Part shown: positions 1 to 64,000 of the stretch, in pieces | How the letters are laid out: each line of letters starts with the position of its first letter | How positions within the stretch are numbered: the first letter of the stretch is position 1 | IMG/VR virus record: IMGVR_UViG_3300028883_000032 | Span: 1 to 64,000 of that record | Length of the DNA stretch: 64,000 nucleotides | Reading direction: 5' to 3' (one strand) | Notes under the pieces: model-generated | What the model was told of the DNA's origin: nothing | Database searches by the model: none | What the model saw: only the letters and a program-made list of their open reading frames with translations | Translations under genes and position numbers: made by a program

Positions 1-214
1 GGTTCCCCCCCCCCATCACCTCAGAGCACTCTACTTTACATGAATTTTTCAAAGGAGAGCGTCATGTCTAGAATTAAAGAGGCCATTAGCGGAATTATTG
101 AAGACATCGAACCAGATTTTGTTTTAATTGACGTTAGCCCAAAAGATCTTTGGGAAGAAATAGAGAACCGATTTTTTGAAGACAACTATGACCTATACTT
201 AGGAGATATAGCCG

Positions 215-763
215 ATGGGGAAGCCTGCTAAAAATCCAACAGTGCTATTCGATCAACATGGTTTTAGGGTAGCACAAAATCCCGAAAAACCCGCGGAAGT
301 GTATCACGACGGGGCGGATATATTAATTATTGCCCCGGTTACAACTGCTCGCGGGGAACCGCGCTTAATTGTGGAAAAAACAAAGAGACAGGCTTACACA
401 CATTGGGGAGTATACGAAGAATACTATACTCCAATATGGGATAATATTTATAATGATGCACTAACTACCGCAGAGGAAGCAATAGTTATTTTTGAAAGAA
501 TAACTGGAATTCGCTTAACGAGCTACAATGTTAACCCCTTTGCACAAAGTATCCCAATTTTTTGTGGAACTAATGTCAGGGTATCAGTTGTTGCCATAGA
601 TATAAATACTTGCAAGTTAGATAAAGGTAAAATAAGTGAAAACCTTGAATTTCTAACTCGTGCAAAATACGTGGAAGCTATAAAAGATAACAGAGTTGAC
701 TTGTTATTGTTTTCATTGTATAATATAGCTACTAAACTTATTGAGACTAAAACAAAAAAATAG
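215..763 (+). CDS. hypothetical protein
   Basis: 182-aa ORF overlapping the upstream 63-aa ORF; no recognisable motif. Confidence 0.6.
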   Translation: MGKPAKNPTVLFDQHGFRVAQNPEKPAEVYHDGADILIIAPVTTARGEPRLIVEKTKRQAYTHWGVYEEYYTPIWDNIYNDALTTAEEAIVIFERITGIRLTSYNVNPFAQSIPIFCGTNVRVSVVAIDINTCKLDKGKISENLEFLTRAKYVEAIKDNRVDLLLFSLYNIATKLIETKTKK

Positions 764-769
764 TTAAGG

Positions 770-845
770 GCTCTTGTAGCTCAATTGGTAGAGCAACGCA
801 CTTGTAATGCGTAGGTTTGGGGTTCGACTCCCTACAGGAGCTCCA
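770..845 (+). tRNA. tRNA-Thr(UGU)
   Basis: Cloverleaf GCTCTTG..CAGGAGC, anticodon loop CT-TGT-AA, T-loop TTCGACT, encoded CCA. Confidence 0.95.
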
Positions 846-870
846 CGGAGTTAACGTTAACGGAGATAAT

Positions 871-2316
871 ATGAAAAGAAGACGCGGGAACATCATGATC
901 AATGCGTTGATCATTACGTTCTTCCTTGTGATGACCGGAACCGCATACATGATGTGGGCCGTTGGTGAAAATCATCAGGGGAGGATGGATTTAGCGAGAA
1001 CTCAAGCATACTATGTTGCACAGTATGGGGTTTTGAATAGAGGGCTAACCGAGTTAAGAACTCGTCAGATTGAAACTTTGCCCCCTGATAGGGAACACCT
1101 ACCGTCAGGTAAATTTTATTCAGGCCGCCAAGATGAATTAGGGGTATATACGGACACCTATATTGAGCGTGTGAGCGGCATTGATCAAGATATTTATATG
1201 CAGCAATTAGAATATAAAGTATGGTCTACAGGGCACGTTGAATTAAAAGACCAAGGTATGGTTCGAGATGTGACAAGAACTATAAATATGGTTTTTAGAC
1301 TTAGGTCCTATTCTGCATATATGTACCTTACCAATTATGAAATGACCATGTTTGATGAGATCATTTGGTTTTATACAGACGACACTTTACATGGAAGAGT
1401 TCATAGTAACTCCCAAATAGGAATAAAACAGAGACCGGTATTTTATGGACCGGTAAGTACATGTGCCGACGACTTTATACATGGGCCAGGATATAATCCT
1501 TATTTTGCCCACGAGCCACAATTCAATGCACAAAAAGTATTTTTCCCAACAACTGCCGAAAAAATACGGACTGGAGCAAGCTCTGGGGGATGTTTTTTCG
1601 ATAATGACAACGGGAGACTTCAATCAAGACTAACTGGACAAAACGGAGCTTGGGTTTTAGAGCAATGGACTCAAGGAACCCCATATAATGAACAGCACAT
1701 CGCAGTTTTTCAAACCATTGGAATGCCCGCTAATATATTTATAGAGGGCGATGTCGAACTAAGTGGTACCGTGACAGGAATTCAGACGATAGGTTGCTCT
1801 GGAGATCTGAGATTAATTGACAATATCTATTATGCTGACGTATCTCCCAACAATCCAGGTGGTTCTGATCGCTGGTTAAGTTATAACGGCTCTTCGCATC
1901 TACTAGGTTTAATCAGTGAGCAACGTATAGTCATCCAAGATACCAATGAAAATGGTCACGGTAATAGTATGAACGGTTCAGATATTACTATTACCGCCGC
2001 ACTTGTAGCACTGGGCGAATCCTTCACTTTTCAGCACCAGAATGACGAATGGGATACTTACCAATGGTGTGCCGATGGAATAAACGGCCAAGACGAACGT
2101 GGTGACATAAGATTAAGAGGTTCTGTTACACAGGTGCGTCGTGGATATGTCCATCGCTCTAATTGTGGTGGTACCGGGTATTGGAAAGACTATCTTTACG
2201 ATAGACGATTAGACAGAACTCCTCCCCCGTGCTACTTAGACGCGGTTGATGAGGAGGGATATGCTTTGTTTGATCCCATTTATTGGGCTGAAGATGCCTC
2301 ATTCATAGTAAACTAA
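871..2316 (+). CDS. PilX-like minor pilin / pilus assembly protein (DUF4900-like C-terminal region)
   Basis: Start moved to ATG 871 after GGAG (817 lies inside the tRNA); N-terminus MKRRRG/NIMINALIITFFLV then hydrophobic helix and QAYYVAQYG, typical of PilX N-terminal domains; GRVHSN and GYWKDYLYDRRL motifs. Confidence 0.7.
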   Translation: MKRRRGNIMINALIITFFLVMTGTAYMMWAVGENHQGRMDLARTQAYYVAQYGVLNRGLTELRTRQIETLPPDREHLPSGKFYSGRQDELGVYTDTYIERVSGIDQDIYMQQLEYKVWSTGHVELKDQGMVRDVTRTINMVFRLRSYSAYMYLTNYEMTMFDEIIWFYTDDTLHGRVHSNSQIGIKQRPVFYGPVSTCADDFIHGPGYNPYFAHEPQFNAQKVFFPTTAEKIRTGASSGGCFFDNDNGRLQSRLTGQNGAWVLEQWTQGTPYNEQHIAVFQTIGMPANIFIEGDVELSGTVTGIQTIGCSGDLRLIDNIYYADVSPNNPGGSDRWLSYNGSSHLLGLISEQRIVIQDTNENGHGNSMNGSDITITAALVALGESFTFQHQNDEWDTYQWCADGINGQDERGDIRLRGSVTQVRRGYVHRSNCGGTGYWKDYLYDRRLDRTPPPCYLDAVDEEGYALFDPIYWAEDASFIVN

Positions 2317-2982
2317 ACATTTCCACGGGGTATAAAGATGACACCAAAATCGGACACACTCGATAAATTACAAGAATGGTATGACCAACTTATACCAACG
2401 GAAAAAGTTGGCTTCTACATTGTATCTTTTTTTATAATGGCAATTGCAGTAATGATGTGCATCAGTTTCGTGGCCTTGCTAATCCAACTTCCTAAAGTAG
2501 TAATATCAATAACTATACTACTTATAATACATCGTGTGTTATTTAGGTGGTTATTCAAAGGGGGGTTAAAAAAGAGAATACAAAAGGATTAAATTGTTAT
2601 TCTCTACAGGAAGGAAATAGTGATAAAATGAAACCGACAAAAAGAACACCTGTTTTACAAAACTTTCTTGAAACTTTGGGTTCTACTATTTATGGAAGAA
2701 GTTTACAAGAAAGTATAAAAAAGAGGATTTGCGTAGCGTGCGGAAAACCGGCATTAACTTTCGTAGATGCAAAATCGAAAGAAGAGTATTATATTAGTGG
2801 TTTTTGCCAAAAATGCCAAGATAGGACTTTTACGGACTTACAAACACTTTTAATTGGTTCAGCATGAAAGGACAAAGGACATGAAACACACATAGGTATT
2901 TTACCTAATTCCTCCTTAACCATTCAATTAATTTAATTAGTTCCATGAATGTTACATTAAATTTAATTGAAAGGTTATAAAA

Positions 2983-3264
2983 ATGAATGTAGTGCGTTTT
3001 AACGATATTAAGGAATTCAAACAATTCCTTAAAGACCTGGTTGTAGAAATCAGGCAAGAGAAAAAAGACCATGGGTATTCCGAAAGAAAGCACCGACTTT
3101 CTTGGAAGTACCGGCACTATCACATTGCGTATTGTCTGCTTCGCGGTAGAGAGTATGTAGAAATTGAACAAATAGTACAGGAAGGCAATGAACCCAATAT
3201 GCTATTTGTTCGGAATATAATGGATTCATTTCACAATGAAACGCTTATACGTGATAGTGCGTGA
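2983..3264 (+). CDS. conserved phage hypothetical protein
   Basis: RHYHIAYCLLRGREY motif; overlaps the PTH2-like gene. Confidence 0.55.
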   Translation: MNVVRFNDIKEFKQFLKDLVVEIRQEKKDHGYSERKHRLSWKYRHYHIAYCLLRGREYVEIEQIVQEGNEPNMLFVRNIMDSFHNETLIRDSA

Positions 3265-3565
3265 GGACTTAAACTCACCAAATACTCACCAAACAGATGG
3301 TGGATTTAAAGCAGCCCAAGCATGCCACGCAGTTGCTGAATTGATTGGAAAATTCCAAACAGACAAGCGCTGGGATAAGTACATGATACTATTAGGTGTA
3401 CCTGATAAGGGGACGCTTTTAGATTGGGCAGACTTTAGATTACTTAAGAAAAAAGTTCATGAGTATGTTGTGTTTTATGAACCCGACATAGGAAATGAAC
3501 CTACTTCAATTGCATTTTTTGCTGAACCAAAAAAGATAAGGGGTTTAGAGCTTTTAAAGCTCTAA
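3236..3565 (+). CDS. peptidyl-tRNA hydrolase PTH2-like protein
   Basis: LYVIVREDL, G.KAAQACHAV and FYEPDIGNEPTSIA motifs. Confidence 0.75.
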   Translation: MKRLYVIVREDLNSPNTHQTDGGFKAAQACHAVAELIGKFQTDKRWDKYMILLGVPDKGTLLDWADFRLLKKKVHEYVVFYEPDIGNEPTSIAFFAEPKKIRGLELLKL

Positions 3566-3794
3566 CCCCTTTTCCCACTTAAAGGAAAAAAGACATGAAA
3601 GCACTACTGATATTGATTATCATTTGGGCATTACTGGCAGTACTTTCTTGGGTATTGAGAAAAGTATCCCAAGAACTTATCATGATCATAGGAATAAGAA
3701 CGGCATTTTTATGCCAAATTGCTGCTTACGTTTTATGGATAGTTTCACCCATGTATTTGGTATTTAAAGTACAACCTCAACAAATGCTGAAAAA

Positions 3795-4211
3795 ATGAAA
3801 ACAGAACATTTACAGCAATTACTTGTGTCCGGACAGTTTATAGGATCTCACATGTGCCTTGCCAAAGACATAGGATCAAACGGAAATCTCTTTGGGGGTA
3901 ACATGCTAGCTTGGGCAGACGAAATGGGTGCTATTTTTGCTAAAAAGTTTACTGGAGAACCAAAGCTCGTAACTGTTCAAATGGACGCGGTTGAATTCAC
4001 TGTTCCAGTACATGAAGGCGAAATAGTTGATTTCTATGCCGCTAACCCCAAACCCGGCCATACCAGTTTAACGTTCACTCTTGTTGTTGCCAAACCGAAC
4101 AATGCCGACGGGGTAAGACAAATTGTATTTACAACGCGATTTGTTTTCGTGGCTGTCGGCGATGATGGGCACTCCAAACCAATTGAAAGGTTTGCAGAAA
4201 AGCGCCCATAG
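3795..4211 (+). CDS. acyl-CoA thioesterase (hotdog fold)
   Basis: NGNLFGGNMLAWADE motif, VTVQMDAVEF, GHTS, FVFVAV; 3' end overlaps the tRNA. Confidence 0.85.
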   Translation: MKTEHLQQLLVSGQFIGSHMCLAKDIGSNGNLFGGNMLAWADEMGAIFAKKFTGEPKLVTVQMDAVEFTVPVHEGEIVDFYAANPKPGHTSLTFTLVVAKPNNADGVRQIVFTTRFVFVAVGDDGHSKPIERFAEKRP

Positions 4212-4274
4212 TTCAGTGGTTAGAACAGCGGACTCTAAATCCGTGTGTCCTCGGTTCAAGTCCGAGTGGGCGCA
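4202..4274 (+). tRNA. amber suppressor tRNA (CUA anticodon)
   Basis: GCGCCCA/TGGGCGC acceptor, anticodon stem GCGGA/TCCGT with loop CT-CTA-AA, T-loop TTCAAGT. Confidence 0.85.
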
Positions 4275-4287
4275 CAAAGGAGACCTA

Positions 4288-4692
4288 ATGGAAAACGTGA
4301 TTAAAGGCCTAATGCTTACTATCAGGTTTATTGTTGTATTTCTAAAAGTGTTCACAAAACACATCTTTGCTAGTGTGGTTATTCCCTTAGACATAGCTTT
4401 CAACAGACGGGGCATTTGGTTAGGAGAGATTTTTTGGTCCACGCTAAAAAATTTTAAAAACACATTAGGTTGTGAAGATGGGCCCTACCCCATAGTTAAC
4501 TCTCTGGCTGGTTTATTTAGCAGTATCATTGCAATACTCCTTGTTGTTGGGTTTCTTGGTTTATGGTATAGTGCACTAGCCTTTGTAGTATGCGTCGGTT
4601 TTAGCTTCCGAATACTACATTTTGTTGTTTTGTTTATAGCTGTTCACTCTATAATTGCAGCCCGCCGAGCAGTTAAAGGAGGCCAAAATTGA
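4288..4692 (+). CDS. hypothetical membrane protein
   Basis: ATG 4288 after AAGGAG; hydrophobic segments. Confidence 0.6.
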   Translation: MENVIKGLMLTIRFIVVFLKVFTKHIFASVVIPLDIAFNRRGIWLGEIFWSTLKNFKNTLGCEDGPYPIVNSLAGLFSSIIAILLVVGFLGLWYSALAFVVCVGFSFRILHFVVLFIAVHSIIAARRAVKGGQN

Positions 4693-5234
4693 AATTTGTT
4701 AAGTTAGCCGCACTAAACTTTATTGGACTGTTTCTAGTTTTCCTTTTTACCACCTTTACTTGGATTTTCAGAAAACTTGTTTGCAACGAAAATATAGGAA
4801 TAGCCGGCTTATTTAATGAAGCGGAAACGAGCACAGAAACATTAGATGAAACTGCTGAAGGGTTATTCCAAACATTTATAATACTAACTGTAGGTTTAAT
4901 CTACTTAGCAGCCATAGTGGGATACTATGCGGTAATCTTATACTTTCTAATAGCTTGGTATAATGTCACCATACCATTAATATTCGTGGCACTAGTGGCT
5001 GCAACGTTTACACTAAAAAGTTATTGGTATGATCCCAACGAGGCAGAAAACCATCAAGCCCAAGGCTCGGAGTCAAAAATGAAAAAACTCAAATACGAAG
5101 TTGTCCTTTTACAGACAGTTTGGGCACACGACCCCGACGACGCATGCTCACATCTGCTCTACGGCGATGACATCAAAATACTAGACATTAAAGATGTTAC
5201 TTTACTAGATGAGGCAAGATTTGAGGAGAGATAA
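4689..5234 (+). CDS. hypothetical membrane protein
   Basis: Several hydrophobic helices; overlaps neighbours at both ends. Confidence 0.55.
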   Translation: MKFVKLAALNFIGLFLVFLFTTFTWIFRKLVCNENIGIAGLFNEAETSTETLDETAEGLFQTFIILTVGLIYLAAIVGYYAVILYFLIAWYNVTIPLIFVALVAATFTLKSYWYDPNEAENHQAQGSESKMKKLKYEVVLLQTVWAHDPDDACSHLLYGDDIKILDIKDVTLLDEARFEER

Positions 5235-5680
5235 TGGATGCTTCTTTGGCGACTGCAAATAACCTTGTAAAGGCCTTAAGGATAGCTCTTGATGCCCATA
5301 AAGATCAAGTTGATAGGTTAGGCCATCCGTATATTCTCCACCCAATCAAAGTTATGACCATGGTCGGGGATGATAGGGTGCTGCAAATAATAGCACTACT
5401 ACACGACGTGGTGGAAGATAGCGATTGGACTCTTGAAGAATTAGGTTCTGAAGGATTTTGTGAACGTGTGATAAATGGTGTGGATTCTATGACCCGCAGA
5501 CATGGAGAAACTTATACTGAATTCATAGAGAGGAACAAGCATAATGAGGATGGAAGGAAAGTTAAGATAGAAGACATACGCCACAATTCCAGCTTCGAAA
5601 GATTGTCCCACTTACCTGTGGATGTTGCCACGCGGCTAGCAGTCAAATACGCAAAAGCCCTTATTATTTTAGGAAGATAG
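5234..5680 (+). CDS. HD-domain protein, (p)ppGpp hydrolase-like small RSH homologue
   Basis: AHKDQVDR.GHPYILHP, ALLHDVVEDS, VKIEDIRHN motifs. Confidence 0.85.
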   Translation: MDASLATANNLVKALRIALDAHKDQVDRLGHPYILHPIKVMTMVGDDRVLQIIALLHDVVEDSDWTLEELGSEGFCERVINGVDSMTRRHGETYTEFIERNKHNEDGRKVKIEDIRHNSSFERLSHLPVDVATRLAVKYAKALIILGR

Positions 5681-5787
5681 ACGTAGTCCCAGATAGTAGC
5701 TTTGTTACTATCTGGGTATTTTTATCCCAATGTAAGCATAACTTAATGGCATAAGAAAGAGTGAAGTTTAACCATGCGGAGGTAAGA

Positions 5788-7026
5788 ATGCTAAAGAAGA
5801 TTCTTGTTGTCATGTTGCTTTTGAGTACCACGGTGGTATTCGGGCAAAGTTTTGAGGAAGTATCTACCGTCAGTATGGACGGTAGAAAATCGGATGCATT
5901 CCTGGTTAATAATAGTATTTTGTGTTTCTCATGTAGAGACACGGTGTATTATTACGACACCGGGGACTTTTCCCGAATGGGAGAAGTGTACGTTGACGGT
6001 GAAGTTTCCTCGCTTGAGTATAATTGGATTTATACTTATGCGAGTACAAATCGAGGCTTTGTCATCATTGACTGTGAAGACGTCTTTGATGGCAGGGCGC
6101 CGTATAATCCACGTTTTGTGGATAGAGTAAATCTTGGTGGTATAACAAACCTCTCAGTAACAAGTCGTGATTCTCTCCACGTATATGCCTCCGGTGGTCC
6201 TAACGGGGTCTTTAGGATTAATATCCAACAAGATACTAATCCGTATGTTACGGACCATCTCAGTACGCCCGGCTACGCAAACGATCTTTGCGTAGTAGAC
6301 GGTTTCGTCTACACGGCCTGCTGGGGACCGATCCACAAGCACCGGTTGGCCACGGACTCTACATACGGGGTGTGGTCTATCGAAGGACAGAACGTCAAAC
6401 GTATTGGAGATTTGAACGACGGAGTCGGAGTATGGTGGGCGTCCGATTATCAAATCGGGGCCCTTGACATTTGGGGAAACTTAACAACTTGGAGGTATTA
6501 CCCAAACTCCAATGCTGTTAAGGATGTTTTCGCCAGTGACGGCTATACTGCAGTACTTGGCGATTCGGCCGAGTATTGGATATGGGGATCAGAAGAATTT
6601 GATGATCCCGATATAAACTGGAGCTACCCGGATGGAGAACATCCTAACCGGGTGGTTGTATGGAGGAATGAAGGTGAGATATTCTCTGCAGTATTAACAC
6701 AGGAGAATATACACTTCCTCCAGTTTGTGGAAGAAAACAAAGTTTCTGACAAGGGAGAACTCCCCCAGAAGTACGAGGTGAGTGTCTACCCGAACCCGTT
6801 CAACCCGACAACCTCCATCGGCTTCAGCCTTGCACGCCAGGGGCGTGTGACGCTCGCGGTGTACGATGTGCTGGGACGCCAGGTTGCCACACTGATCGAC
6901 CGTACGATGAACAACGGTCATCACACGGTATTCTTCGATGGAAGTAACCTCTCGGCAGGAGCTTACTTCTTAAAAATACGGACCAAGGACTCGGTGCATA
7001 CCCAAAAGCTTGTATTGTTGAAATAG
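5788..7026 (+). CDS. secreted beta-propeller-like (LVIVD-like) protein with T9SS type A C-terminal sorting domain
   Basis: Signal peptide MLKKILVVMLLLSTTVVFG after GGAGG; C-terminus YPNPFNPTTSIGFSL..AVYDVLGRQVATL..G.YF..TQKLVLLK. Confidence 0.8.
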   Translation: MLKKILVVMLLLSTTVVFGQSFEEVSTVSMDGRKSDAFLVNNSILCFSCRDTVYYYDTGDFSRMGEVYVDGEVSSLEYNWIYTYASTNRGFVIIDCEDVFDGRAPYNPRFVDRVNLGGITNLSVTSRDSLHVYASGGPNGVFRINIQQDTNPYVTDHLSTPGYANDLCVVDGFVYTACWGPIHKHRLATDSTYGVWSIEGQNVKRIGDLNDGVGVWWASDYQIGALDIWGNLTTWRYYPNSNAVKDVFASDGYTAVLGDSAEYWIWGSEEFDDPDINWSYPDGEHPNRVVVWRNEGEIFSAVLTQENIHFLQFVEENKVSDKGELPQKYEVSVYPNPFNPTTSIGFSLARQGRVTLAVYDVLGRQVATLIDRTMNNGHHTVFFDGSNLSAGAYFLKIRTKDSVHTQKLVLLK

Positions 7027-7044
7027 CCGAGTTTGGGTTTTATC

Positions 7045-7072
7045 AAGGAGGATCAGTTCGATCCTCCTTTTT
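7045..7072 (+). terminator. rho-independent terminator
   Basis: AAGGAGGATC-agttc-GATCCTCCTT followed by T run. Confidence 0.8.
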
Positions 7073-7081
7073 ACATTGGTA

Positions 7082-7110
7082 TTGATTTCTATTAAATAAA
7101 GTTGTATAAT
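7082..7110 (+). promoter_or_regulatory. sigma70-type promoter for tRNA-Leu cluster
   Basis: TTGATT-N17-TATAAT just upstream of tRNA-Leu(UAA). Confidence 0.7.
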
Positions 7111-7117
7111 ACAATAA

Positions 7118-7202
7118 GCCGGGGTGGTGGAATTGGCAGACACACGAGACTTAAAATCTCGTGGAGCTTAGCTCCGTGCGGGTTCAATTCCCGCCCTCGG
7201 TA
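7118..7202 (+). tRNA. tRNA-Leu(UAA)
   Basis: Cloverleaf with long variable arm, anticodon loop CT-TAA-AA. Confidence 0.95.
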
Positions 7203-7224
7203 CAACATTATAATTGGTGCGATT

Positions 7225-7599
7225 ATGGGTACAAGTAACTATGAATCGTTTCTTATAGAATGGCAGAAAAAACTCCGATTAATGGATTGGAATATAGCCC
7301 TTAATGTGTGCACTAAACGAGAAATTTCTGATTCAATGGCAACTGCCGAAGTTACCATATCCAATCACACCAAAGAAGCAATAATTGATCTACTAAATGA
7401 AAAAGATTTCAATGTTGGTGACTATGGGGGATTTCATTCCTTAATAGGAGAGAATAGGTGTAAATTTGACATACTCCACGAACTGGCAGAGATACGCTTA
7501 CAAGCTTGGGAACCACAAAACGATAGTGAACTTTTGCAAAAGGAACAAGCCTGTAATATGTTTGCGTGGGCACTTTTACATGCCACAAACCACAATTAA
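7225..7599 (+). CDS. hypothetical protein, possible zincin-like (HELxE)
   Basis: Start moved downstream of the tRNA; WQKKLRLMDWNI and ILHELAEI motifs. Confidence 0.5.
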   Translation: MGTSNYESFLIEWQKKLRLMDWNIALNVCTKREISDSMATAEVTISNHTKEAIIDLLNEKDFNVGDYGGFHSLIGENRCKFDILHELAEIRLQAWEPQNDSELLQKEQACNMFAWALLHATNHN

Positions 7600-7601
7600 C
7601 T

Positions 7602-7874
7602 ATGCCTCAAATTTATAGTAGTTACAAACTTAATAGTTTTACCAAAAGAGAGCTTATAGAGATAATACAAGAATGGCAATCAGAAGACAGGGCTCCTATT
7701 GATGAACCACAGGAAATCACCGAGGACATCATAAATTCAATATCAGAAATATTGGATAACTGGCGTAATCAGCTGGGTGCAGTCCGGGTTGCTGGAGTAG
7801 CGCCAAGGCCAGCCGAGTCAATCATGGCAACAACTAAACGTATAACCAAAGTAATAAAACATGGAATCAAATGA
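7602..7874 (+). CDS. hypothetical protein
   Basis: ATG 7602 preceded by AACCA at -14. Confidence 0.55.
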   Translation: MPQIYSSYKLNSFTKRELIEIIQEWQSEDRAPIDEPQEITEDIINSISEILDNWRNQLGAVRVAGVAPRPAESIMATTKRITKVIKHGIK

Positions 7875-8244
7875 AACTCGCGTTACTCCTTATAATGAGG
7901 ATAAATTTAAGGAATGGTGCAAAGTACTAGATGTTACAAAATTAGCTATTCAGGAAAAATTTCCTGATGAAGCTTATGCGCTCAACGTACATTTGGACCA
8001 AATAAAAGAATATTTGGAAGAAGTTATAAGTTCCCCAAATGATAGGGTAGTTGCTGCTAAAGATGGCTCTCTTGCAAGTTTATTATCTAATATAGGAATA
8101 TCGCAAGTAGAAAAAAAAGAAGAAGATCGCCCGCTAGACCCAAGATTCAAATTCTTACGTAATGCAAATAAAAACACGGATATTACAGAGGGCGCAGTTG
8201 TATATAACCCCCTAAAGCCGCATAAAGGGCTTAAAGGGTCATAA
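7861..8244 (+). CDS. hypothetical protein
   Basis: 127-aa ORF overlapping the previous gene. Confidence 0.6.
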   Translation: MESNETRVTPYNEDKFKEWCKVLDVTKLAIQEKFPDEAYALNVHLDQIKEYLEEVISSPNDRVVAAKDGSLASLLSNIGISQVEKKEEDRPLDPRFKFLRNANKNTDITEGAVVYNPLKPHKGLKGS

Positions 8245-8330
8245 ACCGGGATGGCGGAACTGGCATACGCGGGGGCCTCAAAAGCCCCTGTCTTTTTATA
8301 GGCGTGAGGGTTCAACCCCCTCTCCCGGTA
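8245..8330 (+). tRNA. tRNA-Leu(CAA)
   Basis: ACCGGGA/TCCCGGT acceptor, loop CT-CAA-AA, long variable arm. Confidence 0.93.
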
Positions 8331-8334
8331 CTTT

Positions 8335-8420
8335 GCCGGATTACCCGAATTGGCACAGGGGCTGGATTGAGATTCCAGTGGCCGACTTTGGTCGTATAGG
8401 TTCGAGTCCTATATCCGGTA
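8335..8420 (+). tRNA. tRNA-Leu(GAG)
   Basis: GCCGGAT/ATCCGGT acceptor, loop TT-GAG-AT, long variable arm. Confidence 0.9.
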
Positions 8421-8474
8421 CAATAAACCAATAAAAATTGGTAAAAGATTTGTAGAGCAAGTAACACAAAGTAT

Positions 8475-8780
8475 TTGTACACAGAAGACGATCAACAAAT
8501 AGTGTGTCGCAATAGTTAGCGAATCCTTAACGGCTGGATATAATGGACCAGCTGGGAGCGGCGAGTGGGTGACGAATCGGAAGTCCCACCAAATACTTAT
8601 TATGGCATAAGAAGATGAGATAGCTGACCGAAACCTCTTGGGATTCATGTGTACACTCCTACAACACGTGAAAGTAGGAAGCTGTCTTTTCAGAGATTTA
8701 TGCGAGGTCCATACTGATGTAGCCACCGTGTCAGTGTATCTTTGTGTAGATCGAGGAGTGTTATAGCTAACGGTGGCTTT
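8475..8780 (+). ncRNA. candidate structured ncRNA (unassigned)
   Basis: No + strand ORF; stems GAATCC/GGATTC, GCTGG/CCAGC, TCCTAC/GTAGGA, AGCCACCGT/ACGGTGGCT; shares TGGG..GTGGGTGA..CCCACC with RNAs at 35.6 and 37.7 kb. Confidence 0.45.
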
Positions 8781-8821
8781 GTTTTTTTGGCGGAGTGGCG
8801 GAATTGGCAGACGCGCTAGAC

Positions 8822-9358
8822 TTAACTCAAAGAATTTAGAATGTCATAAGCATTCTTTACTACATCACGAACTAGTGTTTTACCACCAGAGTAAACCCTT
8901 ACGATTGCGTTTTTTCTATTTACGTCCTTTTGAAATTTAGCGTTAGGGTAAATATCTAAGAAACCCTTAGCATCGCTTTTAGATTTTGCCAACACAACCA
9001 ATCTTATACTTTTGGCGCTATATACTTCAGTCAGCATTGAAGTTATTAAGTCTATTAAGTTTGGATCTTGGTTGCAAAATTGAAATATATTAGCTTTTTC
9101 TGTACGATACCCTTCACACAGATAAGCAATATGGCCTGCTATGCTAAGGTTAGTCTTTAATAAAGATTGATCCGGGTTTTGATGACTTACTCTGGGAAGA
9201 TAATTATATTCAGATGCACTACGCATAGAAATATTGTGAAATTTTAAATACTTACGAACTGTTTTGTGATCACATTTTAAAAGCATTCCAATTTCATAAG
9301 GATTTAATTTATCTTCTAAGTAGAGTTTTTCTAGTTCATGTTTAGTAAAATTCTTCAT
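8822..9358 (-). CDS. intron-encoded HTH + degenerate LAGLIDADG-like putative homing endonuclease
   Basis: 178 aa from MKNFTKHELEK; HTH (LYLEDKLNPYEIGMLLKCDHKTVRKYL) then IAYLCEG..FQFCNQDPNLI; antisense to the intron. Confidence 0.6.
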   Translation of the reverse strand: MKNFTKHELEKLYLEDKLNPYEIGMLLKCDHKTVRKYLKFHNISMRSASEYNYLPRVSHQNPDQSLLKTNLSIAGHIAYLCEGYRTEKANIFQFCNQDPNLIDLITSMLTEVYSAKSIRLVVLAKSKSDAKGFLDIYPNAKFQKDVNRKNAIVRVYSGGKTLVRDVVKNAYDILNSLS

Positions 9359-9626
9359 CCTGAGCCTTTGGTTAGAAATAACTAATTGAATTCGGCTATA
9401 TGCGGGAAACTCATAAAGCCTACAGTACCATACGTATACCAATAGTATACTAAATTGGAAATACGTTGTCAAGTAAAAATCTGTAGGATGTACAATTGAC
9501 AATCCGCAGGGAAGCCTGTAATGGCCCCTCAGAGACTAAACGCCGAACCCTTAACAGGTAATGCTGAAGGAGATGATATAGTCCAGACCACAACAGAATA
9601 TGGCTTGTGAAAGCAAGTGTGGTAAG
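8824..9626 (+). mobile_element. group I self-splicing intron (~803 nt) in the tRNA anticodon loop
   Basis: Core elements ATGCGGGAAACTC (P), AATCCGCAGGGAAG (Q), TCAGAGACTA (R), GATATAGTCC (S); ends in G; splice point +/-1 nt uncertain. Confidence 0.88.
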
Positions 9627-9723
9627 AGGATCTAGTGTCTTCGGACGTGTGGGTTCGAGTCCCACCTCTGCTACCATTAAGATAAACTCATATGAGACAT
9701 ATGCAAAGCGACATAAAAACAAT

Positions 9724-9752
9724 TTGCATTTGGCGTTCATATTTTGTATAAT
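9724..9752 (+). promoter_or_regulatory. sigma70-type promoter for glycan cluster
   Basis: TTGCAT-N17-TATAAT. Confidence 0.65.
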
Positions 9753-9784
9753 ATAGTACGCCATTTTTTTAGCCATTTGAAGTA

Positions 9785-10777
9785 ATGAATATCATAGTGA
9801 ATTCTCTGATAAACGACAGAAGTTCATTTGGAAGAGTCGGCTATAATTTAGTTTTAGCTATGACTAAACTTGGTCATAAAGTTAAAACTGTTGCATGGCC
9901 GGAAAGTAATTTTGATATTGTAGAAACTCTACCAAAACCTGACTTTGCTAGCCCTGATTTATGGGTAAGGCTGTCGCATCCAGATGGCCCAGTAAGCCAT
10001 CCAGACTGTGAACACGCTGGGTTACTGACTGTATTTGAATCCACAGGACTATATAAGCACACAAAAATAGGTAACCTCAAACCCCTTGATTTCATCGCTA
10101 CTCCTAGCGAATGGTGTTCCAATATCTTAAGGAATATCAAGAAAGATATCCCAATCTTTACTTGGAATCACGGGTACAATCCAATCCTTCCTTTTAAAAC
10201 AAACATTAATGATCAAGTAACTACCCTACTAACTGTTGGGTGTATGGATGATCGTAAGCACATCTACAATTTTCTTAAATTATTTGAAGACAATTTTAGG
10301 AATTCAAATGAAATTAAGTTAATAGTAAAATCTCAAAAAGGATTTAATCCTAGGTATTGTCTTGATTGTAAAAACGTAAAATTTGTAGATAAAGAGCTTA
10401 ATAAATTAGAACTAGAAAAGCTTTATTTAAGTGCCAGCGCCTATGTTATGCCATCAAGGGGTGAAGCCTTTGGTTTAACCGCTTTGGAAGCCGCCATGAT
10501 GGGTATACCTATAATGGTCACTAATTTTAGTGGGCCAGTAGATTATTTAGACGATTGCGCATCCATTAAATTAGACTATGACCTAGTAGATACTCCAAAT
10601 AGCGGACCTTGGGCAGGAAAATGGGCAAAACCAACAGACGATGCCATCCTTACGGGAATTGAAGAGTTAGTGACTAACAATAAATTGGGTATAAAAGCAG
10701 TAGATGTGGCACAAAATGTTAGAGACAAGTGGTCATGGGAAATAACTACTGAAAGGTTTTTAAATAGTATACAATGA
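9785..10777 (+). CDS. glycosyltransferase family 4
   Basis: YVMPSRGEAFGLTALEAA (E-x7-E) motif. Confidence 0.9.
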   Translation: MNIIVNSLINDRSSFGRVGYNLVLAMTKLGHKVKTVAWPESNFDIVETLPKPDFASPDLWVRLSHPDGPVSHPDCEHAGLLTVFESTGLYKHTKIGNLKPLDFIATPSEWCSNILRNIKKDIPIFTWNHGYNPILPFKTNINDQVTTLLTVGCMDDRKHIYNFLKLFEDNFRNSNEIKLIVKSQKGFNPRYCLDCKNVKFVDKELNKLELEKLYLSASAYVMPSRGEAFGLTALEAAMMGIPIMVTNFSGPVDYLDDCASIKLDYDLVDTPNSGPWAGKWAKPTDDAILTGIEELVTNNKLGIKAVDVAQNVRDKWSWEITTERFLNSIQ

Positions 10778-12417
10778 AAATTCCTTTATTTGTATCAACA
10801 TTCAATAGAATAGAGACTGTAAAACAATCATTGACAAGTCTTGCAAACTCAAACTTACCAGACTATGTCCAAGTAATCATTAGTGACGATGGATCAAGCG
10901 ATCCAGTTGTTCCACAAATTAAAAGGTTATATGGAAAGTTAGGTTGGGAAATACATGCGAACCATCATAGGGAGTTCCCCGAAGGAAAGTTGGCCCCTAT
11001 ACGAGAACATTTAGACAGGTTTCCAGATGCCCCATACTTTCTAGTTTCTGATTCTGATATGTTATACACCAAAAACTGGGTACAGGCTTTAGAAAAGATA
11101 TATCGTGACACTAAAAAGGATGGTGTAAATCCGGCCGTTATAACTGGTTTTGATACGGAGTGGAATCAACATAGAATAGTAGAAAGACATGGATATTGGG
11201 GATTTAAGGGAACTGTTGGTGGTGCAAACCTATTAGCAGATAGAGAATTTTACAATAAGTGGCAATGGAATGGAATGCATTGGGATTGGGGAATATGTTC
11301 AAAAGCAGGAGAATTTGATTACAAGCTCGTTAGCAGTTGTCCATCTTTAACTGAACATATTGGGAAACATGGTAAATTTTCAAAACCGGGTAAATATGAC
11401 GTAGCGGTTCATTTTGAAGGTGAAGATTTCGATGCCATGGAAATTTTTAATCCGGAGTATAAATACTTGAGTGAAACAGCACTAGTAACAGCAGGACAAG
11501 GGGTAGGAAACATAGTAATGGCTACTCCATTAATAGAAGCTCTGCACGATTTAGGATATATAGTAGATTTTATGGTTGGATGTAACTGGCCTAAAAGCAA
11601 AGAGTTGTTTTTTGAAAACCCACATTGTAGAAATGTTGCTTGGAGTAATGAGCATATAGATGGTTTCTATAATATAGTTGTTGAAACTGCTTGGAGTTTT
11701 TCTTCTTGGGAAGGAAAATATGCTACCAATAGGTTGGCACGACACGATCGCCACGTAAAAGTGGACAAATCAGTAGTTGACCACCAATACCGTAATCATG
11801 AAATCCACCATAACCTAACTCCAGCAATTCAGCTTGGTATGGATGAATCCAAGATGAACAGCTACAAGCCTTTTGTTAACACCCTAATGCCCCACAACTA
11901 TAATACTGATTCAAAGGTTATAGGAATTCATGCAGGGTGTAATCCAAGACCCGAATGGGAAGGTAAAAAATATCCGTACTATCAAGAGCTTGTTTACTTA
12001 TTAAAAAGAGACGGATATAAAATTGCACTATTTGGCACTGATACGGACCAACATTTAAAGGATGTTGATTATGACTTTATAGGAGCAACTAATGTCCAAG
12101 GAGCAGCAGAACGCATCGCTGGCTGTGATATATTTATTTCTAACGATTCTGGATTAATGCATTGTGCAGGCGCCAGCCAAATACCACAAATAGCTATATT
12201 TGGGGGCGAAGGTTACAAGAAAATGGTTAAAAACGACCCTCGACTATATAATGATAAGGCTATTGTAATTGGCGCGGAAGACTTAAGCACTATTTCTCCG
12301 GAACAGGTGATGGATACTCTCAAGTATGGTAAGTTCTCTAAAAATAAGTATCAAGGTAGTGTAGATATTCCAATTAAACCAAAAGTGAAGCGTAAAACAA
12401 CCACTAAAAAGAAATGA
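10774..12417 (+). CDS. bifunctional glycosyltransferase, GT2 (N-term) + GT9-like (C-term)
   Basis: IISDDGSSD/SDSD N-terminal; GVGNIVMATP and FISNDSGLMHCAGA..IAIFG C-terminal. Confidence 0.85.
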   Translation: MKIPLFVSTFNRIETVKQSLTSLANSNLPDYVQVIISDDGSSDPVVPQIKRLYGKLGWEIHANHHREFPEGKLAPIREHLDRFPDAPYFLVSDSDMLYTKNWVQALEKIYRDTKKDGVNPAVITGFDTEWNQHRIVERHGYWGFKGTVGGANLLADREFYNKWQWNGMHWDWGICSKAGEFDYKLVSSCPSLTEHIGKHGKFSKPGKYDVAVHFEGEDFDAMEIFNPEYKYLSETALVTAGQGVGNIVMATPLIEALHDLGYIVDFMVGCNWPKSKELFFENPHCRNVAWSNEHIDGFYNIVVETAWSFSSWEGKYATNRLARHDRHVKVDKSVVDHQYRNHEIHHNLTPAIQLGMDESKMNSYKPFVNTLMPHNYNTDSKVIGIHAGCNPRPEWEGKKYPYYQELVYLLKRDGYKIALFGTDTDQHLKDVDYDFIGATNVQGAAERIAGCDIFISNDSGLMHCAGASQIPQIAIFGGEGYKKMVKNDPRLYNDKAIVIGAEDLSTISPEQVMDTLKYGKFSKNKYQGSVDIPIKPKVKRKTTTKKK

Positions 12418-13313
12418 GAGTCCTACTAGGGTTCCCACAGCAAGATCAGCAAACTGGTGTTTATATTAAACGTGCCTTTGAGGAACTTGGACATGAAATA
12501 GTTGATATCCATGACCCAAAAATTCAGGATCGCGAACTATTTCTGTCAATGGCTAAACAACATCGTCCAGATTTAGCGTTTATGAGTAGAAGTGAGCCCT
12601 ATTGTCATGTTATTGAACGTTTGCGAGATGTATGTTTAACATCATTTTGGAATGTAGATGTTAGAGCAGACATAGGACCTTGGGCCAACCTCGGCGCGCT
12701 TATGCAATATACCCACTTCTGGTTCACCATAGCAAAAAGCCAGATACCAGATTTTAAGAAGGAGTATGGTAACAAAAATGTGTATTGGCTTTCAGAAGGA
12801 TGCGACAGTATCCATTCCATCCGTCCCGGAGGCCGTACTGAAGAATTTGACGTGTTCTTTGCCGGAAGTATCGATCAGTTTCACGAGGACTGCGGTAACA
12901 GAGTATCAGTATTAAACGCTATTCAAAATCACGGATTTACGTGTCAGTATTCTCATGGGCTTAAATTGGTAAATGAATATCATAATGATTATGTTGGTAG
13001 ATCTCAAGTATGTTTAGGAAACAGCGCTTTTCCGCAGGTTGAGCTTAGCATGTCTGCTAGAGATTACCGCATCATGGGAGCAGGAGGATTTCTTTTAACA
13101 AATAATGTGAAGGGAATAGAAAACTGGTTTAAAATTGGCAAAGAATGCGAAACCTATTCTTCCCCCGAGGAAGCTGTTGAAAAAGTAGAATACTACTGTA
13201 TTCATAAGGAAGAGCGTATAAAAATAGCAGATACTGGATACAAAGCAGCCCACGAAAAACACAGGTTTAAAAACAGAATTGAAGAAGTAATAAAAATTGC
13301 GAAAAGTTTCTAA
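12414..13313 (+). CDS. CgeB-like glycosyltransferase
   Basis: SARDYRIMGAGGFLLTN..YSSPEEAVEKVEYY..RIKIA..GY motif. Confidence 0.85.
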   Translation: MRVLLGFPQQDQQTGVYIKRAFEELGHEIVDIHDPKIQDRELFLSMAKQHRPDLAFMSRSEPYCHVIERLRDVCLTSFWNVDVRADIGPWANLGALMQYTHFWFTIAKSQIPDFKKEYGNKNVYWLSEGCDSIHSIRPGGRTEEFDVFFAGSIDQFHEDCGNRVSVLNAIQNHGFTCQYSHGLKLVNEYHNDYVGRSQVCLGNSAFPQVELSMSARDYRIMGAGGFLLTNNVKGIENWFKIGKECETYSSPEEAVEKVEYYCIHKEERIKIADTGYKAAHEKHRFKNRIEEVIKIAKSF

Positions 13314-13315
13314 TA

Positions 13316-14047
13316 ATGCAAAAAAATTTATATCTTATATATGCTATGCAGCGTTCTGGGCAACATGCCATTATCAATTGGATGGGAAACCAGCTTGGTA
13401 ATTGTAAATTTATTAATAATGCGGGCTGGTCTACTGTTGTTAGAGAGTTTGGAAGTAGATATGGTGGAACAGAGGATGAAGGTAAATGTTATGGAAACGC
13501 CACGGAAGATAAGTTTGATAATCTGATTGTAAGCTTTGAAAATTTTTCCCCAAAAGATGTTCTTGACGAAAGGCTTACAGACATAATGGCCCAAGTACAT
13601 AAAAAATACAATAATGTATATAGCGTGATAATTCTTCGCGACCCACTAAATTGGTTAGCAAGTATGATGAAAATGCATTGGAGGTTTGCAGAGTATTTTA
13701 AAAACCACTATCTAGCAGATGTATATATAAAACAAGCAGAAGAGTATTTCGGCAATACAAAGTATTTATCAAATTTAGTAAAAATTAATTATAATACATG
13801 GTGTACAGATACGACATATAGACATGAATTGTCAGTTAAATTAAATTTTAATGAATTTACTGATGAGGGAATTTATACTCCAAGTTTTACAGGTAGTAGT
13901 TTTGATAATGAAATAAAGTTTCCAAACTTTCAAATATTTAGTCGCTACAAGGAATACGAGGGAAATTTACAGTTTGAGGAAATTTTGCAAATATACCCAA
14001 GATTGCTAAGTATAGCAAAAGATGAATTTAACATTGAAAAAGAATAA
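13316..14047 (+). CDS. sulfotransferase-like protein
   Basis: AMQRSGQHAIINW (5'-PSB-like) and ILRDPLNWLAS (3'-PB-like). Confidence 0.65.
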   Translation: MQKNLYLIYAMQRSGQHAIINWMGNQLGNCKFINNAGWSTVVREFGSRYGGTEDEGKCYGNATEDKFDNLIVSFENFSPKDVLDERLTDIMAQVHKKYNNVYSVIILRDPLNWLASMMKMHWRFAEYFKNHYLADVYIKQAEEYFGNTKYLSNLVKINYNTWCTDTTYRHELSVKLNFNEFTDEGIYTPSFTGSSFDNEIKFPNFQIFSRYKEYEGNLQFEEILQIYPRLLSIAKDEFNIEKE

Positions 14048-14052
14048 ATAAT

Positions 14053-15033
14053 ATGTTTAGAAAACCTAAATTAGAGCTTGAACATTACGGAACTAAACCT
14101 TTAAGGAAGGAAGATTGGGTTTCTAGGGGAGTAAAGTTTGAGCCAACTGGCGAAGAATATGATTTGGCTGTAAGTTTAGTGACATATAATACCGCAAATA
14201 GTTTAAAAGACGTGGCGGAATATTTAGAAACTACAGCCCCTGATATAAAAAAGAAGTATATTTTTGTTAACTCCGGAAGTATAGATCACTCGGCGGAACT
14301 ACTCCCATTGTTACCTTTTGATAAAGTGGTTGTTAGCCACACTTATGATGAAGCAATTGAACATAGGTATAGTTTGGCTTCAGCACTAAATGATGCGTTT
14401 GCAATAGCACATAAACTTGGTATAAAATATTTGTTAGTGCATGACATAGATGCCTACGTGGAAGAGGAAGGGTTGTATCAAATGTTTAATGTGCTAAAAA
14501 AAGCCCCTAAAGACGTGATAGCAGTTACGTGTCCTCCAACAGGAGGATATGAGCATAGGGTAGAAGGCAGGAAAGATGAGGCGACAGTATTAAGTTGGGG
14601 GAGTGGATGGACTGCGGCAATAACAAAAGTGGAAGAACATATAAAACATTGGGGATGGTGGAGTGAGGCGCTTATGCCCTGTTTAGGAATTGATAGCGAC
14701 TTAAATAGGCGCATTAATGAGACACCCTATAAGCGACTAATGGATAAAAATTATTTTCACGACCATTACGGAAATATCGGATTAAAGACCACGGCACAGA
14801 TAGGGGGAATTCCTGTAGATAGGCCCGATGGAATTGGTTGGGAAGACGCCTACCGAAGAATTTGGGGAGGCCCCACCGGTAAAGAAAAATTCCAATATCC
14901 ATTAAACAGGCAAGATTGCTTAAGGGGGGTATCCTACAATTTTACACCTATACAGGATAATAGGATATATAGAAGAGTAGATTCGTATAATTTAGAGGGA
15001 GTACCAAAGCTATGCTTACCCACGGAAGCGTAA
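14053..15033 (+). CDS. GT2-like glycosyltransferase
   Basis: VSLVTYN, VNSGSID, VHDIDA (DxD). Confidence 0.65.
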   Translation: MFRKPKLELEHYGTKPLRKEDWVSRGVKFEPTGEEYDLAVSLVTYNTANSLKDVAEYLETTAPDIKKKYIFVNSGSIDHSAELLPLLPFDKVVVSHTYDEAIEHRYSLASALNDAFAIAHKLGIKYLLVHDIDAYVEEEGLYQMFNVLKKAPKDVIAVTCPPTGGYEHRVEGRKDEATVLSWGSGWTAAITKVEEHIKHWGWWSEALMPCLGIDSDLNRRINETPYKRLMDKNYFHDHYGNIGLKTTAQIGGIPVDRPDGIGWEDAYRRIWGGPTGKEKFQYPLNRQDCLRGVSYNFTPIQDNRIYRRVDSYNLEGVPKLCLPTEA

Positions 15034-15647
15034 CGGGGGCTGCAACAATGCCATCACAGGCCGTAATTAGAAGTTGGGAAAAAACCTCAAACATGTCACA
15101 GTTGGCTCCTATTTACTATTTTATCGGCATCGGCGAAAATTGGAAAAATATTTTAGAATTGGGGACAGGTTTTGGGGTGTCTACAACTACCCTTACCGAA
15201 ATAGCTAAAGTAAATGGGGGATTGGTAATTACGGTAGACAGAGAAGACATGAGAGATAAAATAAAAAATTTGACAAACTACAAATTTATCCAAACACATA
15301 CTGGCGACACTTATAGAATAAAAAATGTTTTAAAAAATAACAATATAGAGGAATTAGATTGTTTGTTTATAGATGCCGATCATCACGCAGATTCAATACG
15401 TGAGGACTTCCACAGGTATAAATACTTGGTAAAACCTGGAGGTTTTGTTATTTTTCACGATGTGGTTTTAGTGGACGAGGAGTGTGAAGGTTCCGAATTC
15501 TGGTTCAATGAGGACTTTGGAGAAGGTTTTGAAAAACTAACATTAAGTTTTTGCAATGGGCTGGGAATACTAAGGAAGATAGATTATGGAAAAGATCTCA
15601 GTAATGATTCCAACAATGAATCTGGATCTAGTAGAATACTCGATTAA
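15012..15647 (+). CDS. class I SAM-dependent methyltransferase (Methyltransf_24-like)
   Basis: ILELGTGFGVST, LFIDADH, VKPGGFVIFHD. Confidence 0.88.
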   Translation: MLTHGSVTGAATMPSQAVIRSWEKTSNMSQLAPIYYFIGIGENWKNILELGTGFGVSTTTLTEIAKVNGGLVITVDREDMRDKIKNLTNYKFIQTHTGDTYRIKNVLKNNNIEELDCLFIDADHHADSIREDFHRYKYLVKPGGFVIFHDVVLVDEECEGSEFWFNEDFGEGFEKLTLSFCNGLGILRKIDYGKDLSNDSNNESGSSRILD

Positions 15648-16380
15648 AAGTTTATTACAAAATTCAACTTATGAACCAGAAATACTAGTTTGGGACAACC
15701 GTGTAGAGCCTGAAGAAGGGCATCTCGGGGTAGCTCAGGAAACACATGAGCTGTGGCTAAAATTTGATGGGAAAATTAGGGTATTTGGGGATTTAGGAAA
15801 TATAGGCATCCCAGCCGCCTACAATCGAATGGCTAAAAAGGCGTCAAACGGTATTCTGTGGGCGGCTGACGATGACTATTACTACCCTAGGGGATGGGAT
15901 GAACCACTTATAGAAATAATGGAAAGAGACAGATTGAGTTCTGTTACTCCACACATCTCGAGACATCCAATAATGATAGAGCCTCTAGACGGCAACCCTA
16001 ACACTATATATAAGGATTTTGGAAGAGCTCCAGATGTATTTAGAAAAGATGAGTTTGACAAATTCGCCAACGAACAATTACCGTGGCCAGGCTTCAAAGA
16101 AGAAAGAGTAAACCCTAATTGCCCATGTGCAGTATGGAAAGATACTTGGGCAGCTCTGGATGGGTGGGATGAAGACTATTTCCCCGGATTTGGAGCTGAT
16201 CCTGACTTCCTTATAAGATTGCGAAACATGGGTGGAAAAATGTTAAGTGCCCCAAATTGTTATTTTTACCATTTTTCAGGAACAACATCTAGTGGAATGC
16301 CTAGGAACGAATCTCGTGAAATGTTTCTAAAAAAACATGGAATTGCAATTAAACAATTTGTGGAAAGCATGAGAAAGTAG
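15586..16380 (+). CDS. glycosyltransferase family 2
   Basis: SVMIPT, NIGIPAAYN, ADDD, GWDEDYFPGFGADPD. Confidence 0.85.
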   Translation: MEKISVMIPTMNLDLVEYSIKSLLQNSTYEPEILVWDNRVEPEEGHLGVAQETHELWLKFDGKIRVFGDLGNIGIPAAYNRMAKKASNGILWAADDDYYYPRGWDEPLIEIMERDRLSSVTPHISRHPIMIEPLDGNPNTIYKDFGRAPDVFRKDEFDKFANEQLPWPGFKEERVNPNCPCAVWKDTWAALDGWDEDYFPGFGADPDFLIRLRNMGGKMLSAPNCYFYHFSGTTSSGMPRNESREMFLKKHGIAIKQFVESMRK

Positions 16381-16430
16381 CACCGACGCATATAAAATTA
16401 TACCAGCGTTTTTGAAAGCGCATTTAAAGC

Positions 16431-16979
16431 ATGAAAAAAATAAATTTGGGATGTGGCAGGTTTCCTATGAAAGGCTATATTAATATAGACCTTCATAGCA
16501 ATAAAGCTGATGTTAACACTGACTTACTTGAATACCTAATTGGCGAAGAGGAAGGTTCTATTGATGAAGTATTTGCAGATCATGTATTGGAGCACCTTGA
16601 TTTCATAGAGGAACGTTCTTTTTTTATACAATCAAAAAGAGTCCTTAAACCTGGTGGAGAATTACATATAAAGGTTCCTGATTTTGAATTTGCATGTAAG
16701 ACATTTTTATTAGGGAGAGAGAACGACTATAATTGGTATAGATTGGATTCCGACGACCACTACTTTGGATCGGGGTTTGACCTATCTAAACGTTGGGGGT
16801 ATATTACAACCACCTTCTTTGGAAACCAATCAAATACCGGGGAAGTACATAAAAATGCCTACACATTTGAAAAATTACAGTCGATAGCAAGACTTATAAA
16901 TATGAAATTAACCCACTCAGAATACTATACACGCAAGGGTGTAGTTTGTATATATGTGGTTTTAACCAAGAGAGATTAA
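16431..16979 (+). CDS. class I SAM-dependent methyltransferase
   Basis: INLGCG, DHVLEHL, RVLKPGG..VPD. Confidence 0.88.
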   Translation: MKKINLGCGRFPMKGYINIDLHSNKADVNTDLLEYLIGEEEGSIDEVFADHVLEHLDFIEERSFFIQSKRVLKPGGELHIKVPDFEFACKTFLLGRENDYNWYRLDSDDHYFGSGFDLSKRWGYITTTFFGNQSNTGEVHKNAYTFEKLQSIARLINMKLTHSEYYTRKGVVCIYVVLTKRD

Positions 16980-17347
16980 TGGCAAATTTAGACAGAGTTT
17001 ACGCAGGAAATGTTAATTCATTCGGACATCTACTGGACAGGCTGGTGGTGGAAAATATAAAGCTCACAAACTTCCTGAAAAGAATGGAAGCCGAACAAAG
17101 AAAAGAAAAACCGGATTCTGATTTAATAGTAAGATTAGATTTGGGACATCGCAAATCTAATGAAGCGCGCTCTGTAATAAAAAATGAGATAGACAGGCTT
17201 CTTAGTGATGTAATGGCCGCTGGGGAATACAGAATCATTGAGGAAACACGTACTTGGACTACCCCAAATGATCCACAAGATGCTTCAGTGGAAGAAGACG
17301 CATCTGGTGATAAATTAGAACTTAAAAAATACATGGAAAATAAATAA
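16979..17347 (+). CDS. small helical protein, DUF4254-like
   Basis: SFGHLLDRLVVENIKL..SNEARSVIKNEID pattern; within glycan cluster. Confidence 0.45.
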   Translation: MANLDRVYAGNVNSFGHLLDRLVVENIKLTNFLKRMEAEQRKEKPDSDLIVRLDLGHRKSNEARSVIKNEIDRLLSDVMAAGEYRIIEETRTWTTPNDPQDASVEEDASGDKLELKKYMENK

Positions 17348-18525
17348 TGGTACACGAATTTTTGGATTTAGGAATGCAGCCATTGGCAAATGGCTTTAGA
17401 GACCCCAACGACCCATCAGAGGAGTATAGACACCCGCTACGTGTGGGTGCCGACGACGAAACTTACTTGATTTCATTGATAGACCCAGTTCCAAAAGAAA
17501 AGATGTTTAACCAGGCATATCCTTTTTTAACTGGTTCGTCAGAAAAAATGAAAGACTATTTTGCACGTATGGCATTAAACATAAGTGCTTTTTGTAACAG
17601 CAAAAACAAAAATAAACGTAAAAATGTTATGGAAATAGGTTGTAATGATGGTACTTTTTTAACTGCTTTAGACGACGACATAAATAAAATTGGCATAGAG
17701 CCTTGTGAAAACATAGCAGAAGTGTGTGCGGAAAAGGGCATAGAAGTGTACCCCGAATACTTTACAAGGGATTTAGCAAATAGAATAGTTACCAAGCATG
17801 GTAAATTTTTAGCAATATATGCTGCAAATACTATTTGCCACATTGAAGACCTAGACGAAGTGTTTGAAGCCGTAAAAATACTTCTTGACCCTGAAGGCCA
17901 ATTTGTTTTTGAGGACCCGTGGTTTGGGGCCATACTCGCTAAAGGCACCTACGATCAAATTTATGATGAACACATACACTACTTTACTGTATTGGCTGTG
18001 GAACGTCTAGCGAAAAAACACGGATTAAAACTTTATTCCGCTTTACCCACACAAGTACACGGTGGGGGGATGCGATACTACATTTATTTTCCAGAACATG
18101 TCGGAGAAGAGTATGATTATTCAGTTACAACAATGAAGGCCTTGGAGCATACTTTGGGGGTTTATGATATGAAAGAGCTAAAGCGCTTTGCCTCCAGAGT
18201 GTATACCAATATTAGCCTATTTAAGGAACTAGTCCAAGCTGTTAAAAAGCCAATCTGGGCGTACGGGGCAACAAGTAAATCAACAGTAATCTATAATGCT
18301 TGTGGAATAGGTAATGATAAAATTAAGTATGTAACTGATACAACCCCATATAAAATAGGAAAATTACTACCGGGAACAAAAATACCTATTATACATCCAG
18401 ATGAAAGAAGCGATGAAGACACGGTAGCTTTTTTAGCAGCATGGAATCATAAAGAAGAAATTTTTAAAAAGGAAAAAAGTTGGATTGAATCCGGCGGGCG
18501 GTTTATAACCCACCTACTAATATAG
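17347..18525 (+). CDS. NDP-hexose C-methyltransferase
   Basis: LDLGMQPLAN, EIGCNDG, YDQIYDEHIHYF, HGG, YGATSKS, LAAWNH. Confidence 0.9.
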   Translation: MVHEFLDLGMQPLANGFRDPNDPSEEYRHPLRVGADDETYLISLIDPVPKEKMFNQAYPFLTGSSEKMKDYFARMALNISAFCNSKNKNKRKNVMEIGCNDGTFLTALDDDINKIGIEPCENIAEVCAEKGIEVYPEYFTRDLANRIVTKHGKFLAIYAANTICHIEDLDEVFEAVKILLDPEGQFVFEDPWFGAILAKGTYDQIYDEHIHYFTVLAVERLAKKHGLKLYSALPTQVHGGGMRYYIYFPEHVGEEYDYSVTTMKALEHTLGVYDMKELKRFASRVYTNISLFKELVQAVKKPIWAYGATSKSTVIYNACGIGNDKIKYVTDTTPYKIGKLLPGTKIPIIHPDERSDEDTVAFLAAWNHKEEIFKKEKSWIESGGRFITHLLI

Positions 18526-18535
18526 GAGTAATAGA

Positions 18536-19372
18536 ATGAAAAAGTTGGCAGTATGCATTACAACACATATAACGGGCCCTAATGGAGACGCCGGGAGACA
18601 CGGAAGAGAATTCAGGGAGAACCTCTTTGCGTACTATAAAAAAATGATAGATAGGTATATAGACCTTAAAGCCGGATTAAAAGACGACGACTGGGATCTA
18701 TATATTATGGATACAGGCTGTGATGTTGATTTTCAGGCGTGGGCTAAAGAAACAGAAATATACAACGAAAATTTTTATCACATTGGTGTCCCAAATAATT
18801 GTGGATTTGCGGCAGGTTTAAAGCATGTAATGCATGGAAATAATGACCTAAAAAGTAAGTACGAGTACTACTTTTTTCATGTTGACGACGGTGTGGAACC
18901 ACAAGCTGATAACTGGGCAACGTCGCTAATATCATCCTATAAAAAAGGGTGTGAGTTGGGAATTATGGGACGGGAACTTATTACAATTAAACTTGGCCCA
19001 AACGGTTTAACGGATCACCACGGCTGGTGTAAGCACGTTGCTAAAATGTGGAATATGAATGAGGAAAAGCAAATACCGCACTTACATGCTGACTGGTGGT
19101 TCATGAATAAAGCCACACTAAATAAGTTGGCTGACGTGTGGTATGAGCCGCAATACTCGGAAGCTGCAATGCAGTATCAAAAACAGTGGGAAAATACGGA
19201 TTTTATTGCTTTGCAGGATCTGAATGATGGAAGAAAAACTCTTGACAACATACACGTTGGTAGAGAAGTGGATACTCCACTTAGGGTAGAACTGTTTGGT
19301 GGAAAGGTGTTCGCTTATAAAGGCACAAAAATAAACGCTGTTCAAATACACCACCGGGGATTTAAGATATAA
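18536..19372 (+). CDS. putative glycosyltransferase (GT-A-like)
   Basis: FFHVDD DxD-like motif; cluster context. Confidence 0.45.
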   Translation: MKKLAVCITTHITGPNGDAGRHGREFRENLFAYYKKMIDRYIDLKAGLKDDDWDLYIMDTGCDVDFQAWAKETEIYNENFYHIGVPNNCGFAAGLKHVMHGNNDLKSKYEYYFFHVDDGVEPQADNWATSLISSYKKGCELGIMGRELITIKLGPNGLTDHHGWCKHVAKMWNMNEEKQIPHLHADWWFMNKATLNKLADVWYEPQYSEAAMQYQKQWENTDFIALQDLNDGRKTLDNIHVGREVDTPLRVELFGGKVFAYKGTKINAVQIHHRGFKI

Positions 19373-20151
19373 TGTTTTATTCCGACAAATGGGCGTATTT
19401 TAGATTCCAAAGAACTGGATCAAAAATAATTGCTTGGATTCTAATTGAATTAGAAAATGGAGTTGAAAAAAAGGAAGAGCTGTTTACTACAGTAAGGGAA
19501 CCTGAAGCTCTTCGACATAAAGGAAAAGTTTGGATATCAAGTGTAAGACACCCACTCCCATGGAATCATTCTCATTATGACGATTATATATTTGGGCTTC
19601 AGAACCATGTAAGCAGGATATATAATTACCTTGAACCTGTATTTTATACGCCAACCGATCACCGCAATTTTGTAAATTTTGGTCAACATTTAGACTTACT
19701 TTATTCATGTGATCTTGATGAAGAATGGGTAACAGGTCACGGACATCACATAAACCCATATATAATGAATAGCCTAGGCATAGGAGTACAAACATATAAG
19801 TTTCTAGATATGTATTCTAAGTATCATCCGAGGCATTTTTTAGACTTGGGCTACACAATTGATGATTTGCTTGAAGACTATGATAACTATATGGCTATTG
19901 ACGACTTTATCATACACAGTGATGTAGAATTATTTGAGAACACTATGAGTACCCTTACTAGGTGTGGAATTAATTATTCAAATGAAGCTGTGCAGAGAGC
20001 AAAAAAAATGGTTAGAGATAACCCAAAGAGAGTAATTTCATATAAAAAACTATACACACCACAAACAGAAAAACTAGTTTTAGAAAAAGAGCAGTTTATT
20101 ATAAAGAAATTTTTTAAAAATGGATCACGAATTCGCACCCAAAATTATTAA
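19372..20151 (+). CDS. sulfotransferase family 2-like protein
   Basis: YFRFQRTGS and SSVRHP..W..S.Y motifs. Confidence 0.6.
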   Translation: MFYSDKWAYFRFQRTGSKIIAWILIELENGVEKKEELFTTVREPEALRHKGKVWISSVRHPLPWNHSHYDDYIFGLQNHVSRIYNYLEPVFYTPTDHRNFVNFGQHLDLLYSCDLDEEWVTGHGHHINPYIMNSLGIGVQTYKFLDMYSKYHPRHFLDLGYTIDDLLEDYDNYMAIDDFIIHSDVELFENTMSTLTRCGINYSNEAVQRAKKMVRDNPKRVISYKKLYTPQTEKLVLEKEQFIIKKFFKNGSRIRTQNY

Positions 20152-20557
20152 GATTCACAAGAACAAGGACAACAGGGGATTTTTTCAAGAAATACTGAAA
20201 ACCTCTCAAGTACCAGAAAAAATTGAGCAGATTTCTATCTCTGAAACTTATCCGGGAGTTATTAAGGCATTTCATAAACACGAACACCAATGGGATTATT
20301 GGTACTTGATATCGGGAAACATAGAGGCGAAGTTAGTTCATGAAAAGCACCAAATTCCCCTATCATACTATTTATCCGGGGACGACGATGTAATACTAGT
20401 AATACCCCCTTATTGGTACCACGGATACAAAGTTTTAGGTAACACTCCGGCAAAAATGCTATATATGGTTAGCACAGAATATAACCCTGATAGCCCAGAT
20501 GAAGAAAAGATATCTCCGTATTCTTATGGAGTTACGTGGGATACAGAAAACCGATGA
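20120..20557 (+). CDS. dTDP-4-dehydrorhamnose 3,5-epimerase-like cupin
   Basis: DNRGFFQEI, PGVIKAFHKH..QWD, IPP..YHG. Confidence 0.88.
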   Translation: MDHEFAPKIIKIHKNKDNRGFFQEILKTSQVPEKIEQISISETYPGVIKAFHKHEHQWDYWYLISGNIEAKLVHEKHQIPLSYYLSGDDDVILVIPPYWYHGYKVLGNTPAKMLYMVSTEYNPDSPDEEKISPYSYGVTWDTENR

Positions 20558-21318
20558 ATACTAAAATAAAAGATTTTTGGAATACAAGGTCTCTTGGTAA
20601 AAATCCGGGATCTGATGACTATCATATAAAAAATTTGGAGCTTAAAGCACTAATTAAAACTATACGCAGTATAGAAAACTCCCACAGCAATATCGCAGAT
20701 GTTGGGTGTGGAAACGGAGAAACACTTAACAAGCTGTGTGAGGTACTTAATTGTGCGGGTTTTGGGATAGATTATTCCAAAGGAATGGTTGATTCCGCAA
20801 ATAAGTTTGGCGGAGAAATGTTTGTAGAGGACGACATATCCGAAGACTTACAAAAGGACTATTTAGAGTCAAGTGTGGTTTATACGGAAAGATGCTTAAT
20901 AAACATATCACCAGAAAAAAGAAAAAAAGCTTTAGAGAATATTTATAAATTAGTAAAACCTAATGGATTTTATTTAATGATTGAAAGTTTTATCGAACCA
21001 TTAAATAGAATAAATGTAATAAGAGAAAAACTTAATCTGTATAGAATTGAACCTCCGTGGCATAACAGCTTTCTAAAAAGAGACGAAATAGTCAAATTAG
21101 CGACAGATTCGGGTTTTTCATTAATCGGAGAATACACATTCACAAGTTCCTACTACTTTTTGAGTAGAGTTGCTAATGCAAAGCTTTCAAATTTATTTGG
21201 CAGAACTCCCAAATACAACGACTTCTTAAATAATATAGGAGAGCACTTACCGTCTGTTGGGGATTTTGGTCCAGTAAAAATGTTAATTTGGGAGAAAGGT
21301 TGTCTTGAGAACAATTAA
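20554..21318 (+). CDS. class I SAM-dependent methyltransferase
   Basis: ADVGCGNG, GIDYSKGM, TERCLIN. Confidence 0.85.
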   Translation: MNTKIKDFWNTRSLGKNPGSDDYHIKNLELKALIKTIRSIENSHSNIADVGCGNGETLNKLCEVLNCAGFGIDYSKGMVDSANKFGGEMFVEDDISEDLQKDYLESSVVYTERCLINISPEKRKKALENIYKLVKPNGFYLMIESFIEPLNRINVIREKLNLYRIEPPWHNSFLKRDEIVKLATDSGFSLIGEYTFTSSYYFLSRVANAKLSNLFGRTPKYNDFLNNIGEHLPSVGDFGPVKMLIWEKGCLENN

Positions 21319-22405
21319 TTTATATAATCCAAACCTACAACTCCAAGATAAATTAGCAGTAATGGAAGCCCTTAATCTAGATTGGAGTTCTGGACAATAC
21401 TATAAACCGATAGAGCAGTTTGAAGCCGCTTTTGCAAATCGTGTGGGTCGCAAGTATGCGCTAATGACACCAAATTGTACAATAGCAATTGAACTTGCTT
21501 TACGAGCTCGCGGTATAAAAAAAGACAATTTGGTGGCCGTCCCAAACAATACATGGATAGGAAGCACAGCAGGGATACACACTGTTGGAGCTTCTCAAGT
21601 TGTGTGTGATGTTGGGCAACGAAGTTGGTGTTTAGAGGTAACTAATCTTATAGAAGCTGATTATAGATTAAACGCAGTGGTGGTTGTAGATTTATTTGGA
21701 CAAATGCCGGACTATAATTCATTATTAAATTATACAGAAAAACACGGCATATTCGTAATTGAAGACGCTGCGGAAGCATTAGGTTCAACATATAATGGAA
21801 AACCCGCTGGCTCTTTTGGGGATGTTAGTGTCTTCAGTTTTCATCGTTCAAAAACCATCGCTTGTGGAGAAGGTGGAATGGTAGTAACAGATAACGACAA
21901 ACTTTACGAGATGATGTGGACACTGCGCGATCAAGGCAGACCAAAAAGTTGCGAAACCTATAAAAATGAATACCTAGCACATAAATTTATTCCATCAAAT
22001 ATGCAGGCAGCTCTAGGATTAAGCCAGCTTATGAGGTTAGACAGCATTCTAGAACATAAGAGAAGGGTATTTAGGTGGTACCATAAACACATCAATATGG
22101 ACGACAAGTCTCTAACTCCTGATATCCCAGGAGTAAGTAATTCATATTGGGTACCTATTTTAGTATTTAAGGATAACACAATTAATACTGATTTTGTAAT
22201 TAACACATTAGCGAAAAATGGAATTTACACCAGGCGGTGTTTCTACCAACTATCAGAATTACCAGCATACTCAAGAATAGGGTTTTTTAGAAATAATACG
22301 CCTAATTGTAAATGGTTACAAGACCATGCCATTAATTTACCATCTCCGATGGATTTAACAGAAGAAGATGTCGAAAGGATAGCAGGAGTAATCAATATAT
22401 TATGA
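21305..22405 (+). CDS. DegT/DnrJ/EryC1/StrS sugar aminotransferase (perosamine synthase-like)
   Basis: IEDAAEALGS, SFHRSKTIACGEGG. Confidence 0.92.
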   Translation: MRTINLYNPNLQLQDKLAVMEALNLDWSSGQYYKPIEQFEAAFANRVGRKYALMTPNCTIAIELALRARGIKKDNLVAVPNNTWIGSTAGIHTVGASQVVCDVGQRSWCLEVTNLIEADYRLNAVVVVDLFGQMPDYNSLLNYTEKHGIFVIEDAAEALGSTYNGKPAGSFGDVSVFSFHRSKTIACGEGGMVVTDNDKLYEMMWTLRDQGRPKSCETYKNEYLAHKFIPSNMQAALGLSQLMRLDSILEHKRRVFRWYHKHINMDDKSLTPDIPGVSNSYWVPILVFKDNTINTDFVINTLAKNGIYTRRCFYQLSELPAYSRIGFFRNNTPNCKWLQDHAINLPSPMDLTEEDVERIAGVINIL

Positions 22406-22977
22406 AAGTTCAGCTAGGGGCGGGCGATGACCCCAAGAGGGGTTATACAAACGTAGATTTATATGAAACAATCCCAGATGGAGATTATACATACATCTCT
22501 AAAGATATTTTTGAATTTTTGGAAGAAACACCTGATAATTCACTAGATGAAATTTATGCTAAATGGTTATTTGAACACATCGCTTTTCCTGATGAGGAGC
22601 GTTTGTGGAGAGAATGTTACAGAACTCTTAAGCCGGGAGGGAAATTACAAATATATGTACCAGATTTTGAATTTTTATGTGAGCGCTTTCTCAAGGCTAA
22701 AGAAGGATTTAAGGGGTTCTATAAACTGACTACACCGGACGACCCAGCTTACGGTTTTGGGTTTGGCTACGATCGTGAAATAGAAAATAGGTGGGGTACT
22801 CTTATGGTATTTATGTTTGGAGTTCAAACCAACCCAGGACAATTTCACAGGAATGCCTATACAGAACAAAGAGTAATAGATATATTTAATTACATTGGAT
22901 TCACTAATATTGAAACCAACCTTGTAATGGAACGAAATATTAGAAACGTAGATGCAATAGGAATTAAACCGGAATAA
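22402..22977 (+). CDS. class I SAM-dependent methyltransferase (paralogue of 16431-16979)
   Basis: QLGAG, FEHI, RTLKPGG..VPDFEF; shares RWG..FG.Q.N.G..H.NAYT with 16431. Confidence 0.85.
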   Translation: MKVQLGAGDDPKRGYTNVDLYETIPDGDYTYISKDIFEFLEETPDNSLDEIYAKWLFEHIAFPDEERLWRECYRTLKPGGKLQIYVPDFEFLCERFLKAKEGFKGFYKLTTPDDPAYGFGFGYDREIENRWGTLMVFMFGVQTNPGQFHRNAYTEQRVIDIFNYIGFTNIETNLVMERNIRNVDAIGIKPE

Positions 22978-22992
22978 CAGATTAGTAATACT

Positions 22993-23424
22993 ATGGAAAA
23001 GCCAACTACTATTAAGGACGTAAAACTAATTGAGTTTAATCAAATCAAAGAGAATAACGGAACTCTAGTACCAATAGAGGACTTTGAGCTTCCATTTGAA
23101 ATTAAACGCACATTTTACGTCTATAAAGTAGACTCAAACGACCTTAGAGGACAGCATGCTCACAAACAAGGAGAGCAAGTTCTAATATGTTTGGGAGGCA
23201 CTTTAGTATGTATGGTAGACGACGGGGTGGATAGAAAACATTTTGTTTTGGATTCACCAACGCAAGGTTTGTACATTCCAAAAATGATATGGGATGAACA
23301 GATATACATATCCAAAGACACTTTAATGCTATCGTTAGCAAACAACAACTACGACTCCGAGGACTACATACTAAACTATAAAGAATTCCGACAATTAAAA
23401 ACAGAAAATAATGAAAATGGCTGA
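22993..23424 (+). CDS. FdtA/QdtA-family sugar 3,4-ketoisomerase
   Basis: PFEIKRTFYVY, RGQHAHK, GLYIP.MIW. Confidence 0.9.
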   Translation: MEKPTTIKDVKLIEFNQIKENNGTLVPIEDFELPFEIKRTFYVYKVDSNDLRGQHAHKQGEQVLICLGGTLVCMVDDGVDRKHFVLDSPTQGLYIPKMIWDEQIYISKDTLMLSLANNNYDSEDYILNYKEFRQLKTENNENG

Positions 23425-24265
23425 ACAAACAACAGTTTTGGTGCTAGGAAGCAAAGGCTACATAGGATCCAGAATATTACAACAACTAAAAAAAGAACAG
23501 TCTGCTTTTAAAGTTGTTGAAGATGGTCGTGAATACGACCTCTTGGAATTGCAGCAGGTACAAAAGCTGTATGATAAACAACACATCGATGAGGTTATTG
23601 TAGCAGCTGGAGTAGGAAACCGAGCTTCAGACAGAGATTCTATGTGGGCTATGATGGAAAACATACAAATTACAGCCAATGTTCTTTACACCTTTGGCGG
23701 AAATTGTAATATTGTATACCTAGGAACAGGATTAGACGACAAGTATGAGGGTTCTTATTATCAAAGAGTAAAGCACATATGCAGACTAATGACTGCTGAC
23801 TTGTGTAAGAACGAAGGTTTGGGGGATGTTACCCATGTGAGGCTATTCCATGTATACGGGCCAAACGAGCCAAAATACAGATTAATACCCTTTATAGTTA
23901 ACCAAATAAATACTAAAGGCGTTGTTAACTTGGAGCGTAATATTTGTATAGACCCGCTACATGTAGATGAAATATGCAAAACTATATGTAATTACGTCCG
24001 TCGCGGACACGACAAAGTACAAAATGTATGGAATGTGGGTACAGGGACCGGAACATTAATTAGTGATCTAGCAAAACAAATTGCTGTAATTATGGGAAAA
24101 CCCGAAACGCCTATAATCTGTAACCCGTACTGTGTATCACACCATAATTATGTTCCCGAGGGACCCTACTTAAATCAAAGGGAACTACAACCAGAAGAGC
24201 ACATTTGGCTAGAGGAAGCATTGCCAGAAATTGTGACATCATATACCAAAACATACCATGAGTAA
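23411..24265 (+). CDS. NAD-dependent epimerase/dehydratase
   Basis: GSKGYIG, YxxxK, RLFHVYGP. Confidence 0.82.
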   Translation: MKMAEQTTVLVLGSKGYIGSRILQQLKKEQSAFKVVEDGREYDLLELQQVQKLYDKQHIDEVIVAAGVGNRASDRDSMWAMMENIQITANVLYTFGGNCNIVYLGTGLDDKYEGSYYQRVKHICRLMTADLCKNEGLGDVTHVRLFHVYGPNEPKYRLIPFIVNQINTKGVVNLERNICIDPLHVDEICKTICNYVRRGHDKVQNVWNVGTGTGTLISDLAKQIAVIMGKPETPIICNPYCVSHHNYVPEGPYLNQRELQPEEHIWLEEALPEIVTSYTKTYHE

Positions 24266-25217
24266 ATTAGTAATAACCGGAGGATTGGGCCACATAGGAT
24301 CTGTAATATTAGCTAAACTATCCAATTTACGCGATTCCGGTAGAGGCTTTAGCGAAATAGTCATTATTGATGCATGTTTACAAAGACAAGAAACAGTATT
24401 CTTTGATAGTAATATCCCGTTGAGAAATTTTAAATTAATACAAAAAGTATTACCAACAGACAATATAGATGATGTGGTGGAAGTGCTGGATGGGGCGGAT
24501 GCCGTTATACATTTAGCAGCTGTTACTGATGCCCCAAGCACCTTTGAAAGACCCGAATATACGAGGATAACAAATGTTGATTCCACAAAACAACTTGTAA
24601 ATGCATGTGAAAAGGTGGGAGTGAAAAAATTTGTGTTTGCGTCGTCTACAAGTATATACGGGCCCTCCAAGAAAGTAAACTTAGAAAACGATGCATGCAT
24701 AAACCCACAAACCCCGTATGCCAGATCAAAGTTAGCCGCGGAGGATTTAGTATCCAAAACTGATATGAACTACGCAACATTCAGAATGGGTACAATATAT
24801 GGCTACACTCCCGGTATGCGTTTTCATACCGCTGTAAATAGGTTTATTTGGCAAGCTATAACCAAACAGCCAATCACCATCTGGTCAGGGGCAGCGGACA
24901 GTGTTAGGCCATATTGCCACGTGTATGCAGCATGTGAGGCTATGCTTCGATTTGTGTCACCAGTAAAGGATACCAAATCTGGAATCTATAATATAGTCTC
25001 TGATCACTATACCCCCAACTCCATAATTGAAGTTATCAAACAGGAGATCCCAAACGTAGAAGTGATAACAACCCCAACAAGAATACTTAACCAAGATTCT
25101 TATTTTGCACCTAATGATAAAGCCAATCAAGCCGGTTTATTGAAACAAGAATATGTGGGAAATACTGACCACTTATTAGATTACATTCGCTACATCAAAA
25201 CCAAGTTTGAAGGATGA
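24258..25217 (+). CDS. NAD-dependent epimerase/dehydratase
   Basis: TGGLGHIGS, HLAA, SSTSIYG, YARSK. Confidence 0.9.
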   Translation: MSKLVITGGLGHIGSVILAKLSNLRDSGRGFSEIVIIDACLQRQETVFFDSNIPLRNFKLIQKVLPTDNIDDVVEVLDGADAVIHLAAVTDAPSTFERPEYTRITNVDSTKQLVNACEKVGVKKFVFASSTSIYGPSKKVNLENDACINPQTPYARSKLAAEDLVSKTDMNYATFRMGTIYGYTPGMRFHTAVNRFIWQAITKQPITIWSGAADSVRPYCHVYAACEAMLRFVSPVKDTKSGIYNIVSDHYTPNSIIEVIKQEIPNVEVITTPTRILNQDSYFAPNDKANQAGLLKQEYVGNTDHLLDYIRYIKTKFEG

Positions 25218-26308
25218 TATTAACAAGTAGGCCTTGTATAGGCAAAGAAGAACAAGATGCGGCTATGAGGGTTTTAAAAAGTGGATGGTATATACACGGT
25301 CAAGAACTAGAATCATTTGAAAAAGAATTCGGAGAATATCACTCAACACATTGGTGGGGTAAAGAAGCCGTTGGAGTAAGTAATGGCACAGCCGCGCTAT
25401 TTTTAACTTTGCAGGCATACGGTGTTGGTCCGGGTGACGAGGTTATAGTACCTGAAGTGACTGCATTTCCTACAGCAGAAGCTGTCTGGCAATGTGGAGC
25501 GACTCCCGTTCCTGCCGCCGTTCATCCACATTCAAAATTACTTGACTTTCGTACAATAAAAGATTATACTACAAGTAGAACTAAAGCAATTATAGGTGTA
25601 CATTTATATGGGCAACCTTTACAAACAGTTGACTTTTATCAATTTGCACGTTCAGAAAATCTAATTTTTATTGAAGATTGTGCACAAGCTTTTGGAGCAA
25701 AATTAAACGATTTTCCCGTTGGTCTTTGTAGCGATGCCTCGTGCTTTTCTTTCTATCCTACCAAAAATATTACAGCTGCAGGGGATGGAGGAGCGGTTAT
25801 TTGCACACCAAAAATCGCTGACAAAATTAAGAAGTTAAGAAACCACGGAATAGTAAATTGTACTTGGGACCACACTGAAGTTGGTTGGAACTTCAGGATG
25901 AGTGAGCTGTCTGCGGCTATTTTAAGAGAACAGCTAAAAAAAGTAGACTGGTTTATTGAAGAACGCAGGAAACTAGCATTTAATTACATTGATTTGTTAT
26001 CTACGTTTCAACCATACAATAATGGGTCGAAAGCGGACAGATATATAATCCCCAAAACTTATACTCCGGGAGCCAAACACTCTTATCACTTATTTGTGAT
26101 TCAAGCAAGAAACATACGCGATTTAATGTGTACGGAAGATAATTTCAGCCTTATTGATGTAAAACCCGGGTATCATTATCCGTATACTATTACATCAAAT
26201 CGAGATAAACCAATTCAAAGTATAGACAACTTTAATTGTATTAGCCTTCCTTTGTATGTAGGCTTAACAGAAAAAGAGCAAGAACTAATAGTAAACCACA
26301 TATTTTAA
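25214..26308 (+). CDS. DegT/DnrJ/EryC1/StrS sugar aminotransferase
   Basis: SNGTAAL, IEDCAQAFG, SFYPTKNITAAGDGG. Confidence 0.92.
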   Translation: MILTSRPCIGKEEQDAAMRVLKSGWYIHGQELESFEKEFGEYHSTHWWGKEAVGVSNGTAALFLTLQAYGVGPGDEVIVPEVTAFPTAEAVWQCGATPVPAAVHPHSKLLDFRTIKDYTTSRTKAIIGVHLYGQPLQTVDFYQFARSENLIFIEDCAQAFGAKLNDFPVGLCSDASCFSFYPTKNITAAGDGGAVICTPKIADKIKKLRNHGIVNCTWDHTEVGWNFRMSELSAAILREQLKKVDWFIEERRKLAFNYIDLLSTFQPYNNGSKADRYIIPKTYTPGAKHSYHLFVIQARNIRDLMCTEDNFSLIDVKPGYHYPYTITSNRDKPIQSIDNFNCISLPLYVGLTEKEQELIVNHIF

Positions 26309-26634
26309 TGATTTATACAACATACTTTGGTAGTGGAAAATCTCATGGAGACAAGATCTCCATTGCTAGGACACATCCAGAGGGTAAGTATGAAGAATTC
26401 CCCTCGTTATTTCCCAGTTGGGAAATGATACGTGAGCACAAAAGCGGAGGAATGGACGACGAGGAGTACACTTGGTTATATAACGAGGTTTTACAAAGTC
26501 TAGATGTGATAGAGTTAGCAGAGTACTTTGATGAAAAAACACTAATGTGCTGGTGTAAGCGTGGTAAATTCTGTCATAGACATCTTGTAGCAAAGTGGTT
26601 TAAAGATGCCGGATATGATGTAGCAGAGCTGTAA
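26308..26634 (+). CDS. DUF488-family protein
   Basis: IYTTYF, SIART.P, LFPSW, LMCWC..FCHRHLV. Confidence 0.75.
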   Translation: MIYTTYFGSGKSHGDKISIARTHPEGKYEEFPSLFPSWEMIREHKSGGMDDEEYTWLYNEVLQSLDVIELAEYFDEKTLMCWCKRGKFCHRHLVAKWFKDAGYDVAEL

Positions 26635-27128
26635 TGCGTAAGAAATCTAATAAGCGGGGACAACGAGGTAAATACCTAGAATCATTTGTTAATAAGGTGA
26701 ATATGAAGTATCGGCGAGAGAAATTAGCAATGATTAGAAGGATAGATGTGCCCATACGCATGACTAACTTTGGTTATCAGCGTACTTTATCTACTGTAGA
26801 CTTTGAAGGAGTTGTTAAGAAAAACAATGTTGGTATTGCTGTAGCTTTTGATGCAAAACAGACTACCAGCAAAACATCGTTTCCATTAAGTAATATACAC
26901 CAGCATCAGCTGGACTACTTACTATTGGTAGAAGAACTTTGTGGAATTGCTTTTTTCTTAATAATGTTTACAGAAGTAGATGATCAAAAGGCTTATAAGG
27001 TTTCTCCAAAAGTAGTAAAAAAATATTGGGATGCTTGGAAAGATAATAAAGGAAGAGCGAGTATTCCGATAAGCAAGTTAAAAAAGGAATGGTTAGTTCC
27101 AGTAACTGACTATTTAACCATATTATAA
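26634..27128 (+). CDS. recU: RecU-like Holliday junction resolvase
   Basis: RGKYLE, STVDFEG, FDAKQT, FPLSNIHQHQLDYL. Confidence 0.85.
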   Translation: MRKKSNKRGQRGKYLESFVNKVNMKYRREKLAMIRRIDVPIRMTNFGYQRTLSTVDFEGVVKKNNVGIAVAFDAKQTTSKTSFPLSNIHQHQLDYLLLVEELCGIAFFLIMFTEVDDQKAYKVSPKVVKKYWDAWKDNKGRASIPISKLKKEWLVPVTDYLTIL

Positions 27129-27129
27129 A

Positions 27130-27411
27130 ATGTTCAAAGAACAGTATTACAGAGACAAGGTGTTGGGGATAGGTACTACCTCTGGGGTTATTTTGTTGTG
27201 TAGAATGGTTAACAGGGGAGTATCTAAAGAGGAAAAAGATATAGTTTCTCTATCCCCATTAAAGCCATCAGAAATAGAACAAATGATGAAAATAGAAGAG
27301 ATACAACCACTATTACCGGTTAAGTTCCCAATGGATATGAGAGAATCACTAATTACAAATGTGGCGTTATTAGAACTTCCGCCTGAAGAAAAAGAAAAGA
27401 AAAAGAAATGA
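27130..27411 (+). CDS. hypothetical protein
   Basis: 93-aa ORF between recU and dut. Confidence 0.6.
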   Translation: MFKEQYYRDKVLGIGTTSGVILLCRMVNRGVSKEEKDIVSLSPLKPSEIEQMMKIEEIQPLLPVKFPMDMRESLITNVALLELPPEEKEKKKK

Positions 27412-27866
27412 ATGCAAAATTAATTGTAGCCTATAAATTAACAAACACCATGGCTATAGCTCCAACAAAGAAATCACATGGGGACGACGAGGCCTATACC
27501 GCAGGATTTGATCTATATGTTCCAAAAAATATCAAATGCCGCGTTAATACAAACTCACATACAAGGATAGACATTGGCGTTGCGTTTAGCATTCCAAAAG
27601 GATACATGGGATTAGTAAAACTAAGATCTGGTTTTGCAAATAGAACAGGTTGCGTACAACCTGCTGGGGTAATAGATGCTAATTATAGGGGAAACATTAT
27701 AATTCCTATTGTAAATCCCACTAATCACATAGTTGACATAAAACCTGGTGAAGGTTTTGCACAAATGATTATTTTCCCAATACCTGAGATACATCTAGTT
27801 GAAGTAGACGATTTAGACGCCACCAACAGAGGATCTCAAGGTTTTGGTTCAACAGATAAGGATTAA
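27408..27866 (+). CDS. dut: dUTP diphosphatase (trimeric)
   Basis: AGFDLY, RSG, GVIDANYRG, AQM, RGSQGFGST. Confidence 0.95.
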   Translation: MNAKLIVAYKLTNTMAIAPTKKSHGDDEAYTAGFDLYVPKNIKCRVNTNSHTRIDIGVAFSIPKGYMGLVKLRSGFANRTGCVQPAGVIDANYRGNIIIPIVNPTNHIVDIKPGEGFAQMIIFPIPEIHLVEVDDLDATNRGSQGFGSTDKD

Positions 27867-27872
27867 TTAGTA

Positions 27873-29726
27873 ATGAATCTTGCCAGTCAAATTTTATCAG
27901 ACATTACGGTGCATATGAAATATGCGCGATACATCCCAGAACTTAATCGCAGGGAAACCTGGGATGAGATCGTAACACGAAATAAAAATATGCATCTTAA
28001 GAAATTTCCAGACTTGGCAGACGAAATCGAGGAAGCTTATACTTTCGTATACGACAAAAAAATACTACCATCTATGCGATCACTACAATTTGGTGGTAAA
28101 CCTATTGAAATAAGCCCTAACAGAATTTATAATTGCAGTTTTGCTCCAATTGATGATTGGCGTGTATTTCATGAAATAATGTTTCTCTTATTAGGTGGGA
28201 CGGGAGTTGGTATTTCTGTACAAAGACACCATGTGGAACAGCTACCTGAAATTGTTAAACCCAACCCACAACGTAAACGCAGATTTCTAATAGGAGATAG
28301 CATAGAGGGGTGGGCTGACGCAGTAAAGGTTTTAATGAAATCGTATTTTTTTGGTGGAAGTACTATTATATTTGATTTTGACGACATTAGACCAAAAGGG
28401 GCTAGATTGGTAACCAGTGGAGGAAAGGCGCCAGGACCACAACCTCTAAAAGAGTGCTTGGTTAAAATAAGAGGCATTCTTGATGAAAAAAATGCTGGGG
28501 ATCAATTAAAACCAATTGAAGCATATGATATAGTTTGTCATATTGCAGACGCCGTATTAGCTGGAGGGATACGCAGAGCAGCATTAATAACACTATTTAG
28601 TGCAACTGATATCGAAATGCTTACAGCTAAAAGTGGTAACTGGAGTGAAAGAAATCCACAAAGAGCCAGATCAAATAATTCCGCAGTATTACTGAGGAGT
28701 TTAATTACTAAAAAATTCTTTGATGCAGTTTGGGACCGTATCATACATAGTGGTTCTGGGGAACCCGGAGTATATTTTACAAACGATAAAGAATGGGGAG
28801 CAAATCCTTGTGTAGAAATAGGTCTGAGGCCTTTTCAGTTTTGTAACTTAGTAACTATAAATTCTAGTAGCTTAGAGTCACAAATTGATTTTAATGACAG
28901 AGCAAGAGCCGCAGCATTTATTGCTACACTTCAGGCATCATATACAGATTTTCACTATCTAAGACCGGTATGGCAACGTACAACAGAAAAAGAAGCTCTA
29001 ATAGGGGTGTCGTTAACCGGAATAGCAGATAAAACAGTATACAGATTTAATAAAGAAGAAGCAGCGATAGTAGTAAAGTCCGAAAATTCAAGAACAGCAA
29101 AGCTAATCGGGATAAATACCGCCGCAAGAACCACCTGTGGTAAACCGGAAGGAACATCTTCTCTAGTCCTAGGTAGTTCTAGCGGATGGGGACGTAGGTC
29201 AGCAAAGAGGTATATCAGAAGATTAAGAATTGGTAAAAATGAAAGCTTATACCCATATTTGTTAGAAAACCACCCAGAATTGGTTGAGGATGAATATTTT
29301 TCTCCACACGACACCGCAGTAATATCAGTACCTCAAGAATCACCATGGGGAGCAATTACTGAAGAAACTGCTTTAGAGTTTATGGAGAGAATAAAAGAGG
29401 GCTATCTGACATGGGTTAAACCAGGACACAGATCTGGATTAAATACCAACAACATTTCTGCCACAGTATTCGTAAAGCCCAAGGAATGGGAATCTGTCGG
29501 TAATTGGATGTGGGAAAATAGGGAGTACTACTGTGGACTCACAGTTCTTCCTCACGACGGCGGGACTTATAAACAAATGCCATTCGAAGAATGTGACAAA
29601 GATACCTATGATAAAATGTTCTCCGTATTACAGGAAATCGATTTAACTAAAATAGTGGAACTATCTGATAATACTGACCTAAAAGGAGAAATTGCTTGTT
29701 CGGGAGGTTCATGCGAATTGGTATGA
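27873..29726 (+). CDS. nrdJ: class II (B12-dependent) ribonucleotide reductase
   Basis: RRETWDE, LPSMRSL, YNCSF, GGIRRAA, NPCVEI, KPEGTSS, C-terminal CSGGSC. Confidence 0.92.
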   Translation: MNLASQILSDITVHMKYARYIPELNRRETWDEIVTRNKNMHLKKFPDLADEIEEAYTFVYDKKILPSMRSLQFGGKPIEISPNRIYNCSFAPIDDWRVFHEIMFLLLGGTGVGISVQRHHVEQLPEIVKPNPQRKRRFLIGDSIEGWADAVKVLMKSYFFGGSTIIFDFDDIRPKGARLVTSGGKAPGPQPLKECLVKIRGILDEKNAGDQLKPIEAYDIVCHIADAVLAGGIRRAALITLFSATDIEMLTAKSGNWSERNPQRARSNNSAVLLRSLITKKFFDAVWDRIIHSGSGEPGVYFTNDKEWGANPCVEIGLRPFQFCNLVTINSSSLESQIDFNDRARAAAFIATLQASYTDFHYLRPVWQRTTEKEALIGVSLTGIADKTVYRFNKEEAAIVVKSENSRTAKLIGINTAARTTCGKPEGTSSLVLGSSSGWGRRSAKRYIRRLRIGKNESLYPYLLENHPELVEDEYFSPHDTAVISVPQESPWGAITEETALEFMERIKEGYLTWVKPGHRSGLNTNNISATVFVKPKEWESVGNWMWENREYYCGLTVLPHDGGTYKQMPFEECDKDTYDKMFSVLQEIDLTKIVELSDNTDLKGEIACSGGSCELV

Positions 29727-29935
29727 ACTGGAAACTAAGTGGCAAAGAAGGTTTTGGTATATTAATAAGTTGTCCAAAATGCCGGTCAATAAGTAAAATG
29801 ACACAAACAAGGTATGATGACACATATGAAATTAAGCACCAAAGGACATGCCCTGGTTGTAAAACCACATTTAATGAAATGCACTCACCTATCATGGAGT
29901 CATACCCACAATCTACATGGATAAGAAAAACCTAA
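29723..29935 (+). CDS. small zinc-ribbon protein
   Basis: CPKC..CPGC pairs. Confidence 0.5.
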   Translation: MNWKLSGKEGFGILISCPKCRSISKMTQTRYDDTYEIKHQRTCPGCKTTFNEMHSPIMESYPQSTWIRKT

Positions 29936-30055
29936 ACAGGAGATTTAATATCCAAACACCTTGATCTCCGTCAAGGGGAACATATTAGTACAATCCTGGT
30001 AAATATGGAATAAGATTATGCCAACGGTTCTATATTATTATAACCAACATTACAA

Positions 30056-30445
30056 ATGACAGACATACTGAAACAGCAAGTTGGGGGTAGAACTAAATTT
30101 TTAGAAGTGGTTGATGTACAGATTAACAAGGAAACGTCAAGGGAAGGCGTGGAAGGTGAAAAAGCTGCGTTAATCTGCAATTTTAATGGAACCCATAGAT
30201 TCAAGGTAGATGAAATGTTGTTACATGATAGAAATGGGAATCTTCATGCAACAGGTTTATGGGTAAACACAAACGCAGACGGAAGCCACAAAGATACATC
30301 AGCTATCGCAAGAATACTGCGATACTACGGCGCTCCTACACTAGAGGATTTAGTCGGCAAAACAGTTAGGACACTGCCCAAAAAAAGCAATTACCTGGCT
30401 CTTGCCGCAAACGATGAAGTAACAGAAGAAGCCTTACCTTGGTAA
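30056..30445 (+). CDS. hypothetical protein, possible ssDNA-binding protein
   Basis: Beta-rich body with acidic tail ending EEALPW, reminiscent of SSB tails. Confidence 0.4.
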   Translation: MTDILKQQVGGRTKFLEVVDVQINKETSREGVEGEKAALICNFNGTHRFKVDEMLLHDRNGNLHATGLWVNTNADGSHKDTSAIARILRYYGAPTLEDLVGKTVRTLPKKSNYLALAANDEVTEEALPW

Positions 30446-30475
30446 GGCTTCCCCGCACTACAAACCAAATAGACT

Positions 30476-32785
30476 ATGTCGACTTATGACGTTAATTTTA
30501 GAATACTAAAGCTAAGAAACGAATTAAACGGACTCGGATTATCAAAAAACGCACTTGATCAAACACTTTACAATTGGGTCCAATTTAACAATAAAATAGC
30601 AAACTATTCGTTAAAATTCGGCGGATTGACTCTTATTAAAAAATTGGAATTACCACAGCAGGCTCCAGTATTTAAGAACCTATCCATAGCTTTAAAATGG
30701 GAGACACCGACAGCATTATATTCAGCTGACAGTGCCCAAGATGTAAATATATACATTTTATCAGATAGCTCTAACTTTGGTATCATCCCCACCAACAAAA
30801 TACTAATTATTCCGCCCAAACGAGATTATCACTTTTATAGTCTAACTGAGGCTGTTACAGTTGATGAGGAAAACATTGAAGAGGGGTTTCTTCAGGTTGT
30901 AGATTTTATTAATGGTATTAAAGATGATCTGCTAATTCCTTACAACATGACAAACCTGCTACCAAGCAAAGTACAAACTGAAGTAAGTTTAAGAAAGCAT
31001 TATTACGAAAACGGCCTACCCTTGGTAGACTTTAATAAGATGTGTGAGTATAGTAAAGAGCAACGAGATGAAATTGTAAACAAATGGTGTGAGCTTACTC
31101 TTCATTCCACATTTGAAAAAGCTTTTCCGAATGTATACTCTTACTACAATGATATCAAAAACTATAAATACGAAAACCCAATGTATGGAAGAATAGTAGA
31201 CGTTGCCGAACACAAAGATAATGGTGACAGATACTATATTATCGCTCTCCCAGAAAGAAAGAAGTTGGGGTTGGAAAAAATAGTAATAGAGGGAGTAAAG
31301 AATCTAAAACTAACTTCCGGTAAGATAACATCAAAATCGGAATACTGGCCATACATTGATGTTGGTAGGTATTTGTATTATCGGGTGCCTGAGATAGTAA
31401 TTAACCGTATAAAAGGAGACAGTCCTGGGGATAGGGCCATTAGGACCTATTATTACCATAACGATTATTATAGGACTGGTACACGAGACCCCTTATCAGA
31501 GATTTGGGGGATGTTCATAGACGAAAACCCCCTTCTACCTCAAAACCCAATACCTTTACAAAATCATTTAAATGACGATCACAGAAGAGTACAGGAACAA
31601 AATTTTGTAACCTTGCTAGATAATAGGCAGGTTAAAAGATTAGTTAAACAGCATGAGCAAATTCAGGATCGGCTAAAAAAAGAAGAAAAGCTGGAAAAGC
31701 TTTTAAAAACAAAGTGGGAACATAAATTTGAAATACTCAACGAAGACCCGTCGGCTTCCATACAATTAGATGACATAATATTCACAGGTAAAAGGGCGAT
31801 ATTTAGACCGCCAAACGTAGATGACCCTGAGCAGCCTATTGAATGTTCTGCCATAAAAGTAACCGACGTATTAAGAAGTCTTCTTTCTAAGCATTCTCCT
31901 GATCAAATATCGTTTCTTATGTATTTAGAGAATCTTTCTGCACATATTATTAAAAAAGTAGTAGAAGAGGGTAAAACTAATAATGTTACGGGAGTAATAG
32001 GAAACATTTCCTATAAATTACATTTTACCGAGACAGAAACAAAAACTGGCAGTTGCATGAGAAGGTACTTTATAAATGGGTATCGTGTAAACAAAGATGA
32101 AATGGCTCAAATACTAGATGCAGGGCTTTGTTTCAGAAGTACTCCAGAGTTTAATTCTTGGTTAAAAACCGTATCTAGATATTCGTTAAGAATACACGGA
32201 TTGATACAAAGAGGACTTGAGGCATCAGTTACGGATTCTTTAGCCTTTGACAACAACAAAAAATTCAATATAAAACTAACCTTGGAAAGACACGGTAGTA
32301 GGAATTATATTAAAAATGAAACCGATCTTTTTCAGATTCACGATATAAATAGGTTAGAAACAATCCAACGAGCGCGTCAGATGGATCATATAATATCCAT
32401 ACTTACCGATCCAAAAATATCAGATATTGGATACGAACATGTTACAAAAATACTCAAGGATGCCAGAAAGTACTACGAAGATGCTATTGAAAAAAGTCAA
32501 GCACTGCTTAATAAAACAATAGAGAAATATGGAGTTGTTAAAGATACAAAAAATGGCATGAATGGGTATGTAGTACAAGGAAAATTAAGATCGTATTTCA
32601 TAGAGCACAGTAGCAACGCAACCGTTTATTCATTGCCTAAAATGAGGCCTCTTTGCATAGTTGAAAAAACAGGCCACGGCAGAGATCCAAATGACCAAGT
32701 TGGCATGGATAAAATATATAATAGAATAATGATGCTGCGAAATGACCATCTTGTATTAGATAAAGTTCACACTTTAAACTTTTAA
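30476..32785 (+). CDS. large hypothetical protein heading the Ubl/JAB/E1 module 1
   Basis: 769 aa; coiled-coil segments; C-terminal VQGKLRSY.I..LCIV..D..ND domain with a single Cys. Confidence 0.7.
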   Translation: MSTYDVNFRILKLRNELNGLGLSKNALDQTLYNWVQFNNKIANYSLKFGGLTLIKKLELPQQAPVFKNLSIALKWETPTALYSADSAQDVNIYILSDSSNFGIIPTNKILIIPPKRDYHFYSLTEAVTVDEENIEEGFLQVVDFINGIKDDLLIPYNMTNLLPSKVQTEVSLRKHYYENGLPLVDFNKMCEYSKEQRDEIVNKWCELTLHSTFEKAFPNVYSYYNDIKNYKYENPMYGRIVDVAEHKDNGDRYYIIALPERKKLGLEKIVIEGVKNLKLTSGKITSKSEYWPYIDVGRYLYYRVPEIVINRIKGDSPGDRAIRTYYYHNDYYRTGTRDPLSEIWGMFIDENPLLPQNPIPLQNHLNDDHRRVQEQNFVTLLDNRQVKRLVKQHEQIQDRLKKEEKLEKLLKTKWEHKFEILNEDPSASIQLDDIIFTGKRAIFRPPNVDDPEQPIECSAIKVTDVLRSLLSKHSPDQISFLMYLENLSAHIIKKVVEEGKTNNVTGVIGNISYKLHFTETETKTGSCMRRYFINGYRVNKDEMAQILDAGLCFRSTPEFNSWLKTVSRYSLRIHGLIQRGLEASVTDSLAFDNNKKFNIKLTLERHGSRNYIKNETDLFQIHDINRLETIQRARQMDHIISILTDPKISDIGYEHVTKILKDARKYYEDAIEKSQALLNKTIEKYGVVKDTKNGMNGYVVQGKLRSYFIEHSSNATVYSLPKMRPLCIVEKTGHGRDPNDQVGMDKIYNRIMMLRNDHLVLDKVHTLNF

Positions 32786-32797
32786 CCATTATTAGTA

Positions 32798-33619
32798 ATG
32801 TACAAACACGACGAACCACAGAAAATCAAATTTAGTGTTGTATCCGTAAATGGGGACGATGAATTTGAAATGTTTCCAGCGGATGCTTTGGAAGAAATGA
32901 AACGTCTAGTAAATAACCATGGAAAATGGTTATATGAAGACGGTGACATAGTAAATGTAATGGATCTTACTCCTGGAGATCTAAACCCGAATAGAGATTA
33001 CGAACTTGGAAATCTGTTAAAGGGCGGTGTAGCCATAGATGAATCATGTCGGGAGACAGAAAGCGATGGGTGCTGTTGTGAACCAGAAGGTCGCTGTGAT
33101 GAGACTTCAAAACAATTAGAACTTGGAGATCCACAAAAGTATTTTTACTCCACACAACTTAATACAGTGGATAATCAGGAATTTGATTTTATGATCTGGG
33201 TCAATGATGAAAAGAAAGAAATTACTGGCCAACTACGTAAGGATCGCGGAAGATTTTATGTAGCTAATAGAGACGACATCGCAGAGATACTATATTCTGT
33301 ACTACACAATCTGAGTGTTGTGGAGACTCGAAAAATAGCAGAACCATTGAACGTGCCGTCATATGAATTTCAATTCCGTAATACTCGTACACGTATTGCT
33401 GAAGGATACAACTTCTTTTTTGATGTTTCTGGTGATCCAATGATAACCTTAAACTACGACATTAAAGATAACATACTGACCGTTGGGATTAATAACAACT
33501 TAAGGTTTAGAGCCATGAAGCATCAACGAGAACTAAAAGCTTTTGTTGGTAAGCAAATGGTAGCATTCGGACAACAGTATGTACAGGACATGGCGAAGCT
33601 AACAGGCCTTCGCGGCTAA
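32798..33619 (+). CDS. putative ubiquitin-like (beta-grasp) domain ending in GG, fused to C-terminal domain
   Basis: 77-aa N-terminal unit ending ELGNLLKGG, Cys-rich acidic linker, ~190-aa C-domain; adjacent to JAB and E1. Confidence 0.55.
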   Translation: MYKHDEPQKIKFSVVSVNGDDEFEMFPADALEEMKRLVNNHGKWLYEDGDIVNVMDLTPGDLNPNRDYELGNLLKGGVAIDESCRETESDGCCCEPEGRCDETSKQLELGDPQKYFYSTQLNTVDNQEFDFMIWVNDEKKEITGQLRKDRGRFYVANRDDIAEILYSVLHNLSVVETRKIAEPLNVPSYEFQFRNTRTRIAEGYNFFFDVSGDPMITLNYDIKDNILTVGINNNLRFRAMKHQRELKAFVGKQMVAFGQQYVQDMAKLTGLRG

Positions 33620-33644
33620 TAATATTACCATTTAACGGGAGTGT

Positions 33645-33679
33645 GGTGGGTTAGATTAAGCTCTAACCCACCTTTTTTT
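33645..33679 (+). terminator. rho-independent terminator
   Basis: GGTGGGTTAGA-ttaagc-TCTAACCCACC + T7. Confidence 0.75.
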
Positions 33680-33685
33680 AATGTT

Positions 33686-34117
33686 ATGAAAAGACAAATT
33701 TACATAAAAAACAACTTAATAGAGCACTTTGATGTATTAGGAAGAGCATACTACCCACAAGAAATTTGTGGCATATTAACTGGGCGAAACTTAAATGGAT
33801 TGTATACAGTACGTAATTTTCACTGGATAGATAACATCAGTAAGGAGCCCGGTAAATGGGATTTTACAATGGATCCCGAACAATATATGGATGTAGTAAG
33901 GGCCTTTATTAGTTCCAAATTCTCGGAAGTAGTGGGTATTTTTCACACTCACCCCAATGGTCCAAGTGTTCCTTCACTTATAGACACGAAGTATGCAACC
34001 CAAGCAGGAGATAAGATACCGTGGGTAATATATTCTGTAAGAGATAAACAGACTCAATCTTGGTACTATAATGGTAAAGAATTTGAACTTATGGATGTAG
34101 AGGAAATATATGAGTAA
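33686..34117 (+). CDS. JAB/MPN (Mov34) metalloprotease
   Basis: PQEICGIL..HTHPNGPSVPSLID (E..HxH..S..D). Confidence 0.92.
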   Translation: MKRQIYIKNNLIEHFDVLGRAYYPQEICGILTGRNLNGLYTVRNFHWIDNISKEPGKWDFTMDPEQYMDVVRAFISSKFSEVVGIFHTHPNGPSVPSLIDTKYATQAGDKIPWVIYSVRDKQTQSWYYNGKEFELMDVEEIYE

Positions 34118-34733
34118 AGTAAAAGTAGCTATTGTTGGTCTTGGGGGCATTGGTTCTTGGCTAGTCAACCATATTAATTGGTTGGTAAATAGGGGCCAAA
34201 TAGACACGTCATTAATTGAATTTCATGGATATGATGATGATGAAGTGGAAGACAAAAATACACGCTATCAATGTTTTGAGCCAGAAGATATATTTGACTC
34301 TAAAGCAGCTGCTCTTGAAATTAGATTCTTACCCGTTAGTGGAGAACACTGGTTTTTTGGACACGAAGAAAGAATTACAAATGTGGGAAAACAGCTTGGA
34401 GATGCAAACCTTATTATCTCGGCTGTCGATAACCTCAAGTTTAGAAAGGCTCTTTTTGAGTTCTGCTTGGATAAAGAGATCCACTGGTTTGATTTTCGTT
34501 CAGAAGGACGAGCTATAATGGCTCTAACCAAACACCCCTCCAACAATGTTGAAAAGCTTGAAATGTTTACTGCTGGAGATCAAGAAGAGAACGGATCATG
34601 TCAATTAGCAGCCGATTTGGAAAAAGGTTTAGTGCAACTTGGCAATCAAATTATTGCTCAAATAGGGGCTCAATACCTGCTAAACTGGTGGAGAGACATC
34701 CCTAATCCAGCACAATTTATAAGGAAGTTTTAA
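34110..34733 (+). CDS. ThiF/E1-like adenylating enzyme
   Basis: GLGGIGSW, DDDEVEDKNTRYQ, K, AVDNLKFR, D.RSEG, candidate catalytic Cys GSCQ. Confidence 0.9.
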   Translation: MSKVKVAIVGLGGIGSWLVNHINWLVNRGQIDTSLIEFHGYDDDEVEDKNTRYQCFEPEDIFDSKAAALEIRFLPVSGEHWFFGHEERITNVGKQLGDANLIISAVDNLKFRKALFEFCLDKEIHWFDFRSEGRAIMALTKHPSNNVEKLEMFTAGDQEENGSCQLAADLEKGLVQLGNQIIAQIGAQYLLNWWRDIPNPAQFIRKF

Positions 34734-34970
34734 ATATGTCAATGTTTAGCGACATCTCCGATGAATTCTGGGCAAAGAGAATCTCAGAAGTTTTAATCGA
34801 AGTATACAAGTCTGGAAACGAAGAGCATAAGCAATTTTGTAAAGCTAAAATACTACCTCTTCTAGACTATAGCAACTCCTTTGAAGTCGTAAAAGAAGAA
34901 GAGGAAGCTAGAAAATTATATAAGGAAGTACCGTGAAAGTTTATGATGTATGGATGGAGAGTTTTGGATA

Positions 34971-35531
34971 ATGGCAATTTTTGTAACTTCAGATACCCAC
35001 TTCAACCATGAAAAGATTATTGGGTATTGCAATCGTCCATTTTCGGACGCAAAGGAGATGAACGAGGTTCTTATCAATAATTGGAATGAAACAGTGGGTC
35101 CCGAAGATACAGTCTACCATCTTGGGGATTTTGCCATGGGAGGACCGGCCAGGATATGTCCAATTTTTGATCAATTAAATGGTTATAAAATCCTAATAAG
35201 AGGTAATCATGACTACCTTGACAGGATTACAAAAGTTGGGTTTCCTCAAATAATATGTCATGGGATCATTCTCCCATTAACAGATAATCTACAAGTCGAG
35301 ATGGTTCACCGACCAATACAAAGTTTAACGTCTTTGCCTACACTATGTGGACATGTACACGACTTGTGGAAAAGTATAAAGCCTGGTGATAAACCAATTG
35401 TTTTACACTTTAAAGATGAACATGTGCCAGCTGTTTATAGCAAGAAAAATCATTGGTACATTAATGTCGGTGTAGACAATTGGGGGTTTAAACCAGTAAA
35501 CATACAAACAATCATTGAATTGTTGACTTGA
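34971..35531 (+). CDS. calcineurin-like metallophosphoesterase
   Basis: SDTHFNH, HLGDF, RGNHD, GHVH, NVGVD. Confidence 0.92.
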   Translation: MAIFVTSDTHFNHEKIIGYCNRPFSDAKEMNEVLINNWNETVGPEDTVYHLGDFAMGGPARICPIFDQLNGYKILIRGNHDYLDRITKVGFPQIICHGIILPLTDNLQVEMVHRPIQSLTSLPTLCGHVHDLWKSIKPGDKPIVLHFKDEHVPAVYSKKNHWYINVGVDNWGFKPVNIQTIIELLT

Positions 35532-35556
35532 CAAACAAATTATAATTGTATATATT
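35528..35556 (+). promoter_or_regulatory. sigma70-type promoter
   Basis: TTGACA-N17-TATATT immediately before the ncRNA candidate. Confidence 0.75.
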
Positions 35557-35564
35557 AGTAAGTA

Positions 35565-35774
35565 GCGCCTATTGAGTGCTGGAACAGGGTAGCCTGGAAT
35601 CACTACTTCACGCATGGGGCGTATGCGTAAATTACGTAATCCCCAATGTATGGCGGCATACGGGATGGCCAAAGTGTTGACGGTGGACTAGGACAGCACC
35701 CGGGTCCCACCTATAACCCCTGACTGTATTATTGAGCGGTTAAGTTGGCGCGTAGTGAACCCCGATGTAGGCGC
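35565..35774 (+). ncRNA. candidate structured ncRNA (family paralogue A)
   Basis: Ends pair (GCGCCTA/TAGGCGC); GC-rich, no + strand ORF; own promoter; motifs shared with 37633-37820. Confidence 0.6.
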
Positions 35775-35796
35775 GATGTTATAACCAACAAAAAAT

Positions 35797-36393
35797 GTGA
35801 CTAAAGTAATACTATCCCTGTTTGATTATACAGGAGAGTGGCCTCGTCCTTATAAAGAAGCAGGGTACCATGTAATACAAATTGACATAAAGCACGGTAT
35901 TGATATTTTAAGTGATGATAAGTACCACGTTTTAGACGGGTTACCAAAGAATTCAAGAGTTGTCGGAATTATGATGGCCCCGCCATGCACGGATTTCGCG
36001 GGCTCTGGAGCACGGTGGTGGCCAGAGAAAGATGCCAACGGTACGACAGTAGCATCTGTTCAACTAGTCCGTGAAGGGCTTAAAACTGTGATCTTTTACA
36101 AGCCTGATTGGTGGGTACTAGAAAACCCTGTTGGCAGACTGCCAAAACTTGTACCAGAGTTAGGCCAACCAACAATGTATTTTCAGCCTTGTGATTTCGG
36201 GGACCCATATACAAAGAAAACAGGTCTTTGGGGAACATTTAACATTCCTAAAAAGAACCCCGTTAAACCAACAGAAGGTAGTAAGATGTGGAGACGGTAC
36301 GGTGGTAAATCTGAACGTACTAAAGAGTTGAGATCTATTACTCCTGCCGGTTTTGCAAAAGCCTTTTATAGAGCAAATAGTATGAGCTGTTGA
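35797..36393 (+). CDS. DNA cytosine-5 methyltransferase (short type)
   Basis: LSLFD, MAPPCTDF (PC), VLENPVG (ENV-like). Confidence 0.85.
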   Translation: MTKVILSLFDYTGEWPRPYKEAGYHVIQIDIKHGIDILSDDKYHVLDGLPKNSRVVGIMMAPPCTDFAGSGARWWPEKDANGTTVASVQLVREGLKTVIFYKPDWWVLENPVGRLPKLVPELGQPTMYFQPCDFGDPYTKKTGLWGTFNIPKKNPVKPTEGSKMWRRYGGKSERTKELRSITPAGFAKAFYRANSMSC

Positions 36394-36439
36394 TGAAGTT
36401 GAAATGGTCTAAAACTAGTAAGCCGCTTAAGCGGCATAT

Positions 36440-36514
36440 CCAGGTGTAGCTCAGTCCGGCCAGAGCTCTCGGTTTGGGGCCGAGGGGCCGCAGGTTCGAA
36501 TCCTGCTACCTGGA
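36440..36514 (+). tRNA. tRNA-Pro(UGG)
   Basis: CCAGGTG/TACCTGG, loop TT-TGG-GG. Confidence 0.93.
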
Positions 36515-36517
36515 CAA

Positions 36518-37079
36518 TGGCAGACTTCCCCCATTAATTTACTACCAAAAAGGAGTATGATTATGACTAATCTACCAGTAGAAAAATGGGGATTTGATGA
36601 CATTTTTGCATCATTCGGTGGTTTTTTCGATAGTATGTTTAAACCCAGTAGTCTCGTTAGACAGGGGTTTTGTAAAACTCCAGACCAGTCTTTTCCTAAA
36701 TTTGATTTGAACTACCTTACAAATCAGAACGGAGACAATACAGGTGTAGTAATGCATTGTACAGTGCCAGGATGGGATAATGGTGGGCTGTCAGTGAAAG
36801 TTGAGGAAATTAACAGTAACATAGGAGTACTTGTTGTTTCCGGGGATAAACAAAATCGGCAGGAAGGTGAAAAAGCACAATTTAGCGGAATAAAACGAAG
36901 TAAGTTCCGTCGCTTCTTTGTGCTAAAACCTCTTGAAAAATATAATTTAGATGCGTTAGTAGCAAAATTAGAAAAAGGCATTTTAACAATAGAACTACCG
37001 TATAATGCGGAGTTTGATGTTGAGCAGGAAATAAAAGTTCGTAACATAGAAATCAATTAAATTGTGGGGAAGTCTGCCA
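36518..37079. repeat. 14-bp inverted repeat pair flanking the Hsp20 gene
   Basis: TGGCAGACTTCCCC at 36518-36531; GGGGAAGTCTGCCA at 37066-37079. Confidence 0.85.
36557..37060 (+). CDS. small heat shock protein Hsp20
   Basis: FP.FDL, VPGW, SGIKRSKFRRFF, AKLEKGILTIEL, C-terminal IEI. Confidence 0.85.
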   Translation: MIMTNLPVEKWGFDDIFASFGGFFDSMFKPSSLVRQGFCKTPDQSFPKFDLNYLTNQNGDNTGVVMHCTVPGWDNGGLSVKVEEINSNIGVLVVSGDKQNRQEGEKAQFSGIKRSKFRRFFVLKPLEKYNLDALVAKLEKGILTIELPYNAEFDVEQEIKVRNIEIN

Positions 37080-37532
37080 CTAAATTAACCAATTAAAACA
37101 ATGGAACAAGAGCAGGATGGCACAATCACAAGCATGCAAATACTTGGTTTGAGATATGATGTATTTATGAAACTACTGTCGTTTCATTTAGATCACATTG
37201 ATTCCGTAGAAATGAAAAGCCATATCCAAATAGCCGAACAAGCTAATAAAATCGTTAGTAAATTAATGGAATAAGAGAACGGAGAGTTAATCTACTATGT
37301 CATTAACCAAAAAGAATTATGACGTCCAGCAACAAGATGAAAAATAAAATCTTGGAGACAATTAATGGTCTCGATAGCGACTTATTCGAGCAGGCAGACG
37401 AATCGATTGCTGGAGCAGTGTTAACAGCACTAACTTATGGTGCAACATTTTTAACAGACATAGTAAGAGACTTAAAAGTTACAACAACTCTTAAACAGAG
37501 ATTAGTAGATATACTTTCTAAATAGACAACGT

Positions 37533-37609
37533 TGCGGGGTGGTCTAGACGGGTAGGACGCCGGGCTCATAACCCGGAGGTCGCGGGTTCGAATCCCGCCC
37601 CCGCTACCA
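37533..37609 (+). tRNA. tRNA-fMet(CAU), initiator
   Basis: 1:72 mismatch, GGG/CCC anticodon stem, loop CT-CAT-AA, CCA. Confidence 0.93.
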
Positions 37610-37632
37610 ACGACAAACATGACTAATCGATT

Positions 37633-37820
37633 ATGTAGCGGTCAACAGATTGCACATAAAAAGCACAGGGTCTCCGATATCCGCCGCTCATGGGGATTAA
37701 ACAGTGGTGATCAGGGCGTAGCGGACCCACCCATTACCCTGTAGCTTATTTTTTATCACGTGGCAACGTGTGAAGCGGGTTACGCCGGAATGTGGTCAAA
37801 TACTCGACCCCTCGCTATAT
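37633..37820 (+). ncRNA. candidate structured ncRNA (family paralogue B)
   Basis: Ends pair (ATGTAGCG/CGCTATAT); CAGGGT/ACCCTG stem; motif order shared with 35565-35774. Confidence 0.6.
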
Positions 37821-37840
37821 TAAATCAATCCGGCCCCCAT

Positions 37841-37940
37841 GTACCGGTAGTTCAAATGGTTTAGAACCTGCGTAAGTAGGGCAAGATCGCTGCCCGAAAA
37901 ACGCGGAGATGGAGGATTCGAAGACCTCCCCGGTATGCCA
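37841..37940 (+). ncRNA. tRNA-like RNA with hairpin inserted in the anticodon loop
   Basis: GTACCGG/CCGGTAT acceptor + GCCA, GTTC/GAAC D arm, 27-nt anticodon loop containing GGGCA/TGCCC hairpin, 9-nt T-loop. Confidence 0.75.
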
Positions 37941-37944
37941 TTTA

Positions 37945-38013
37945 AGCAGGGCGTGTAAGCGGATCCGCGGCTAAGCAAGCGTTTAGCTAGAATGTTCGAG
38001 CCATTCTCCTGCT
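37945..38013 (+). ncRNA. compact tRNA-like element
   Basis: AGCAGG/CCTGCT closing stem, GCGG/CCGC hairpin, GCTAAGC/GTTTAGC hairpin, AGAATG-TTCGAGC-CATTCT T arm. Confidence 0.5.
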
Positions 38014-38058
38014 GCGATTACAAGTTTTCGGAAAACGTTCCATAGGTAAAATAGGACT

Positions 38059-38856
38059 ATGCAGCGGTTTCCCAGAATGAAAGGAAATAACATAATGTTA
38101 TTAAACAGCCATGGTAGTGAGGTAGCACGCGTTTCAATAGAGAGAAACGGTGATCCTCTACGAGAGACTGCTGTAGGCAGTCAAAAATTAGTACATGTCC
38201 CTGATGGGGCAGAGTATGGTATTATGATTAAGAATCTAAACTACTCACAGATTCTTGCGGATGTGTGGATGGATGGCATCAAACTAACCTCCGAAAACCA
38301 ACTTTTACTTGATGGGTATCAAACGCTTCATTTGGAGCGGTTTCTTGATACAGACCGAAAGTTTAAGTTTGTACGATATGAGGGCAGTGGACAAGAAAAC
38401 AGCGTAGAAGAAAGAAACGCTGGAATAATTAGAGTGCGAATTTGGCACAATGTTGGGTATAGGCCAAAGCCATTTATTACTCAACCAACAATGTGGTGGC
38501 AAAACTATTCCTATCCAAGCATGTTCGCAAACCCAGCTCCGTATTCACAACAGTGCCGTAGTTCTTTCAATATGGAAATTGGAAACCAAAGTGTAATGTG
38601 TTGTTCTGATGCTAACTTGGTTTCAAGGTCGATTGGAGAGGAAGAAATAGGAACAACAGTGGAAGGCAGCAAATCTGATCAATCATTCCATGAGGTAACT
38701 ACTACTCAAAGGTTTCCTTATTGGGAAGAAATTATATTTAAGCTGGTTGTAGCAGACGAGCCAACTGCTGTTGCCCATAATTCAAAATTCTGCCCCAAGT
38801 GTGGAACTCGTAACAAAAATTACTCTTACTGTCCTGAATGTGGACAAAAGCTGTAA
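38059..38856 (+). CDS. hypothetical protein with C-terminal double zinc ribbon
   Basis: LERFLD..RKFKF core; CPKCG..CPECG. Confidence 0.75.
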   Translation: MQRFPRMKGNNIMLLNSHGSEVARVSIERNGDPLRETAVGSQKLVHVPDGAEYGIMIKNLNYSQILADVWMDGIKLTSENQLLLDGYQTLHLERFLDTDRKFKFVRYEGSGQENSVEERNAGIIRVRIWHNVGYRPKPFITQPTMWWQNYSYPSMFANPAPYSQQCRSSFNMEIGNQSVMCCSDANLVSRSIGEEEIGTTVEGSKSDQSFHEVTTTQRFPYWEEIIFKLVVADEPTAVAHNSKFCPKCGTRNKNYSYCPECGQKL

Positions 38857-38877
38857 AGACACGAAAGCAAACAACAC

Positions 38878-38903
38878 GGGGCTCGAAATCGGGCCCCTTT
38901 TTT
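38878..38903 (+). terminator. rho-independent terminator
   Basis: GGGGCTCG-aaat-CGGGCCCC + T run. Confidence 0.75.
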
Positions 38904-38920
38904 ATTATTTTGGAGTTATT

Positions 38921-39629
38921 ATGCTCGACCCGTTAGGTGATAGAATGAAATCTTACGAACGTGTAACTAGTTCGGTGATTGTTCCCAGAACCCCGGTTAT
39001 CTTAAGGCTTGATGGGAGATCGTTTCATACTTTTACAAAAAAAACTTGATAAACCATTTGACGAGCGAATGAGACAAGCGATGTATGCAGCAATGGAATC
39101 GCTAATGTCTAGTATATCGGGAGCCGAAATTGGATTCACACAATCCGACGAAATAAGTATTTTTGTAAAAACTTATAATAAGTTTGAAACACAAGCTTGG
39201 CATGGTGGAAAAATACAAAAAATGATATCTTCTGCTGCAAGTATTGCAACAGCGTCTTTTATACAATACTTGAGTATGTTTGAAGCCCTTCAAAAACACG
39301 CATTTACAGCAACTTTTGATTGTCGTATATTCAACTTACCATTGGAGGAAGTCGCCAATTACTTCCTATGGAGAGGAAAAGATTGTTTTCGTAACGCAGT
39401 TATGGCTTACTATTTATCACTCAACTCGCATAAATCTGCGCAAAATAAAAGCACTTCAGAACTATTGGAGTTAATTCCAAAACACAACTGGAATACTGTT
39501 GCAGATGAGTCAAAATTTGGTATTTTACTATTTAAAGACAGTGATACAACTAAACGTTCTTACTCATGCCCGATAGGAGACATGTTAAAGAACGTAAACG
39601 ATGTAGTAAATCACAGAGAAGACCAATAG
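38921..39629 (+). pseudogene. tRNA-His guanylyltransferase Thg1-like, frameshifted at an A8 run (39037-39044)
   Basis: LGDRMKSYE..ILRLDGRSFHTFT in one frame continues KKLDKPFD..TQSDEIS..FDCR..NYFLWR in the next; A7 would restore the frame. Confidence 0.85.
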
Positions 39630-39700
39630 GGTCGTAGCTCAATTGGCAGAGCGCTGGTCTCCAAAACCAGAAGTTAGGGGTTCGAGTCCTCTCGGCCCTG
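39628..39700 (+). tRNA. tRNA-Trp(CCA)
   Basis: Cloverleaf, loop CT-CCA-AA. Confidence 0.95.
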
Positions 39701-39879
39701 CACAGGAGGTAGAAAATGCATGTTTTTATTGCAATACTGTTGTTTTTCATAGTTTCGCTTCTTTTTGGTGATGGGGCGGGGCTTGTGCTATGGGTATGCC
39801 TAGCTGTTTTTGGATATATAAGTTGGTTTGCTTTCTTTGTGAGTTTAACAGCATACATAGTTGTAGCAATAATACTAGT

Positions 39880-39954
39880 GGGCGATTAGCTCAGTTTGGT
39901 TAGAGCGCTGCCCTTACAAGGCAGAAGTCGTTAGTTCGAACCTAACATTGCCCA
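39880..39954 (+). tRNA. tRNA-Val(UAC)
   Basis: Cloverleaf, loop CT-TAC-AA. Confidence 0.95.
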
Positions 39955-39957
39955 CAA

Positions 39958-40164
39958 TCTTCGTCGTTGGCGCTAATGTTTATTTTAGCACACATAATCG
40001 TAGGGGGCGTACCGCCCCGCCCACTATAAATACTTTTATGTGAAAAAATTCGTTACTCTTAATTCTTAAGAAGTAACACGCGAATTTATTGGGCTCGCCA
40101 TGCTCGCCCAAAATTCAAACCAAAAATTTTTACATGAAATGTAAAAATTTAGCGGCGATGAAGA
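39958..40164 (+). ncRNA. candidate multi-hairpin ncRNA
   Basis: 11-bp end pairing TCTTCGTCGTT/GGCGATGAAGA enclosing several hairpins; no ORF. Confidence 0.5.
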
Positions 40165-40233
40165 TTCGGCCCGAAGAGGGTAAATCTATCGGGGCGCCAG
40201 GCAAGTGGGCCCCGCCCCCGATAGTAATTTTAT

Positions 40234-40311
40234 GCTAGTGTAGCTCAGTTTGGAAAGAGCGCTCGACTGTGGATCGAGAGGTCATGGGTTCGACCCCCAT
40301 CGCTAGTTCCA
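40234..40311 (+). tRNA. tRNA-His(GUG), no encoded G-1, U73
   Basis: GCTAGTG/CGCTAGT-T-CCA, loop CT-GTG-GA; preceding base is T. Confidence 0.9.
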
Positions 40312-40336
40312 CACAACCTAGGGGCACTAAATATGA

Positions 40337-40410
<74 letters not shown>

Positions 40411-40607
40411 CATACAAAAGAGGTACTAAAATGAAGCTGCATTTCACAGTGATGCCCGCATGCCTATTCGGGATACAGCACCAAAAGGGCCATACTAGAG
40501 AATTTTTTTCATTGTGGCTAATTTGCTTCAGGATATCTTTATCAATCCCTAAAGCACTAACCGACTATCCTCTTCTGAACGAATTTGAATGTTGTTAGGA
40601 GATTATT

Positions 40608-40817
40608 ATGCCTAAAGTAGTTATCGTACATCATTGTAGCAAATGTCCATATGGAAATTCCAGTTATCAAGAACCAGATGCTTGCTTTGCTGCTACGGAT
40701 AAGGATCACAAGCATTTTCGAATTTTTGGCGAACCGGGTGACCGCAACTACGGCACTTATCCAAAAGAGATACCAGATTGGTGTCCGTTGCCCGATACAG
40801 AGGAGTCGTTGTCATGA
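40608..40817 (+). CDS. small Cys-rich phage protein
   Basis: CSKCPY..IPDWCPL; AGGAG RBS. Confidence 0.6.
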   Translation: MPKVVIVHHCSKCPYGNSSYQEPDACFAATDKDHKHFRIFGEPGDRNYGTYPKEIPDWCPLPDTEESLS

Positions 40818-41178
40818 ATATTACAATACAAGTATGGCGTATTCCTGGACCTATTCATAAGTTAACCATTCCTGGGAGGGGGGGATGTGCTTAAAATACA
40901 TTTTAGATCAGCATGACATTAAGCGCCCCCACAAATGTAATGCTGTATTAGATAATCCTTATAGCCGTAAATACCGTGTAAGCTTGAATGGTGTACGCGA
41001 CTGTATAGACGAGGAGTATATACCGAAGAATGGTGATGAGATAATATTGTTATCGCCTTTGCATGGTAATGGGCCGTGGCCACCTTGGGGATTTGGTCCA
41101 AGGTGGAGAAGGGTATCCTTGTTAACTCGCCATAAAGGGTTAACAATAAAGGCCCCACATGGGTTAATGAAGTTTTAA

Positions 41179-41263
41179 GGGTCGGTGGCCGAGTGGTTAA
41201 AGGCGCCAGACTGTAAATCTGGTCCTCGAAAGAGGTTCGCTGGTTCAAATCCAGCTCGGCCCA
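41179..41263 (+). tRNA. tRNA-Tyr(GUA)
   Basis: Long variable arm, loop CT-GTA-AA. Confidence 0.95.
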
Positions 41264-41295
41264 CTAAATTAGGACATAATAAGGACAATGAGGAC

Positions 41296-41715
41296 ATGAT
41301 GAGACTAGTTAGACGTAAAATGAAGATTTACACTACCTATGACAACGTGTACGAAATGCACATACTGTGCAACCACAACACCCCTAAAAAGGAAATAGCA
41401 CAATGGTTTTTTACAAATGGTGTAAGGGAATCTCATAGAGTAGTCGTAAATAATGCGCTTAAAGCACTCCGAATTTATCCCGGAAAAACAATCTCTGGAA
41501 ATGATGTTGAATTCTTTGAAATAGTGATAAAGTATAAAAGTGGGACAGACGCTAGGGGAATGATAGAAGTCCCAGCAAAATTAATACAATCTGAACTGGA
41601 AGGATACATCAAACGTGAAGGTATAAAAATTCGCAGCAGTATCGTTGCTACCACGGATTATCTGGTAGAGGCTTCCCTCATCAGAGACATTACTTTGACC
41701 ATACCAGAGGTATGA
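41296..41715 (+). CDS. hypothetical protein
   Basis: Start moved downstream of tRNA-Tyr, GAGG RBS. Confidence 0.55.
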   Translation: MMRLVRRKMKIYTTYDNVYEMHILCNHNTPKKEIAQWFFTNGVRESHRVVVNNALKALRIYPGKTISGNDVEFFEIVIKYKSGTDARGMIEVPAKLIQSELEGYIKREGIKIRSSIVATTDYLVEASLIRDITLTIPEV

Positions 41716-41716
41716 C

Positions 41717-42559
41717 ATGAAGTTTACCTTTTTAGGCGTTGGGGGCATGTTCGCAAAAACTCTCGGCCATACCAACATACTAGTAGAGTTTACAAGCGGG
41801 TATAAGTTACTAATTGACTGTGGAAATAGAGCACCGCTTGAACTATACCAGCGAGGATTATACCCACAAGACATTAACGGGTATTATATATCCCACCTGC
41901 ATGACGACCATGTTGGAGGAATACAAGAATTGGGGCTGTTTGCATATTTCCACCCCAATTGCCATTTCAAGCCTGATTTGTTTATTGCCCAACAACTTCG
42001 TGGGGAAATTTGGAATAACTGTTTAATGGCCGGAATGTCCAGTATTGAAGGCAGTGTTATGTCCCTAGAAGATTACTTCAATGTTGTGTCTATTCCCCCT
42101 AATGGTTCTTTTGGCGTAGTAAAAGACCGCAGAGACGACTCTGAAAGCAGCGTCTTGGCCATTGATGCTAGGTTTGATGGTTGGAAATTATCCCCCGTTC
42201 AAACAGCACATTTCATGAATGGAAGAATAATTGTTCCATCCTTTGGGTTATTGTTTGAAAAAGGGGACGACAAACCAACCATTTTCATTACAACTGATAC
42301 CCAATTCGCACCCCATCAGATACAAGTGTTTTACGAAAAAGCTGATGTCATTTTCCAAGACTGCGAAGCGGCACCATATAAAAGCGGAGTTCACGCTCAT
42401 TTTGATGAGCTTGTCACTCTACCAGAAAAAATACGTAGGAAAATGTGGTTTGTACATTATCCTGATACTGTTCTCGAAGATATAAACACTTGGAAAATGA
42501 AGGCAAATGGAAGCGGGTTCCTTGGGTTTGTAAAAAAAGGACAAGAATTCGAGTTTTAA
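41717..42559 (+). CDS. MBL-fold metallo-hydrolase (RNase Z-like)
   Basis: FLGVGG, LIDCG, SHLHDDHVGG, TTDT, HAH, VHY. Confidence 0.88.
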   Translation: MKFTFLGVGGMFAKTLGHTNILVEFTSGYKLLIDCGNRAPLELYQRGLYPQDINGYYISHLHDDHVGGIQELGLFAYFHPNCHFKPDLFIAQQLRGEIWNNCLMAGMSSIEGSVMSLEDYFNVVSIPPNGSFGVVKDRRDDSESSVLAIDARFDGWKLSPVQTAHFMNGRIIVPSFGLLFEKGDDKPTIFITTDTQFAPHQIQVFYEKADVIFQDCEAAPYKSGVHAHFDELVTLPEKIRRKMWFVHYPDTVLEDINTWKMKANGSGFLGFVKKGQEFEF

Positions 42560-42560
42560 C

Positions 42561-43307
42561 ATGAACGAAAACGAAGCAAAGACTCAACTGATCTTGAAGG
42601 GGTATGGTGGGTCCATTGCTTACGGAACAAATACCCCATCAAGTGACGTTGATTTAAGGGGGGTATTTATTCCTCCAAAGGAGTACTGGGTCGGGTTAAA
42701 GAGTGTGGATCAAATAAATTTTTCCGCAGAAGACACGACTTTCTACTCTTTACAAAAATTCTTTATGTTGGCTATAAAAGCTAACCCAAACATCCTTGAA
42801 CTATTATGGTTACGAGATAATCATTACATTTGGAAAGACGTACCAAAAGATTTCCGTAGCCTAGGAAGAAAATTGATAAGTAATAGGAATCTTTTTCTTT
42901 CAAAAAACATAAAACACACATATACCGGCTATGCCTATTCTCAACTTCATAGAATGGATAAGTTAAACAAGAACGTAGCACAAAATGCAGACCGTACAGC
43001 TCGCGTAGAGAAATTCGGGTATGATACTAAAAATGCTATGCATTTGATACGGCTACTACGTACTGGTCTGGAGATTCTTACGGAAGGCGAATTACATGTA
43101 TTTCGAGAAGATGCCCGAGACCTTTTAGCCATCAAGGATGGGAAGTATACTTACGATGAGTTGGTGGAAAAAGCCCAGCGTTACGACGAACTCATTGAAG
43201 AGGCATATGTTCGCAGCCCATTGCCACATAAACCGGATTTTAATGCTATTCAGAATCTACACATGGAGATGGTGGAAGAAGCTCTATCCATTTTAAACAA
43301 AAGGTAA
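42561..43307 (+). CDS. predicted nucleotidyltransferase (pol beta-like superfamily)
   Basis: GSIAYGTNTPSSDVDLRGVF, NPNILE, GYDTKNAMHLIRLL. Confidence 0.85.
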   Translation: MNENEAKTQLILKGYGGSIAYGTNTPSSDVDLRGVFIPPKEYWVGLKSVDQINFSAEDTTFYSLQKFFMLAIKANPNILELLWLRDNHYIWKDVPKDFRSLGRKLISNRNLFLSKNIKHTYTGYAYSQLHRMDKLNKNVAQNADRTARVEKFGYDTKNAMHLIRLLRTGLEILTEGELHVFREDARDLLAIKDGKYTYDELVEKAQRYDELIEEAYVRSPLPHKPDFNAIQNLHMEMVEEALSILNKR

Positions 43308-43559
43308 ACAAAGATGAATAAAATTTTTGGTGGAATTATGACTATGCTGGTCTCCATACCAATCATGATTGTGAGTACTTTAGGATCAGCATTGGCTTTT
43401 GGTTTGCTGGTATGGTGGTTGTGGAACGCCACCATAGCTATCGCAATCGTTGGAATAGGGACTATTGGATACTGGCAAGCTGTTGGTTTGTGCCTATTAT
43501 GTTGGATACTATTTAAAGGAAGATCAAAGAGTTAGTATAGCGGGCATAAGCCCGCATTT

Positions 43560-43635
43560 GGGGCCCTAGCTCAGTTGGGAGAGCGCCGGCTTTGCAAGCC
43601 GGAGGTCATCGGTTCGATCCCGATGGGCTCCACCA
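43560..43635 (+). tRNA. tRNA-Ala(UGC)
   Basis: G3:U70, loop TT-TGC-AA, CCA. Confidence 0.95.
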
Positions 43636-43681
43636 AAAACAAGAGACGGCTGGGCATCTGATCACTTTTCAGGAGAGCGTC

Positions 43682-43957
43682 ATGGGTTTATACGTTGAGG
43701 GCGTTAACAAAAACACTTGGCTAGACCGGGTGGGCATTGAAGTATCTATGAATGTCGTGCTTTCTCATGAATTTGATGACGATGTATTCCCCGTAGTTTG
43801 GATAAACAACGGGCCTTTCATTGCCATTGGCGTTGGGTTTTCTCCAACAGAGGTCAAAGCCTTTTGCCAGCCTACCGATCATCGCCAAAAAAGGTTTTAT
43901 TTGGTAGAGGCAAGCAAGTTAAAGCCTGTTTGTCCACAGTGGGACAGTTATTTGTAA
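43682..43957 (+). CDS. hypothetical protein
   Basis: ATG after AGGAG; NNGPF.AIGV.FS..E..AF..D.R motif. Confidence 0.6.
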   Translation: MGLYVEGVNKNTWLDRVGIEVSMNVVLSHEFDDDVFPVVWINNGPFIAIGVGFSPTEVKAFCQPTDHRQKRFYLVEASKLKPVCPQWDSYL

Positions 43958-44028
43958 ACATACATAGCATCGAGTTCGCCGGAGGAGGATGAAATAGACT
44001 CCCTCGATTAATAAAGAATCCGGCTCCT

Positions 44029-44102
44029 GGGCCCATAGCTCAGTTGGTTAGAGCCGCCGACTCATAATCGGCTGGTCCCAGGTTCGAGTCCTGGTGGGCC
44101 CA
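44029..44102 (+). tRNA. tRNA with CAU anticodon (likely Ile2; elongator Met possible)
   Basis: GGGCCCA/TGGGCCC acceptor, loop CT-CAT-AA. Confidence 0.88.
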
Positions 44103-44112
44103 CAGAGACTAA

Positions 44113-44185
44113 TCCGGGGTAGCTCAATTGGTAGAGCACTCGGCTGTTAACCGAGGGGTTGTGGGTTCGAGTCCCTCCCCCGGAG
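44113..44185 (+). tRNA. tRNA-Asn(GUU)
   Basis: Cloverleaf, loop CT-GTT-AA, G73. Confidence 0.93.
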
Positions 44186-44203
44186 CCTATAAAGGAGACA
44201 AAA

Positions 44204-44623
44204 ATGTTTGAAGCGATCTATGGAATTTTCATAGTAGTTTTTATTCTTTCGTATTTTTATTTCAAAGCCATTACAACAGTAACGATTTGGTCAAGCGTTA
44301 ACCGCAATACAACTATACACAACGAACGACACCACATGGAGCGTCTGTCAGAAGAAGCTAGTCTCATTACTAGTTACATTGCCTTAGCAATTGTGCAGAT
44401 TCCGGTGATATTAAAAATATCTATAATAGTGGGGTCTGTATTAATTGGTTCTGTTATATACAAAAAAATTTTGGGTACGATCGGGGAAGACAAGTTAGTT
44501 AATCCCAACCTAGTAGGATTAAACCTCTTTGGCAAAAAGATAGTAATTGTACGCCCCAAATGGTTTACGACAATACAACTCATACTCGGTATAACTTTAG
44601 TGTTGTTACGATTTCTTTATTAA
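44204..44623 (+). CDS. hypothetical membrane protein
   Basis: ATG after AAGGAG; hydrophobic segments. Confidence 0.55.
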   Translation: MFEAIYGIFIVVFILSYFYFKAITTVTIWSSVNRNTTIHNERHHMERLSEEASLITSYIALAIVQIPVILKISIIVGSVLIGSVIYKKILGTIGEDKLVNPNLVGLNLFGKKIVIVRPKWFTTIQLILGITLVLLRFLY

Positions 44624-44666
44624 TAACTACTTATAATATGGAAAAAGAACGAGTAGTGCTTCCTTT

Positions 44667-44738
44667 GGCGCGATCGTCCAGTGGTCAGGACATCGGTTTT
44701 TCATGCCGGGAACCGGGGTTCAATTCCCCGTCGCGCTA
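44667..44738 (+). tRNA. tRNA-Glu(UUC)
   Basis: Cloverleaf, loop TT-TTC-AT. Confidence 0.92.
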
Positions 44739-44764
44739 CTATTTAATTTGGAAGACAAAGAGAA

Positions 44765-46372
44765 ATGAATCCAGAAGACGAAAGAAATACTACTTATACT
44801 CTTGGAAATATCGATCAATTTAGGTTCCAAATTGAACCTAACTTCACTGTTCGAGATGTAGAGCGGGCGAGACAACAAATAAATGCACTCGCTGCCCAAC
44901 ATTGGGGTGAAAGGTTACGTACACGACAAGAAGAGATTTTTGCACAATATCTAAACAGGCCAAATACCGAAGCACCTCAACAAGAGCTGCAAGCAGACCT
45001 GATTGGAGAGCTACGTCGCAATATGGAACACCAACAAACCGTACGTGACGATATGGCAGATGCTGCCCGTTGGGCATATGACGTGGGGGTTAGAGCAGGG
45101 CAGCTTGCTCAAGAAGAACAAATTGAAGAACAAGCCGTCGATAACCCAAATTATTTTGCTACAGAAGAAGAGTATACAAGGTATTTAGAAGAGCTGGATA
45201 CGGATACGCCTCCCTTGGTTGTGGAGGCCCCAAACCCAGAATTAATAAATATAACAAATGCCCCTGAAAAAGGAGAAACGACAACGATGGCAATAAATGT
45301 GGAAATACGCACAGCGAATAAATTTTCAGATCTTCAAAGACAAAAGATCAGAGAAATCGCTTCTGACGTGTTGGCGCCAGTAGTTGGTAAAAAAATTGTG
45401 ATAGCGCACAGAGGTAAAACTCAAAAACCAATCGAAGACGGGTGTTTCCATATTCATTGTTGGTCCTCCGTAAGAGGTAGACGAGTATATACTCCGCCCA
45501 GTGAATTATGGATATTTACTGTACAAGATCGATCAAAATCTTACAAACCGTCTGGAGACGGTTTAGCACTTAAAGCTGGACGATGGTCACACAGTGAGTT
45601 GGTAGGAAATAACCTCTACATTCATCACAATATATTTGCTGATCCCAATCGCCCATCGACGTATGATCTTGAATTGTTTAAGAAAATACTTGATGCCGTT
45701 ACACGCGCATACACAGACACTACCCCAGAATTGGATGAACTGGCAAAAACGAATTATGTAAATTTCTGCTTAAAGAGGAAAGACGATTCCATTAAACAGC
45801 TGGAAGACCGTAACGCTAAGGCACGTCAAGCTTTACAAAGTTCGGTACAAGCATCTCTACAGAAAATACGTTTGGCCAAACAGTCTCAATTTGATTTAAC
45901 TCAAGCACTGAACTCCAAACCGGCAGATATGCGTAAAAAATTTGAAATTGAGTTTGAACGTTTGTTGGAACATCCAAAAATTGTAAAAGTTAGAGTAACT
46001 AGCGGCAAGTTCATGGTTGACACGGAAACTTTATACTGTACAGATCCGCGTAGTAAGAAAGTACACGAAATCGGTAAGTTTTGCATCGAAATCAATCCGA
46101 ATACAGGTTCAATACGGTGGGATAATTTAACCCGTAAAGTGGACGGTATGCGTCGCAATATGAACGGTCCACATATTTGGGCAGATGGTCAGGCATGTAT
46201 GGGAAATACAAGTAGTTCGTTTCATTCACTTATCGCTAACTACGAACTAGCAATTGCCGCCCACCTTGCCATCGAATTTGTGGAAAGTGTAAATGTCAAC
46301 GACGGGGCCGGGGAACGTATTAATAATTGGCCTTTAGCCCCCGAAAAAATGCAAGCTAAAAAGGGTAAATAA
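44765..46372 (+). CDS. coiled-coil + prokaryotic E2-like conjugating enzyme (active Cys)
   Basis: C-terminal GPHIWADGQACMGN (PH..G..C.G; Cys478) followed by N.ND..G...WP; possible second start at 45287. Confidence 0.75.
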   Translation: MNPEDERNTTYTLGNIDQFRFQIEPNFTVRDVERARQQINALAAQHWGERLRTRQEEIFAQYLNRPNTEAPQQELQADLIGELRRNMEHQQTVRDDMADAARWAYDVGVRAGQLAQEEQIEEQAVDNPNYFATEEEYTRYLEELDTDTPPLVVEAPNPELINITNAPEKGETTTMAINVEIRTANKFSDLQRQKIREIASDVLAPVVGKKIVIAHRGKTQKPIEDGCFHIHCWSSVRGRRVYTPPSELWIFTVQDRSKSYKPSGDGLALKAGRWSHSELVGNNLYIHHNIFADPNRPSTYDLELFKKILDAVTRAYTDTTPELDELAKTNYVNFCLKRKDDSIKQLEDRNAKARQALQSSVQASLQKIRLAKQSQFDLTQALNSKPADMRKKFEIEFERLLEHPKIVKVRVTSGKFMVDTETLYCTDPRSKKVHEIGKFCIEINPNTGSIRWDNLTRKVDGMRRNMNGPHIWADGQACMGNTSSSFHSLIANYELAIAAHLAIEFVESVNVNDGAGERINNWPLAPEKMQAKKGK

Positions 46373-47734
46373 ATGTTTGATTTTACCGCACCTATATCCC
46401 CGGGTAGTGTATTTTGTTTTTTGTCTAATTTGTCAAAAAAACAACTAGATAAATTGGACAGCATGGGTGCTACTCCAATGCCTTTTGATCTTGATGGTGA
46501 ATCCGGGATTATTGTTGATGGCTCACAGATGGGTGATATAATACGTGAATTAGACCTAGACATCCTGACAACTGATGCTACTACCTATGATGGTGTATAC
46601 AACATTTTGTGGAGACCAAAAAAAGACGGTAGAGGAAAGGCAGAAGGAAACTCAAGAATTATTTTTGAGAATTCTGAAGTTTGTAGGTGGAATGGAAAAC
46701 TTCCAACCGCTGTCATGGAAAGCTCTATTGAAAGGTTTCTTCTTCCATCTTTAAGTAAAGACGTAAAGGTTCACCTATATGTTCCGCACGGGAGTAACCA
46801 TGGCTTAATAAATAATGGGGAATTTAACATATTTATTTGGTCGGGATTGGGACGAAAGGCAGCACTGACACCGAAGAAAATGTGGGGAATACCCGTTGAC
46901 TGTAAAGATAAACCGTTTGATTATTCAGGAAGCGGGTTAGCCATTTATGAATCAGGTGGAAACATCGTAGGCGAGTTAGTACAAAACAACCTCTACATTT
47001 TTCACGATCTTGTACACATGGGTACTCAGCGCGAAAAACAAATCTTCGAGCACATACTGGAAGAAGTTGTGTATCTAACACAAAACCCAGAAGCCGGTAT
47101 TGATAGGCAGGCTCAGCATTTAGCAGAAGTATTGGCCGCTGAATATCAAAATACTTATAAAGTGAGGGAACAGCAGTTAACCACAATTGAGGATGATATT
47201 CAAAGATATAAAGCCGTGCTAGTTGAGAAGATTAGAGCAGCGGATTCTGCTAAAATGATGGTTTTGGGAGCTGAAGAAGCTCTACGAGATATTCGAAGTG
47301 TGGCCAAGGAACAATTTCTGATACTGCGCAGCAACGACAAAATTGAACGTATTGAACCGTCTGGAGATTGTGTAACAATTTACACCAAACGGTTAATTTG
47401 TACTCACCCCGTAAGTCAAAAACAATACGGCATTGGAAACTTTAAAATTATTATTCATTTAACCGGTCATCCAACTATGGTTGAATGGCACAACTTGACT
47501 AGACAGAGTGATTGCCAAGCACCCCATGTTGAACTATCAGGTTATCCCGTAGCGGGAATGACGGAAGAGATGTTCTTGGAGTTACTCGGAAATTATCAAA
47601 TAGGAATAATCGGAAACTTAGCAATTCAGTTTATAGAAACGGTAGATCCTACCCATCCAACAGCTGAACGCTTGAAAAAGTTTCCCCTTCTTAAGGAATC
47701 GATAGAAACTGATGGCAAAGAAAAAACCAAATAA
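46373..47734 (+). CDS. paralogous coiled-coil + E2-like protein lacking the catalytic Cys (UEV-like)
   Basis: Aligns with the previous gene (ELVQNNLYIFH vs ELVGNNLYIHH; WHNLTR vs WDNLTR); APHVELSGYPVAG has Val at the Cys position. Confidence 0.7.
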   Translation: MFDFTAPISPGSVFCFLSNLSKKQLDKLDSMGATPMPFDLDGESGIIVDGSQMGDIIRELDLDILTTDATTYDGVYNILWRPKKDGRGKAEGNSRIIFENSEVCRWNGKLPTAVMESSIERFLLPSLSKDVKVHLYVPHGSNHGLINNGEFNIFIWSGLGRKAALTPKKMWGIPVDCKDKPFDYSGSGLAIYESGGNIVGELVQNNLYIFHDLVHMGTQREKQIFEHILEEVVYLTQNPEAGIDRQAQHLAEVLAAEYQNTYKVREQQLTTIEDDIQRYKAVLVEKIRAADSAKMMVLGAEEALRDIRSVAKEQFLILRSNDKIERIEPSGDCVTIYTKRLICTHPVSQKQYGIGNFKIIIHLTGHPTMVEWHNLTRQSDCQAPHVELSGYPVAGMTEEMFLELLGNYQIGIIGNLAIQFIETVDPTHPTAERLKKFPLLKESIETDGKEKTK

Positions 47735-48605
47735 AAAAAGAGCTGCCCAGTACTTTATACCTCACGATTTTAAAGAAGAGGTAGAAGTGCTTAACCAGTC
47801 TTCTTACTGTATATGGATGACCCCGCTAGCCTTTCAAAAAATGTGGCATTTTGTCGATATTTGTAGTCAAGAAGTTGGCTGGCTTGGATCGGTTGAACGA
47901 GAGGGAAGAAATTTCATTATAACCGATGTTTTCATGTTTGAGCAAGAAGTTACAGGGACTACAACATCTCTCGATGAAGCTGGCCAGACTAAACTTATGG
48001 AAAATTTTCTGGCACAAGAGAATGGTACAGAGCTTTATAACTCTATAAGGTTCTGGGGACATAGTCATGTTAACATGGGAACAACTCCAAGTGGTCAAGA
48101 TGAAACCACAATGAAGGAATTCGAAGAAAATGGCTGTGCGTGGTTTATAAGAGGCATATTCAACAAAAGAGGACGAGCACAGTTTGATATATTTTTATAC
48201 GACGAAGGTGTACGAGTAAACGATGTTCGTTGGGCAATTCTTGTTGAAATGCCGGAATTTGATATCCGCAAAGAGTTGGAAACTGAAATACAAAAGAAGG
48301 TTACCACAAAAAAGTATGTATATCCTTCGTACGCAGGTGGATGGGGAGGAGGAAATGGCTATGACCCTACCAAGAGGACTGGGAATGGTACTGTTAACCA
48401 CTCAGTCCACCCTACTGTAGGTCAAGGGAACCGCTCATCGTCACAGCAGGGAAATGTCTGGGACGAATTTTATACGGCAAATCCAAGCGGAACTCTTGAC
48501 CTAGATGAAGACGACGAAGGAACAACCTTTTTCAACAATAATGGAGTTGTTGAAGAACTAAAACCAGAAACTAAAAAAGAGACAAAAAAGGACAAAACTA
48601 AATGA
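47712..48605 (+). CDS. JAB/MPN-family metalloprotease
   Basis: QEVGWLG..EQEVTG..WGHSHVNMGTTPSGQD; low-complexity tail. Confidence 0.88.
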   Translation: MAKKKPNKKRAAQYFIPHDFKEEVEVLNQSSYCIWMTPLAFQKMWHFVDICSQEVGWLGSVEREGRNFIITDVFMFEQEVTGTTTSLDEAGQTKLMENFLAQENGTELYNSIRFWGHSHVNMGTTPSGQDETTMKEFEENGCAWFIRGIFNKRGRAQFDIFLYDEGVRVNDVRWAILVEMPEFDIRKELETEIQKKVTTKKYVYPSYAGGWGGGNGYDPTKRTGNGTVNHSVHPTVGQGNRSSSQQGNVWDEFYTANPSGTLDLDEDDEGTTFFNNNGVVEELKPETKKETKKDKTK

Positions 48606-49294
48606 TCGATCCTTTACGTCACTTGGCTATTTTTGATCCTGATGCCTTTGGTCCCCGACGAGTTGATGTAATAGGTGTGGGTGCAACTGGATCAAAAGTT
48701 GTGTTGGAACTTGCAAAACTCGGCATAGTTAACATTCACGTATGGGATTATGACAAAGTCGAAGAACACAATGTTCCCAACCAAGTTTTTGGAAATGATC
48801 ATGTTGGGATGTTCAAAGTTGACGCCATATCAAAAATTGTCAAGGCACAAACTGGTATTGACTTAGTAACTCATAACGAAGAAGTAGACGGTACTCAAAC
48901 TTTTGGTGATATAGTATTCTTGCTAACCGACACCATGAAAAGCCGTAAATCAATCTTTGAGAGGGGCATTAAATATAAATTTAATGTCAAATTAATGATT
49001 GAAACGCGGATGGGAAAAGACAGCGGGCAGATATACTCCATCATTCCGACAAAACCGGATCACATCAAAAATTGGGAAAATTCCCTGTTTAGCGATGATG
49101 ACAAAGATACTGAAGTATCTCTATGTGGAAGTACAATAACTGTTGGGTCAACTGCCGGAATAATTTCGGGCCTAGCGGTTTGGAAAGTCATTGAATGGCT
49201 TCAACACGAAACCGGCAAACTGGAAAATGGAATTGCTAACGAAACAATGATTGATATTTCCCCCAAGTTAGCAGTTTATCAAAACAAATATTAA
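48602..49294 (+). CDS. ThiF/E1-like activating enzyme
   Basis: GVGATGS, WDYDKVEEHNVPNQ, KV, TDTMKSR, ETRMG, candidate catalytic Cys SLCG. Confidence 0.92.
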   Translation: MIDPLRHLAIFDPDAFGPRRVDVIGVGATGSKVVLELAKLGIVNIHVWDYDKVEEHNVPNQVFGNDHVGMFKVDAISKIVKAQTGIDLVTHNEEVDGTQTFGDIVFLLTDTMKSRKSIFERGIKYKFNVKLMIETRMGKDSGQIYSIIPTKPDHIKNWENSLFSDDDKDTEVSLCGSTITVGSTAGIISGLAVWKVIEWLQHETGKLENGIANETMIDISPKLAVYQNKY

Positions 49295-49314
49295 CTCAGG
49301 AGTAGAATTTCAAG

Positions 49315-49524
49315 ATGGAACCTATTCAAGTACGTGTAGGAACAATTCCTGGTGGAGTCTCCGAATTTGCAATCATAGATGCAACAGTTCGTGGAGCACT
49401 TACAGCAGCAGGCCTTGAGGCGGACGGTTACAAAATCAATGTAAACGGCGTGGCAGCTAACTTAGACACACCGTTACGAGATGGTGATAATGTTCTTCGT
49501 GTTCGCAAGGTTGTTGGTAACTAA
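49315..49524 (+). CDS. ubiquitin-like (ThiS/MoaD-fold) protein ending GN
   Basis: 69 aa; ATVRGAL..INVNG..LDTPLRDGDNV..KVVGN. Confidence 0.85.
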   Translation: MEPIQVRVGTIPGGVSEFAIIDATVRGALTAAGLEADGYKINVNGVAANLDTPLRDGDNVLRVRKVVGN

Positions 49525-49531
49525 TGTTACT

Positions 49532-49566
49532 AGAAGAGCGGAAATATTTATATACCGCTCTTTTTT
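49532..49566 (+). terminator. rho-independent terminator
   Basis: AAGAGCGG..CCGCTCTT + T run after the Ubl gene. Confidence 0.75.
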
Positions 49567-49639
49567 ACCCCAAAATGGAATAAGAATATAGCAGGGACTC
49601 TTAAGGTAGAGGCCCGTAAAGCTAAATTGGGAGGATAGC

Positions 49640-50431
49640 ATGAAGCTACTTGAGTGGACCATAGCTGGAGGATTAGACGCCCCCATGGTCTTGTGTGAGG
49701 CTAATGCAGTGTTCGGGTCGCTGAATGTCAAACGACCAATGTGGGCAAGAGTTGTAACATCAATGGGTCACGAAATACCCCCATATCTTAAAAGCTGTAT
49801 GCATGGGTTAGATGGGCTTTTAACTGAAGCTACACTACTTATCAATCGAGCTATTCTCCCAGGAATGGGAGAACAGGCAATGGTAAACATGCCGGAATCT
49901 CCAGCAGGAGAAACCAGAATAGAGTTTCTAACTCCTGGAGGAGTGAAGTTTAGCATAACCAAACATTTAGAACTTTCTTCCCTCAATGTTGCATGGAGAT
50001 TTGGAAGAAATAGTCACTACGCAGCCAATAGGGTACTTCAAGGGTTACTGACTTGTGCGCCAACAAGAGAAACAGCCTTAATACTTGACCATCTATCTGA
50101 CTTAATAAGGAGTTGGAAGATCGAGGTAGGGGGTAATGGACCAACCTCTAATTTCAAAATTGGCCAATGCTTTTCATATCCGAATAACTATGGAAGCTGG
50201 CTTTATATAACAACCACTAAAGAGGCGTGCTATGCTGTAGCAAAAGTGACAGCTCCTGAAACCAATCTTGGGTTGGGGGTATTGGGAAAAGATTTAGACC
50301 CAACATCCCCCAAAAACCAGTGGCTAAATCATGTAGCAGTAGTTGTGGGGAGGGATGAAAGGGGAACTATCGCCGCTTACCACTCTGATTTCCATTACTA
50401 CTTCTTGCACCTTCAAAGAAAATACAGATAG
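49640..50431 (+). CDS. hypothetical protein
   Basis: 263 aa, GGAGG RBS, flanked by terminators. Confidence 0.65.
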   Translation: MKLLEWTIAGGLDAPMVLCEANAVFGSLNVKRPMWARVVTSMGHEIPPYLKSCMHGLDGLLTEATLLINRAILPGMGEQAMVNMPESPAGETRIEFLTPGGVKFSITKHLELSSLNVAWRFGRNSHYAANRVLQGLLTCAPTRETALILDHLSDLIRSWKIEVGGNGPTSNFKIGQCFSYPNNYGSWLYITTTKEACYAVAKVTAPETNLGLGVLGKDLDPTSPKNQWLNHVAVVVGRDERGTIAAYHSDFHYYFLHLQRKYR

Positions 50432-50473
50432 TTGCGGGGATGCGACCAAGATAACAACCAGTGTTATCTTGAG

Positions 50474-50500
50474 AAGAGGCCAGCATGTTGGCCTCTTTTT
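50474..50500 (+). terminator. rho-independent terminator
   Basis: AAGAGGCC-agcatgtt-GGCCTCTT + TTT. Confidence 0.75.
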
Positions 50501-50569
50501 AAACATTTATGTAAATTTAGAATTTTTATGGTATAAGATTTTATCGTCGCGCTTTAGGCTTGCTTAAAG

Positions 50570-51345
50570 TACGACATCGGCCGCATGGGTCGTTAGACAT
50601 AAACCTTGAAAGAGGTGGATAGGGGCGTTGGCAACGTCCGGTCGTAGACAGTCAAAATGCAATCCGTTCCTCCTTCCTTAAAATTCCCGAGGGCAACGCT
50701 GTAGGCGAACCAACTGGAAGGACTCGAAACGAGACAACCAAAACTGGTGTGGACAAGTAACACGTGGTGGTGACTTGGAAACGTACCAACCAATTAATGG
50801 TGAATCGGACGGAAAGGTGGTGTGGTTAGATCGGCTCCTGTTAGAGTCGGTGTGGCTATCTACCATTCAAGGAATTTCTAGACCAGAAATCTAGAAAAAC
50901 TGCGAATCGGGGGACCAACAGGCCTCTGTGATGGAGTAGAGTATTTCGTTGCTCAAAAGGTAACGAAGCTCAAATCCCAGCGCTTCATCAGCCGAGAATT
51001 TTTAACAGATTCGCTCGGGTACGAGCACTTACTATCAATAAGTGAGATCATTTAAAGCACAAGACTGGGACGTGCTGAAACCTAAAGATGCCTCCGCCTT
51101 TAGTGGCCCTTAATTACTCGCAAGGTAATTAAGTTGTGTCGGAAACTAACTTTGCCCCGGCCAGGGTAAAGGGAGTGGTAAGATGCAGAAAGGTTCAGCT
51201 GGAAGACATGTGAAACCAATCTCGGGTTCACGGCATTTCCTACATACGTAAAGACATTTGCGTGGACACACCCTAAACCCAAATATTATGGGAATGTGGG
51301 GGTAAAAGTGTAGGATCAAATAGTCACGTCTAAACTATTTGATTT
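50570..51345 (+). ncRNA. large structured ncRNA, GOLLD-like candidate
   Basis: ~770 nt without a + strand ORF, many hairpins (CTCGAAACGAG, TTTCTAGA..TCTAGAAA, TTCGTTGCTCAAAAGGTAACGAA, TTAATTACTCGCAAGGTAATTAA); tRNA-rich phage context; terminal hairpin + T run. Confidence 0.6.
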
Positions 51346-51382
51346 TTTTAGCCTAAAATGGAATAAGAGTGTATACAAACTC

Positions 51383-51745
51383 TTGGGAGGAAAAGTGAAA
51401 AAGTTGGTGCTTTTACTGCTGCTTGTGATGGTAACGGGATGTTGCCATCACCCATTAGGGCTGTGGAGATCGGAATCCACCCTGTATGAGCTTCAATGGA
51501 GCTTTGAGAACCAGCATATTTATTGGGGAAGAGCAGTAATAAGCTACGACTCCGTATGGACTATTGTTGGAGAGCCAGAAGTAGGCCTAGCCGTTATAAG
51601 AGGGGATACTCTAAATTTGTATATAGACAAGGAGTTGAAATACAGCCTTTTGGTTAAAAACGAAAAATACATACAGATATATCCGGAATATATGCTTCTG
51701 ACCGGCAGTTGGATAAACCGGGAGGACAGTCCAATGGGCAAGTAA
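51383..51745 (+). CDS. putative lipoprotein
   Basis: KKLVLLLLLVMVTG-C lipobox-like N-terminus (start probably GTG 51395). Confidence 0.55.
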   Translation: MGGKVKKLVLLLLLVMVTGCCHHPLGLWRSESTLYELQWSFENQHIYWGRAVISYDSVWTIVGEPEVGLAVIRGDTLNLYIDKELKYSLLVKNEKYIQIYPEYMLLTGSWINREDSPMGK

Positions 51746-51748
51746 AGT

Positions 51749-51797
51749 CAATGGGGAGTCTTGAGATCGGGCTGAGCGACTCGACTCCCCATTTTTT
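51749..51797 (+). terminator. rho-independent terminator
   Basis: AATGGGGAGTC..GACTCCCCATT + T run. Confidence 0.7.
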
Positions 51798-52061
51798 AGA
51801 CTAGTATTTTTATGGAATAAGATTCCAGAAGAGCATCATGATGTCTAACCAACTTAAGTACATGGAAAAGGGAAATATAACGCCGCAAAATGGCGGTTGC
51901 TGGTATTGTCATAAAACCGATTATCCGCTTGTTTTTAGCATTGAATTCGATACTTTTGTGCACCTTGACTGTATAAAAGAAATGTTGAAACTAAACGATA
52001 CAAATGATAAAGAAATAACTTTTTTAGCAAAAGAATTTAATTTGCTGTAACCATAACTTAC

Positions 52062-52901
52062 ATGAACATTTTACTAAATGATGGGGATTTTGTCGTATTA
52101 GCCCATACTACACCAACAAATTTTGAAACAGATGATTTGATGGAAATAGTCAAAAAAGCGGCTACTACTTGTTACCAGAGCGAACAAAAGACACATAAAA
52201 ACCCGCAAGAATTTGCAAAAATGCTTTTGGGACGTGGGCACATGAGCATGTTTGATCATGTCCATGTTACAGTGCTATTTAAAAATGTGTCCCGTGGGTT
52301 TACCCACGAATTGGTGAGGCACAGAATAGCAGCCTACGCCCAAGAAAGCACACGATACGTTGATCCTGGTAATATTAAAGTTGTAGGACCGCCCCATAGA
52401 AATTTAGATGAACAAATAACTATCGAAACTAATTTAGATGATGGATCAATAGCGTATAAAGAAATAACATTTAGAGAGATGGTAAAAGAAGTAGAAAGAT
52501 TTTATCGCGGTTTACGCAATAGTGGGTGGTCTCAAGAAGATGCCCGTCAAATCTTACCCATAGGTATTAAATCTGAAATAGTTATGACGGCAGATTTAAC
52601 GGAGTGGAGACACACATTTCGTTTGCGCACGCAGAAAGCGGCACATTGGGAAATACGCGGGGTAATGAATAAATTATTAAAGCACTTTAAAGAAGTGTTT
52701 CCCCCGGTATTTGATGATTTTATCATAGCCGGTAAGGATGAAAACGAATTAGAATACTACAAAATAAAAGGATACGTTGGCGACATAACGAAAATGGTAA
52801 ACCAAGCATTAGAGCAATATGTGGCAGAAAATACTTTGGGAAATGACCAAGCAAGTCATTTTGCCAACTATCTCAATAGTTATTACAACCAAAATTACTA
52901 A
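52062..52901 (+). CDS. thyX: FAD-dependent thymidylate synthase
   Basis: GHMSMFDH, SRGFTHELVRHR..AQESTRY, EDARQILP, LRTQKAAHWEIR. Confidence 0.95.
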   Translation: MNILLNDGDFVVLAHTTPTNFETDDLMEIVKKAATTCYQSEQKTHKNPQEFAKMLLGRGHMSMFDHVHVTVLFKNVSRGFTHELVRHRIAAYAQESTRYVDPGNIKVVGPPHRNLDEQITIETNLDDGSIAYKEITFREMVKEVERFYRGLRNSGWSQEDARQILPIGIKSEIVMTADLTEWRHTFRLRTQKAAHWEIRGVMNKLLKHFKEVFPPVFDDFIIAGKDENELEYYKIKGYVGDITKMVNQALEQYVAENTLGNDQASHFANYLNSYYNQNY

Positions 52902-53492
52902 ATGGCTTACACAGGACTAAGAAAGCCAAGAACAGACGATCTAGAAAACTGGAAAACTTATTTTAGTGTTAATCCTGAAAAGAAGGATGACTTTCCAGAG
53001 ATGTTTGTTAAATGTTTTAACCGTGATGAACCTAAGAATGACAAAAAGGTTAGAAAGGTTAAAAAGGCCAAAACAAAAAAAGAAAAGAAGGCCATCGAGG
53101 AAGTGGAGGCCATTGTAGTAAAAAAAGAAGTACCGGAGGTAAAAGTTAAAGATGACAAACAAGAGATTTTTATTAATTCCGGTGACACTTTTTGGGCAGA
53201 TACCCTGCAAAAACAAATAACGATTTGGGACATGGACCCGGAATCGGGATTAGTGGCATTCAGAATTTCTGGCTATGATATTCTTCCTTTAGATGAGTTA
53301 ATTAATCTCGGCCTTCGAAAATTTAATGAAAATTATATAGACCACAATAAAGAAAAGCTGAGCTATTCCGATGGTTCTAGAAAAAGAGTAAGTAAGAAAG
53401 GTACCAAAATTACTATTCAAGGAAAGGCTACTTTAAATAAAGTTCATTGGTCAAAGATGGTAGATGACCTTACTAAAAAAGCAAAAATATAA
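52902..53492 (+). CDS. hypothetical Lys-rich protein
   Basis: 196-aa ORF directly after thyX. Confidence 0.6.
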   Translation: MAYTGLRKPRTDDLENWKTYFSVNPEKKDDFPEMFVKCFNRDEPKNDKKVRKVKKAKTKKEKKAIEEVEAIVVKKEVPEVKVKDDKQEIFINSGDTFWADTLQKQITIWDMDPESGLVAFRISGYDILPLDELINLGLRKFNENYIDHNKEKLSYSDGSRKRVSKKGTKITIQGKATLNKVHWSKMVDDLTKKAKI

Positions 53493-53504
53493 CCAATTGA
53501 AATA

Positions 53505-53774
53505 ATGGGTAGTTTAACAGACCAAGTTGCTCCTAAAGAAAAATTAAAAAATAAAGAGACAGGAGAAACAGGTAAACCGGTAATTGTTATACTTAAAACA
53601 GAAAGCGGACAGTTGGGAGTCCAGTGGGATCAAGACAACATGAACAAGGCAGACGTATTTCAAGCATTAGTCGCGTCGGCCGGTATTTTGGAACGTAAAA
53701 TAATGGAAGAAGTGGAAGCATTTAAAAAAGATGTTAAAGCTATTGATGTGCCACCAACTATAAAGGAAAAATAA
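53505..53774 (+). CDS. hypothetical protein
   Basis: 89-aa ORF, AACCA at -14. Confidence 0.55.
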   Translation: MGSLTDQVAPKEKLKNKETGETGKPVIVILKTESGQLGVQWDQDNMNKADVFQALVASAGILERKIMEEVEAFKKDVKAIDVPPTIKEK

Positions 53775-54184
53775 TGTTGCGTAAAGTGTGCGTAATTGTA
53801 CGCGGGTTGCCCGGTTCAGGAAAAACTGAATTTACAAATTTCTTGAACACGCTGTCTATGGATGGTATTAATATTTTCACAACCGACGATTTTTTCACGC
53901 GTCGGGGACAATATAAGTTTGATGGCTCAAAACTTGCCGAAGCCCATAAATGGAATTTTAAACGTTTTTGCGCTACAGTAAAAGCGGGAGCAACTTACGT
54001 GGCAGTAGCTAACACAGCTACCCGCGAGGAAGAATTTCGTTCTTACAAGGAATTTGCAGAAAAACACGGTTACAAAGTATATGTAATTACTGTGGAAAAC
54101 TGGCACGGTAATAAAAATGTACACGGAGTTCCAGACGAGAATCTGGACAAAATGGACGAACGCTACGAGTTGCGTTTGCGTTAG
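53774..54184 (+). CDS. P-loop kinase (AAA_33 / polynucleotide kinase-like)
   Basis: RGLPGSGKT, TDDFF, AHKW, VANT, NVHGVP. Confidence 0.85.
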   Translation: MLRKVCVIVRGLPGSGKTEFTNFLNTLSMDGINIFTTDDFFTRRGQYKFDGSKLAEAHKWNFKRFCATVKAGATYVAVANTATREEEFRSYKEFAEKHGYKVYVITVENWHGNKNVHGVPDENLDKMDERYELRLR

Positions 54185-54198
54185 ATTTTATGTATATT
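54170..54198 (+). promoter_or_regulatory. sigma70-type promoter
   Basis: TTGCGT-N17-TATATT before the Y-RNA-like element. Confidence 0.55.
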
Positions 54199-54200
54199 AT

Positions 54201-54338
54201 AGTAACCTACCATAGAACGCAGTTCGAATCTGCGAATTCGTGTGAGCCATGACCGTCAATACCAATGGTATTAGGTTCAGTCTGCTAACGATGGCACTGT
54301 CACGATATGGAGTAATGGCAACTCGATGGTAGGTTACT
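54201..54338 (+). ncRNA. YrlA/Y RNA-like permuted tRNA mimic
   Basis: 13-bp terminal stem AGTAACCTACCAT/ATGGTAGGTTACT; T arm CGCAG-TTCGAAT-CTGCG precedes D arm GAGT-AATGGCA-ACTC. Confidence 0.65.
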
Positions 54339-54341
54339 TAC

Positions 54342-54416
54342 AGGGTCGTAGCTCAGCTTGGTTAGAGTGCCGGCCTGTCACGCCGGAAGTCACGGGTTCG
54401 AATCCCGTCGGTCCTG
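54342..54416 (+). tRNA. tRNA-Asp(GUC)
   Basis: Cloverleaf, loop CT-GTC-AC, G73. Confidence 0.93.
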
Positions 54417-54418
54417 CA

Positions 54419-54500
54419 AAGTCTGTGTCAAGAGTCTTGGAGACGTCATCTGCAGGTGACATGGGTTCGAATCCCGTCTTGAAGTTGCAACCACAGACTT
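54419..54500 (+). ncRNA. compact tRNA-like element with extended closing stem
   Basis: AAGTCTGTG/CACAGACTT outer stem, TCAAG/CTTGA, GTCT/AGAC hairpin, GTCAT-CTGCAG-GTGAC, ATGGG-TTCGAAT-CCCGT. Confidence 0.5.
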
Positions 54501-54760
54501 GACTTTTGAGGATTAAAGTGTTATATTATGAAGATTGGGGCACCACAGCCTGCGAGATTTTTAAGGAATGGAACAAGACAGTCGTGAAGAAATGTAAGAA
54601 GAAATCTGCAAACAAACGATTTACAGCTATTTCCGCTAAAACCCGGAAAGAGGTTGCCGAGGTACGCCCTAATCAAAAAGAACGAACCTAACGTTCATAA
54701 TTTAATTGGTTGGAGCCTAAACTTCGGTTTAGGCTTTTTTATTTTAAATAAGGACTTAAC

Positions 54761-55159
54761 ATGACAAAAACTGAATTTCGAGAATTGTGGAAAGCTGCAG
54801 AAGAAAGCGGATTAGATAGATTCACTGTTATCTACTTAAGTTCCGGAGCCAAACACAATGGGCTGCTAGGAGAAATACTATTCAAACAGAATAGTATAGG
54901 AAACTCATACCCGAGTGTATTTTTTTCAGGAACGGGGCAAAGAATTACTACCTCCCTCGACAAATTAGTTGCAACGGAACAAAATTTTATTCGAACTCCA
55001 AAGGAACTGCAACCTGGATTAGAAATCTTGGTTATGGCTAATGAAGGTTCATTAGATATTGTTAATGAATCAGAAGCAATAAAGAAATTACAAAAAGATC
55101 CCAAAACAAAAATATTTACGTGTTTAATACGAAAGCAAGTTGAATTAAGACTTGTGTAA
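54761..55159 (+). CDS. hypothetical protein
   Basis: 132 aa, AAGGA RBS. Confidence 0.6.
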   Translation: MTKTEFRELWKAAEESGLDRFTVIYLSSGAKHNGLLGEILFKQNSIGNSYPSVFFSGTGQRITTSLDKLVATEQNFIRTPKELQPGLEILVMANEGSLDIVNESEAIKKLQKDPKTKIFTCLIRKQVELRLV

Positions 55160-56093
55160 TCAAGGAGATAAAAATGCTGGGAGCTCTACGGGCCTAATGG
55201 CCCCCCACAAAGTTATTGATGTAGTACAAGAAGAGTTTTATAAAGTAAATTTAACTTTAGACAATAATTTTAGATTGTCACCCCCAGACAAAACAACAAA
55301 TTTTACAACGGCAGGAATGCAGTGGTTTAAGAACCGCTTTAATAATCCGGACGGGACAAGATGTGGTAGCAGACAATCTTGTTTACGTACAAACGATTTG
55401 TCCTTAATTGGGGACGGGACACATTTAACCTATTTTGAAATGCTGGGAAATTTTTCATTTGGAAATAACGATTATGAACAATCGGTAGAATTGTGGCACA
55501 ATATTGTTTCTCAATTAAAAATCCCAGTTACATATGTTACGGTACACCCGTCACAAAAATACCATAAGAGAGTTTGGGAGAGGTTGCATTACCCCATAAA
55601 AGAAGACGAAAGCTGCGTGTGGTCAGACGGTAATATCGGAGGATACTGTTGTGAAATGTTTGTTAATGACCTCGAAATCGGGAATCTGGTAAATACTTCT
55701 GGAGTTTCAACAGATGTGGGTTTTGGTTTTGAGAGGTTAGTACAAGTTTATGAAAACCAAACAAATATTCATGACACAACTTTGTTTGATTGCTCTTTAC
55801 CTCCTTTTGTCAGAGACCACGTTCGCGCCTTGAATGCGTTATATCTTAACGGTATAAAACCGGGAGCAAGTGGACCAAATTACTCCGCCAAACTAATACT
55901 CAGAAGAGTACTATCTCATCTTGACCCAAAATGTTATAAGTTTGGGCACTGGTTAGAACAAGAAAAACTAATTAGTGAAGATGGTAAGTACAGAGCTAAA
56001 AAACACTTTAACCGCTATGGTATTAAAGACTATGACTTTGTTAAAGCCACATTTGGTTTAACAGCCGAAGAATATGAGGAAGTACTATCGTGA
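55152..56093 (+). CDS. truncated alanyl-tRNA synthetase-like protein (catalytic core only)
   Basis: DKTTNFTTAGMQ.FK, QSCLRTNDL..IGDGTHLTYFEMLGNFSF, EIGNLV, DVGFGFERL, RDHVRA..G.KP...GPNY...LILRR. Confidence 0.85.
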   Translation: MCNQGDKNAGSSTGLMAPHKVIDVVQEEFYKVNLTLDNNFRLSPPDKTTNFTTAGMQWFKNRFNNPDGTRCGSRQSCLRTNDLSLIGDGTHLTYFEMLGNFSFGNNDYEQSVELWHNIVSQLKIPVTYVTVHPSQKYHKRVWERLHYPIKEDESCVWSDGNIGGYCCEMFVNDLEIGNLVNTSGVSTDVGFGFERLVQVYENQTNIHDTTLFDCSLPPFVRDHVRALNALYLNGIKPGASGPNYSAKLILRRVLSHLDPKCYKFGHWLEQEKLISEDGKYRAKKHFNRYGIKDYDFVKATFGLTAEEYEEVLS

Positions 56094-56151
56094 TGAATAA
56101 TAAATCTAGAAAAGGGGCCGTATACTAGTATACTTAACAGGAGACTAGTAT

Positions 56152-56691
56152 ATGTCTGGATTCAAAGAAGTTATGGATTCTACGTCCAACTCAAGCGTTT
56201 ACAAAAAAGCACGTAAACTATATCTTGACCATACCGGGGAAATTAGTTGTTCTCGTTGTGCATACCACTGTAGAGATAATTCCGGAAAACGTGCGCGTGG
56301 TTATAGAGACTGGAAAGCACGTAAAAACCAACGTTACCAGTGGCAAAAAGGTAAGAAGACTCCCTGGGGAAAAGAAATAGAAACTTGGGATATGGATATA
56401 TTAGCCAAAGGTAGAGCCTACAGTAGCTGGGAAAAGAAACGTATGTACCCAGGTGCAAGAAAAGACAGGGCTAACCGCAGGAGAGTATATAATGCCATAT
56501 GGGCTGCAGAATGGTATTGGAGACAAGAACAGGGCCCTTGGTGGTTTCTGATAACTAACCACCCAAACTTTTATGACCCTAAAATATATAGCCCATATTT
56601 AGCACCAGATCCCGACGAGGAAATAGATTGGGAATATTTCCCAGGAGAAAGTAAGGGTTTTATAAATAAACCGCAGATTGCATGCAAATAA
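56152..56691 (+). CDS. hypothetical basic protein
   Basis: CSRCAYHC motif; AGGAG RBS. Confidence 0.55.
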   Translation: MSGFKEVMDSTSNSSVYKKARKLYLDHTGEISCSRCAYHCRDNSGKRARGYRDWKARKNQRYQWQKGKKTPWGKEIETWDMDILAKGRAYSSWEKKRMYPGARKDRANRRRVYNAIWAAEWYWRQEQGPWWFLITNHPNFYDPKIYSPYLAPDPDEEIDWEYFPGESKGFINKPQIACK

Positions 56692-56695
56692 TATT

Positions 56696-56785
56696 GGCTG
56701 GTAGATGGGTATTCTAGATACTCTATGTTGGACACAAGCTCGGCTGATCACTGAGAAGAGCGGGTTCGACTCCCGCCACCTGCCA
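56696..56785 (+). ncRNA. tRNA-Ile(GAU)-like RNA with expanded D region
   Basis: CTCGG-CTGATCA-CTGAG anticodon arm and GCGGG-TTCGACT-CCCGC T arm; D region contains GGGTAT/ATACTC hairpin. Confidence 0.55.
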
Positions 56786-57058
56786 ACACTACGGAGATGT
56801 AATGAAAGACTATTTTGAAACTAAACTCAAAGCTGGAGATATAATTGTAAGGGCAAGTTTCTCCGGATATAGTAGAGGACTATTCTTGGGGATAGTTACA
56901 GAGCCGGAACAAAACAGAGTTTTGGGGTATTGGGTGGATAACAAGAGATGGAACGAAAGACAATCAAAGTGGCAATGGGGCTTTTTAAAACTGTCTTTGG
57001 ATGTATTACCTATTAATTTAAGAAACGAGTTTAAAGAAAAATTATCCACATTGAAACT

Positions 57059-57132
57059 ATCCTCGTAGCTCAATTGGATAGAGCGCTGCGCTACGAACGC
57101 AGAGGTTGGGGGTTCGATCCCCTCCGAGGGTA
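57059..57132 (+). tRNA. tRNA-Arg(ACG)
   Basis: Cloverleaf, A20, loop CT-ACG-AA. Confidence 0.95.
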
Positions 57133-57225
57133 CAAACAAAAGGAGAAATTGTAGGATTTCTAGCAATTAGCTTAGCAGGAGATAAGAGCTGTAGTTATAG
57201 GGACTATTCAAACCAAACAAAAATA

Positions 57226-57984
57226 GTGGGATACACAACAGATTTTGAAGGATCGTTTAGTATCGATCCTCCGTTAAATGAAGAAACTAAAACATTTCTT
57301 AATAAGTTCAATCAAACGCGTAGAATGGCTCGCAATGTTGATGCCAAGTATGGTATCGAAGGAGAATTCTATGTGGATGGAACAGGAGATTATGGTCAAG
57401 CACATGAAGCCAATATTATTGACTTCAACCGACCACCAAGCACACAACCCGGATTATGGTGTCAATGGACACCAAACGAAAATGGGACAGAGTTAATATG
57501 GGATGGGGGCGAGAAGTTTTACAGTTATATAGATTGGCTAAAATACCTGATCAAAAACATCTTTGAACCAAGAGGCTACACACTTAACGGTGCTGTGAAT
57601 TGGTATGGCGAAGACCGAGAAGACACGGGAGTTATTAATGTAGTCGATAACAAAGTAACATCAAACAAGTCTCTTCCAGGTTCGGGGGAACGTGTAAAAA
57701 TAGGTATTGTTGGAGTGGATAGCGGCCAACTAATGATTATGGATCCGTGCTATGCAATTGGAGATAGTGGTTTTGGTACACAAGAGGACTACAAAAAAGC
57801 CTGTGAAGTATCACACCCTGTCGGAGGCCAATTAAAATATAAAATGGGGCATGACGGTCTCGGAGTAGTGTTTTCTTCTGGATTTGGAGATGGCACCTAC
57901 GATGTTTATGCTACCATTAAAGACTGTGGAACTTGGGGAAAACGAGTCACAAAAGTTGAAGTTATTCTTATAGACGAGGACTAG
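57226..57984 (+). CDS. two-domain hypothetical protein (phage MGYTTDF-type domain + DUF4241-like domain)
   Basis: GYTTDFEG..WCQW..WDGGEKFY..GED; then GVDSGQLMIMDPCY..SGFGDGTYDV. Confidence 0.6.
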   Translation: MGYTTDFEGSFSIDPPLNEETKTFLNKFNQTRRMARNVDAKYGIEGEFYVDGTGDYGQAHEANIIDFNRPPSTQPGLWCQWTPNENGTELIWDGGEKFYSYIDWLKYLIKNIFEPRGYTLNGAVNWYGEDREDTGVINVVDNKVTSNKSLPGSGERVKIGIVGVDSGQLMIMDPCYAIGDSGFGTQEDYKKACEVSHPVGGQLKYKMGHDGLGVVFSSGFGDGTYDVYATIKDCGTWGKRVTKVEVILIDED

Positions 57985-58138
57985 GGTTTCTAATGAAAAC
58001 AATGCGCATAGGCAAAACACAAGTTTGTATACGAGTTCCTGATAACCAAGTGGAACACTGGAAAAAAGAAGGTTTTCACCTCTGCTCAAAATCCATTTGG
58101 AAAAAATTTGTAAGAAATAAGAAGTAAAAATAAAGCAC

Positions 58139-58285
58139 GGGTGATTGGCGAAATGGTACACGTCGCGGCTAACTTCCAAAAAATATTAAATCTATGGAGA
58201 AGGTAAACCGCTGGGGTATTAATTCTGTTAGATTTAAAACGGTTTTATGCAATTCCCCTTCCAAGTTCAAGTCTTGGATCGCTCT
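58139..58285 (+). ncRNA. tRNA-like RNA with enlarged anticodon and variable arms
   Basis: GGGTGAT/ATCGCTC acceptor, D loop AAATGGTA, GCGG/CCGC stem with ~38-nt insert, GGGG/CCCC long arm, CCAAG-TTCAAGT-CTTGG T arm. Confidence 0.7.
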
Positions 58286-58290
58286 GTATT

Positions 58291-58363
58291 GGGCCGGTAG
58301 CTCAGTTGGCAGAGCAGCGGACTTTTAATCCGAAGATCGACGGTTCGATCCCGTCTCGGCTCA
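58291..58363 (+). tRNA. tRNA-Lys(UUU)
   Basis: Cloverleaf, loop CT-TTT-AA. Confidence 0.93.
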
Positions 58364-58638
58364 CGAAATAGTGGAAATTGTATAATATGGCAAAATATGA
58401 CAAAGTAAATTTAGAAGAATACTTAAGAGCTGACGCTGATGGTATGCCTATATTTAGAAGATGCTTCGATCATGAAATTTTAATGTCCTTCATTAATGAT
58501 TTGGGAGCAGAGGCATTTGATAGCTGGTGGTATGAGGAAGGGGCTGAATTATTTAATAATTGGCTTAAGGACCACCCAGATTTTCATACCGAATACTGTA
58601 AACCTTTTTATAAGTAACACAGGAGAAGTTTTCCGATA

Positions 58639-58711
58639 GCCCGTATAGCTCAGCTGGCAGAGCAGCCGGCTCTTAACCGGCAGGCCCTAGGTTCGAAACC
58701 TAGTACGGGCA
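58639..58711 (+). tRNA. tRNA-Lys(CUU)
   Basis: Cloverleaf, loop CT-CTT-AA. Confidence 0.93.
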
Positions 58712-58733
58712 CTGCCAACGACAAGGAGACACC

Positions 58734-59093
58734 ATGTTTAAGGATTGGGCAATCATACTATTACAGTTGGGTGATGAAGACATCATAACAGGAGAACCCC
58801 AATTTAGATACGTATGTTTGGGGGCCATCTTTGACGAACCAGATATAACCAAAGCAGCCGAACAAACGGAAGCACTTTTGAATAGTATTGGGTATCAGGT
58901 AGAAAATCGGGAGTATAAAATCGGAGAACCTGATTTTGAGGGACCTGACTGTGACAAACACGAGGGAATTGACTACACAATTTATGATGAAACTATTGGG
59001 AACGCTGTGGTTATGCTCAATAGTTATTCTCCTGAAAAAGTCAAGGAAATTTACGATACCCTATACTACAAAAACGTCCATAACCGGGAGTAA
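58734..59093 (+). CDS. hypothetical acidic protein
   Basis: AAGGAG RBS, 119 aa. Confidence 0.6.
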   Translation: MFKDWAIILLQLGDEDIITGEPQFRYVCLGAIFDEPDITKAAEQTEALLNSIGYQVENREYKIGEPDFEGPDCDKHEGIDYTIYDETIGNAVVMLNSYSPEKVKEIYDTLYYKNVHNRE

Positions 59094-59096
59094 GCC

Positions 59097-59699
59097 ATGC
59101 TGAAGCACATCATCACTACAAAATGCCCAAGAGGGTGTGAGTATTGCATTTCAAAAAACTTGCGTGTTTCAAGTGAGTTAAGTGCCCACCAAGCCATCGA
59201 TTACTGGAAAAAATGGCTTGAGGCGTGTCATTTAGAGAAAGGCAGCGACATAAACTTAACCGGTGGAGAACCTGGAATGCACCCAGAGTTCGATGATTTT
59301 GTGTTTAATGCATGCCAATATTTTGTAAATGTTAATGTGACAACTTCATTAATATCTCTCATTAACTTTGATTATTCACATACAACAGTATTCTCTCTCC
59401 ATGGAAGAATACCATCATACGACATGGTGGTTGTGCCCGGCTGCACTGTTTATGCCTCCATATTGTCAAACGAATACTATGTTGGTATTGTTGACGATCT
59501 CGCAGATCTGGGGTTTAGAGGACTAACAATAAACGAGGACCACAGAGGTGGGGGTGTTAAAATATCTAATTTAAGTTTACCAAAAAGTCCCGAAGGTTTT
59601 AGCATAAAATGCAACTACGAGGGTTACTGTGTTAACGACGACACCCCGATTATGCTTCCGGATGGTTCAATAATTAAAGGATTTTTACCATACCTATGA
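59097..59699 (+). CDS. short radical SAM protein
   Basis: CPRGCEYC (CxxxCxxC), LTGGEP. Confidence 0.8.
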   Translation: MLKHIITTKCPRGCEYCISKNLRVSSELSAHQAIDYWKKWLEACHLEKGSDINLTGGEPGMHPEFDDFVFNACQYFVNVNVTTSLISLINFDYSHTTVFSLHGRIPSYDMVVVPGCTVYASILSNEYYVGIVDDLADLGFRGLTINEDHRGGGVKISNLSLPKSPEGFSIKCNYEGYCVNDDTPIMLPDGSIIKGFLPYL

Positions 59700-60043
59700 A
59701 CACTACAACAAGGCCAAGTGTATCAGAAGAGGTTAAAACATTGGGCCATAAACTGTTCGACCACCAGTTAACGCGCCGACTAAAAGAAAAGGGACCTCTC
59801 GCGTTTGCTGGAAGACATGAATCCTACGGCATACTTGCCGAAGAATTTAATAAAGAGCTTTTAGATGCTTTACACAGCAATGACCTATTAGACTTTGTAT
59901 GGGAATCGTTAGACGTGGCTGTAGGAGCTTTTTGGGCCGCAGTTTCGGCTATACAAGAATATGAGGATAGCTTAGATGATCATAATAGAGGGAAAACTTG
60001 GGAAGACCAATTTAATAAAAAACTTGGCGACGGTAGCTCTTGA
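59696..60043 (+). CDS. MazG-like helical protein
   Basis: HESYGILAEEF.KE..ESLDVA acidic pattern. Confidence 0.45.
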   Translation: MNTTTRPSVSEEVKTLGHKLFDHQLTRRLKEKGPLAFAGRHESYGILAEEFNKELLDALHSNDLLDFVWESLDVAVGAFWAAVSAIQEYEDSLDDHNRGKTWEDQFNKKLGDGSS

Positions 60044-60337
60044 ACAAGGCAAAAAAGTGTTGTTGGTTGATGCCGTAGACGTTTTACACATTGTTCCCTG
60101 TACATTATGCACAAGGCTGGTAAACAAATGTGACGACTCAAAAATACGAGCCAGCATAGGTATTGTGAAGGAGCATTTCCACGAGTTTGGGTTAATTGTA
60201 CTAGCACTAAATCTACCTGTTTCCCGCAAAGAAGAACTAACCAACGTTTTAAGTAAACACAAAAACGTGGTTGTTACTATACAAAATAATAGTAAAGACA
60301 CTCTGGAACAATACGAAAGCTAACCAAAATATATGAG

Positions 60338-61462
60338 GTGAAAAGATCAACAACAAAGGAATTTAAGGAAAAAGCTAACGTAGTTCACGGAAATAACTAT
60401 ATTTACGATAAAGTTGAATATGTAAATACCTATACTCAAGTAACTATCATGTGCCCAGAACATGGAGAGTTTACACAAACCCCCAATTGCCATTTAAGTG
60501 GGAGTGGTTGCCCTAAATGTGCCGGTAAATTCATGGATCGAGACTATTTTATTGAGAAAGCCAATGTAGTTCATGGAAATAATTATATTTACGATAAAGT
60601 TGAATATGTAAATACCGATACTAAAGTAACTATCATATGCCCCGAACATGGGGAGTTTACACAAATCCCCCATAACCATTTAAGTGGGAAAGGTTGCCCT
60701 AAATGTGCCGGTACATTCATGGATCGAGACTATTTTATTGAGAAAGCTAATGTAGTTCATGGAAATAAATATATTTATGATAAAGTTGAATATGTAAATA
60801 CCCATACTAAAGTAACTATCATATGTCCTGAACATGGTGAGTTTGCACAAACCCCACGTGATCATTTAAGTGGGAAAGGTTGCCCTAAATGTGCCGGTAC
60901 ATTCATGGATCGAGACTACTTTATTGAGAAAGCTAACGTAGTTCACGGAAATAAATATATTTATGATAAAGTTGAATATGTAAATACCCATATTAAAGTA
61001 ACTATCATATGCCCTGAACATGGAGAGTTTACACAAACCCCTAGTAACCATTTAAATGGGAAAGGTTGCCCTAAATGTAATTATTCCCATGGTGAACGCT
61101 ATTTTTATGAACAACTGGAATTATCTAACATAAAGTATGATCCACAAAAAACATACGACGACTTAAAGGGTTTAGGAGATGGTTTGTTGTCCTATGATTT
61201 TTATTTGCCAGAATATAATACTTTAGTAGAGATAGACGGAGTGCAACATTATAATGAAAAGTGTGGGTGGCACCAAAAAGAAGAGGATTGGACTATAAGA
61301 CAGATACACGATGAGGCTAAAAACGAATACGCCGAAAATAATAGAATTGAATTAATACGAATTCCTTATTTGAATGGTGTAAACGACGAGTTTAAAGTGC
61401 AGGTTCAACAGACTATTGACCAAATAAAAAATGCCGCCGTAGCTCAGTTGGTAGAGCGGTAG
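60338..61462 (+). CDS. putative free-standing homing endonuclease with 4 Zn-binding repeats and C-terminal PD-(D/E)XK-like domain
   Basis: 4x VHGN.YIYDKVEYVN..KVTIICPEHGEF.Q.P..HL.G.GCPKC; C-term YDFYLP..LVEIDGVQH..D..KN..LIRIPY. Confidence 0.8.
   Translation: MKRSTTKEFKEKANVVHGNNYIYDKVEYVNTYTQVTIMCPEHGEFTQTPNCHLSGSGCPKCAGKFMDRDYFIEKANVVHGNNYIYDKVEYVNTDTKVTIICPEHGEFTQIPHNHLSGKGCPKCAGTFMDRDYFIEKANVVHGNKYIYDKVEYVNTHTKVTIICPEHGEFAQTPRDHLSGKGCPKCAGTFMDRDYFIEKANVVHGNKYIYDKVEYVNTHIKVTIICPEHGEFTQTPSNHLNGKGCPKCNYSHGERYFYEQLELSNIKYDPQKTYDDLKGLGDGLLSYDFYLPEYNTLVEIDGVQHYNEKCGWHQKEEDWTIRQIHDEAKNEYAENNRIELIRIPYLNGVNDEFKVQVQQTIDQIKNAAVAQLVER
60371..61078 (+). repeat. tandem 186-bp coding repeats (~4 copies)
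   Basis: Unit starts at 60371, 60557, 60743, 60929. Confidence 0.95.
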
Positions 61463-61505
61463 ACTGAAAATCTGCGCGTCGGTGGTTCAAGTCCGCCCGG
61501 TGGCA
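61433..61505 (+). tRNA. tRNA-Phe(GAA)
   Basis: Cloverleaf, loop CT-GAA-AA. Confidence 0.95.
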
Positions 61506-61507
61506 CA

Positions 61508-61610
61508 TGGAGATTAAGTGTGGGGGTTCGAATCCCCTTTAATGGGTGGCTTCCTACATTATTTGGAACTCGTTGCGCAACGTGGGCCGGATCGAAGCCG
61601 GTAATCTCCA
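61508..61610 (+). ncRNA. candidate T-loop-containing structured RNA
   Basis: TGGAGATTA/TAATCTCCA closing stem; GGGG-TTCGAAT-CCCC near 5' end; CCGG-ATCGAAG-CCGG near 3' end. Confidence 0.45.
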
Positions 61611-61656
61611 CCTTAAAAATGGAATATGAAATAAAGACACAACTAACCATAAAGTA

Positions 61657-62805
61657 TTGTTGAAAAAATTTACACCGCTTTTTTCAGAAGATTCCAAAGG
61701 TAATATTAAACAGTGGACCATTACGGCCATTGACTGTGATGACGGTACAGCACAAATTGTAACCGAGCATGGACAGTTGGATGGCAAAATCGTCACAAGA
61801 ACAAAAAATATTACCGTTGGCAAAAACATTGGTAAATCTAATGAGACGAATCCGTACGAACAGGCGATACTCGAAGCTCAAAGTTCGTGGACCAAAAAAA
61901 GGGACCAAGAGGATTATTTTGAATCTGTAAAAGAAGCCCAAGGTCACGAAAGTAAGCTTCCAATGCTTGCTCAACCTTATGACAAGAGAAAGCATTATAT
62001 CGTATTTCCAGCATTTGTACAACCAAAGCTAGATGGAGTTCGTTGCCTTTCTTTTTGCGATAAAAACAACAAAATAAAGTTGTTATCGAGGAAAGTAAAG
62101 GACTACACAAGTATTGTTGGACGAAACGAATTCATCATCAATTCTCTTACTAAATTGATGTCACCGGGAGATGTGTTAGATGGTGAATTGTATGTCCATG
62201 GGTGGAGTTTGCAACGCATAAACTCTGCCGTAAAAAAGTATCGAGATGATACGCTGTTGCTGCAATATTGGGTATACGACTTTCCCAGTATTGCCGATAC
62301 TTTCGAAAGTCGGATAAATCGTTTAAAAGAAGTGTTTGGGAATACACGGCATCCTCAAATAGTATTGACGGAAACTGAACCAATCGATTCTGAACAAACG
62401 ATGGTTGAGTACCATAAGCGCTTTGTAAATAGAGGTTTTGAGGGTGCTATAATTCGCAATTCAAGTGGGTTATACTCTTGGGGAAACAGGAGTAATGATC
62501 TGCAAAAGTACAAGCATTTTAAAGACGACGAATTCAAAATTGTAGGGAGTTATAGTGAACAACAACAAACAAACGGAAAAGAATATACCTGCATCGTATT
62601 CATCTGTGAAACCGATGATGGCACAACTTTTCACTGTCGCCCAAAAGGGACTCTCGAAGATCGCCAGCAAGCTTGGGGAAATCGAGAAAAGTTCATTGGA
62701 AAGTATCTCACAGTCCGATACTTCACCCTCACAGATTCAGATCAAGGAAGCGGAAGAGGCGTTCCCCAGTTCCCTGTCGGAATCACCGTCAGAGATTATG
62801 AATGA
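61657..62805 (+). CDS. ATP-dependent DNA ligase
   Basis: PMLA, QPKLDGVRC, LDGELY, YDF, GFEGAIIR, RSNDLQKYK, PQFPV..RDYE. Confidence 0.93.
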   Translation: MLKKFTPLFSEDSKGNIKQWTITAIDCDDGTAQIVTEHGQLDGKIVTRTKNITVGKNIGKSNETNPYEQAILEAQSSWTKKRDQEDYFESVKEAQGHESKLPMLAQPYDKRKHYIVFPAFVQPKLDGVRCLSFCDKNNKIKLLSRKVKDYTSIVGRNEFIINSLTKLMSPGDVLDGELYVHGWSLQRINSAVKKYRDDTLLLQYWVYDFPSIADTFESRINRLKEVFGNTRHPQIVLTETEPIDSEQTMVEYHKRFVNRGFEGAIIRNSSGLYSWGNRSNDLQKYKHFKDDEFKIVGSYSEQQQTNGKEYTCIVFICETDDGTTFHCRPKGTLEDRQQAWGNREKFIGKYLTVRYFTLTDSDQGSGRGVPQFPVGITVRDYE

Positions 62806-62861
62806 CAGTGAACCCGAAATTGGACTAATGCATGGAAGGCCTGTAAGTGATGATTTGATCG

Positions 62862-63308
62862 TTGCAAAGACCGAACGATATGTTAGTAAACATTGAGCCG
62901 CATGACGCGGTAAAAGTGCAGGCTTTTCTTACTCTGGATATTTTGGGAATCCCCGTAAGTGACACGGGGATTCTCTATCCAGAAGTTTTAGATAAGTGGC
63001 CAAACCTAAAAGAAGTATGGGAGGGCCTGTTAAAAAGTCACCGACAGATAGATCTAACAGGGAAAGTACTGTTAGTAAATGGTTTAAACAATTCTACAAA
63101 ATTTAAGGTTGCCTTTATATTTACTCATAAAGGCAACAGCCCAAAGAAAGAGTGGTTAGAAAGCGCCCTAACCAAACTTCTTAAAAGGGCAGAAGAACTT
63201 GACATGGACATTCATATGCCTTATATTGAGGAAGCGCTGTGGTTTTTAAAGGGGTATGAATCTCCAATAAGTTTTGTCATGTACAAACCGGAGAACAAGG
63301 ATGAGTAA
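62862..63308 (+). CDS. hypothetical protein, possibly degenerate macro domain
   Basis: KWPNL..GKVLLV..AFIFT..EWLESAL.KL..IHMPYI pattern. Confidence 0.4.
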   Translation: MQRPNDMLVNIEPHDAVKVQAFLTLDILGIPVSDTGILYPEVLDKWPNLKEVWEGLLKSHRQIDLTGKVLLVNGLNNSTKFKVAFIFTHKGNSPKKEWLESALTKLLKRAEELDMDIHMPYIEEALWFLKGYESPISFVMYKPENKDE

Positions 63309-63720
63309 TTTCTTACTTATTAAGTACCGTCATGGAATTAATCATGGCGACGAATCAGTGGAACATGGAGTTGTGGGTATTCCCGCGGGAAGTCACATTT
63401 CTGGATCAAAGGCTTTTCAAGAAACAAGCCCACACAATAAGCTGTATGGCGCAATTTATGATGTAAACCAAAGAGCCATTGTCAGCTTGTTTACCAGTTT
63501 AGGAAACCCATATTTTACCGATGAGAGGGGAACTTTTAGACCCGATACTCGTGTACCTGGTGAAAATTGGGGAAGGCGGATTAATGTAATGATTCATAAA
63601 ACCAATAGAATCGTACCCCGCAATCAGTTTATAGAGTGGGGAGGAACCATTACAAAAGGTTCCGCAAATTACATGACGGAAGTTATGTGGAACAGGCTTC
63701 GCGACCACATGACGGCATAA
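63301..63720 (+). CDS. hypothetical protein
   Basis: ATG after AAGG, overlapping the previous gene. Confidence 0.55.
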   Translation: MSNFLLIKYRHGINHGDESVEHGVVGIPAGSHISGSKAFQETSPHNKLYGAIYDVNQRAIVSLFTSLGNPYFTDERGTFRPDTRVPGENWGRRINVMIHKTNRIVPRNQFIEWGGTITKGSANYMTEVMWNRLRDHMTA

Positions 63721-64000
63721 TGCAGGCTTTTTATCGTCACCCTAGCTTTAACAAGTCTGCGGGGATTATTGATTTCCGCGGACTTGGTAAGCAGCGGGTA
63801 GGGCCTTACCAAATTTTAAACATGTTGTAAAATGGGAGAAGTATGGTTATAGATGTAGAGAGATTAAAAAGAGAGATGGCGGAGGAAGCGAAACAACTTG
63901 AAAACTTTACTAGCCATTCTCTAGGCTACCCAGCATTTATTTTAAGACAGGCTTTAGAGTACATAACAATACTAGAGACAAAATTACAAAAGGACAGTTA

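What the first reader, a model, noticed from the sequence alone, without database searches (positions are those of the whole stretch)
32798..33619. Ubl-GG precursor fusion that JAB could split into two products
Seen: GG at residues 76-77 is followed by an acidic Cys-rich linker (CRETESDGCCCEPEGRC) and a ~190-aa domain ending LTGLRG. A terminator separates this gene from JAB/E1, which suggests higher expression. Inference: like eukaryotic ubiquitin fusions, JAB cleavage after GG would free a conjugatable Ubl and a cargo domain; the C-terminal RG end could also be an E1 substrate.
Basis: inference. Interest (0 to 1): 0.65.

Follow-up and report, generated by a model that had tools for sequence, protein, structure and literature searches.

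The report
Phage ubiquitin-like precursor with JAB and E1
A large marine-sediment phage makes a small ubiquitin-like protein joined to an extra domain of unknown role, next to the enzymes that would cut it free and activate it; the best evidence is that related phages make the same small protein ending exactly at the predicted cut site.

Summary
ORF 32798-33619 (273 aa) has Gly76-Gly77, then an acidic linker holding all five cysteines, then a folded domain of about 155 aa. A strong terminator-like hairpin (33645-33672 plus T7) follows, then a JAB peptidase and a 207-aa ThiF-type E1.

An exhaustive HMMER search found 27 relatives. Gly77 is invariant in all 28 sequences and Gly76 in 27. About half are fusions carrying the same C-terminal domain. 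The rest are 69-88 aa proteins that end at GG, at GG plus one residue (N/K/Q), or at GG plus 13.

An AlphaFold model built on the family alignment (pLDDT 85) gives an N-terminal beta-grasp. GG sits on a disordered tail. The C-domain matches no known fold.

The gene lies in a conserved phage cassette: a ~130-aa protein, a ~700-aa protein, the Ubl with or without the C-domain, JAB, then E1. No E2 was found. The hairpin after the Ubl gene recurs in 9 of 11 loci and at no other junction.

JAB processing after GG is therefore well supported by comparison but not shown biochemically. Type I Bub (BubAB cut by the BubCD JAB domain) is an experimental precedent. What the cassette modifies is unknown.

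The parts
30056..30445 (+). Conserved ~130-aa cassette protein of unknown function; first gene of the conserved core.
   Evidence: Homologues lie at the same position in L009, L011-L013, L016-L018, L020 and L021. Alignment A7. No Pfam or PDB match.
30476..32785 (+). Conserved ~700-aa partner protein (769 aa here). Its conserved C-terminal half has a weak DUF7737 signal and an invariant Cys727.
   Evidence: Lies immediately upstream of the Ubl gene in every locus examined. Directly adjacent to the E1 in the archaeal-MAG contigs L022 and L023. Pfam DUF7737 E 1.2e-3, below the cut-off. Invariant residues from the 13-sequence alignment.
32798..33028 (+). Ubl domain, residues 1-77: a beta-grasp with the flexible tail N-L-L-K-G76-G77. 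The predicted cleavage and activation site is after G77 (GG codons at 33023-33028).
   Evidence: AF2 with the family MSA gives strands 10-16, 19-25, 44-47, 50-52 and 68-71, helix 27-41, pLDDT 90-98. Foldseek and VIA matches are all Ubl/SUMO folds. Viral 78-88-aa Atlas clusters match at TM 0.74-0.77. G77 is invariant.
33029..33133 (+). Disordered acidic linker, residues 78-112. It contains the cysteine cluster C84-x7-C92-C93-C94-x5-C100 (nt 33047-33097).
   Evidence: pLDDT is about 45-53. Linker length in homologues varies from 2 to more than 100 residues. Cys clusters recur only in P0003 and P0004.
33134..33619 (+). C-terminal accessory ('cargo') domain, residues about 113-273, with topology (3 strands + 2 helices) x 2; includes the stop codon.
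   Evidence: pLDDT 90-97. Homologous in all fusion forms: hhalign between the two fusion groups gives probability 99%, E 3e-18. Only one near-invariant residue, R243, and no catalytic-type conservation. No Pfam, PDB or Atlas match. Single copy in the genome.
33645..33679 (+). Intrinsic-terminator-like hairpin (33645-33672) plus T7 run, between the Ubl gene and JAB.
   Evidence: A hairpin at this junction recurs in 9 of 11 loci (median -18 kcal/mol) against -3 to -6.4 at the other four cassette junctions.
33686..34117 (+). JAB/JAMM metallopeptidase (143 aa): predicted pro-Ubl processing enzyme and probably a deconjugase.
   Evidence: Pfam Prok-JAB E 3.3e-15. NCBIfam desampylase NF041370 E 2.1e-21, below its cut-off. 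Family profile against PDB: P. furiosus JAMM1 5LDA, E 1.4e-15. E26, H87, H89, S97 and D100 are invariant in 10 orthologues. The start at 33686 agrees with the orthologue alignment.
34110..34733 (+). Minimal E1-like adenylating enzyme (207 aa, ThiF fold), with no rhodanese, E2 or zinc-motif extensions.
   Evidence: Pfam ThiF E 1.5e-11. PRTRC_ThiF 52 bits, below the 144.75-bit cut-off. The GxGGxG motif, D42, D44, K65, D107-N108, R112 and S163-C164-Q165 are invariant in 10 orthologues. PDB profile hits to UBA3, ThiF, UBA5, MccB and Cap2 cover the adenylation half only.

Best explanation
The ORF encodes a pro-form of a phage-specific ubiquitin-like modifier.

Architecture:
- Residues 1-77 are a beta-grasp Ubl whose flexible tail ends in an invariant Gly-Gly.
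- Residues 78-112 are a disordered acidic, Cys-rich linker.
- Residues about 113-273 are a non-enzymatic accessory domain found in roughly half of the family.

Proposed mechanism:
1. The neighbouring JAB metallopeptidase cuts after Gly77. This releases the Ubl with a free Gly-Gly end, plus the linker and C-domain as a second product.
2. The neighbouring minimal ThiF-type E1 adenylates Gly77. It probably carries the Ubl on its invariant Cys164.
3. The Ubl is then passed, without a recognisable E2, to a target. The likeliest candidates are the always-linked ~700-aa and ~130-aa cassette proteins, or proteins they recruit.
4. The JAB is kept even where the Ubl gene already ends at GG, so it probably also removes the Ubl from conjugates.
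5. A conserved hairpin or terminator after the Ubl gene lowers read-through into JAB and E1, so the modifier is made in excess over its enzymes.

Shown here: domain architecture, GG conservation, stand-alone orthologues ending at GG, intact catalytic motifs, cassette conservation and hairpin conservation.
Inferred: cleavage, adenylation, the chemistry after activation and the biological role.
For: - Family: the exhaustive phmmer search found 27 relatives, both fusions (195-331 aa) and stand-alone forms (69-84 aa).
- GG: G77 is invariant and G76 present in 27 of 28.
- Stand-alone ends: forms end at GG (P0014, P0024, P0025, P0026, L012, L013, L014, L017, L018, L020), at GG plus one residue (P0013/L011 N, P0019 K, L016 Q, L021 N), or at GG plus 13 (P0022).
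- The stops are real. TGA is followed by further in-frame stops, and a JAB start follows directly.
- Structure: beta-grasp with a disordered GG tail, pLDDT 85. Only Ubl folds are matched.
- Selection on GG in fusions: the C-domains are homologous across fusion groups (hhalign 99%, E 3e-18) but have diverged to 9-23% identity, while GG stays fixed.
- Cassette: small, big, Ubl, JAB and E1 lie in the same order in the window, L009/L010, L011-L020 and L021.
- Active sites: the JAMM motif is invariant. E1 nucleotide-binding and Mg motifs and the SCQ cysteine are invariant.
- JAB type: the closest solved structure is the SAMP-cleaving PfJAMM1, 5LDA, E 1.4e-15.
- Hairpin: specific to the Ubl-JAB junction.
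- Precedents: the JAB domain of BubCD cuts the BubAB pre-protein right after the conserved Gly (PMC11601596). JAB release of fused phage and prokaryotic Ubls was predicted in 2006 (PMC1779556).
Against: - No biochemical data exist for any member.
- The complex prediction of JAB with Ubl(1-95) gave no verdict.
- In some fusions only 2-4 residues separate GG from the first strand of the C-domain (P0008, P0011, P0023). This could hinder access by a peptidase.
- The family matches no Pfam Ubl model.
- No E2, target or sulfur-acceptor enzyme was identified, so the step after activation is open.
- On the N-domain tree, fusions and stand-alone forms are intermixed (at least 2 changes forced). The history of gain and loss is unresolved.
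Confidence: 0.68

Rival explanations
1. The fusion is never cleaved. The Ubl domain is a built-in, non-covalent docking module that tethers the C-terminal domain to the E1, JAB or 700-aa protein complex. GG is kept only because it fits their binding grooves or acts as a hinge.
For: - Very short linkers in several fusions.
- Many beta-grasp domains act as integral adaptor domains (PMC1779556).
- The complex prediction gave no verdict.
Against: - GG is invariant while the linker and C-domain drift freely.
- Orthologues in the same cassette slot end exactly at GG, or at GG plus one residue, which only makes sense for a processed or activatable C-terminus.
- The JAB active site is intact in every cassette.
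- Bub provides an experimental precedent for such cleavage.
Confidence: 0.15
2. The Ubl, once freed, is a sulfur carrier rather than a protein modifier. The E1 makes the acyl-adenylate, which is converted to a thiocarboxylate for a thiolation reaction, for example on the phage's many tRNAs or on a small molecule. The JAB acts only as a trimming or recycling enzyme, as QbsD and Mec+ do.
For: - No E2 was found, and a scan for one bacterial E2 family (Prok-E2_B) was uninformative because its control also failed.
- The E1 scores with ThiF models: NF006395 E 3.6e-9, TIGR02356 E 1.3e-6.
- JAB trimming of residues after GG is known in sulfur-carrier operons (PMC1779556; QbsE/QbsD from my own knowledge).
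- The window carries 21 tRNA genes.
Against: - No rhodanese and no PP-loop thiolase were found anywhere in the 206,856-bp genome, and the positive controls did match. Host enzymes could substitute.
- The conserved partner proteins resemble no biosynthetic enzyme.
- The JAB is retained where no trimming is needed.
- The JAB is closest to a conjugate-cleaving desampylase.
Confidence: 0.2
3. The whole 273-aa protein is the E1 substrate through its own C-terminal Gly273 (...LRG), as CD-NTases are in type II CBASS. The JAB would reverse that conjugation.
For: - The protein ends in Gly.
- CBASS shows that E1-type enzymes can activate the C-terminus of a non-Ubl protein (PMC11601603).
Against: - The C-terminus is not conserved. 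Other fusions end VNV, VNL, VNY, YNV, LAV, VER and so on.
- Stand-alone orthologues lack this end altogether.
- The last residues form the end of a long helix rather than a free tail.
Confidence: 0.03

Closest known systems
Type I Bub operons: the BubAB pre-protein is cut by the JAB domain of BubCD (Ye, Gong, Chambers and Corbett 2024, PMC11601596)
   Same: A Ubl is encoded as the N-terminal part of a fusion. An operon-encoded JAB/JAMM peptidase cuts immediately after the conserved Gly, giving an activatable Ubl plus a second protein. An E1 lies in the same operon.
   Different: - In Bub the C-terminal product is the E2 (BubB, Ser/His active site). Here the C-domain has no conserved catalytic residue and no UBC-like match.
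- In Bub the JAB is fused to the E1; here they are separate genes.
- Bub Ubls have 2-3 beta-grasp domains; here there is one.
- Bub is bacterial and the fusion is obligatory in type I. Here the system is phage-borne and the fusion is optional.
Lambda/T1 tail assembly protein I (TAPI, gpI) with the JAB-containing TAPK (gpK) (Iyer, Burroughs and Aravind 2006, PMC1779556)
   Same: A phage-encoded Ubl with a conserved C-terminal Gly, joined by a low-complexity linker to a small C-terminal domain. A JAB peptidase was predicted to release the Ubl. The window's JAB scores with PHROG tail-protein JAB families.
   Different: TAPI systems have no E1, sit among tail genes, and pair the JAB with NlpC/P60. 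This cassette sits among nucleotide-metabolism genes and always carries an E1. The protein gives no Pfam match of any kind above E 0.1 except noise, so no tail-assembly model is hit.
Archaeal SAMP / UbaA / JAMM1 (desampylase) system
   Same: E2-independent Ubl plus ThiF-type E1 plus a small stand-alone JAMM. The window's JAB family is closest to PfJAMM1 (5LDA, E 1.4e-15) and to the NCBIfam desampylase model. From my own knowledge, HvJAMM1 also cleaves linear SAMP fusions.
   Different: The desampylase score (76 bits) is below the family cut-off (130). The Ubl has no ThiS/MoaD Pfam match. The E1 is much shorter, at 207 aa. The conserved 700-aa and 130-aa partners have no archaeal SAMP counterpart.
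Eukaryotic ubiquitin precursors (Ub-ribosomal protein fusions; polyubiquitin with one extra C-terminal residue)
   Same: The same logic applies: the modifier is made as a GG-X fusion, or with a single capping residue, and must be processed to expose GG. That mirrors the GG plus N/K/Q forms here. Basis: textbook knowledge.
   Different: The eukaryotic processing enzymes are mostly Cys DUBs. The eukaryotic cargo is a ribosomal protein. No sequence relationship beyond the fold.
Sulfur-carrier operons with JAB (QbsE/QbsD/QbsC; CysO/Mec+/MoeZ)
   Same: Small beta-grasp protein ending in GG, with or without extra residues, that a JAB trims; adjacent E1; no E2 (PMC1779556).
   Different: Those E1s carry a rhodanese domain, and the operons encode sulfur-acceptor enzymes. 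Neither is present in this phage genome.

Membership tests
Ubiquitin-like beta-grasp modifiers (Ub/ThiS/MoaD/SAMP type) | Beta-grasp fold | tested here: met
Ubiquitin-like beta-grasp modifiers (Ub/ThiS/MoaD/SAMP type) | Gly or Gly-Gly at the end of a flexible tail after the last strand | tested here: met
   G77 is invariant and G76 present in 27 of 28. The tail from residue 72 is unstructured in the model, with pLDDT below 50 from residue 75.
Ubiquitin-like beta-grasp modifiers (Ub/ThiS/MoaD/SAMP type) | Genomic linkage to an E1-like adenylating enzyme | tested here: met
   A ThiF-family gene lies two genes downstream in the window and in all 12 other full loci.
Ubiquitin-like beta-grasp modifiers (Ub/ThiS/MoaD/SAMP type) | Sequence membership in a curated Ubl family (Pfam ThiS PF02597, ubiquitin PF00240 and similar) | tested here: not met
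   No Pfam, NCBIfam, PHROG or PADLOC hit for the window protein or for the 18 fusion homologues against Pfam. It is a separate, unannotated family.
Ubiquitin-like beta-grasp modifiers (Ub/ThiS/MoaD/SAMP type) | C-terminal adenylation, thioester formation or conjugation | not testable with these tools
   Requires biochemistry.
JAB-processed Ubl pre-proteins (Type I Bub BubAB type) | Conserved Gly at the Ubl/C-domain junction and an operon-encoded JAB with an intact active site | tested here: met
   E26, H87, H89, S97 and D100 are invariant.
JAB-processed Ubl pre-proteins (Type I Bub BubAB type) | The C-terminal moiety is an E2-like domain with a catalytic Ser/His or Cys | tested here: not met
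   The C-domain has no invariant residue and only R243 near-invariant. It has no Cys in the window protein. No UBC/RWD match appears in the VIA or Foldseek lists. Caveat: the domain was not folded and searched on its own.
JAB-processed Ubl pre-proteins (Type I Bub BubAB type) | JAB fused to the E1 (BubCD) | tested here: not met
   The JAB and E1 are separate ORFs overlapping by 8 nt.
JAB-processed Ubl pre-proteins (Type I Bub BubAB type) | Cleavage after the junction Gly | not testable with these tools
   The complex prediction gave no verdict. Requires an assay.
Lambda-type TAPI/TAPK tail-assembly Ubl system | Tail-gene neighbourhood with a JAB + NlpC/P60 protein and no E1 | tested here: not met
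   The neighbours are RNR, a phosphoesterase, a methylase-like gene and tRNAs. An E1 is present and the JAB is a 143-aa single domain.
Type II CBASS (Cap2/Cap3) | E1-E2 fusion ligase acting on the conserved C-terminus of an effector-activating enzyme | tested here: not met
   The E1 is 207 aa with only partial, weak PADLOC E1-E2 hits (E 1e-3 or weaker). The C-terminus of the 273-aa protein is not conserved.
ThiS/MoaD-type sulfur-carrier pathways | Rhodanese or persulfide donor, and a sulfur-acceptor enzyme, in the same genome or operon | tested here: not met
   Rhodanese (PF00581) and the PP-loop family (PF01171) are absent from the 206,856-bp genome, with positive controls matching. Host enzymes are not excluded.
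PRTRC (ParB-related, ThiF-related cassette) | ThiF member above the TIGR03736 cut-off, with PRTRC A-F and ParB partners | tested here: not met
   52.1 bits against a cut-off of 144.75. No PRTRC partner hits for the neighbouring proteins.
Archaeal desampylase (JAMM1) family, for the JAB partner | Score above the NF041370 cut-off; JAMM motif | tested here: inconclusive
   76.2 bits against a cut-off of 130. The closest solved structure is PfJAMM1 5LDA, E 1.4e-15. The motif is intact.

The most novel reading that the evidence does not exclude
The five-gene cassette is a self-contained, phage-encoded protein-conjugation system that works without a recognisable E2. In this reading the universally linked ~700-aa protein is either a new kind of Ubl ligase or carrier, or the dedicated target. 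That protein has an invariant Cys727 in a Y-x-C-I-V-D motif, a DUF7737-like C-terminus, and sits directly next to the E1 even in archaeal-MAG contigs. The system would be used by large phages to remodel host or phage proteins, for example as counter-defence. The fused C-domain would be a co-translated, stoichiometric cargo released on activation, a prokaryotic-virus parallel to ubiquitin-ribosomal-protein fusions.
Probability: 0.25. Interest if true: 0.85.

Novelty: new variant of a known kind. Interest (0 to 1): 0.62.

Why it matters
Ubiquitin-like conjugation in bacteria has so far been studied mainly as host defence against phages (CBASS Cap2/Cap3, Bil, Bub). This is the opposite case. Large environmental phages, and some archaeal-MAG contigs, carry their own Ubl, a JAB and a minimal E1. 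They also carry two conserved proteins of unknown function and no recognisable E2.

Neither the Ubl family nor its C-terminal domain is covered by Pfam, PHROGs, NCBIfam or PADLOC. My literature searches found no description of the cassette.

The family is a natural experiment, with the same Ubl made free, capped by one residue, or fused to a ~155-aa domain. That makes the processing hypothesis directly testable with three small proteins.

If conjugation is shown, it would reveal what a phage modifies with its own ubiquitin-like tag, and how conjugation can proceed without an E2.

Tried and rejected
- Known-phage searches: tblastn of the protein and megablast of 6 kb against 50,697 phage records gave no match.
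- Word-index protein search: with the protein, with fusion alignment A3, and with the 700-aa protein's C-terminal region, it returned only self plus P0015. This is too insensitive to count as evidence of absence.
- The search for related loci: with the single Ubl or E1 protein there were no confirmed relatives. The narrower alignment A5 worked.
- Single-sequence AF2: pLDDT 35, unusable.
- ESM Atlas: no usable hit by features. The structural rows rest on the Atlas's own poor models.
- C-domain: no match by PDB profile (best E 0.38), Pfam on 18 members, BFVD, Foldseek PDB or VIA-wide.
- 700-aa and 130-aa proteins: nothing from Pfam or PDB profiles beyond a weak DUF7737 signal.
- Complex prediction (JAB + Zn + Ubl 1-95): no verdict. 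Median score 0.31 against a mark of 0.32, controls at or below 0.01. Not used as evidence either way.
- Idea that the 700-aa protein's own C-terminus is the E1 substrate (MccB or CBASS style): rejected. After the conserved 'HTL' the ends vary (N, NF, G, GR, R, T, NK, QQT, YSNIN, or nothing).
- Separate C-domain gene in phages with a stand-alone Ubl: none within 8-kb flanks or in five whole records including a 94%-complete one. The control on the window's own genome was positive.
- Prok-E2_B scan of the genome: no hit, but the control set did not match either, so this is uninformative.
- Expression: the only sequencing run holding the locus is the probable source DNA metagenome (marine sediment). 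No RNA data exist.
- Alternative genetic code: a CTA-anticodon tRNA is present, but TAG ends 31 of 184 long ORFs and the target gene ends in TAA. The standard code was kept.
Full report
**1. The observation**

ORF 32798-33619 (+) runs from ATG to TAA and encodes 273 aa. It has a single GG, at residues 76-77. All five cysteines lie in the segment C84-RETESDG-C92-C93-C94-EPEGR-C100, and the protein ends ...KLTGLRG.

An 11-bp, GC-rich hairpin at 33645-33672 followed by seven T lies between this gene and the next. RNAfold gives -22.3 kcal/mol, z = -4.1.

The next two genes are:
- A JAB/JAMM peptidase at 33686-34117 (Pfam Prok-JAB, E 3.3e-15).
- A 207-aa ThiF-type E1 at 34110-34733 (PF00899, E 1.5e-11).

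The description is correct. The window belongs to a 206,856-bp IMG/VR virus record (39.6% GC, CheckV 100%) with many tRNA genes. The only sequencing run that holds the locus is a marine-sediment metagenome.

**2. Relatives**

No curated library recognises the protein: Pfam, PHROGs, PADLOC and NCBIfam all gave nothing. Known phage genomes and the word-index search also gave nothing. That justified the exhaustive HMMER search.

The search found 27 relatives at E below 1e-3. They fall into two forms:
- Fusions of 195-331 aa.
- Small proteins of 69-84 aa that align only to residues about 1-77.

In the joint alignment G77 is invariant and G76 is present in 27 of 28 sequences. G19 and W44 are also invariant.

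The small forms end as follows:
- Exactly at GG: P0014, P0024, P0025, P0026.
- GG plus one residue: P0013 (N), P0019 (K).
- GG plus 13 residues: P0022.

A pattern scan of IMG/VR added ten loci. All carry stand-alone forms ending in GG (eight) or in GGN/GGQ (two). A Bacteroidales-MAG contig of 204 kb carries another, ending GGN. A Micrarchaeota-MAG contig carries a divergent 131-aa copy ending in GG.

The stops are genuine. In L005 the TGA after GG is followed by further in-frame stops, and a JAB-like start follows 9 nt later.

**3. Structure**

The sequence alone folded poorly (pLDDT 35). With the 28-sequence family alignment, AlphaFold2 gave pLDDT 85:
- Residues 10-71 form a beta-grasp: two strands, a helix, two short strands and a final strand.
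- Residues 72-77 (N-L-L-K-G-G) form a tail leading into a low-confidence stretch, with pLDDT below 50 at 75-87 and 101-113.
- Residues about 115-270 form a confident domain of two similar units, each with three strands and two helices.

Nothing convincing matched the C-domain; only helical-hairpin rows appeared. Because the domain could not be folded alone, 'no known fold' is provisional.

**4. The C-terminal domain**

The C-domains of the two fusion groups are homologous (hmmsearch E 1e-9 to 1e-21; hhalign probability 99%, E 3e-18). They share only 9-23% identity with the window's copy. Only one residue is near-invariant (R243), and no Cys, Ser or His pattern is conserved. The domain therefore does not look like an enzyme or a Bub-type E2.

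The linker between GG and the domain varies from 2 to more than 100 residues. It is usually acidic. It carries cysteine clusters only in the window protein, P0003 and P0004.

Fusion proteins end in ...VNV, VNL, VNY, YNV and the like, not in Gly.

Phages with a stand-alone Ubl show no separate C-domain gene. None was found in the 8-kb flanks or in five whole records, one of them 94% complete. The same profile finds the window's own copy at E 6e-44. The domain is an optional accessory.

On an N-domain tree, fusions and stand-alone forms are intermixed, and well-supported branches force at least two changes. The direction of gain and loss is unresolved. P0020 may be a fragment.

**5. Genomic context**

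The gene is part of a conserved, co-directional cassette:
1. A small WGR-domain protein, in some loci only.
2. A ~130-aa protein (window 30056-30445).
3. A ~700-aa protein (window 30476-32785).
4. The Ubl, with or without the C-domain.
5. JAB.
6. E1.

This order holds in the window, L009/L010 (fusion P0009), the P0002, P0003 and P0013 contigs, ten IMG/VR loci and L021. Pairwise identities between the window and L009 are only 26-37%, so the linkage is old.

Active-site conservation:
- In ten JAB orthologues E26, H87, H89, S97 and D100 (the JAMM motif) are invariant.
- The JAB family profile is closest to P. furiosus JAMM1 (5LDA, E 1.4e-15) and to the NCBIfam desampylase model, although below that model's cut-off.
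- In ten E1 orthologues the GxGGxG motif, D42, D44, K65, D107-N108, R112 and S163-C164-Q165 are invariant.
- The E1 has no rhodanese, zinc-motif or E2 extension. It aligns to solved E1s only over the adenylation half.

No rhodanese or PP-loop thiolase was found in the genome. The scan for one bacterial E2 family (Prok-E2_B) also found nothing, but it was uninformative because its control did not match either.

The ~700-aa protein gives only a weak DUF7737 signal. It keeps an invariant Cys727 over 13 homologues. In two archaeal-MAG contigs it sits directly next to the E1, with no Ubl or JAB between. I considered its own C-terminus as an E1 substrate and rejected the idea, because the residues after the conserved 'HTL' vary.

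The neighbouring genes are a B12-type RNR, a phosphoesterase, a small heat-shock protein and tRNAs. They are not tail genes.

**6. The hairpin**

A GC-rich hairpin lies within about 50 nt after the Ubl stop codon in the window, L003, L007, L008, L011-L013, L016-L018 and L020 (z = -3.1 to -6.4). The sequences differ but the position is the same.

Across 11 full loci, the best 40-nt hairpin after the Ubl gene has a median of -18.0 kcal/mol. The medians at the other four cassette junctions are -3.0 to -6.4. Only L009 and L014 lack it.

In the window there is no room for a promoter between the T-run and the JAB start, and none was found there.

**7. Mechanism**

The same Ubl occurs with tails of 0, 1, 13 or about 120-255 residues after an invariant GG, always beside an intact JAB and an E1. 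This is the classic signature of a modifier that must expose GG. Two points follow:
- The GG+1 forms require a peptidase.
- The GG-ending forms do not, yet they keep the JAB. This suggests a second role as a deconjugase, in line with its desampylase-like affinity.

I conclude, at about 0.68, that the 273-aa protein is a pro-Ubl cut after Gly77 by JAB 33686-34117 and then adenylated by the E1. The step after activation is open. It could be protein conjugation without a recognisable E2 (favoured) or sulfur carriage (about 0.2). The role of the released C-domain is unknown. Likely options are a C-terminal block that delays activation, or a stoichiometric co-product or adaptor.

A complex prediction for JAB with Ubl(1-95) gave no verdict, and I do not use it.

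**8. Comparison with known systems**

- Type I Bub is the closest experimental parallel. The JAB domain of BubCD cuts the BubAB pre-protein immediately after the conserved Gly, releasing the Ubl and the E2 (PMC11601596).
- Iyer, Burroughs and Aravind (2006) predicted the same for lambda TAPI/TAPK and for ThiS/MoaD fusions (PMC1779556).
- This system differs from both. It is phage-borne, the JAB and a minimal E1 are separate genes, the Ubl has one beta-grasp, the fused domain is optional and not E2-like, and there are two conserved partners of unknown function.
- It fails the defining tests for Bub, TAPI/TAPK, CBASS, PRTRC and classical sulfur-carrier operons (see the membership table).
- Full-text searches, and a look through a comparative review of jumbo phages, found no description of this cassette. 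That is not proof that none exists.

**9. Verdict**

The main interpretation is well supported by comparative evidence but untested biochemically, and one sub-claim (the LRG end) is rejected. I rate it a new variant of a known kind, with interest of about 0.6.

Noticed in passing
window 38771-39049 and 39009-39629 (+): A Thg1-like tRNA-His guanylyltransferase gene is split over two overlapping reading frames. Pfam Thg1 profile positions 2-34 fall in the first ORF and 27-130 in the second. It lies close to a tRNA-His gene (40234-40311). This could be a frameshift, a sequencing error or programmed recoding.
   Followed up: partly
window 4202-4275 (+), and 20 other tRNA genes across the window: The window holds 21 tRNA genes. 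One has a CTA anticodon (amber-suppressor type, labelled 'Pyl' by ARAGORN). TAG still terminates 31 of 184 long ORFs in the genome, so wholesale TAG recoding is not evident.
   Followed up: partly
window 30476-32785 (+); L022:5872-8004 and L023:5830-7968: The ~700-aa cassette protein keeps an invariant Cys727 (Y-x-C-I-V-D motif) over 13 homologues. In Micrarchaeota and Methanoperedens MAG contigs it is directly followed by the E1, with no Ubl or JAB between. There is a weak DUF7737 signal, and a separate WGR-domain gene lies upstream in some loci, which is reminiscent of split MolR-like proteins.
   Followed up: partly
L018:8231-8510 and L020:8213-8492: An extra ORF of about 80 aa is inserted between the stand-alone Ubl gene and JAB in these two IMG/VR phages. 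It has no similarity to the C-domain.
   Followed up: no
L022:9750-10145: A divergent 131-aa member of the Ubl family lies on a Micrarchaeota-MAG contig. It has a long low-complexity (S/P/A/Q-rich) insertion inside the beta-grasp region and still ends in GG. It sits about 1.2 kb downstream of the E1 rather than upstream.
   Followed up: no
window 33047-33097 (+): The cysteine cluster in the linker (C-x7-CCC-x5-C) has counterparts only in the two fusions P0003 (C-x-C-x2-C-x3-C) and P0004 (C-x-C-x4-C-x-C). It may be a metal- or redox-sensitive element near the cleavage site. It remains unexplained.
   Followed up: partly
window 36557-37060 (+) and 27873-29726 (+): The phage encodes a small heat-shock protein (HSP20, E 3.4e-9) and a B12-dependent-type ribonucleotide reductase on either side of the cassette.
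   Followed up: no

Follow-up and report, generated by a model that had tools for sequence, protein, structure and literature searches.

The 100-nt segment at positions 37841-37940 (+ strand), here called TL, lies in the tRNA island of a large phage and is a tRNA-like or pseudo-tRNA element. It folds as a tRNA cloverleaf which is not a product of chance, it carries a hairpin in place of the anticodon loop and does not decode, and it belongs with several other aberrant tRNA-like modules of the same phage. The window, i.e. the whole stretch of DNA analysed here, covers the opening 64 kb of a 206,856-bp phage record in IMG/VR (contig Ga0272443_10000067), which originates from a marine sediment metagenome. 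Our tentative reading, to which we give somewhat less than an even chance, is that TL is a maintained, tRNA-derived gene for a stable, non-decoding, tRNA-shaped RNA.

Structure of the element and its rebuilt anticodon arm

From its 5' end, TL contains a 7-bp acceptor stem (37841-47 / 37930-36) with a G1.U72 wobble, followed by U8 and A9, and a 4-bp D stem (37850-53 / 37864-67) which closes the 10-nt loop AAAUGGUUUA with A14, A15, G18 G19 and A21. The rebuilt anticodon arm (37868-37906, +) and a variable region of 4-5 nt with G46 and U48 come next. The T arm (37911-37929, +) has the 5-bp stem GGAGG/CCUCC and the 9-nt loop AUUCGAAGA, and G73 with CCA (37937-40) completes the element. All 27 pairs are Watson-Crick or G.U, none of the 54 stem positions is damaged, and by inspection the nucleotides of the tertiary core are canonical (U8, A14, A15 with U48, G18 G19, A21, G46, U54 U55 C56 ... 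A58). The minimum free energy structure given by ViennaRNA is the cloverleaf, with -35.2 kcal/mol and z = -2.9 against dinucleotide shuffles, and only 1 of 200 shuffles folds as well as TL. The original prediction, which was made from the letters of the sequence, described intact acceptor, D and T stems with an encoded CCA, and both the sequence and the cloverleaf fold agree with it; the 27-nt anticodon loop with a hairpin and the 9-nt T loop that it reported are also present. This T loop, A-UUCGAAG-A, contains the canonical UUCGA core and is lengthened by a single A at either end; the arm is scored as a T arm with one defect. Its nine nucleotides may disturb the elbow of TL.

The rebuilt arm consists of an outer stem, a symmetric 5x5 internal loop, an inner stem and a 7-nt apical loop. 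The outer stem (CUGCGU/ACGCGG, 37868-73 / 37901-06) has 5 bp, or 6 bp with C26-G44, the internal loop is AAGUA/GAAAA, the inner stem (GGGCA/UGCCC, 37879-83 / 37891-95) is a perfect 5-bp hairpin, and the apical loop is AGAUCGC. Within the internal loop, the inner helix is directly abutted by AGUA (5' strand) and by GAA (3' strand). AGUA/GAA is the consensus of the sarcin-ricin (bulged-G) motif, and such motifs are known recognition sites for proteins, RNAs and several ribotoxins, including VapC20 (PMC5737476). At the level of sequence, the arm is a match to this bulged-G consensus next to a Watson-Crick helix, assigned post hoc. The arrangement AGUA-hairpin-GAA is expected by chance about twice per strand in this genome, and the chance that both motif flanks fall on an already existing hairpin is about 4^-7. 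The internal loop was also considered as a K-turn, a reading which inspection led us to reject. No repeated or mobile copies of the hairpin were found in this genome.

TL cannot decode as written, and on this point the analysis agrees with the original prediction, since neither the intron mode of ARAGORN nor inspection gives a 7-nt loop with U33. With a lowered threshold, the intron mode forces TL to be a tRNA-Phe(AAA) with a 22-nt intron, in which the loop is UAAAAAA and U33 is absent. Inspection of the 27-nt loop showed that no combination of a prefix and a suffix yields a 7-nt loop with U33. The lack of a self-splicing core, claimed before, also held: Rfam is blank over 37700-38100 at E <= 10, with group I introns found elsewhere in the genome, and since the insert is about 20 nt long and has no P3-P8 catalytic core, it cannot self-splice.

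Chance, detection and assembly

We scanned the 207-kb genome with a strict four-stem pattern, which demanded full pairing in every stem (acceptor 7/7, D 4/4, anticodon 5/5, T 5/5), GG in the D loop and a UUCRA core in the T loop. It turned out that the + strand gave 17 true tRNAs and TL, the - strand gave none, and 40 shuffled genomes (8 Mb) gave 0 matches. Because the scan returns only true tRNAs and TL, and nothing in the shuffles, the cloverleaf of TL is regarded as real. The usual tools pass over it: TL is not called by ARAGORN in default mode, and the Rfam tRNA model RF00005 (gathering score 29 bits) has no match to TL even at E <= 10.

For the assembly, an independent Logan assembly of the source run contains an identical TL sequence (L046), and there are no variant contigs across TL. 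Both assemblies derive from one run, so they are not independent biological support. The TL sequence occurs in one sequencing run only, namely the source DNA run, and in no RNA run.

Flanking sequences and the neighbouring gene

Between the upstream tRNA-Met and TL there is a long stem-loop of about 90 nt (37661-37757, +), which is closed by CACAGGGU/ACCCUGU and followed by UUAUUUUUUAU with its U run. From its predicted structure it may be the terminator of the tRNA-Met unit or a further small RNA. A sigma-70-like promoter match (TGGTCA-17-TATATT, 9/12) lies at 37793-37821 (+), about 20 nt upstream of TL; the match is weak, and matches of this kind are no more numerous in the region than in shuffles. 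Downstream of TL lies a second tRNA-like module, TL-b, and both are located in the 5' leader of a 265-aa gene with a C-terminal zinc ribbon (38059-38856, +). After this gene stands a strong intrinsic-terminator-like hairpin (38878-38907, +) of 8 bp, 7 of them G-C, with a T run. Taken together, the promoter match and the terminator-like hairpins suggest a predicted unit of TL, TL-b and the 265-aa gene, with both modules in the leader. The 265-aa protein gave no informative family match. The zinc-ribbon family to which it belongs is phage-only, and its genes are often inside tRNA islands, in many contigs as immediate neighbours of tRNA genes such as those for Trp, Met, His and Thr.

The tRNA-handling setting of the phage

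ARAGORN finds 28 tRNAs and one tmRNA in the phage genome, and 5 of the 28 tRNAs have an encoded CCA. No shared promoter motif was found upstream of the phage tRNAs. The tmRNA (genome 150804-151167, tag GETPVLKAA) is located outside the window, as are the genes for a CCA-adding enzyme (genome 135754-137415), an Rnl1-like RNA ligase (genome 192724-193830) and an Rnl2-like RNA ligase (genome 148587-149570). A phosphoesterase gene is also encoded by the phage, and by their sequence the two ligases and the phosphoesterase make tRNA damage and repair plausible in this phage, at that strength and not beyond. A Thg1-like tRNA-His guanylyltransferase gene lies at 39009-39629 (+; phrog_4717, E 6e-49; Pfam Thg1), and a tRNA-His (40234-40311) without an encoded G-1, with U73 and a G1.U72 wobble, is found 0.6 kb from it; the phage may supply its own G-1 addition for this tRNA.

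Several other features were observed in the same genome. A tRNA with the anticodon CUA (amber suppressor; 4202-4275, +), labelled Pyl by ARAGORN, may point to TAG recoding in part of the phage genome. In an odd tRNA outside the window (genome 162777-162851), the anticodon loop has 8 nt and the T loop is non-canonical. The similarity of a 313-aa ORF (55152-56093, +) to alanyl-tRNA synthetase (TIGR00344, E 2e-22, far under the cut-off) is confined to the N-terminal catalytic part of that enzyme. The tRNA island also contains a GOLLD-like large structured RNA (50929-51337, +), which matches Rfam RF02032 over the full model length with 126.7 bits and E 5e-33, where the gathering score is 150. The ORF at 5761-7026 (+) has a T9SS type A sorting domain, which suggests, from sequence, a Bacteroidota host.

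Besides, two further tRNAs of the phage are split by group I introns. One intron is located at 9345-9604 (Rfam RF00028, 71.1 bits), with the tRNA 3' half at 9649-9680, and the other at genome 64523-64721 (L053:523-721; 49.2 bits, just under gathering), with the tRNA 3' half at about 64772-64799 (to L053:799). Both 3' halves have a perfect T arm and an encoded CCA, and their 5' exons were not located. The apparent end of a homing-endonuclease-like ORF precedes the second intron. That two tRNAs are split in this way means that interrupted tRNA genes are tolerated in this phage.

Orphan T arms and other tRNA-like modules

We counted T arms on the + strand over 1-66 kb with annotated tRNAs masked, an arm counting as perfect if its stem had 5 bp with a closing G-C pair and its loop read [G/U]UCRANN. 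The count was 8 perfect orphan T arms where 0.28 are expected (maximum 2 in 100 shuffles), and T arms with exactly one defect numbered 6 against 9.5 +/- 3.1 expected. Relics at steady state would give about as many copies with one defect as perfect ones, and since no such excess exists, the T arms are either very young or under selection. Two of the 8 are the 3' halves of the tRNAs split by group I introns and the other 6 are unexplained; 7/7 acceptor pairing is present in 3 of these 6 modules.

The six orphan modules are missed by tRNA finders and occupy gaps between ORFs and tRNAs. TL-b (37945-38018, +) begins 4 nt after TL and has the 7/7 acceptor-like stem AGCAGGG/UCCUGCU and the T arm GAAUG-UUCGAGC-CAUUC, while its D and anticodon arms are non-canonical and it lacks a CCA. 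TLe (56696-56784, +) has 17 extra nt inserted between its D arm and its anticodon arm, and an anticodon-like loop, CUGAUCA, and TL2 (58139-58285, +) has a Gly-UCC-like loop plus inserts. The remaining three, TLc (54165-54242, +), TLd (54436-54485, +) and TLf (61522-61545, +), likewise have perfect T arms. If selection acts on the orphan T arms, its target would be either the tRNA top half as such or functional RNAs, so far unrecognised, that contain the arms; the arms could also be parts of functional tRNAs which have escaped recognition, and not of top-half modules. The non-coding gap of about 450 nt around TL, together with the other degenerate modules, could equally be a tRNA graveyard.

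Relatives in other phages

Homologues of TL were searched in several ways. With blastn against 50,697 phage records, only the neighbouring tRNA-Met was matched. Five exact or degenerate TL patterns gave no homologue over IMG/VR, the 18 matches of the loosest pattern being chance or ordinary tRNAs. The TL covariance model (R1) gave no homologue over 96 fetched loci (about 0.76 Mb) and a whole 160-kb relative, and none emerged from nhmmer when the whole 449-nt intergenic region served as query. Close relatives of the phage were sought through its genes: the best match was at most 39% identical for the neighbouring 265-aa gene and at most 46% for the Thg1-like gene, the terminase gave two short fragments only (57-64%), and the DNA polymerase gave none.

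A distant phage on a freshwater metagenome contig contains a tRNA body with an insert in the anticodon region (L103:72-195). In this element the acceptor stem is fully paired (7/7), the D loop is canonical, the T loop reads UUCGAAU and the insert is 46 nt long with an 8-bp hairpin, and the element is located upstream of a 30%-identical homologue of the gene downstream of TL. TL and the L103 element share the arm base (N)GCGU-AAG.A ... RAARA-ACGC(N), and a GCGU stem at the anticodon-arm position is present in 0 of 80 distinct ordinary tRNAs from the fetched loci. The L103 element has no AGUA/GAA motif, no 9-nt T loop and no CCA, and in L074, a contig related to L103, the element and the adjacent small ORF are both absent, so that any homology between TL and the L103 element rests on a 7-mer and synteny. 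In IMG/VR, patterns built on the shared signature gave no additional member.

Further tRNA islands of other phages have aberrant tRNA bodies in which hairpins are inserted or arms added (L084:3552-3666, L064:6760-6882 and L065:3302-3424), and these three as well as the L103 element adjoin homologues of the 265-aa zinc-ribbon gene. Between the L064 and L065 elements there is a compensatory U-A to G-C change in the T stem. It is conceivable, if rather unlikely, that TL, the L103 element and the other insert-bearing tRNA bodies form an unrecognised class in large phages, in which the top half would be a scaffold for processing and stability and the anticodon arm a variable hairpin on the conserved base GCGU-AAG ... 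ACGC. Members of such a class would be natural tRNA-scaffolded regulatory or decoy RNAs, or tRNAs with a new kind of protein-spliced intervening sequence.

Origin of TL and alternative explanations

The reading of TL as a gene for a maintained RNA is based on its flawless helices and intact tertiary core without a near paralogue, on a CCA that is encoded although this is so in few tRNAs of the phage, on an insert that is structured, with the AGUA/GAA motif, and not random, and on the perfect-or-nothing pattern of the orphan T arms together with the L103 parallel. The closest paralogue is tRNA-Arg(ACG) at 57059, and because the TL model gives it 29.6 bits and TL itself 130 bits, TL is not a recent duplicate of an extant gene. 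The same tRNA-Arg(ACG) has the anticodon-stem strand CUGCG in common with TL, and this identity speaks for an alternative which we hold to be a real possibility but on the doubtful side, namely that TL is a young tRNA pseudogene, once decoding and possibly Arg-like, which has not yet decayed or been deleted. Its lesions would be an insertion or partial duplication of about 20 nt in the anticodon loop and a T loop lengthened by two 1-nt insertions. Such a history accounts for a singleton whose homologues were not found in the searches, whose two functional loops are both damaged, and which lies in a non-coding stretch beside another degenerate tRNA-like piece. The insert points the same way, as its part AGATCGCTGCCC is identical at 11 of 12 positions to AGAGCGCTGCCC of tRNA-Val (D-stem/anticodon-stem segment) and it is alike at 13 of 22 positions (own count) to the preceding 21 nt of TL. 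These likenesses are compatible with an origin by slippage or illegitimate recombination, at weak significance; for the tRNA-Val segment the chance count is about 0.08 by our own estimate, which weakens its weight for a pseudogene. Against a pseudogene, every lesion is a loop insertion while the stems are untouched, a near-identical paralogue is absent, the insert is a perfect hairpin flanked by a recognised motif, and the genome has no surplus of slightly damaged T arms, contrary to decay at steady state. A chimera of two tRNAs was considered as well and rejected, since only the first of the two candidate 5' strands, and not the second, forms a perfect stem with the 3' anticodon-stem strand. 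Even if TL is only a fresh pseudogene, it would still be a record of phage tRNA gene death via loop insertions.

Two other explanations give the hairpin a specific purpose or fate. The original prediction proposed a non-decoding mimic, as a decoy for anticodon nucleases, synthetases or RelA-type sensors. The non-decoding part of this stands; a decoy for anticodon nucleases, however, should retain the loop which those nucleases recognise, and TL has lost it. In its concrete form, the idea would make TL a dedicated decoy for a tRNA sensor or for a host toxin that targets tRNA or rRNA, such as an anticodon nuclease, a nuclease of the PIN/VapC type or one that attacks the sarcin-ricin loop. It fits this idea that TL combines an intact tRNA body with a motif of the sarcin-ricin type, a recognition site for ribotoxins such as VapC20 (PMC5737476), and that the phage invests heavily in tRNA supply and repair, but the apical loop differs from the GAGA tetraloop of the sarcin-ricin loop, no anti-defence gene of known type is linked, the searches gave no conserved homologue of TL, and the proposal is purely a reasoned one; we consider it quite improbable. 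We think it very improbable that TL is the precursor of a decoding tRNA from which the hairpin is removed by a protein-dependent or unknown cut-and-ligate step, for example by an endonuclease together with a phage Rnl1-like ligase. The phage does have Rnl1-like and Rnl2-like ligase and phosphoesterase genes, insert-bearing tRNA bodies exist elsewhere (TLe and TL2 in this phage, L103 and L084 in others), and two more of its tRNAs are interrupted by group I introns. But no contiguous excision from TL leaves a 7-nt loop with U33, TL has no group I core, and its 9-nt T loop would persist after any splicing. The archaeal bulge-helix-bulge, in which a 4-bp helix at the junctions lies between two 3-nt bulges, also offers no way out: by inspection the junctions of TL lack this geometry, since the internal loop is a symmetric 5x5 loop and the AAAA before the 3' stem strand cannot pair with UAGG, and EndA (TIGR00324) is absent from the phage genome, where the controls were positive.

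Proposed mechanism and significance

For the transcription, processing, selection and any role of TL as a maintained gene, we infer the following course. The parts read by tRNA-handling enzymes, that is, the acceptor/T top half, the elbow nucleotides, the discriminator and CCA, are intact. TL would be transcribed together with TL-b as the leader of the 265-aa gene, RNase P would cut at its 5' end, and its 3' end would be trimmed back to the encoded CCA. The rebuilt anticodon arm would form a rod of about 16 layers, with AGUA/GAA as an S-turn-type internal loop and the 7-nt apical loop at its end, and this rod would keep TL out of the ribosomal decoding site and offer a surface for binding protein or RNA. 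The role of TL would then be mRNA punctuation, or that of a trans-acting binding RNA.

The usual view of a phage tRNA island is that of a set of tRNAs for codon supply or anti-defence. Beside 28 regular tRNAs, the island described here holds tRNA-shaped modules which gene finders miss, with top halves intact and bottom halves rebuilt or missing. If these modules are maintained, they would represent a natural reuse of the tRNA scaffold beyond decoding, such as processing punctuation, protein binding or decoys, and TL would be the cleanest object for testing this because it has a complete body, an encoded CCA and a defined structured arm.

Comparison with known systems

Like ordinary phage tRNAs (RF00005), TL has stems of 7/4/5/5 bp, U8, G18 G19, the UUCGA core and a discriminator with CCA, and it is positioned on the same strand in a large-phage tRNA island; unlike them, it has a 27-nt hairpin-bearing loop without U33 or an anticodon, and a 9-nt T loop. 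Among small RNAs of phage tRNA clusters, species 1 and 2 of phage T4 (rnaC and rnaD) are stable RNAs of unknown function that lie among the T4 tRNA genes and are matured with them. TL would resemble them as a small RNA among phage tRNA genes, a likeness that serves as a lead.

The tRNA-Other of Bacillus cereus is reportedly a regulatory pseudo-tRNA which stands outside translation and can still have a cellular role. Such pseudo-tRNAs and tRNA pseudogenes are tRNA-derived and have no translational use, as is the case for TL, whereas TL has no sequence relation to tRNA-Other and its defect is a structured insertion instead of point changes. The tRNAs of the same phage that are split by group I introns are also interrupted in the anticodon region; the insert of TL differs from those introns in being only about 20 nt long and in lacking P3-P8. 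Archaeal bulge-helix-bulge introns are short inserts at several positions of the tRNA, and TL, TLe and TL2 likewise have short inserts at various positions of the tRNA body, but TL does not have the corresponding junctions, the phage has no EndA, and the context is of bacterial type (tmRNA, T9SS-domain protein).

In the tRNA-like domain of tmRNA and in YrlA (Y RNA-like), the top half is kept, the anticodon arm is replaced by another helix, and the molecule does not decode. The TL locus has no Rfam match to tmRNA or YrlA, and TL differs from these RNAs in its normal D arm and its normal 5'/3' topology, while it shares with them a retained acceptor/T top half, a replaced anticodon arm and the loss of decoding.

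Follow-up and report, generated by a model that had tools for sequence, protein, structure and literature searches.

A five-gene phage operon predicted to encode a ubiquitin-like tagging pathway of a new family

Can an uncultured 207-kb phage carry a complete set of enzymes for attaching a small ubiquitin-like protein (Ubl) to other proteins, and, if so, is this set a peculiarity of that phage? The question was raised by five tightly packed genes at positions 44765-49524 of the window, i.e., the 64,000-nucleotide stretch (positions 1 to 64,000) of IMG/VR record IMGVR_UViG_3300028883_000032. The sequence-only reading had described them as an operon for an E2-like protein, its paralogue, a JAB protease, a ThiF/E1 with a candidate catalytic Cys and a beta-grasp protein ending VVGN, closed by a terminator, and this observation was confirmed. 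The accompanying interpretation was only partly supported, as discussed below.

The five genes and the terminator

All five open reading frames lie on the + strand and are translationally coupled: the TAA stop codon of g1 is followed at once by the ATG of g2 in the same frame, g2 and g3 overlap by 23 nt, g3 and g4 overlap by 4 nt, and g4 and g5 are separated by 20 nt. An independent Logan assembly of a marine-sediment run reproduced the 4,760 bases with no differences; the only run holding the sequence is a DNA run, and there is no RNA evidence for the operon. It ends at an intrinsic-terminator-like structure (49532-49570, + strand) consisting of a 10-bp stem with a 13-nt loop followed by a T-run, with a folding energy of -12.8 kcal/mol (z -5.0; 0 of 200 shuffles as stable), which a simple terminator scanner missed because of the long loop.

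The first gene, g1 (44765-46372, 535 aa), encodes the catalytic-type E2-like protein, with an acidic N-terminal region (about residues 1-175), an alpha/beta “E2N” domain (about 178-300), a long coiled coil (about 320-385) and a predicted UBC-like C-terminal domain (about 386-531). The candidate catalytic Cys478 (46196-46198) is preceded by P469-H470 (46169-46174) and G475, and a second conserved Cys, Cys425, is located at 46037-46039. The motif A-P-H-V-x3-G-x-A-C-L of g1, which is conserved in 42 active-type domains, is collinear with the canonical E2 motif H-P-N-V-x3-G-x-I-C-L, in which the HPN-type element lies about eight residues before the catalytic Cys; here, His replaces the Asn. AF2 models of g1 reached pLDDT 89.9 and, for the C-domain, pLDDT 91.4 with pTM 0.85. 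The modeled C-domain comprises one helix, six strands, a loop and four helices, against the helix, four-stranded antiparallel meander, active-site loop and C-terminal helices of the UBC fold. Almost all of the top 40 Foldseek matches in the PDB were E2 enzymes, aligned over nearly their full length (136-180 columns, probability up to 0.94), but these matches to a predicted structure, although consistent, were individually weak (TM 0.40-0.50, best E 0.012, none reaching E 0.001). Structure hits in the Atlas went to UQ_con clusters at TM 0.49-0.50. At the same time, sequence profiles found no E2 in the PDB or Pfam: g1 and g2 gave no Pfam hit at E ≤ 0.1, including UQ_con and the Prok-E2_A-E families, none of 90 diverse family members gave a hit at E ≤ 0.001, and only weak language-model leads were obtained.

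The second gene, g2 (46373-47734, 453 aa), is a paralogue of g1 (BLASTP, 28% identity over 367 aa, E 5e-33) and retains the full architecture of the family, namely, the N-terminal domain, E2N (HMM hit, E 3e-63), the coiled coil and the UBC-like domain (E2C, E 2e-45), but it carries Val in place of Cys478. It grouped with the degenerate E2b clade, although on a long branch, and is probably a non-catalytic partner.

The third gene, g3 (47712-48605, 297 aa), encodes a JAMM/JAB metallopeptidase with all catalytic residues: E54 and H117-S-H119-x7-S127-x2-D130 (motif at 48060-48101). The five residues are 100% conserved in 33 orthologues and align with the motif of Rpn11, the best solved-structure relative (E 1.8e-4); the PADLOC JAB model also matched (E 1.8e-4). 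The C-terminal roughly 100 residues are of low complexity and are not conserved.

The fourth gene, g4 (48602-49294, 230 aa), encodes a minimal single-domain E1 (Pfam ThiF, E 5e-22) with the Gly-rich ATP loop G25-x-G-A-x-G30 (48674-48691) and conserved Asp/Arg residues. Its only Cys, C175 (49124-49126), is 97% conserved in 33 orthologues. The closest solved proteins are UBA5 (E 1.4e-5), and C175 lines up with the UBA5 catalytic Cys that precedes the long helix. The PRTRC ThiF equivalog model TIGR03736 gave only 36.5 bits against a cut-off of 144.75, which does not support membership in the PRTRC system.

The fifth gene, g5 (49315-49524, 69 aa), encodes a ubiquitin-like beta-grasp protein ending Gly68-Asn69 (49516-49521). 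The Pfam ThiS match was below threshold (E 0.0033), whereas a family profile hit SAMP2 (E 6e-5), PF1061, H. volcanii SAMP2, ThiS, MoaD and TtuB.

Distribution of the cassette in phages and bacteria

The framing of the operon as a phage peculiarity needs correcting. The same cassette was found in at least 13 viral contigs and in genomes of Patescibacteria and Melainabacteria, and the four gene families stay together, in several gene orders, in more than 40 independent loci, an arrangement far beyond chance. The E2-like family comprises about 2,800 clusters. No Pfam, NCBIfam, PADLOC or PHROG model exists for it, and literature searches returned no paper on it, so the claim of the sequence-only reading that the system is undescribed was supported.

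The Gly-Asn terminus of the modifier is conserved across about 30 loci. In other loci, the modifier is often encoded as a tandem poly-Ubl, each unit of which also ends Gly-Asn. The terminal Gly is always followed by one or two variable residues (N, A, Q, NN, NS, G) or by a linker and another unit, as expected for a precursor that a peptidase must open. Pairs of catalytic and degenerate E2-like proteins recur, and in one locus (L021) the two are fused. In Melainabacteria, a gene for a ClpC-type unfoldase directly follows the cassette as a fixed neighbor, and the family occurs in several paralogous copies per genome; in a 742-kb Paceibacterota contig, the family sits among housekeeping genes.

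The window contains a second JAB/ThiF pair (JAB 33641-34117, ThiF 34110-34733), and the two E1/JAB pairs are indeed very different subtypes, as had been proposed. However, this other module has no recognizable Ubl or E2, so the further proposal of two orthogonal Ubl pathways in one genome is not established.

A predicted conjugation pathway and its alternatives

Most likely, though with only moderate confidence, the five genes encode a working, self-contained E1-E2-Ubl-JAB conjugation pathway of a previously undescribed family. In this view, the JAB peptidase g3 would remove the single C-terminal Asn of the pro-modifier g5 to expose Gly68, and in relatives with a tandem polyprotein, the same enzyme would cut out the units. 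The UBA5-like E1 g4, probably a homodimer, would adenylate Gly68 and take the modifier onto Cys175 as a thioester, from which it would pass to Cys478 in the UBC-like domain of g1. Then, g1 would transfer it to lysines of target proteins without a separate E3, with the non-catalytic N-terminal domains choosing the targets, while g2 would act as a UEV-like partner, probably paired with g1 through the coiled coils. The JAB may also reverse the modification. Note that the gene set, the catalytic residues with their conservation and, by prediction only, the fold assignments are what the analysis shows, whereas every chemical step, the g1-g2 pairing and the absence of an E3 are inferred without experimental support. 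The sequence-only reading further supposed that host or phage proteins are tagged for counter-defence, takeover or assembly, but no target, E3 or host was identified; our leading guess is tagging of host proteins, possibly to feed them to a Clp-type unfoldase/protease.

Two alternatives survive about equally, and both are unlikely. In the first, g4 alone would conjugate g5, as UbaA does with SAMPs, and g1 and g2 would be non-catalytic adaptors or scaffolds whose conserved Cys/His residues bind a metal and which bring substrates or partners, for example an unfoldase, to the modifier. The conserved set of C425, H434, H470 and C478 would suit a metal site, several of these residues are lost together in degenerate paralogues, the fold matches to E2 are only moderate, and SAMP2, the closest solved relative of the modifier, works without an E2, as do archaeal SAMPs in general and Urm1; the E2-like protein may, therefore, not be a thioester carrier. 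However, the motif around C478 is collinear, residue for residue, with the canonical E2 active-site loop, and in the model C478 sits just before the helix that follows the active-site Cys in E2s. Moreover, some degenerate paralogues keep C478 while losing C425 and H470, and g2 does the reverse, which is not the pattern predicted by loss of a single four-ligand site.

In the second, the chemistry would be the same but the role would be defence or competition, with the phage-borne cassette working like the bacterial Bil system and tagging structural proteins of competing phages during co-infection rather than host proteins. Characterized E1-E2-Ubl-JAB operons are antiviral (Bil: 10.1101/2023.09.04.556158; PMC11601596), and the cassette sits in an accessory region near an Apyc1-like anti-Pycsar gene. 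Against this stand the housekeeping surroundings in the Paceibacterota contig, the fixed ClpC neighbor and paralogous copies in Melainabacteria, and the absence of any PADLOC model matching the E2 or the Ubl.

The least likely alternative is a sulfur-carrier system, in which g5 would be activated by g4 and converted to a C-terminal thiocarboxylate donating sulfur to a small molecule or tRNA, with the JAB only unmasking the Gly (as in CysO/Mec+ or QbsC/D/E) and the E2-like proteins having another role: a ThiS-like carrier and a ThiF-family adenylase (minimal ThiF/MoeB-type by Pfam and NCBIfam) are indeed present, the relatives of the modifier include sulfur carriers, and JAB + ThiF + ThiS trios are described in sulfur assimilation (PMC1779556), but no sulfur donor or sulfur-accepting biosynthetic gene (rhodanese, ThiG/H, MoaE, TtuA, sulfate assimilation) appeared among the Pfam-annotated neighbors or recurred in the neighbor clustering of 38 loci, the E2-like gene with its conserved Cys-containing motif is always present, and the tandem poly-modifier genes and the ClpC neighbor fit protein tagging better than cofactor synthesis.

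A more far-reaching version of the tagging hypothesis is unlikely but could not be excluded: the family would be a bacterial and phage counterpart of the ubiquitin-proteasome logic, with the Gly-capped modifier made from polyprotein precursors, written by E2/pseudo-E2 pairs, read by a ClpC-type unfoldase/protease and erased by an Rpn11-like JAB. Large phages would carry their own writer set, with divergent targeting domains, to send chosen host proteins (for example, defence or takeover targets) to degradation, which would make them the first bacterial viruses known to bring a complete ubiquitin-like tagging machine.

E1-E2-Ubl-JAB conjugation in prokaryotes is so far characterized as bacterial antiviral immunity (CBASS type II, Bil) or remains functionally open (Bub). 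Here, the same logic appears in a different, very large family carried by many large phages and by Patescibacteria and Melainabacteria, lineages with small or poorly understood proteostasis systems, and, because the family has no domain model, current annotation pipelines do not recognize it. If active, this five-gene system would be tractable for asking what a virus of bacteria does with protein tagging, would offer a possible new route to regulated proteolysis in bacteria and would add data on how E2 enzymes and modifier precursors evolved.

Comparison with known systems

Type II CBASS (Cap2/Cap3) and the Bub (6E/DUF6527) operons share bacterial conjugation machinery of the E1/E2/JAB type with the cassette. 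CBASS uses an E1-E2 fusion acting on a CD-NTase rather than a Ubl, whereas E1 and E2 are separate genes here, PADLOC E1-E2 (Cap2) models matched only the Rossmann segment of g4 (residues about 12-117), and no CD-NTase was detected among the immediate neighbors scanned. Bub uses Ser/Tyr oxyesters and a DUF6527 serine protease, with E1 and E2 lacking catalytic Cys (PMC11601596), whereas the E1 and E2 Cys residues are conserved here and no DUF6527 hit was found in or beside the operon.

Archaeal sampylation (SAMP/UbaA/JAMM), and TtuB in Thermus, likewise combine a small ThiS-like modifier with a JAMM peptidase and a ThiF-type E1, and the best solved hits of the modifier profile are SAMP2 proteins, the top one being 5lda_B. 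This entry is a SAMP2-JAMM1 complex. However, sampylation has no E2, whereas an E2-like protein is an invariable member here, and SAMPs end Gly-Gly rather than Gly plus one or two capping residues.

UBA5, the minimal homodimeric E1 of the UFM1 pathway, resembles g4 in that g4 has no separate Cys domain and its conserved Cys lies at the start of the long helix after the crossover loop, as Cys250 does in UBA5. At the same time, the cassette has no UFM1-like modifier and no UFC1-type E2, and g4 lacks the C-terminal UFM1/UFC1-binding tail of UBA5.

Several features were thought typical of eukaryotes: tandem head-to-tail modifier genes with an extra residue after the last Gly, as in polyubiquitin precursors; catalytic and Cys-less E2 pairs, as in Ubc13-Mms2 (E2-UEV), complexes of which were among the best fold matches; a UBA5-like E1; and an Rpn11-like JAB. 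As a further parallel, an AAA+ unfoldase gene follows the cassette in Melainabacteria. At the same time, there is no sequence-level membership in the UQ_con or ubiquitin families, no RING or HECT E3, and the unfoldase is ClpC-type rather than proteasomal. These parallels may be convergent.

In the Bil (bacterial ISG15-like) type I/II operons, the same four functions (BilA Ubl, BilB E2, BilC JAB, BilD E1) likewise sit in one operon, without an E3, with Cys-based chemistry (inferred for the present cassette) and a JAB-type peptidase. However, BilA has two fused beta-grasp domains and ends in Gly (10.1101/2023.09.04.556158), whereas g5 is a single domain ending Gly-Asn, in a family where the modifier is often encoded as a polyprotein. 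[quoted passage not shown] Finally, the E2-like protein described here is 400-880 aa long with extra domains and a coiled coil, is often paired with a degenerate copy, and is borne by phages and by Patescibacteria and Melainabacteria.

The operon in its genomic setting

The five ORFs of the operon were found exactly at the positions assigned to them by the sequence-only reading, which had placed an E2-like gene (g1), its paralogue (g2), a JAB gene (g3), an E1 gene (g4) and a ubiquitin-like modifier gene (g5) at 44765-49524; the feature is real and its annotation in that reading was correct. The window comprises the first 64 kb of the 206,856-bp IMG/VR contig IMGVR_UViG_3300028883_000032, so that window and contig coordinates are identical. 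All long ORFs lie on the + strand, 21 tRNA genes are present, and the GC content is 36-44% with no break at the operon. The only public sequencing run that holds the stretch is a DNA run, a marine-sediment metagenome, and therefore provides no evidence of transcription; its independent Logan assembly reproduces 44765-49524 with no differences at about 44x word depth.

The g1 gene is preceded by tRNA-Glu (44667-44739), and its TAA stop is followed immediately by the g2 ATG in the same frame (46370-46375). The g2/g3 and g3/g4 pairs overlap by 23 and 4 nt, respectively, and g5 starts 20 nt after g4. A 10-bp stem with a 13-nt loop and a T-run follows g5 (-12.8 kcal/mol, z -5.0), and this structure was missed by a generic terminator scanner only because its loop limit is 8 nt. 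Read-through of g1 into g2 was considered, since the two genes share one frame, but was rejected: the stop is TAA, whereas the potential amber suppressor tRNA of the window (4202-4275; called tRNA-Pyl by ARAGORN), one of the 21 tRNA genes, has anticodon CTA, which reads UAG. TAG ends 9 of 55 long ORFs, and removing TAG as a stop lengthens ORFs no more than removing TGA or TAA does, so there is no clear recoding in this window.

At 41717-43307, an Apyc1-like metallo-beta-lactamase of the anti-Pycsar family (Pfam E 4e-24) lies 2 kb upstream of the operon and is directly followed by an RlaP-type nucleotidyltransferase (E 1e-22), which makes this a likely counter-defence neighbourhood. Farther upstream, a cluster at 14053-22405 contains two family-2 glycosyltransferases, several methyltransferases including a C-methyltransferase, a dTDP-sugar isomerase/cupin and a DegT-type aminotransferase, suggesting that the phage makes a modified sugar. 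The class II ribonucleotide reductase (27873-29726) is 62.6% identical to a protein of Microcystis phage Mel-JY01; however, only two other window ORFs match the first 100 kb of that genome, so the genomes are not closely related and no host was inferred. Megablast of the operon against 50,697 phage records gave no match, and tblastn of g1 gave one weak hit. The ThiF genes of cultured Xanthomonas, Erwinia and Flavobacterium phages resemble g4 at about 30%, but their neighbours match none of the cassette HMMs built in this work, so they do not belong to this system.

A second JAB/E1 pair, module 1, is located at 30476-34733 and consists of a 769-aa protein, a 273-aa protein whose last residue is Gly, a Prok-JAB (33641-34117; Pfam E 4e-15; related to Cap3-type and phage tail-protein JAB families) and a 207-aa ThiF protein (34110-34733). 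The E1 of this module is extremely distant from g4, and no Ubl or E2 is recognisable beside it; the 273-aa protein upstream of the JAB might be the substrate in the manner of CBASS. The interpretation offered in the sequence-only reading was thus supported only in part: the E1s and JABs of the two modules are indeed distinct subtypes, but the proposal that the genome runs two orthogonal Ubl pathways is not established.

Predicted components of the cassette

The g4 product is a ThiF-family protein (Pfam E 5e-22), and its closest solved relatives are all human UBA5 (E 1.4e-5), the minimal E1 whose catalytic Cys250 lies in the adenylation domain at the start of the long helix after the crossover loop (PMC2888440). 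The only Cys of g4, C175, lines up with that UBA5 Cys in a collinear second alignment segment that is not significant on its own, and it is conserved in 97% of 33 orthologues. The g3 product has no Pfam hit and matches Rpn11 chains best in the PDB (E 1.8e-4), with the H-x-H-x7-S-x2-D motifs aligned; E54, H117, H119, S127 and D130 are invariant in 33 orthologues. The g5 product scores below threshold against ThiS, but a 32-member family profile hits SAMP2 (E 6e-5), PF1061, Haloferax SAMP2, ThiS, MoaD and TtuB, so it is a ThiS/SAMP-type beta-grasp protein.

The g1 and g2 products are paralogues (28% identity over 367 residues, E 5e-33), and searches of Pfam, PHROGs, PADLOC and NCBIfam gave nothing meaningful for either of them. 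Sequence-profile searches of the PDB were equally unproductive, since the whole-protein profile returned only coiled-coil noise and the C-domain profile returned one chance hit. An AF2 model of g1 residues 175-535, built on 31 homologues (pLDDT 89.9), shows an alpha/beta domain (E2N), a helix of about 60 residues and a C-terminal domain, and the latter, when modelled alone, reaches pLDDT 91.4 and pTM 0.85. The top 40 PDB matches of this C-terminal domain model are, with one exception, ubiquitin-conjugating enzymes (UBE2H, UBE2R2, Ubc13, UBE2L6, Ube2S, UbcH10, Ube2W, UbcH5), aligned over 136-180 columns with probability up to 0.94 and TM 0.40-0.50, but no E-value is below 0.012. The ESM Atlas structure search gives UQ_con clusters at TM 0.49-0.50. 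The conserved loop A-P-H-V-x3-G-x-A-C-L-G-N is collinear with the classical H-P-N-V-x3-G-x-I-C-L, and its Cys (C478 in g1) lies just before the helix that follows the active-site Cys in E2s. We therefore accept a diverged UBC fold as likely, although it is not proven. For the E2N domain, only weak leads to UEV/UBC-like families (BRE, Prok-E2_D, UFC1, UQ_con) were obtained, at scores of 0.47 or less.

In g2, Val occupies the position of the Cys, while Pro-His and the other conserved Cys are kept. The g1 product lacks the N-terminal domain of roughly 90 residues that most family members, including g2, have, and carries in its place an acidic, low-complexity region of about 175 residues (44765-45289) for which no relatives were found.

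Distribution of the family and variation among loci

A word-indexed search found 37 relatives of the E2-like protein, and a full profile search of 1.84 billion cluster representatives found 2,819 at E <= 0.001 and 519 at E <= 1e-30. None of 90 diverse members hits any Pfam family, and the nearest Atlas clusters are unnamed and mostly labelled viral. Genomic contexts, together with scans of IMG/VR and GTDB genomes analysed with our own HMMs, show the same cassette in every locus whose sequence extends far enough. The viral carriers are at least 13 distinct viral contigs of 34-395 kb, plus a terminase-bearing ENA contig, and the cellular carriers are MAGs of Saccharimonadota, Paceibacterota/Parcubacteria and Melainabacteria/Obscuribacterales, plus a few others. 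A cellular location is clear in a 742-kb Paceibacterota contig, where the neighbours are recG, endonuclease V, malic enzyme and pilus genes. One 188-kb viral contig (locus L008, 1-9316) carries two cassettes of this family about 3 kb apart, the first with a two-unit modifier ending Gly-Ala. Gene order varies, being E2-JAB-E1-Ubl in Patescibacteria and in this phage and Ubl-E2a-E2b-JAB-E1 or Ubl-JAB-E1-E2a-E2b in Melainabacteria, whereas the membership does not. In the E1 and E2 trees the phage sequences remain on long, unresolved branches, so no donor can be named.

Four features of these loci bear on the mechanism. First, the modifier ends Gly-Asn with the stop codon directly after in about 30 loci, while more distant viral versions end Gly-Ala, Gly-Gln, Gly-Asn-Asn, Gly-Asn-Ser or Gly-Gly, so that the constant feature is a Gly capped by one or two residues. 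Second, in many loci the modifier is encoded as 2-4 tandem units, each ending Gly-Asn followed by a short linker. In L005 (10833-12457), a locus on a phage-like contig, there are at least 7 near-identical 72-residue units, each ending Gly-Asn-Gly-Gly-Pro-Gly, although this run is broken into three reading frames and represents either a real frameshifted array or an assembly problem in the repeats. Together, these two features would require a processing peptidase, which would explain the invariable JAB.

Third, E2-like genes often come in pairs. E2a has the LYC and A-P-H...A-C-L-G-N motifs, whereas E2b is shorter, with Ala in place of the first Cys, Arg/Thr/Tyr/Asn in place of the His, and frequent loss of the second Cys. 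In L021 (16-2139), an Obscuribacteraceae relative, the catalytic-type and degenerate UBC-like domains are fused in a single 708-aa ORF. In a domain tree the degenerate copies form one group (SH-aLRT 88) that includes g2, but g2 sits on a very long branch and its placement is unsure.

Fourth, in all nine Melainabacteria loci of the Ubl-E2a-E2b-JAB-E1 order that extend far enough (L018, L024, L025, L027, L031, L032, L035, L038 and L039), the gene after E1 encodes a ClpC-type double-ring AAA+ unfoldase (Clp_N, AAA, AAA_lid_9, AAA_2, ClpB_D2-small; 10989-13460 in L027), and the JAB proteins there carry long extra regions (350-620 aa). No such gene lies next to the phage or Patescibacteria cassettes. 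In L001, a locus on a Paceibacterota-related contig, a 640-aa AAA protein (5749-7671) lies divergently next to the cassette but is not ClpC-like by BLAST, and in the locus L002 a ClpP gene lies about 5 kb away. The present contig was absent from the best 80 of 572 viral hits of a ClpC scan, which is uninformative about Clp genes elsewhere in this phage.

Inferred mechanism and relation to known systems

The simplest reading of these data is a complete conjugation pathway. In this view, the JAB would unmask Gly68 of g5, the UBA5-like E1 would adenylate it and take a thioester on C175, the modifier would pass to C478 of g1, and g1 would transfer it to targets selected by its non-catalytic domains, with g2 acting as a UEV-like partner. 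What the analysis itself demonstrates is limited to the parts list, the residues and the folds as predicted, while all of the chemistry is inferred. The ClpC linkage suggests a degradation-tag function in at least one cellular lineage, but extending that function to the phage is speculation.

Among the alternatives, E2-independent conjugation with g1 and g2 as adaptors is possible, because C425, H434, H470 and C478 could bind a metal, and a Bil-like antiviral or competitive role cannot be excluded for the phage copies. A sulfur-carrier role lacks any linked sulfur genes among the annotated neighbours of the cassette.

Full-text literature searches gave no description of this family or of phage-borne complete Ubl cassettes, although not all journals were covered and a prior description cannot be excluded. 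On present evidence, the cassette is best described as a new and widespread form of prokaryotic ubiquitin-like conjugation system, notable for being carried by many large phages. It would work like Bil but fails the defining features of Bil, namely, a two-domain Ubl ending in Gly and an IAD-AAD-CYS E1 (PMC11601596; 10.1101/2023.09.04.556158). It is not Bub, because there is no DUF6527 hit in or beside the operon and the Cys residues are retained; it is not CBASS type II, because there is no E1-E2 fusion and no CD-NTase was detected among the immediate neighbours of the cassette; and it is not PRTRC, because the score is far below the cut-off. Individually, its components resemble UBA5, Rpn11, SAMP2 and Ubc13/Mms2.
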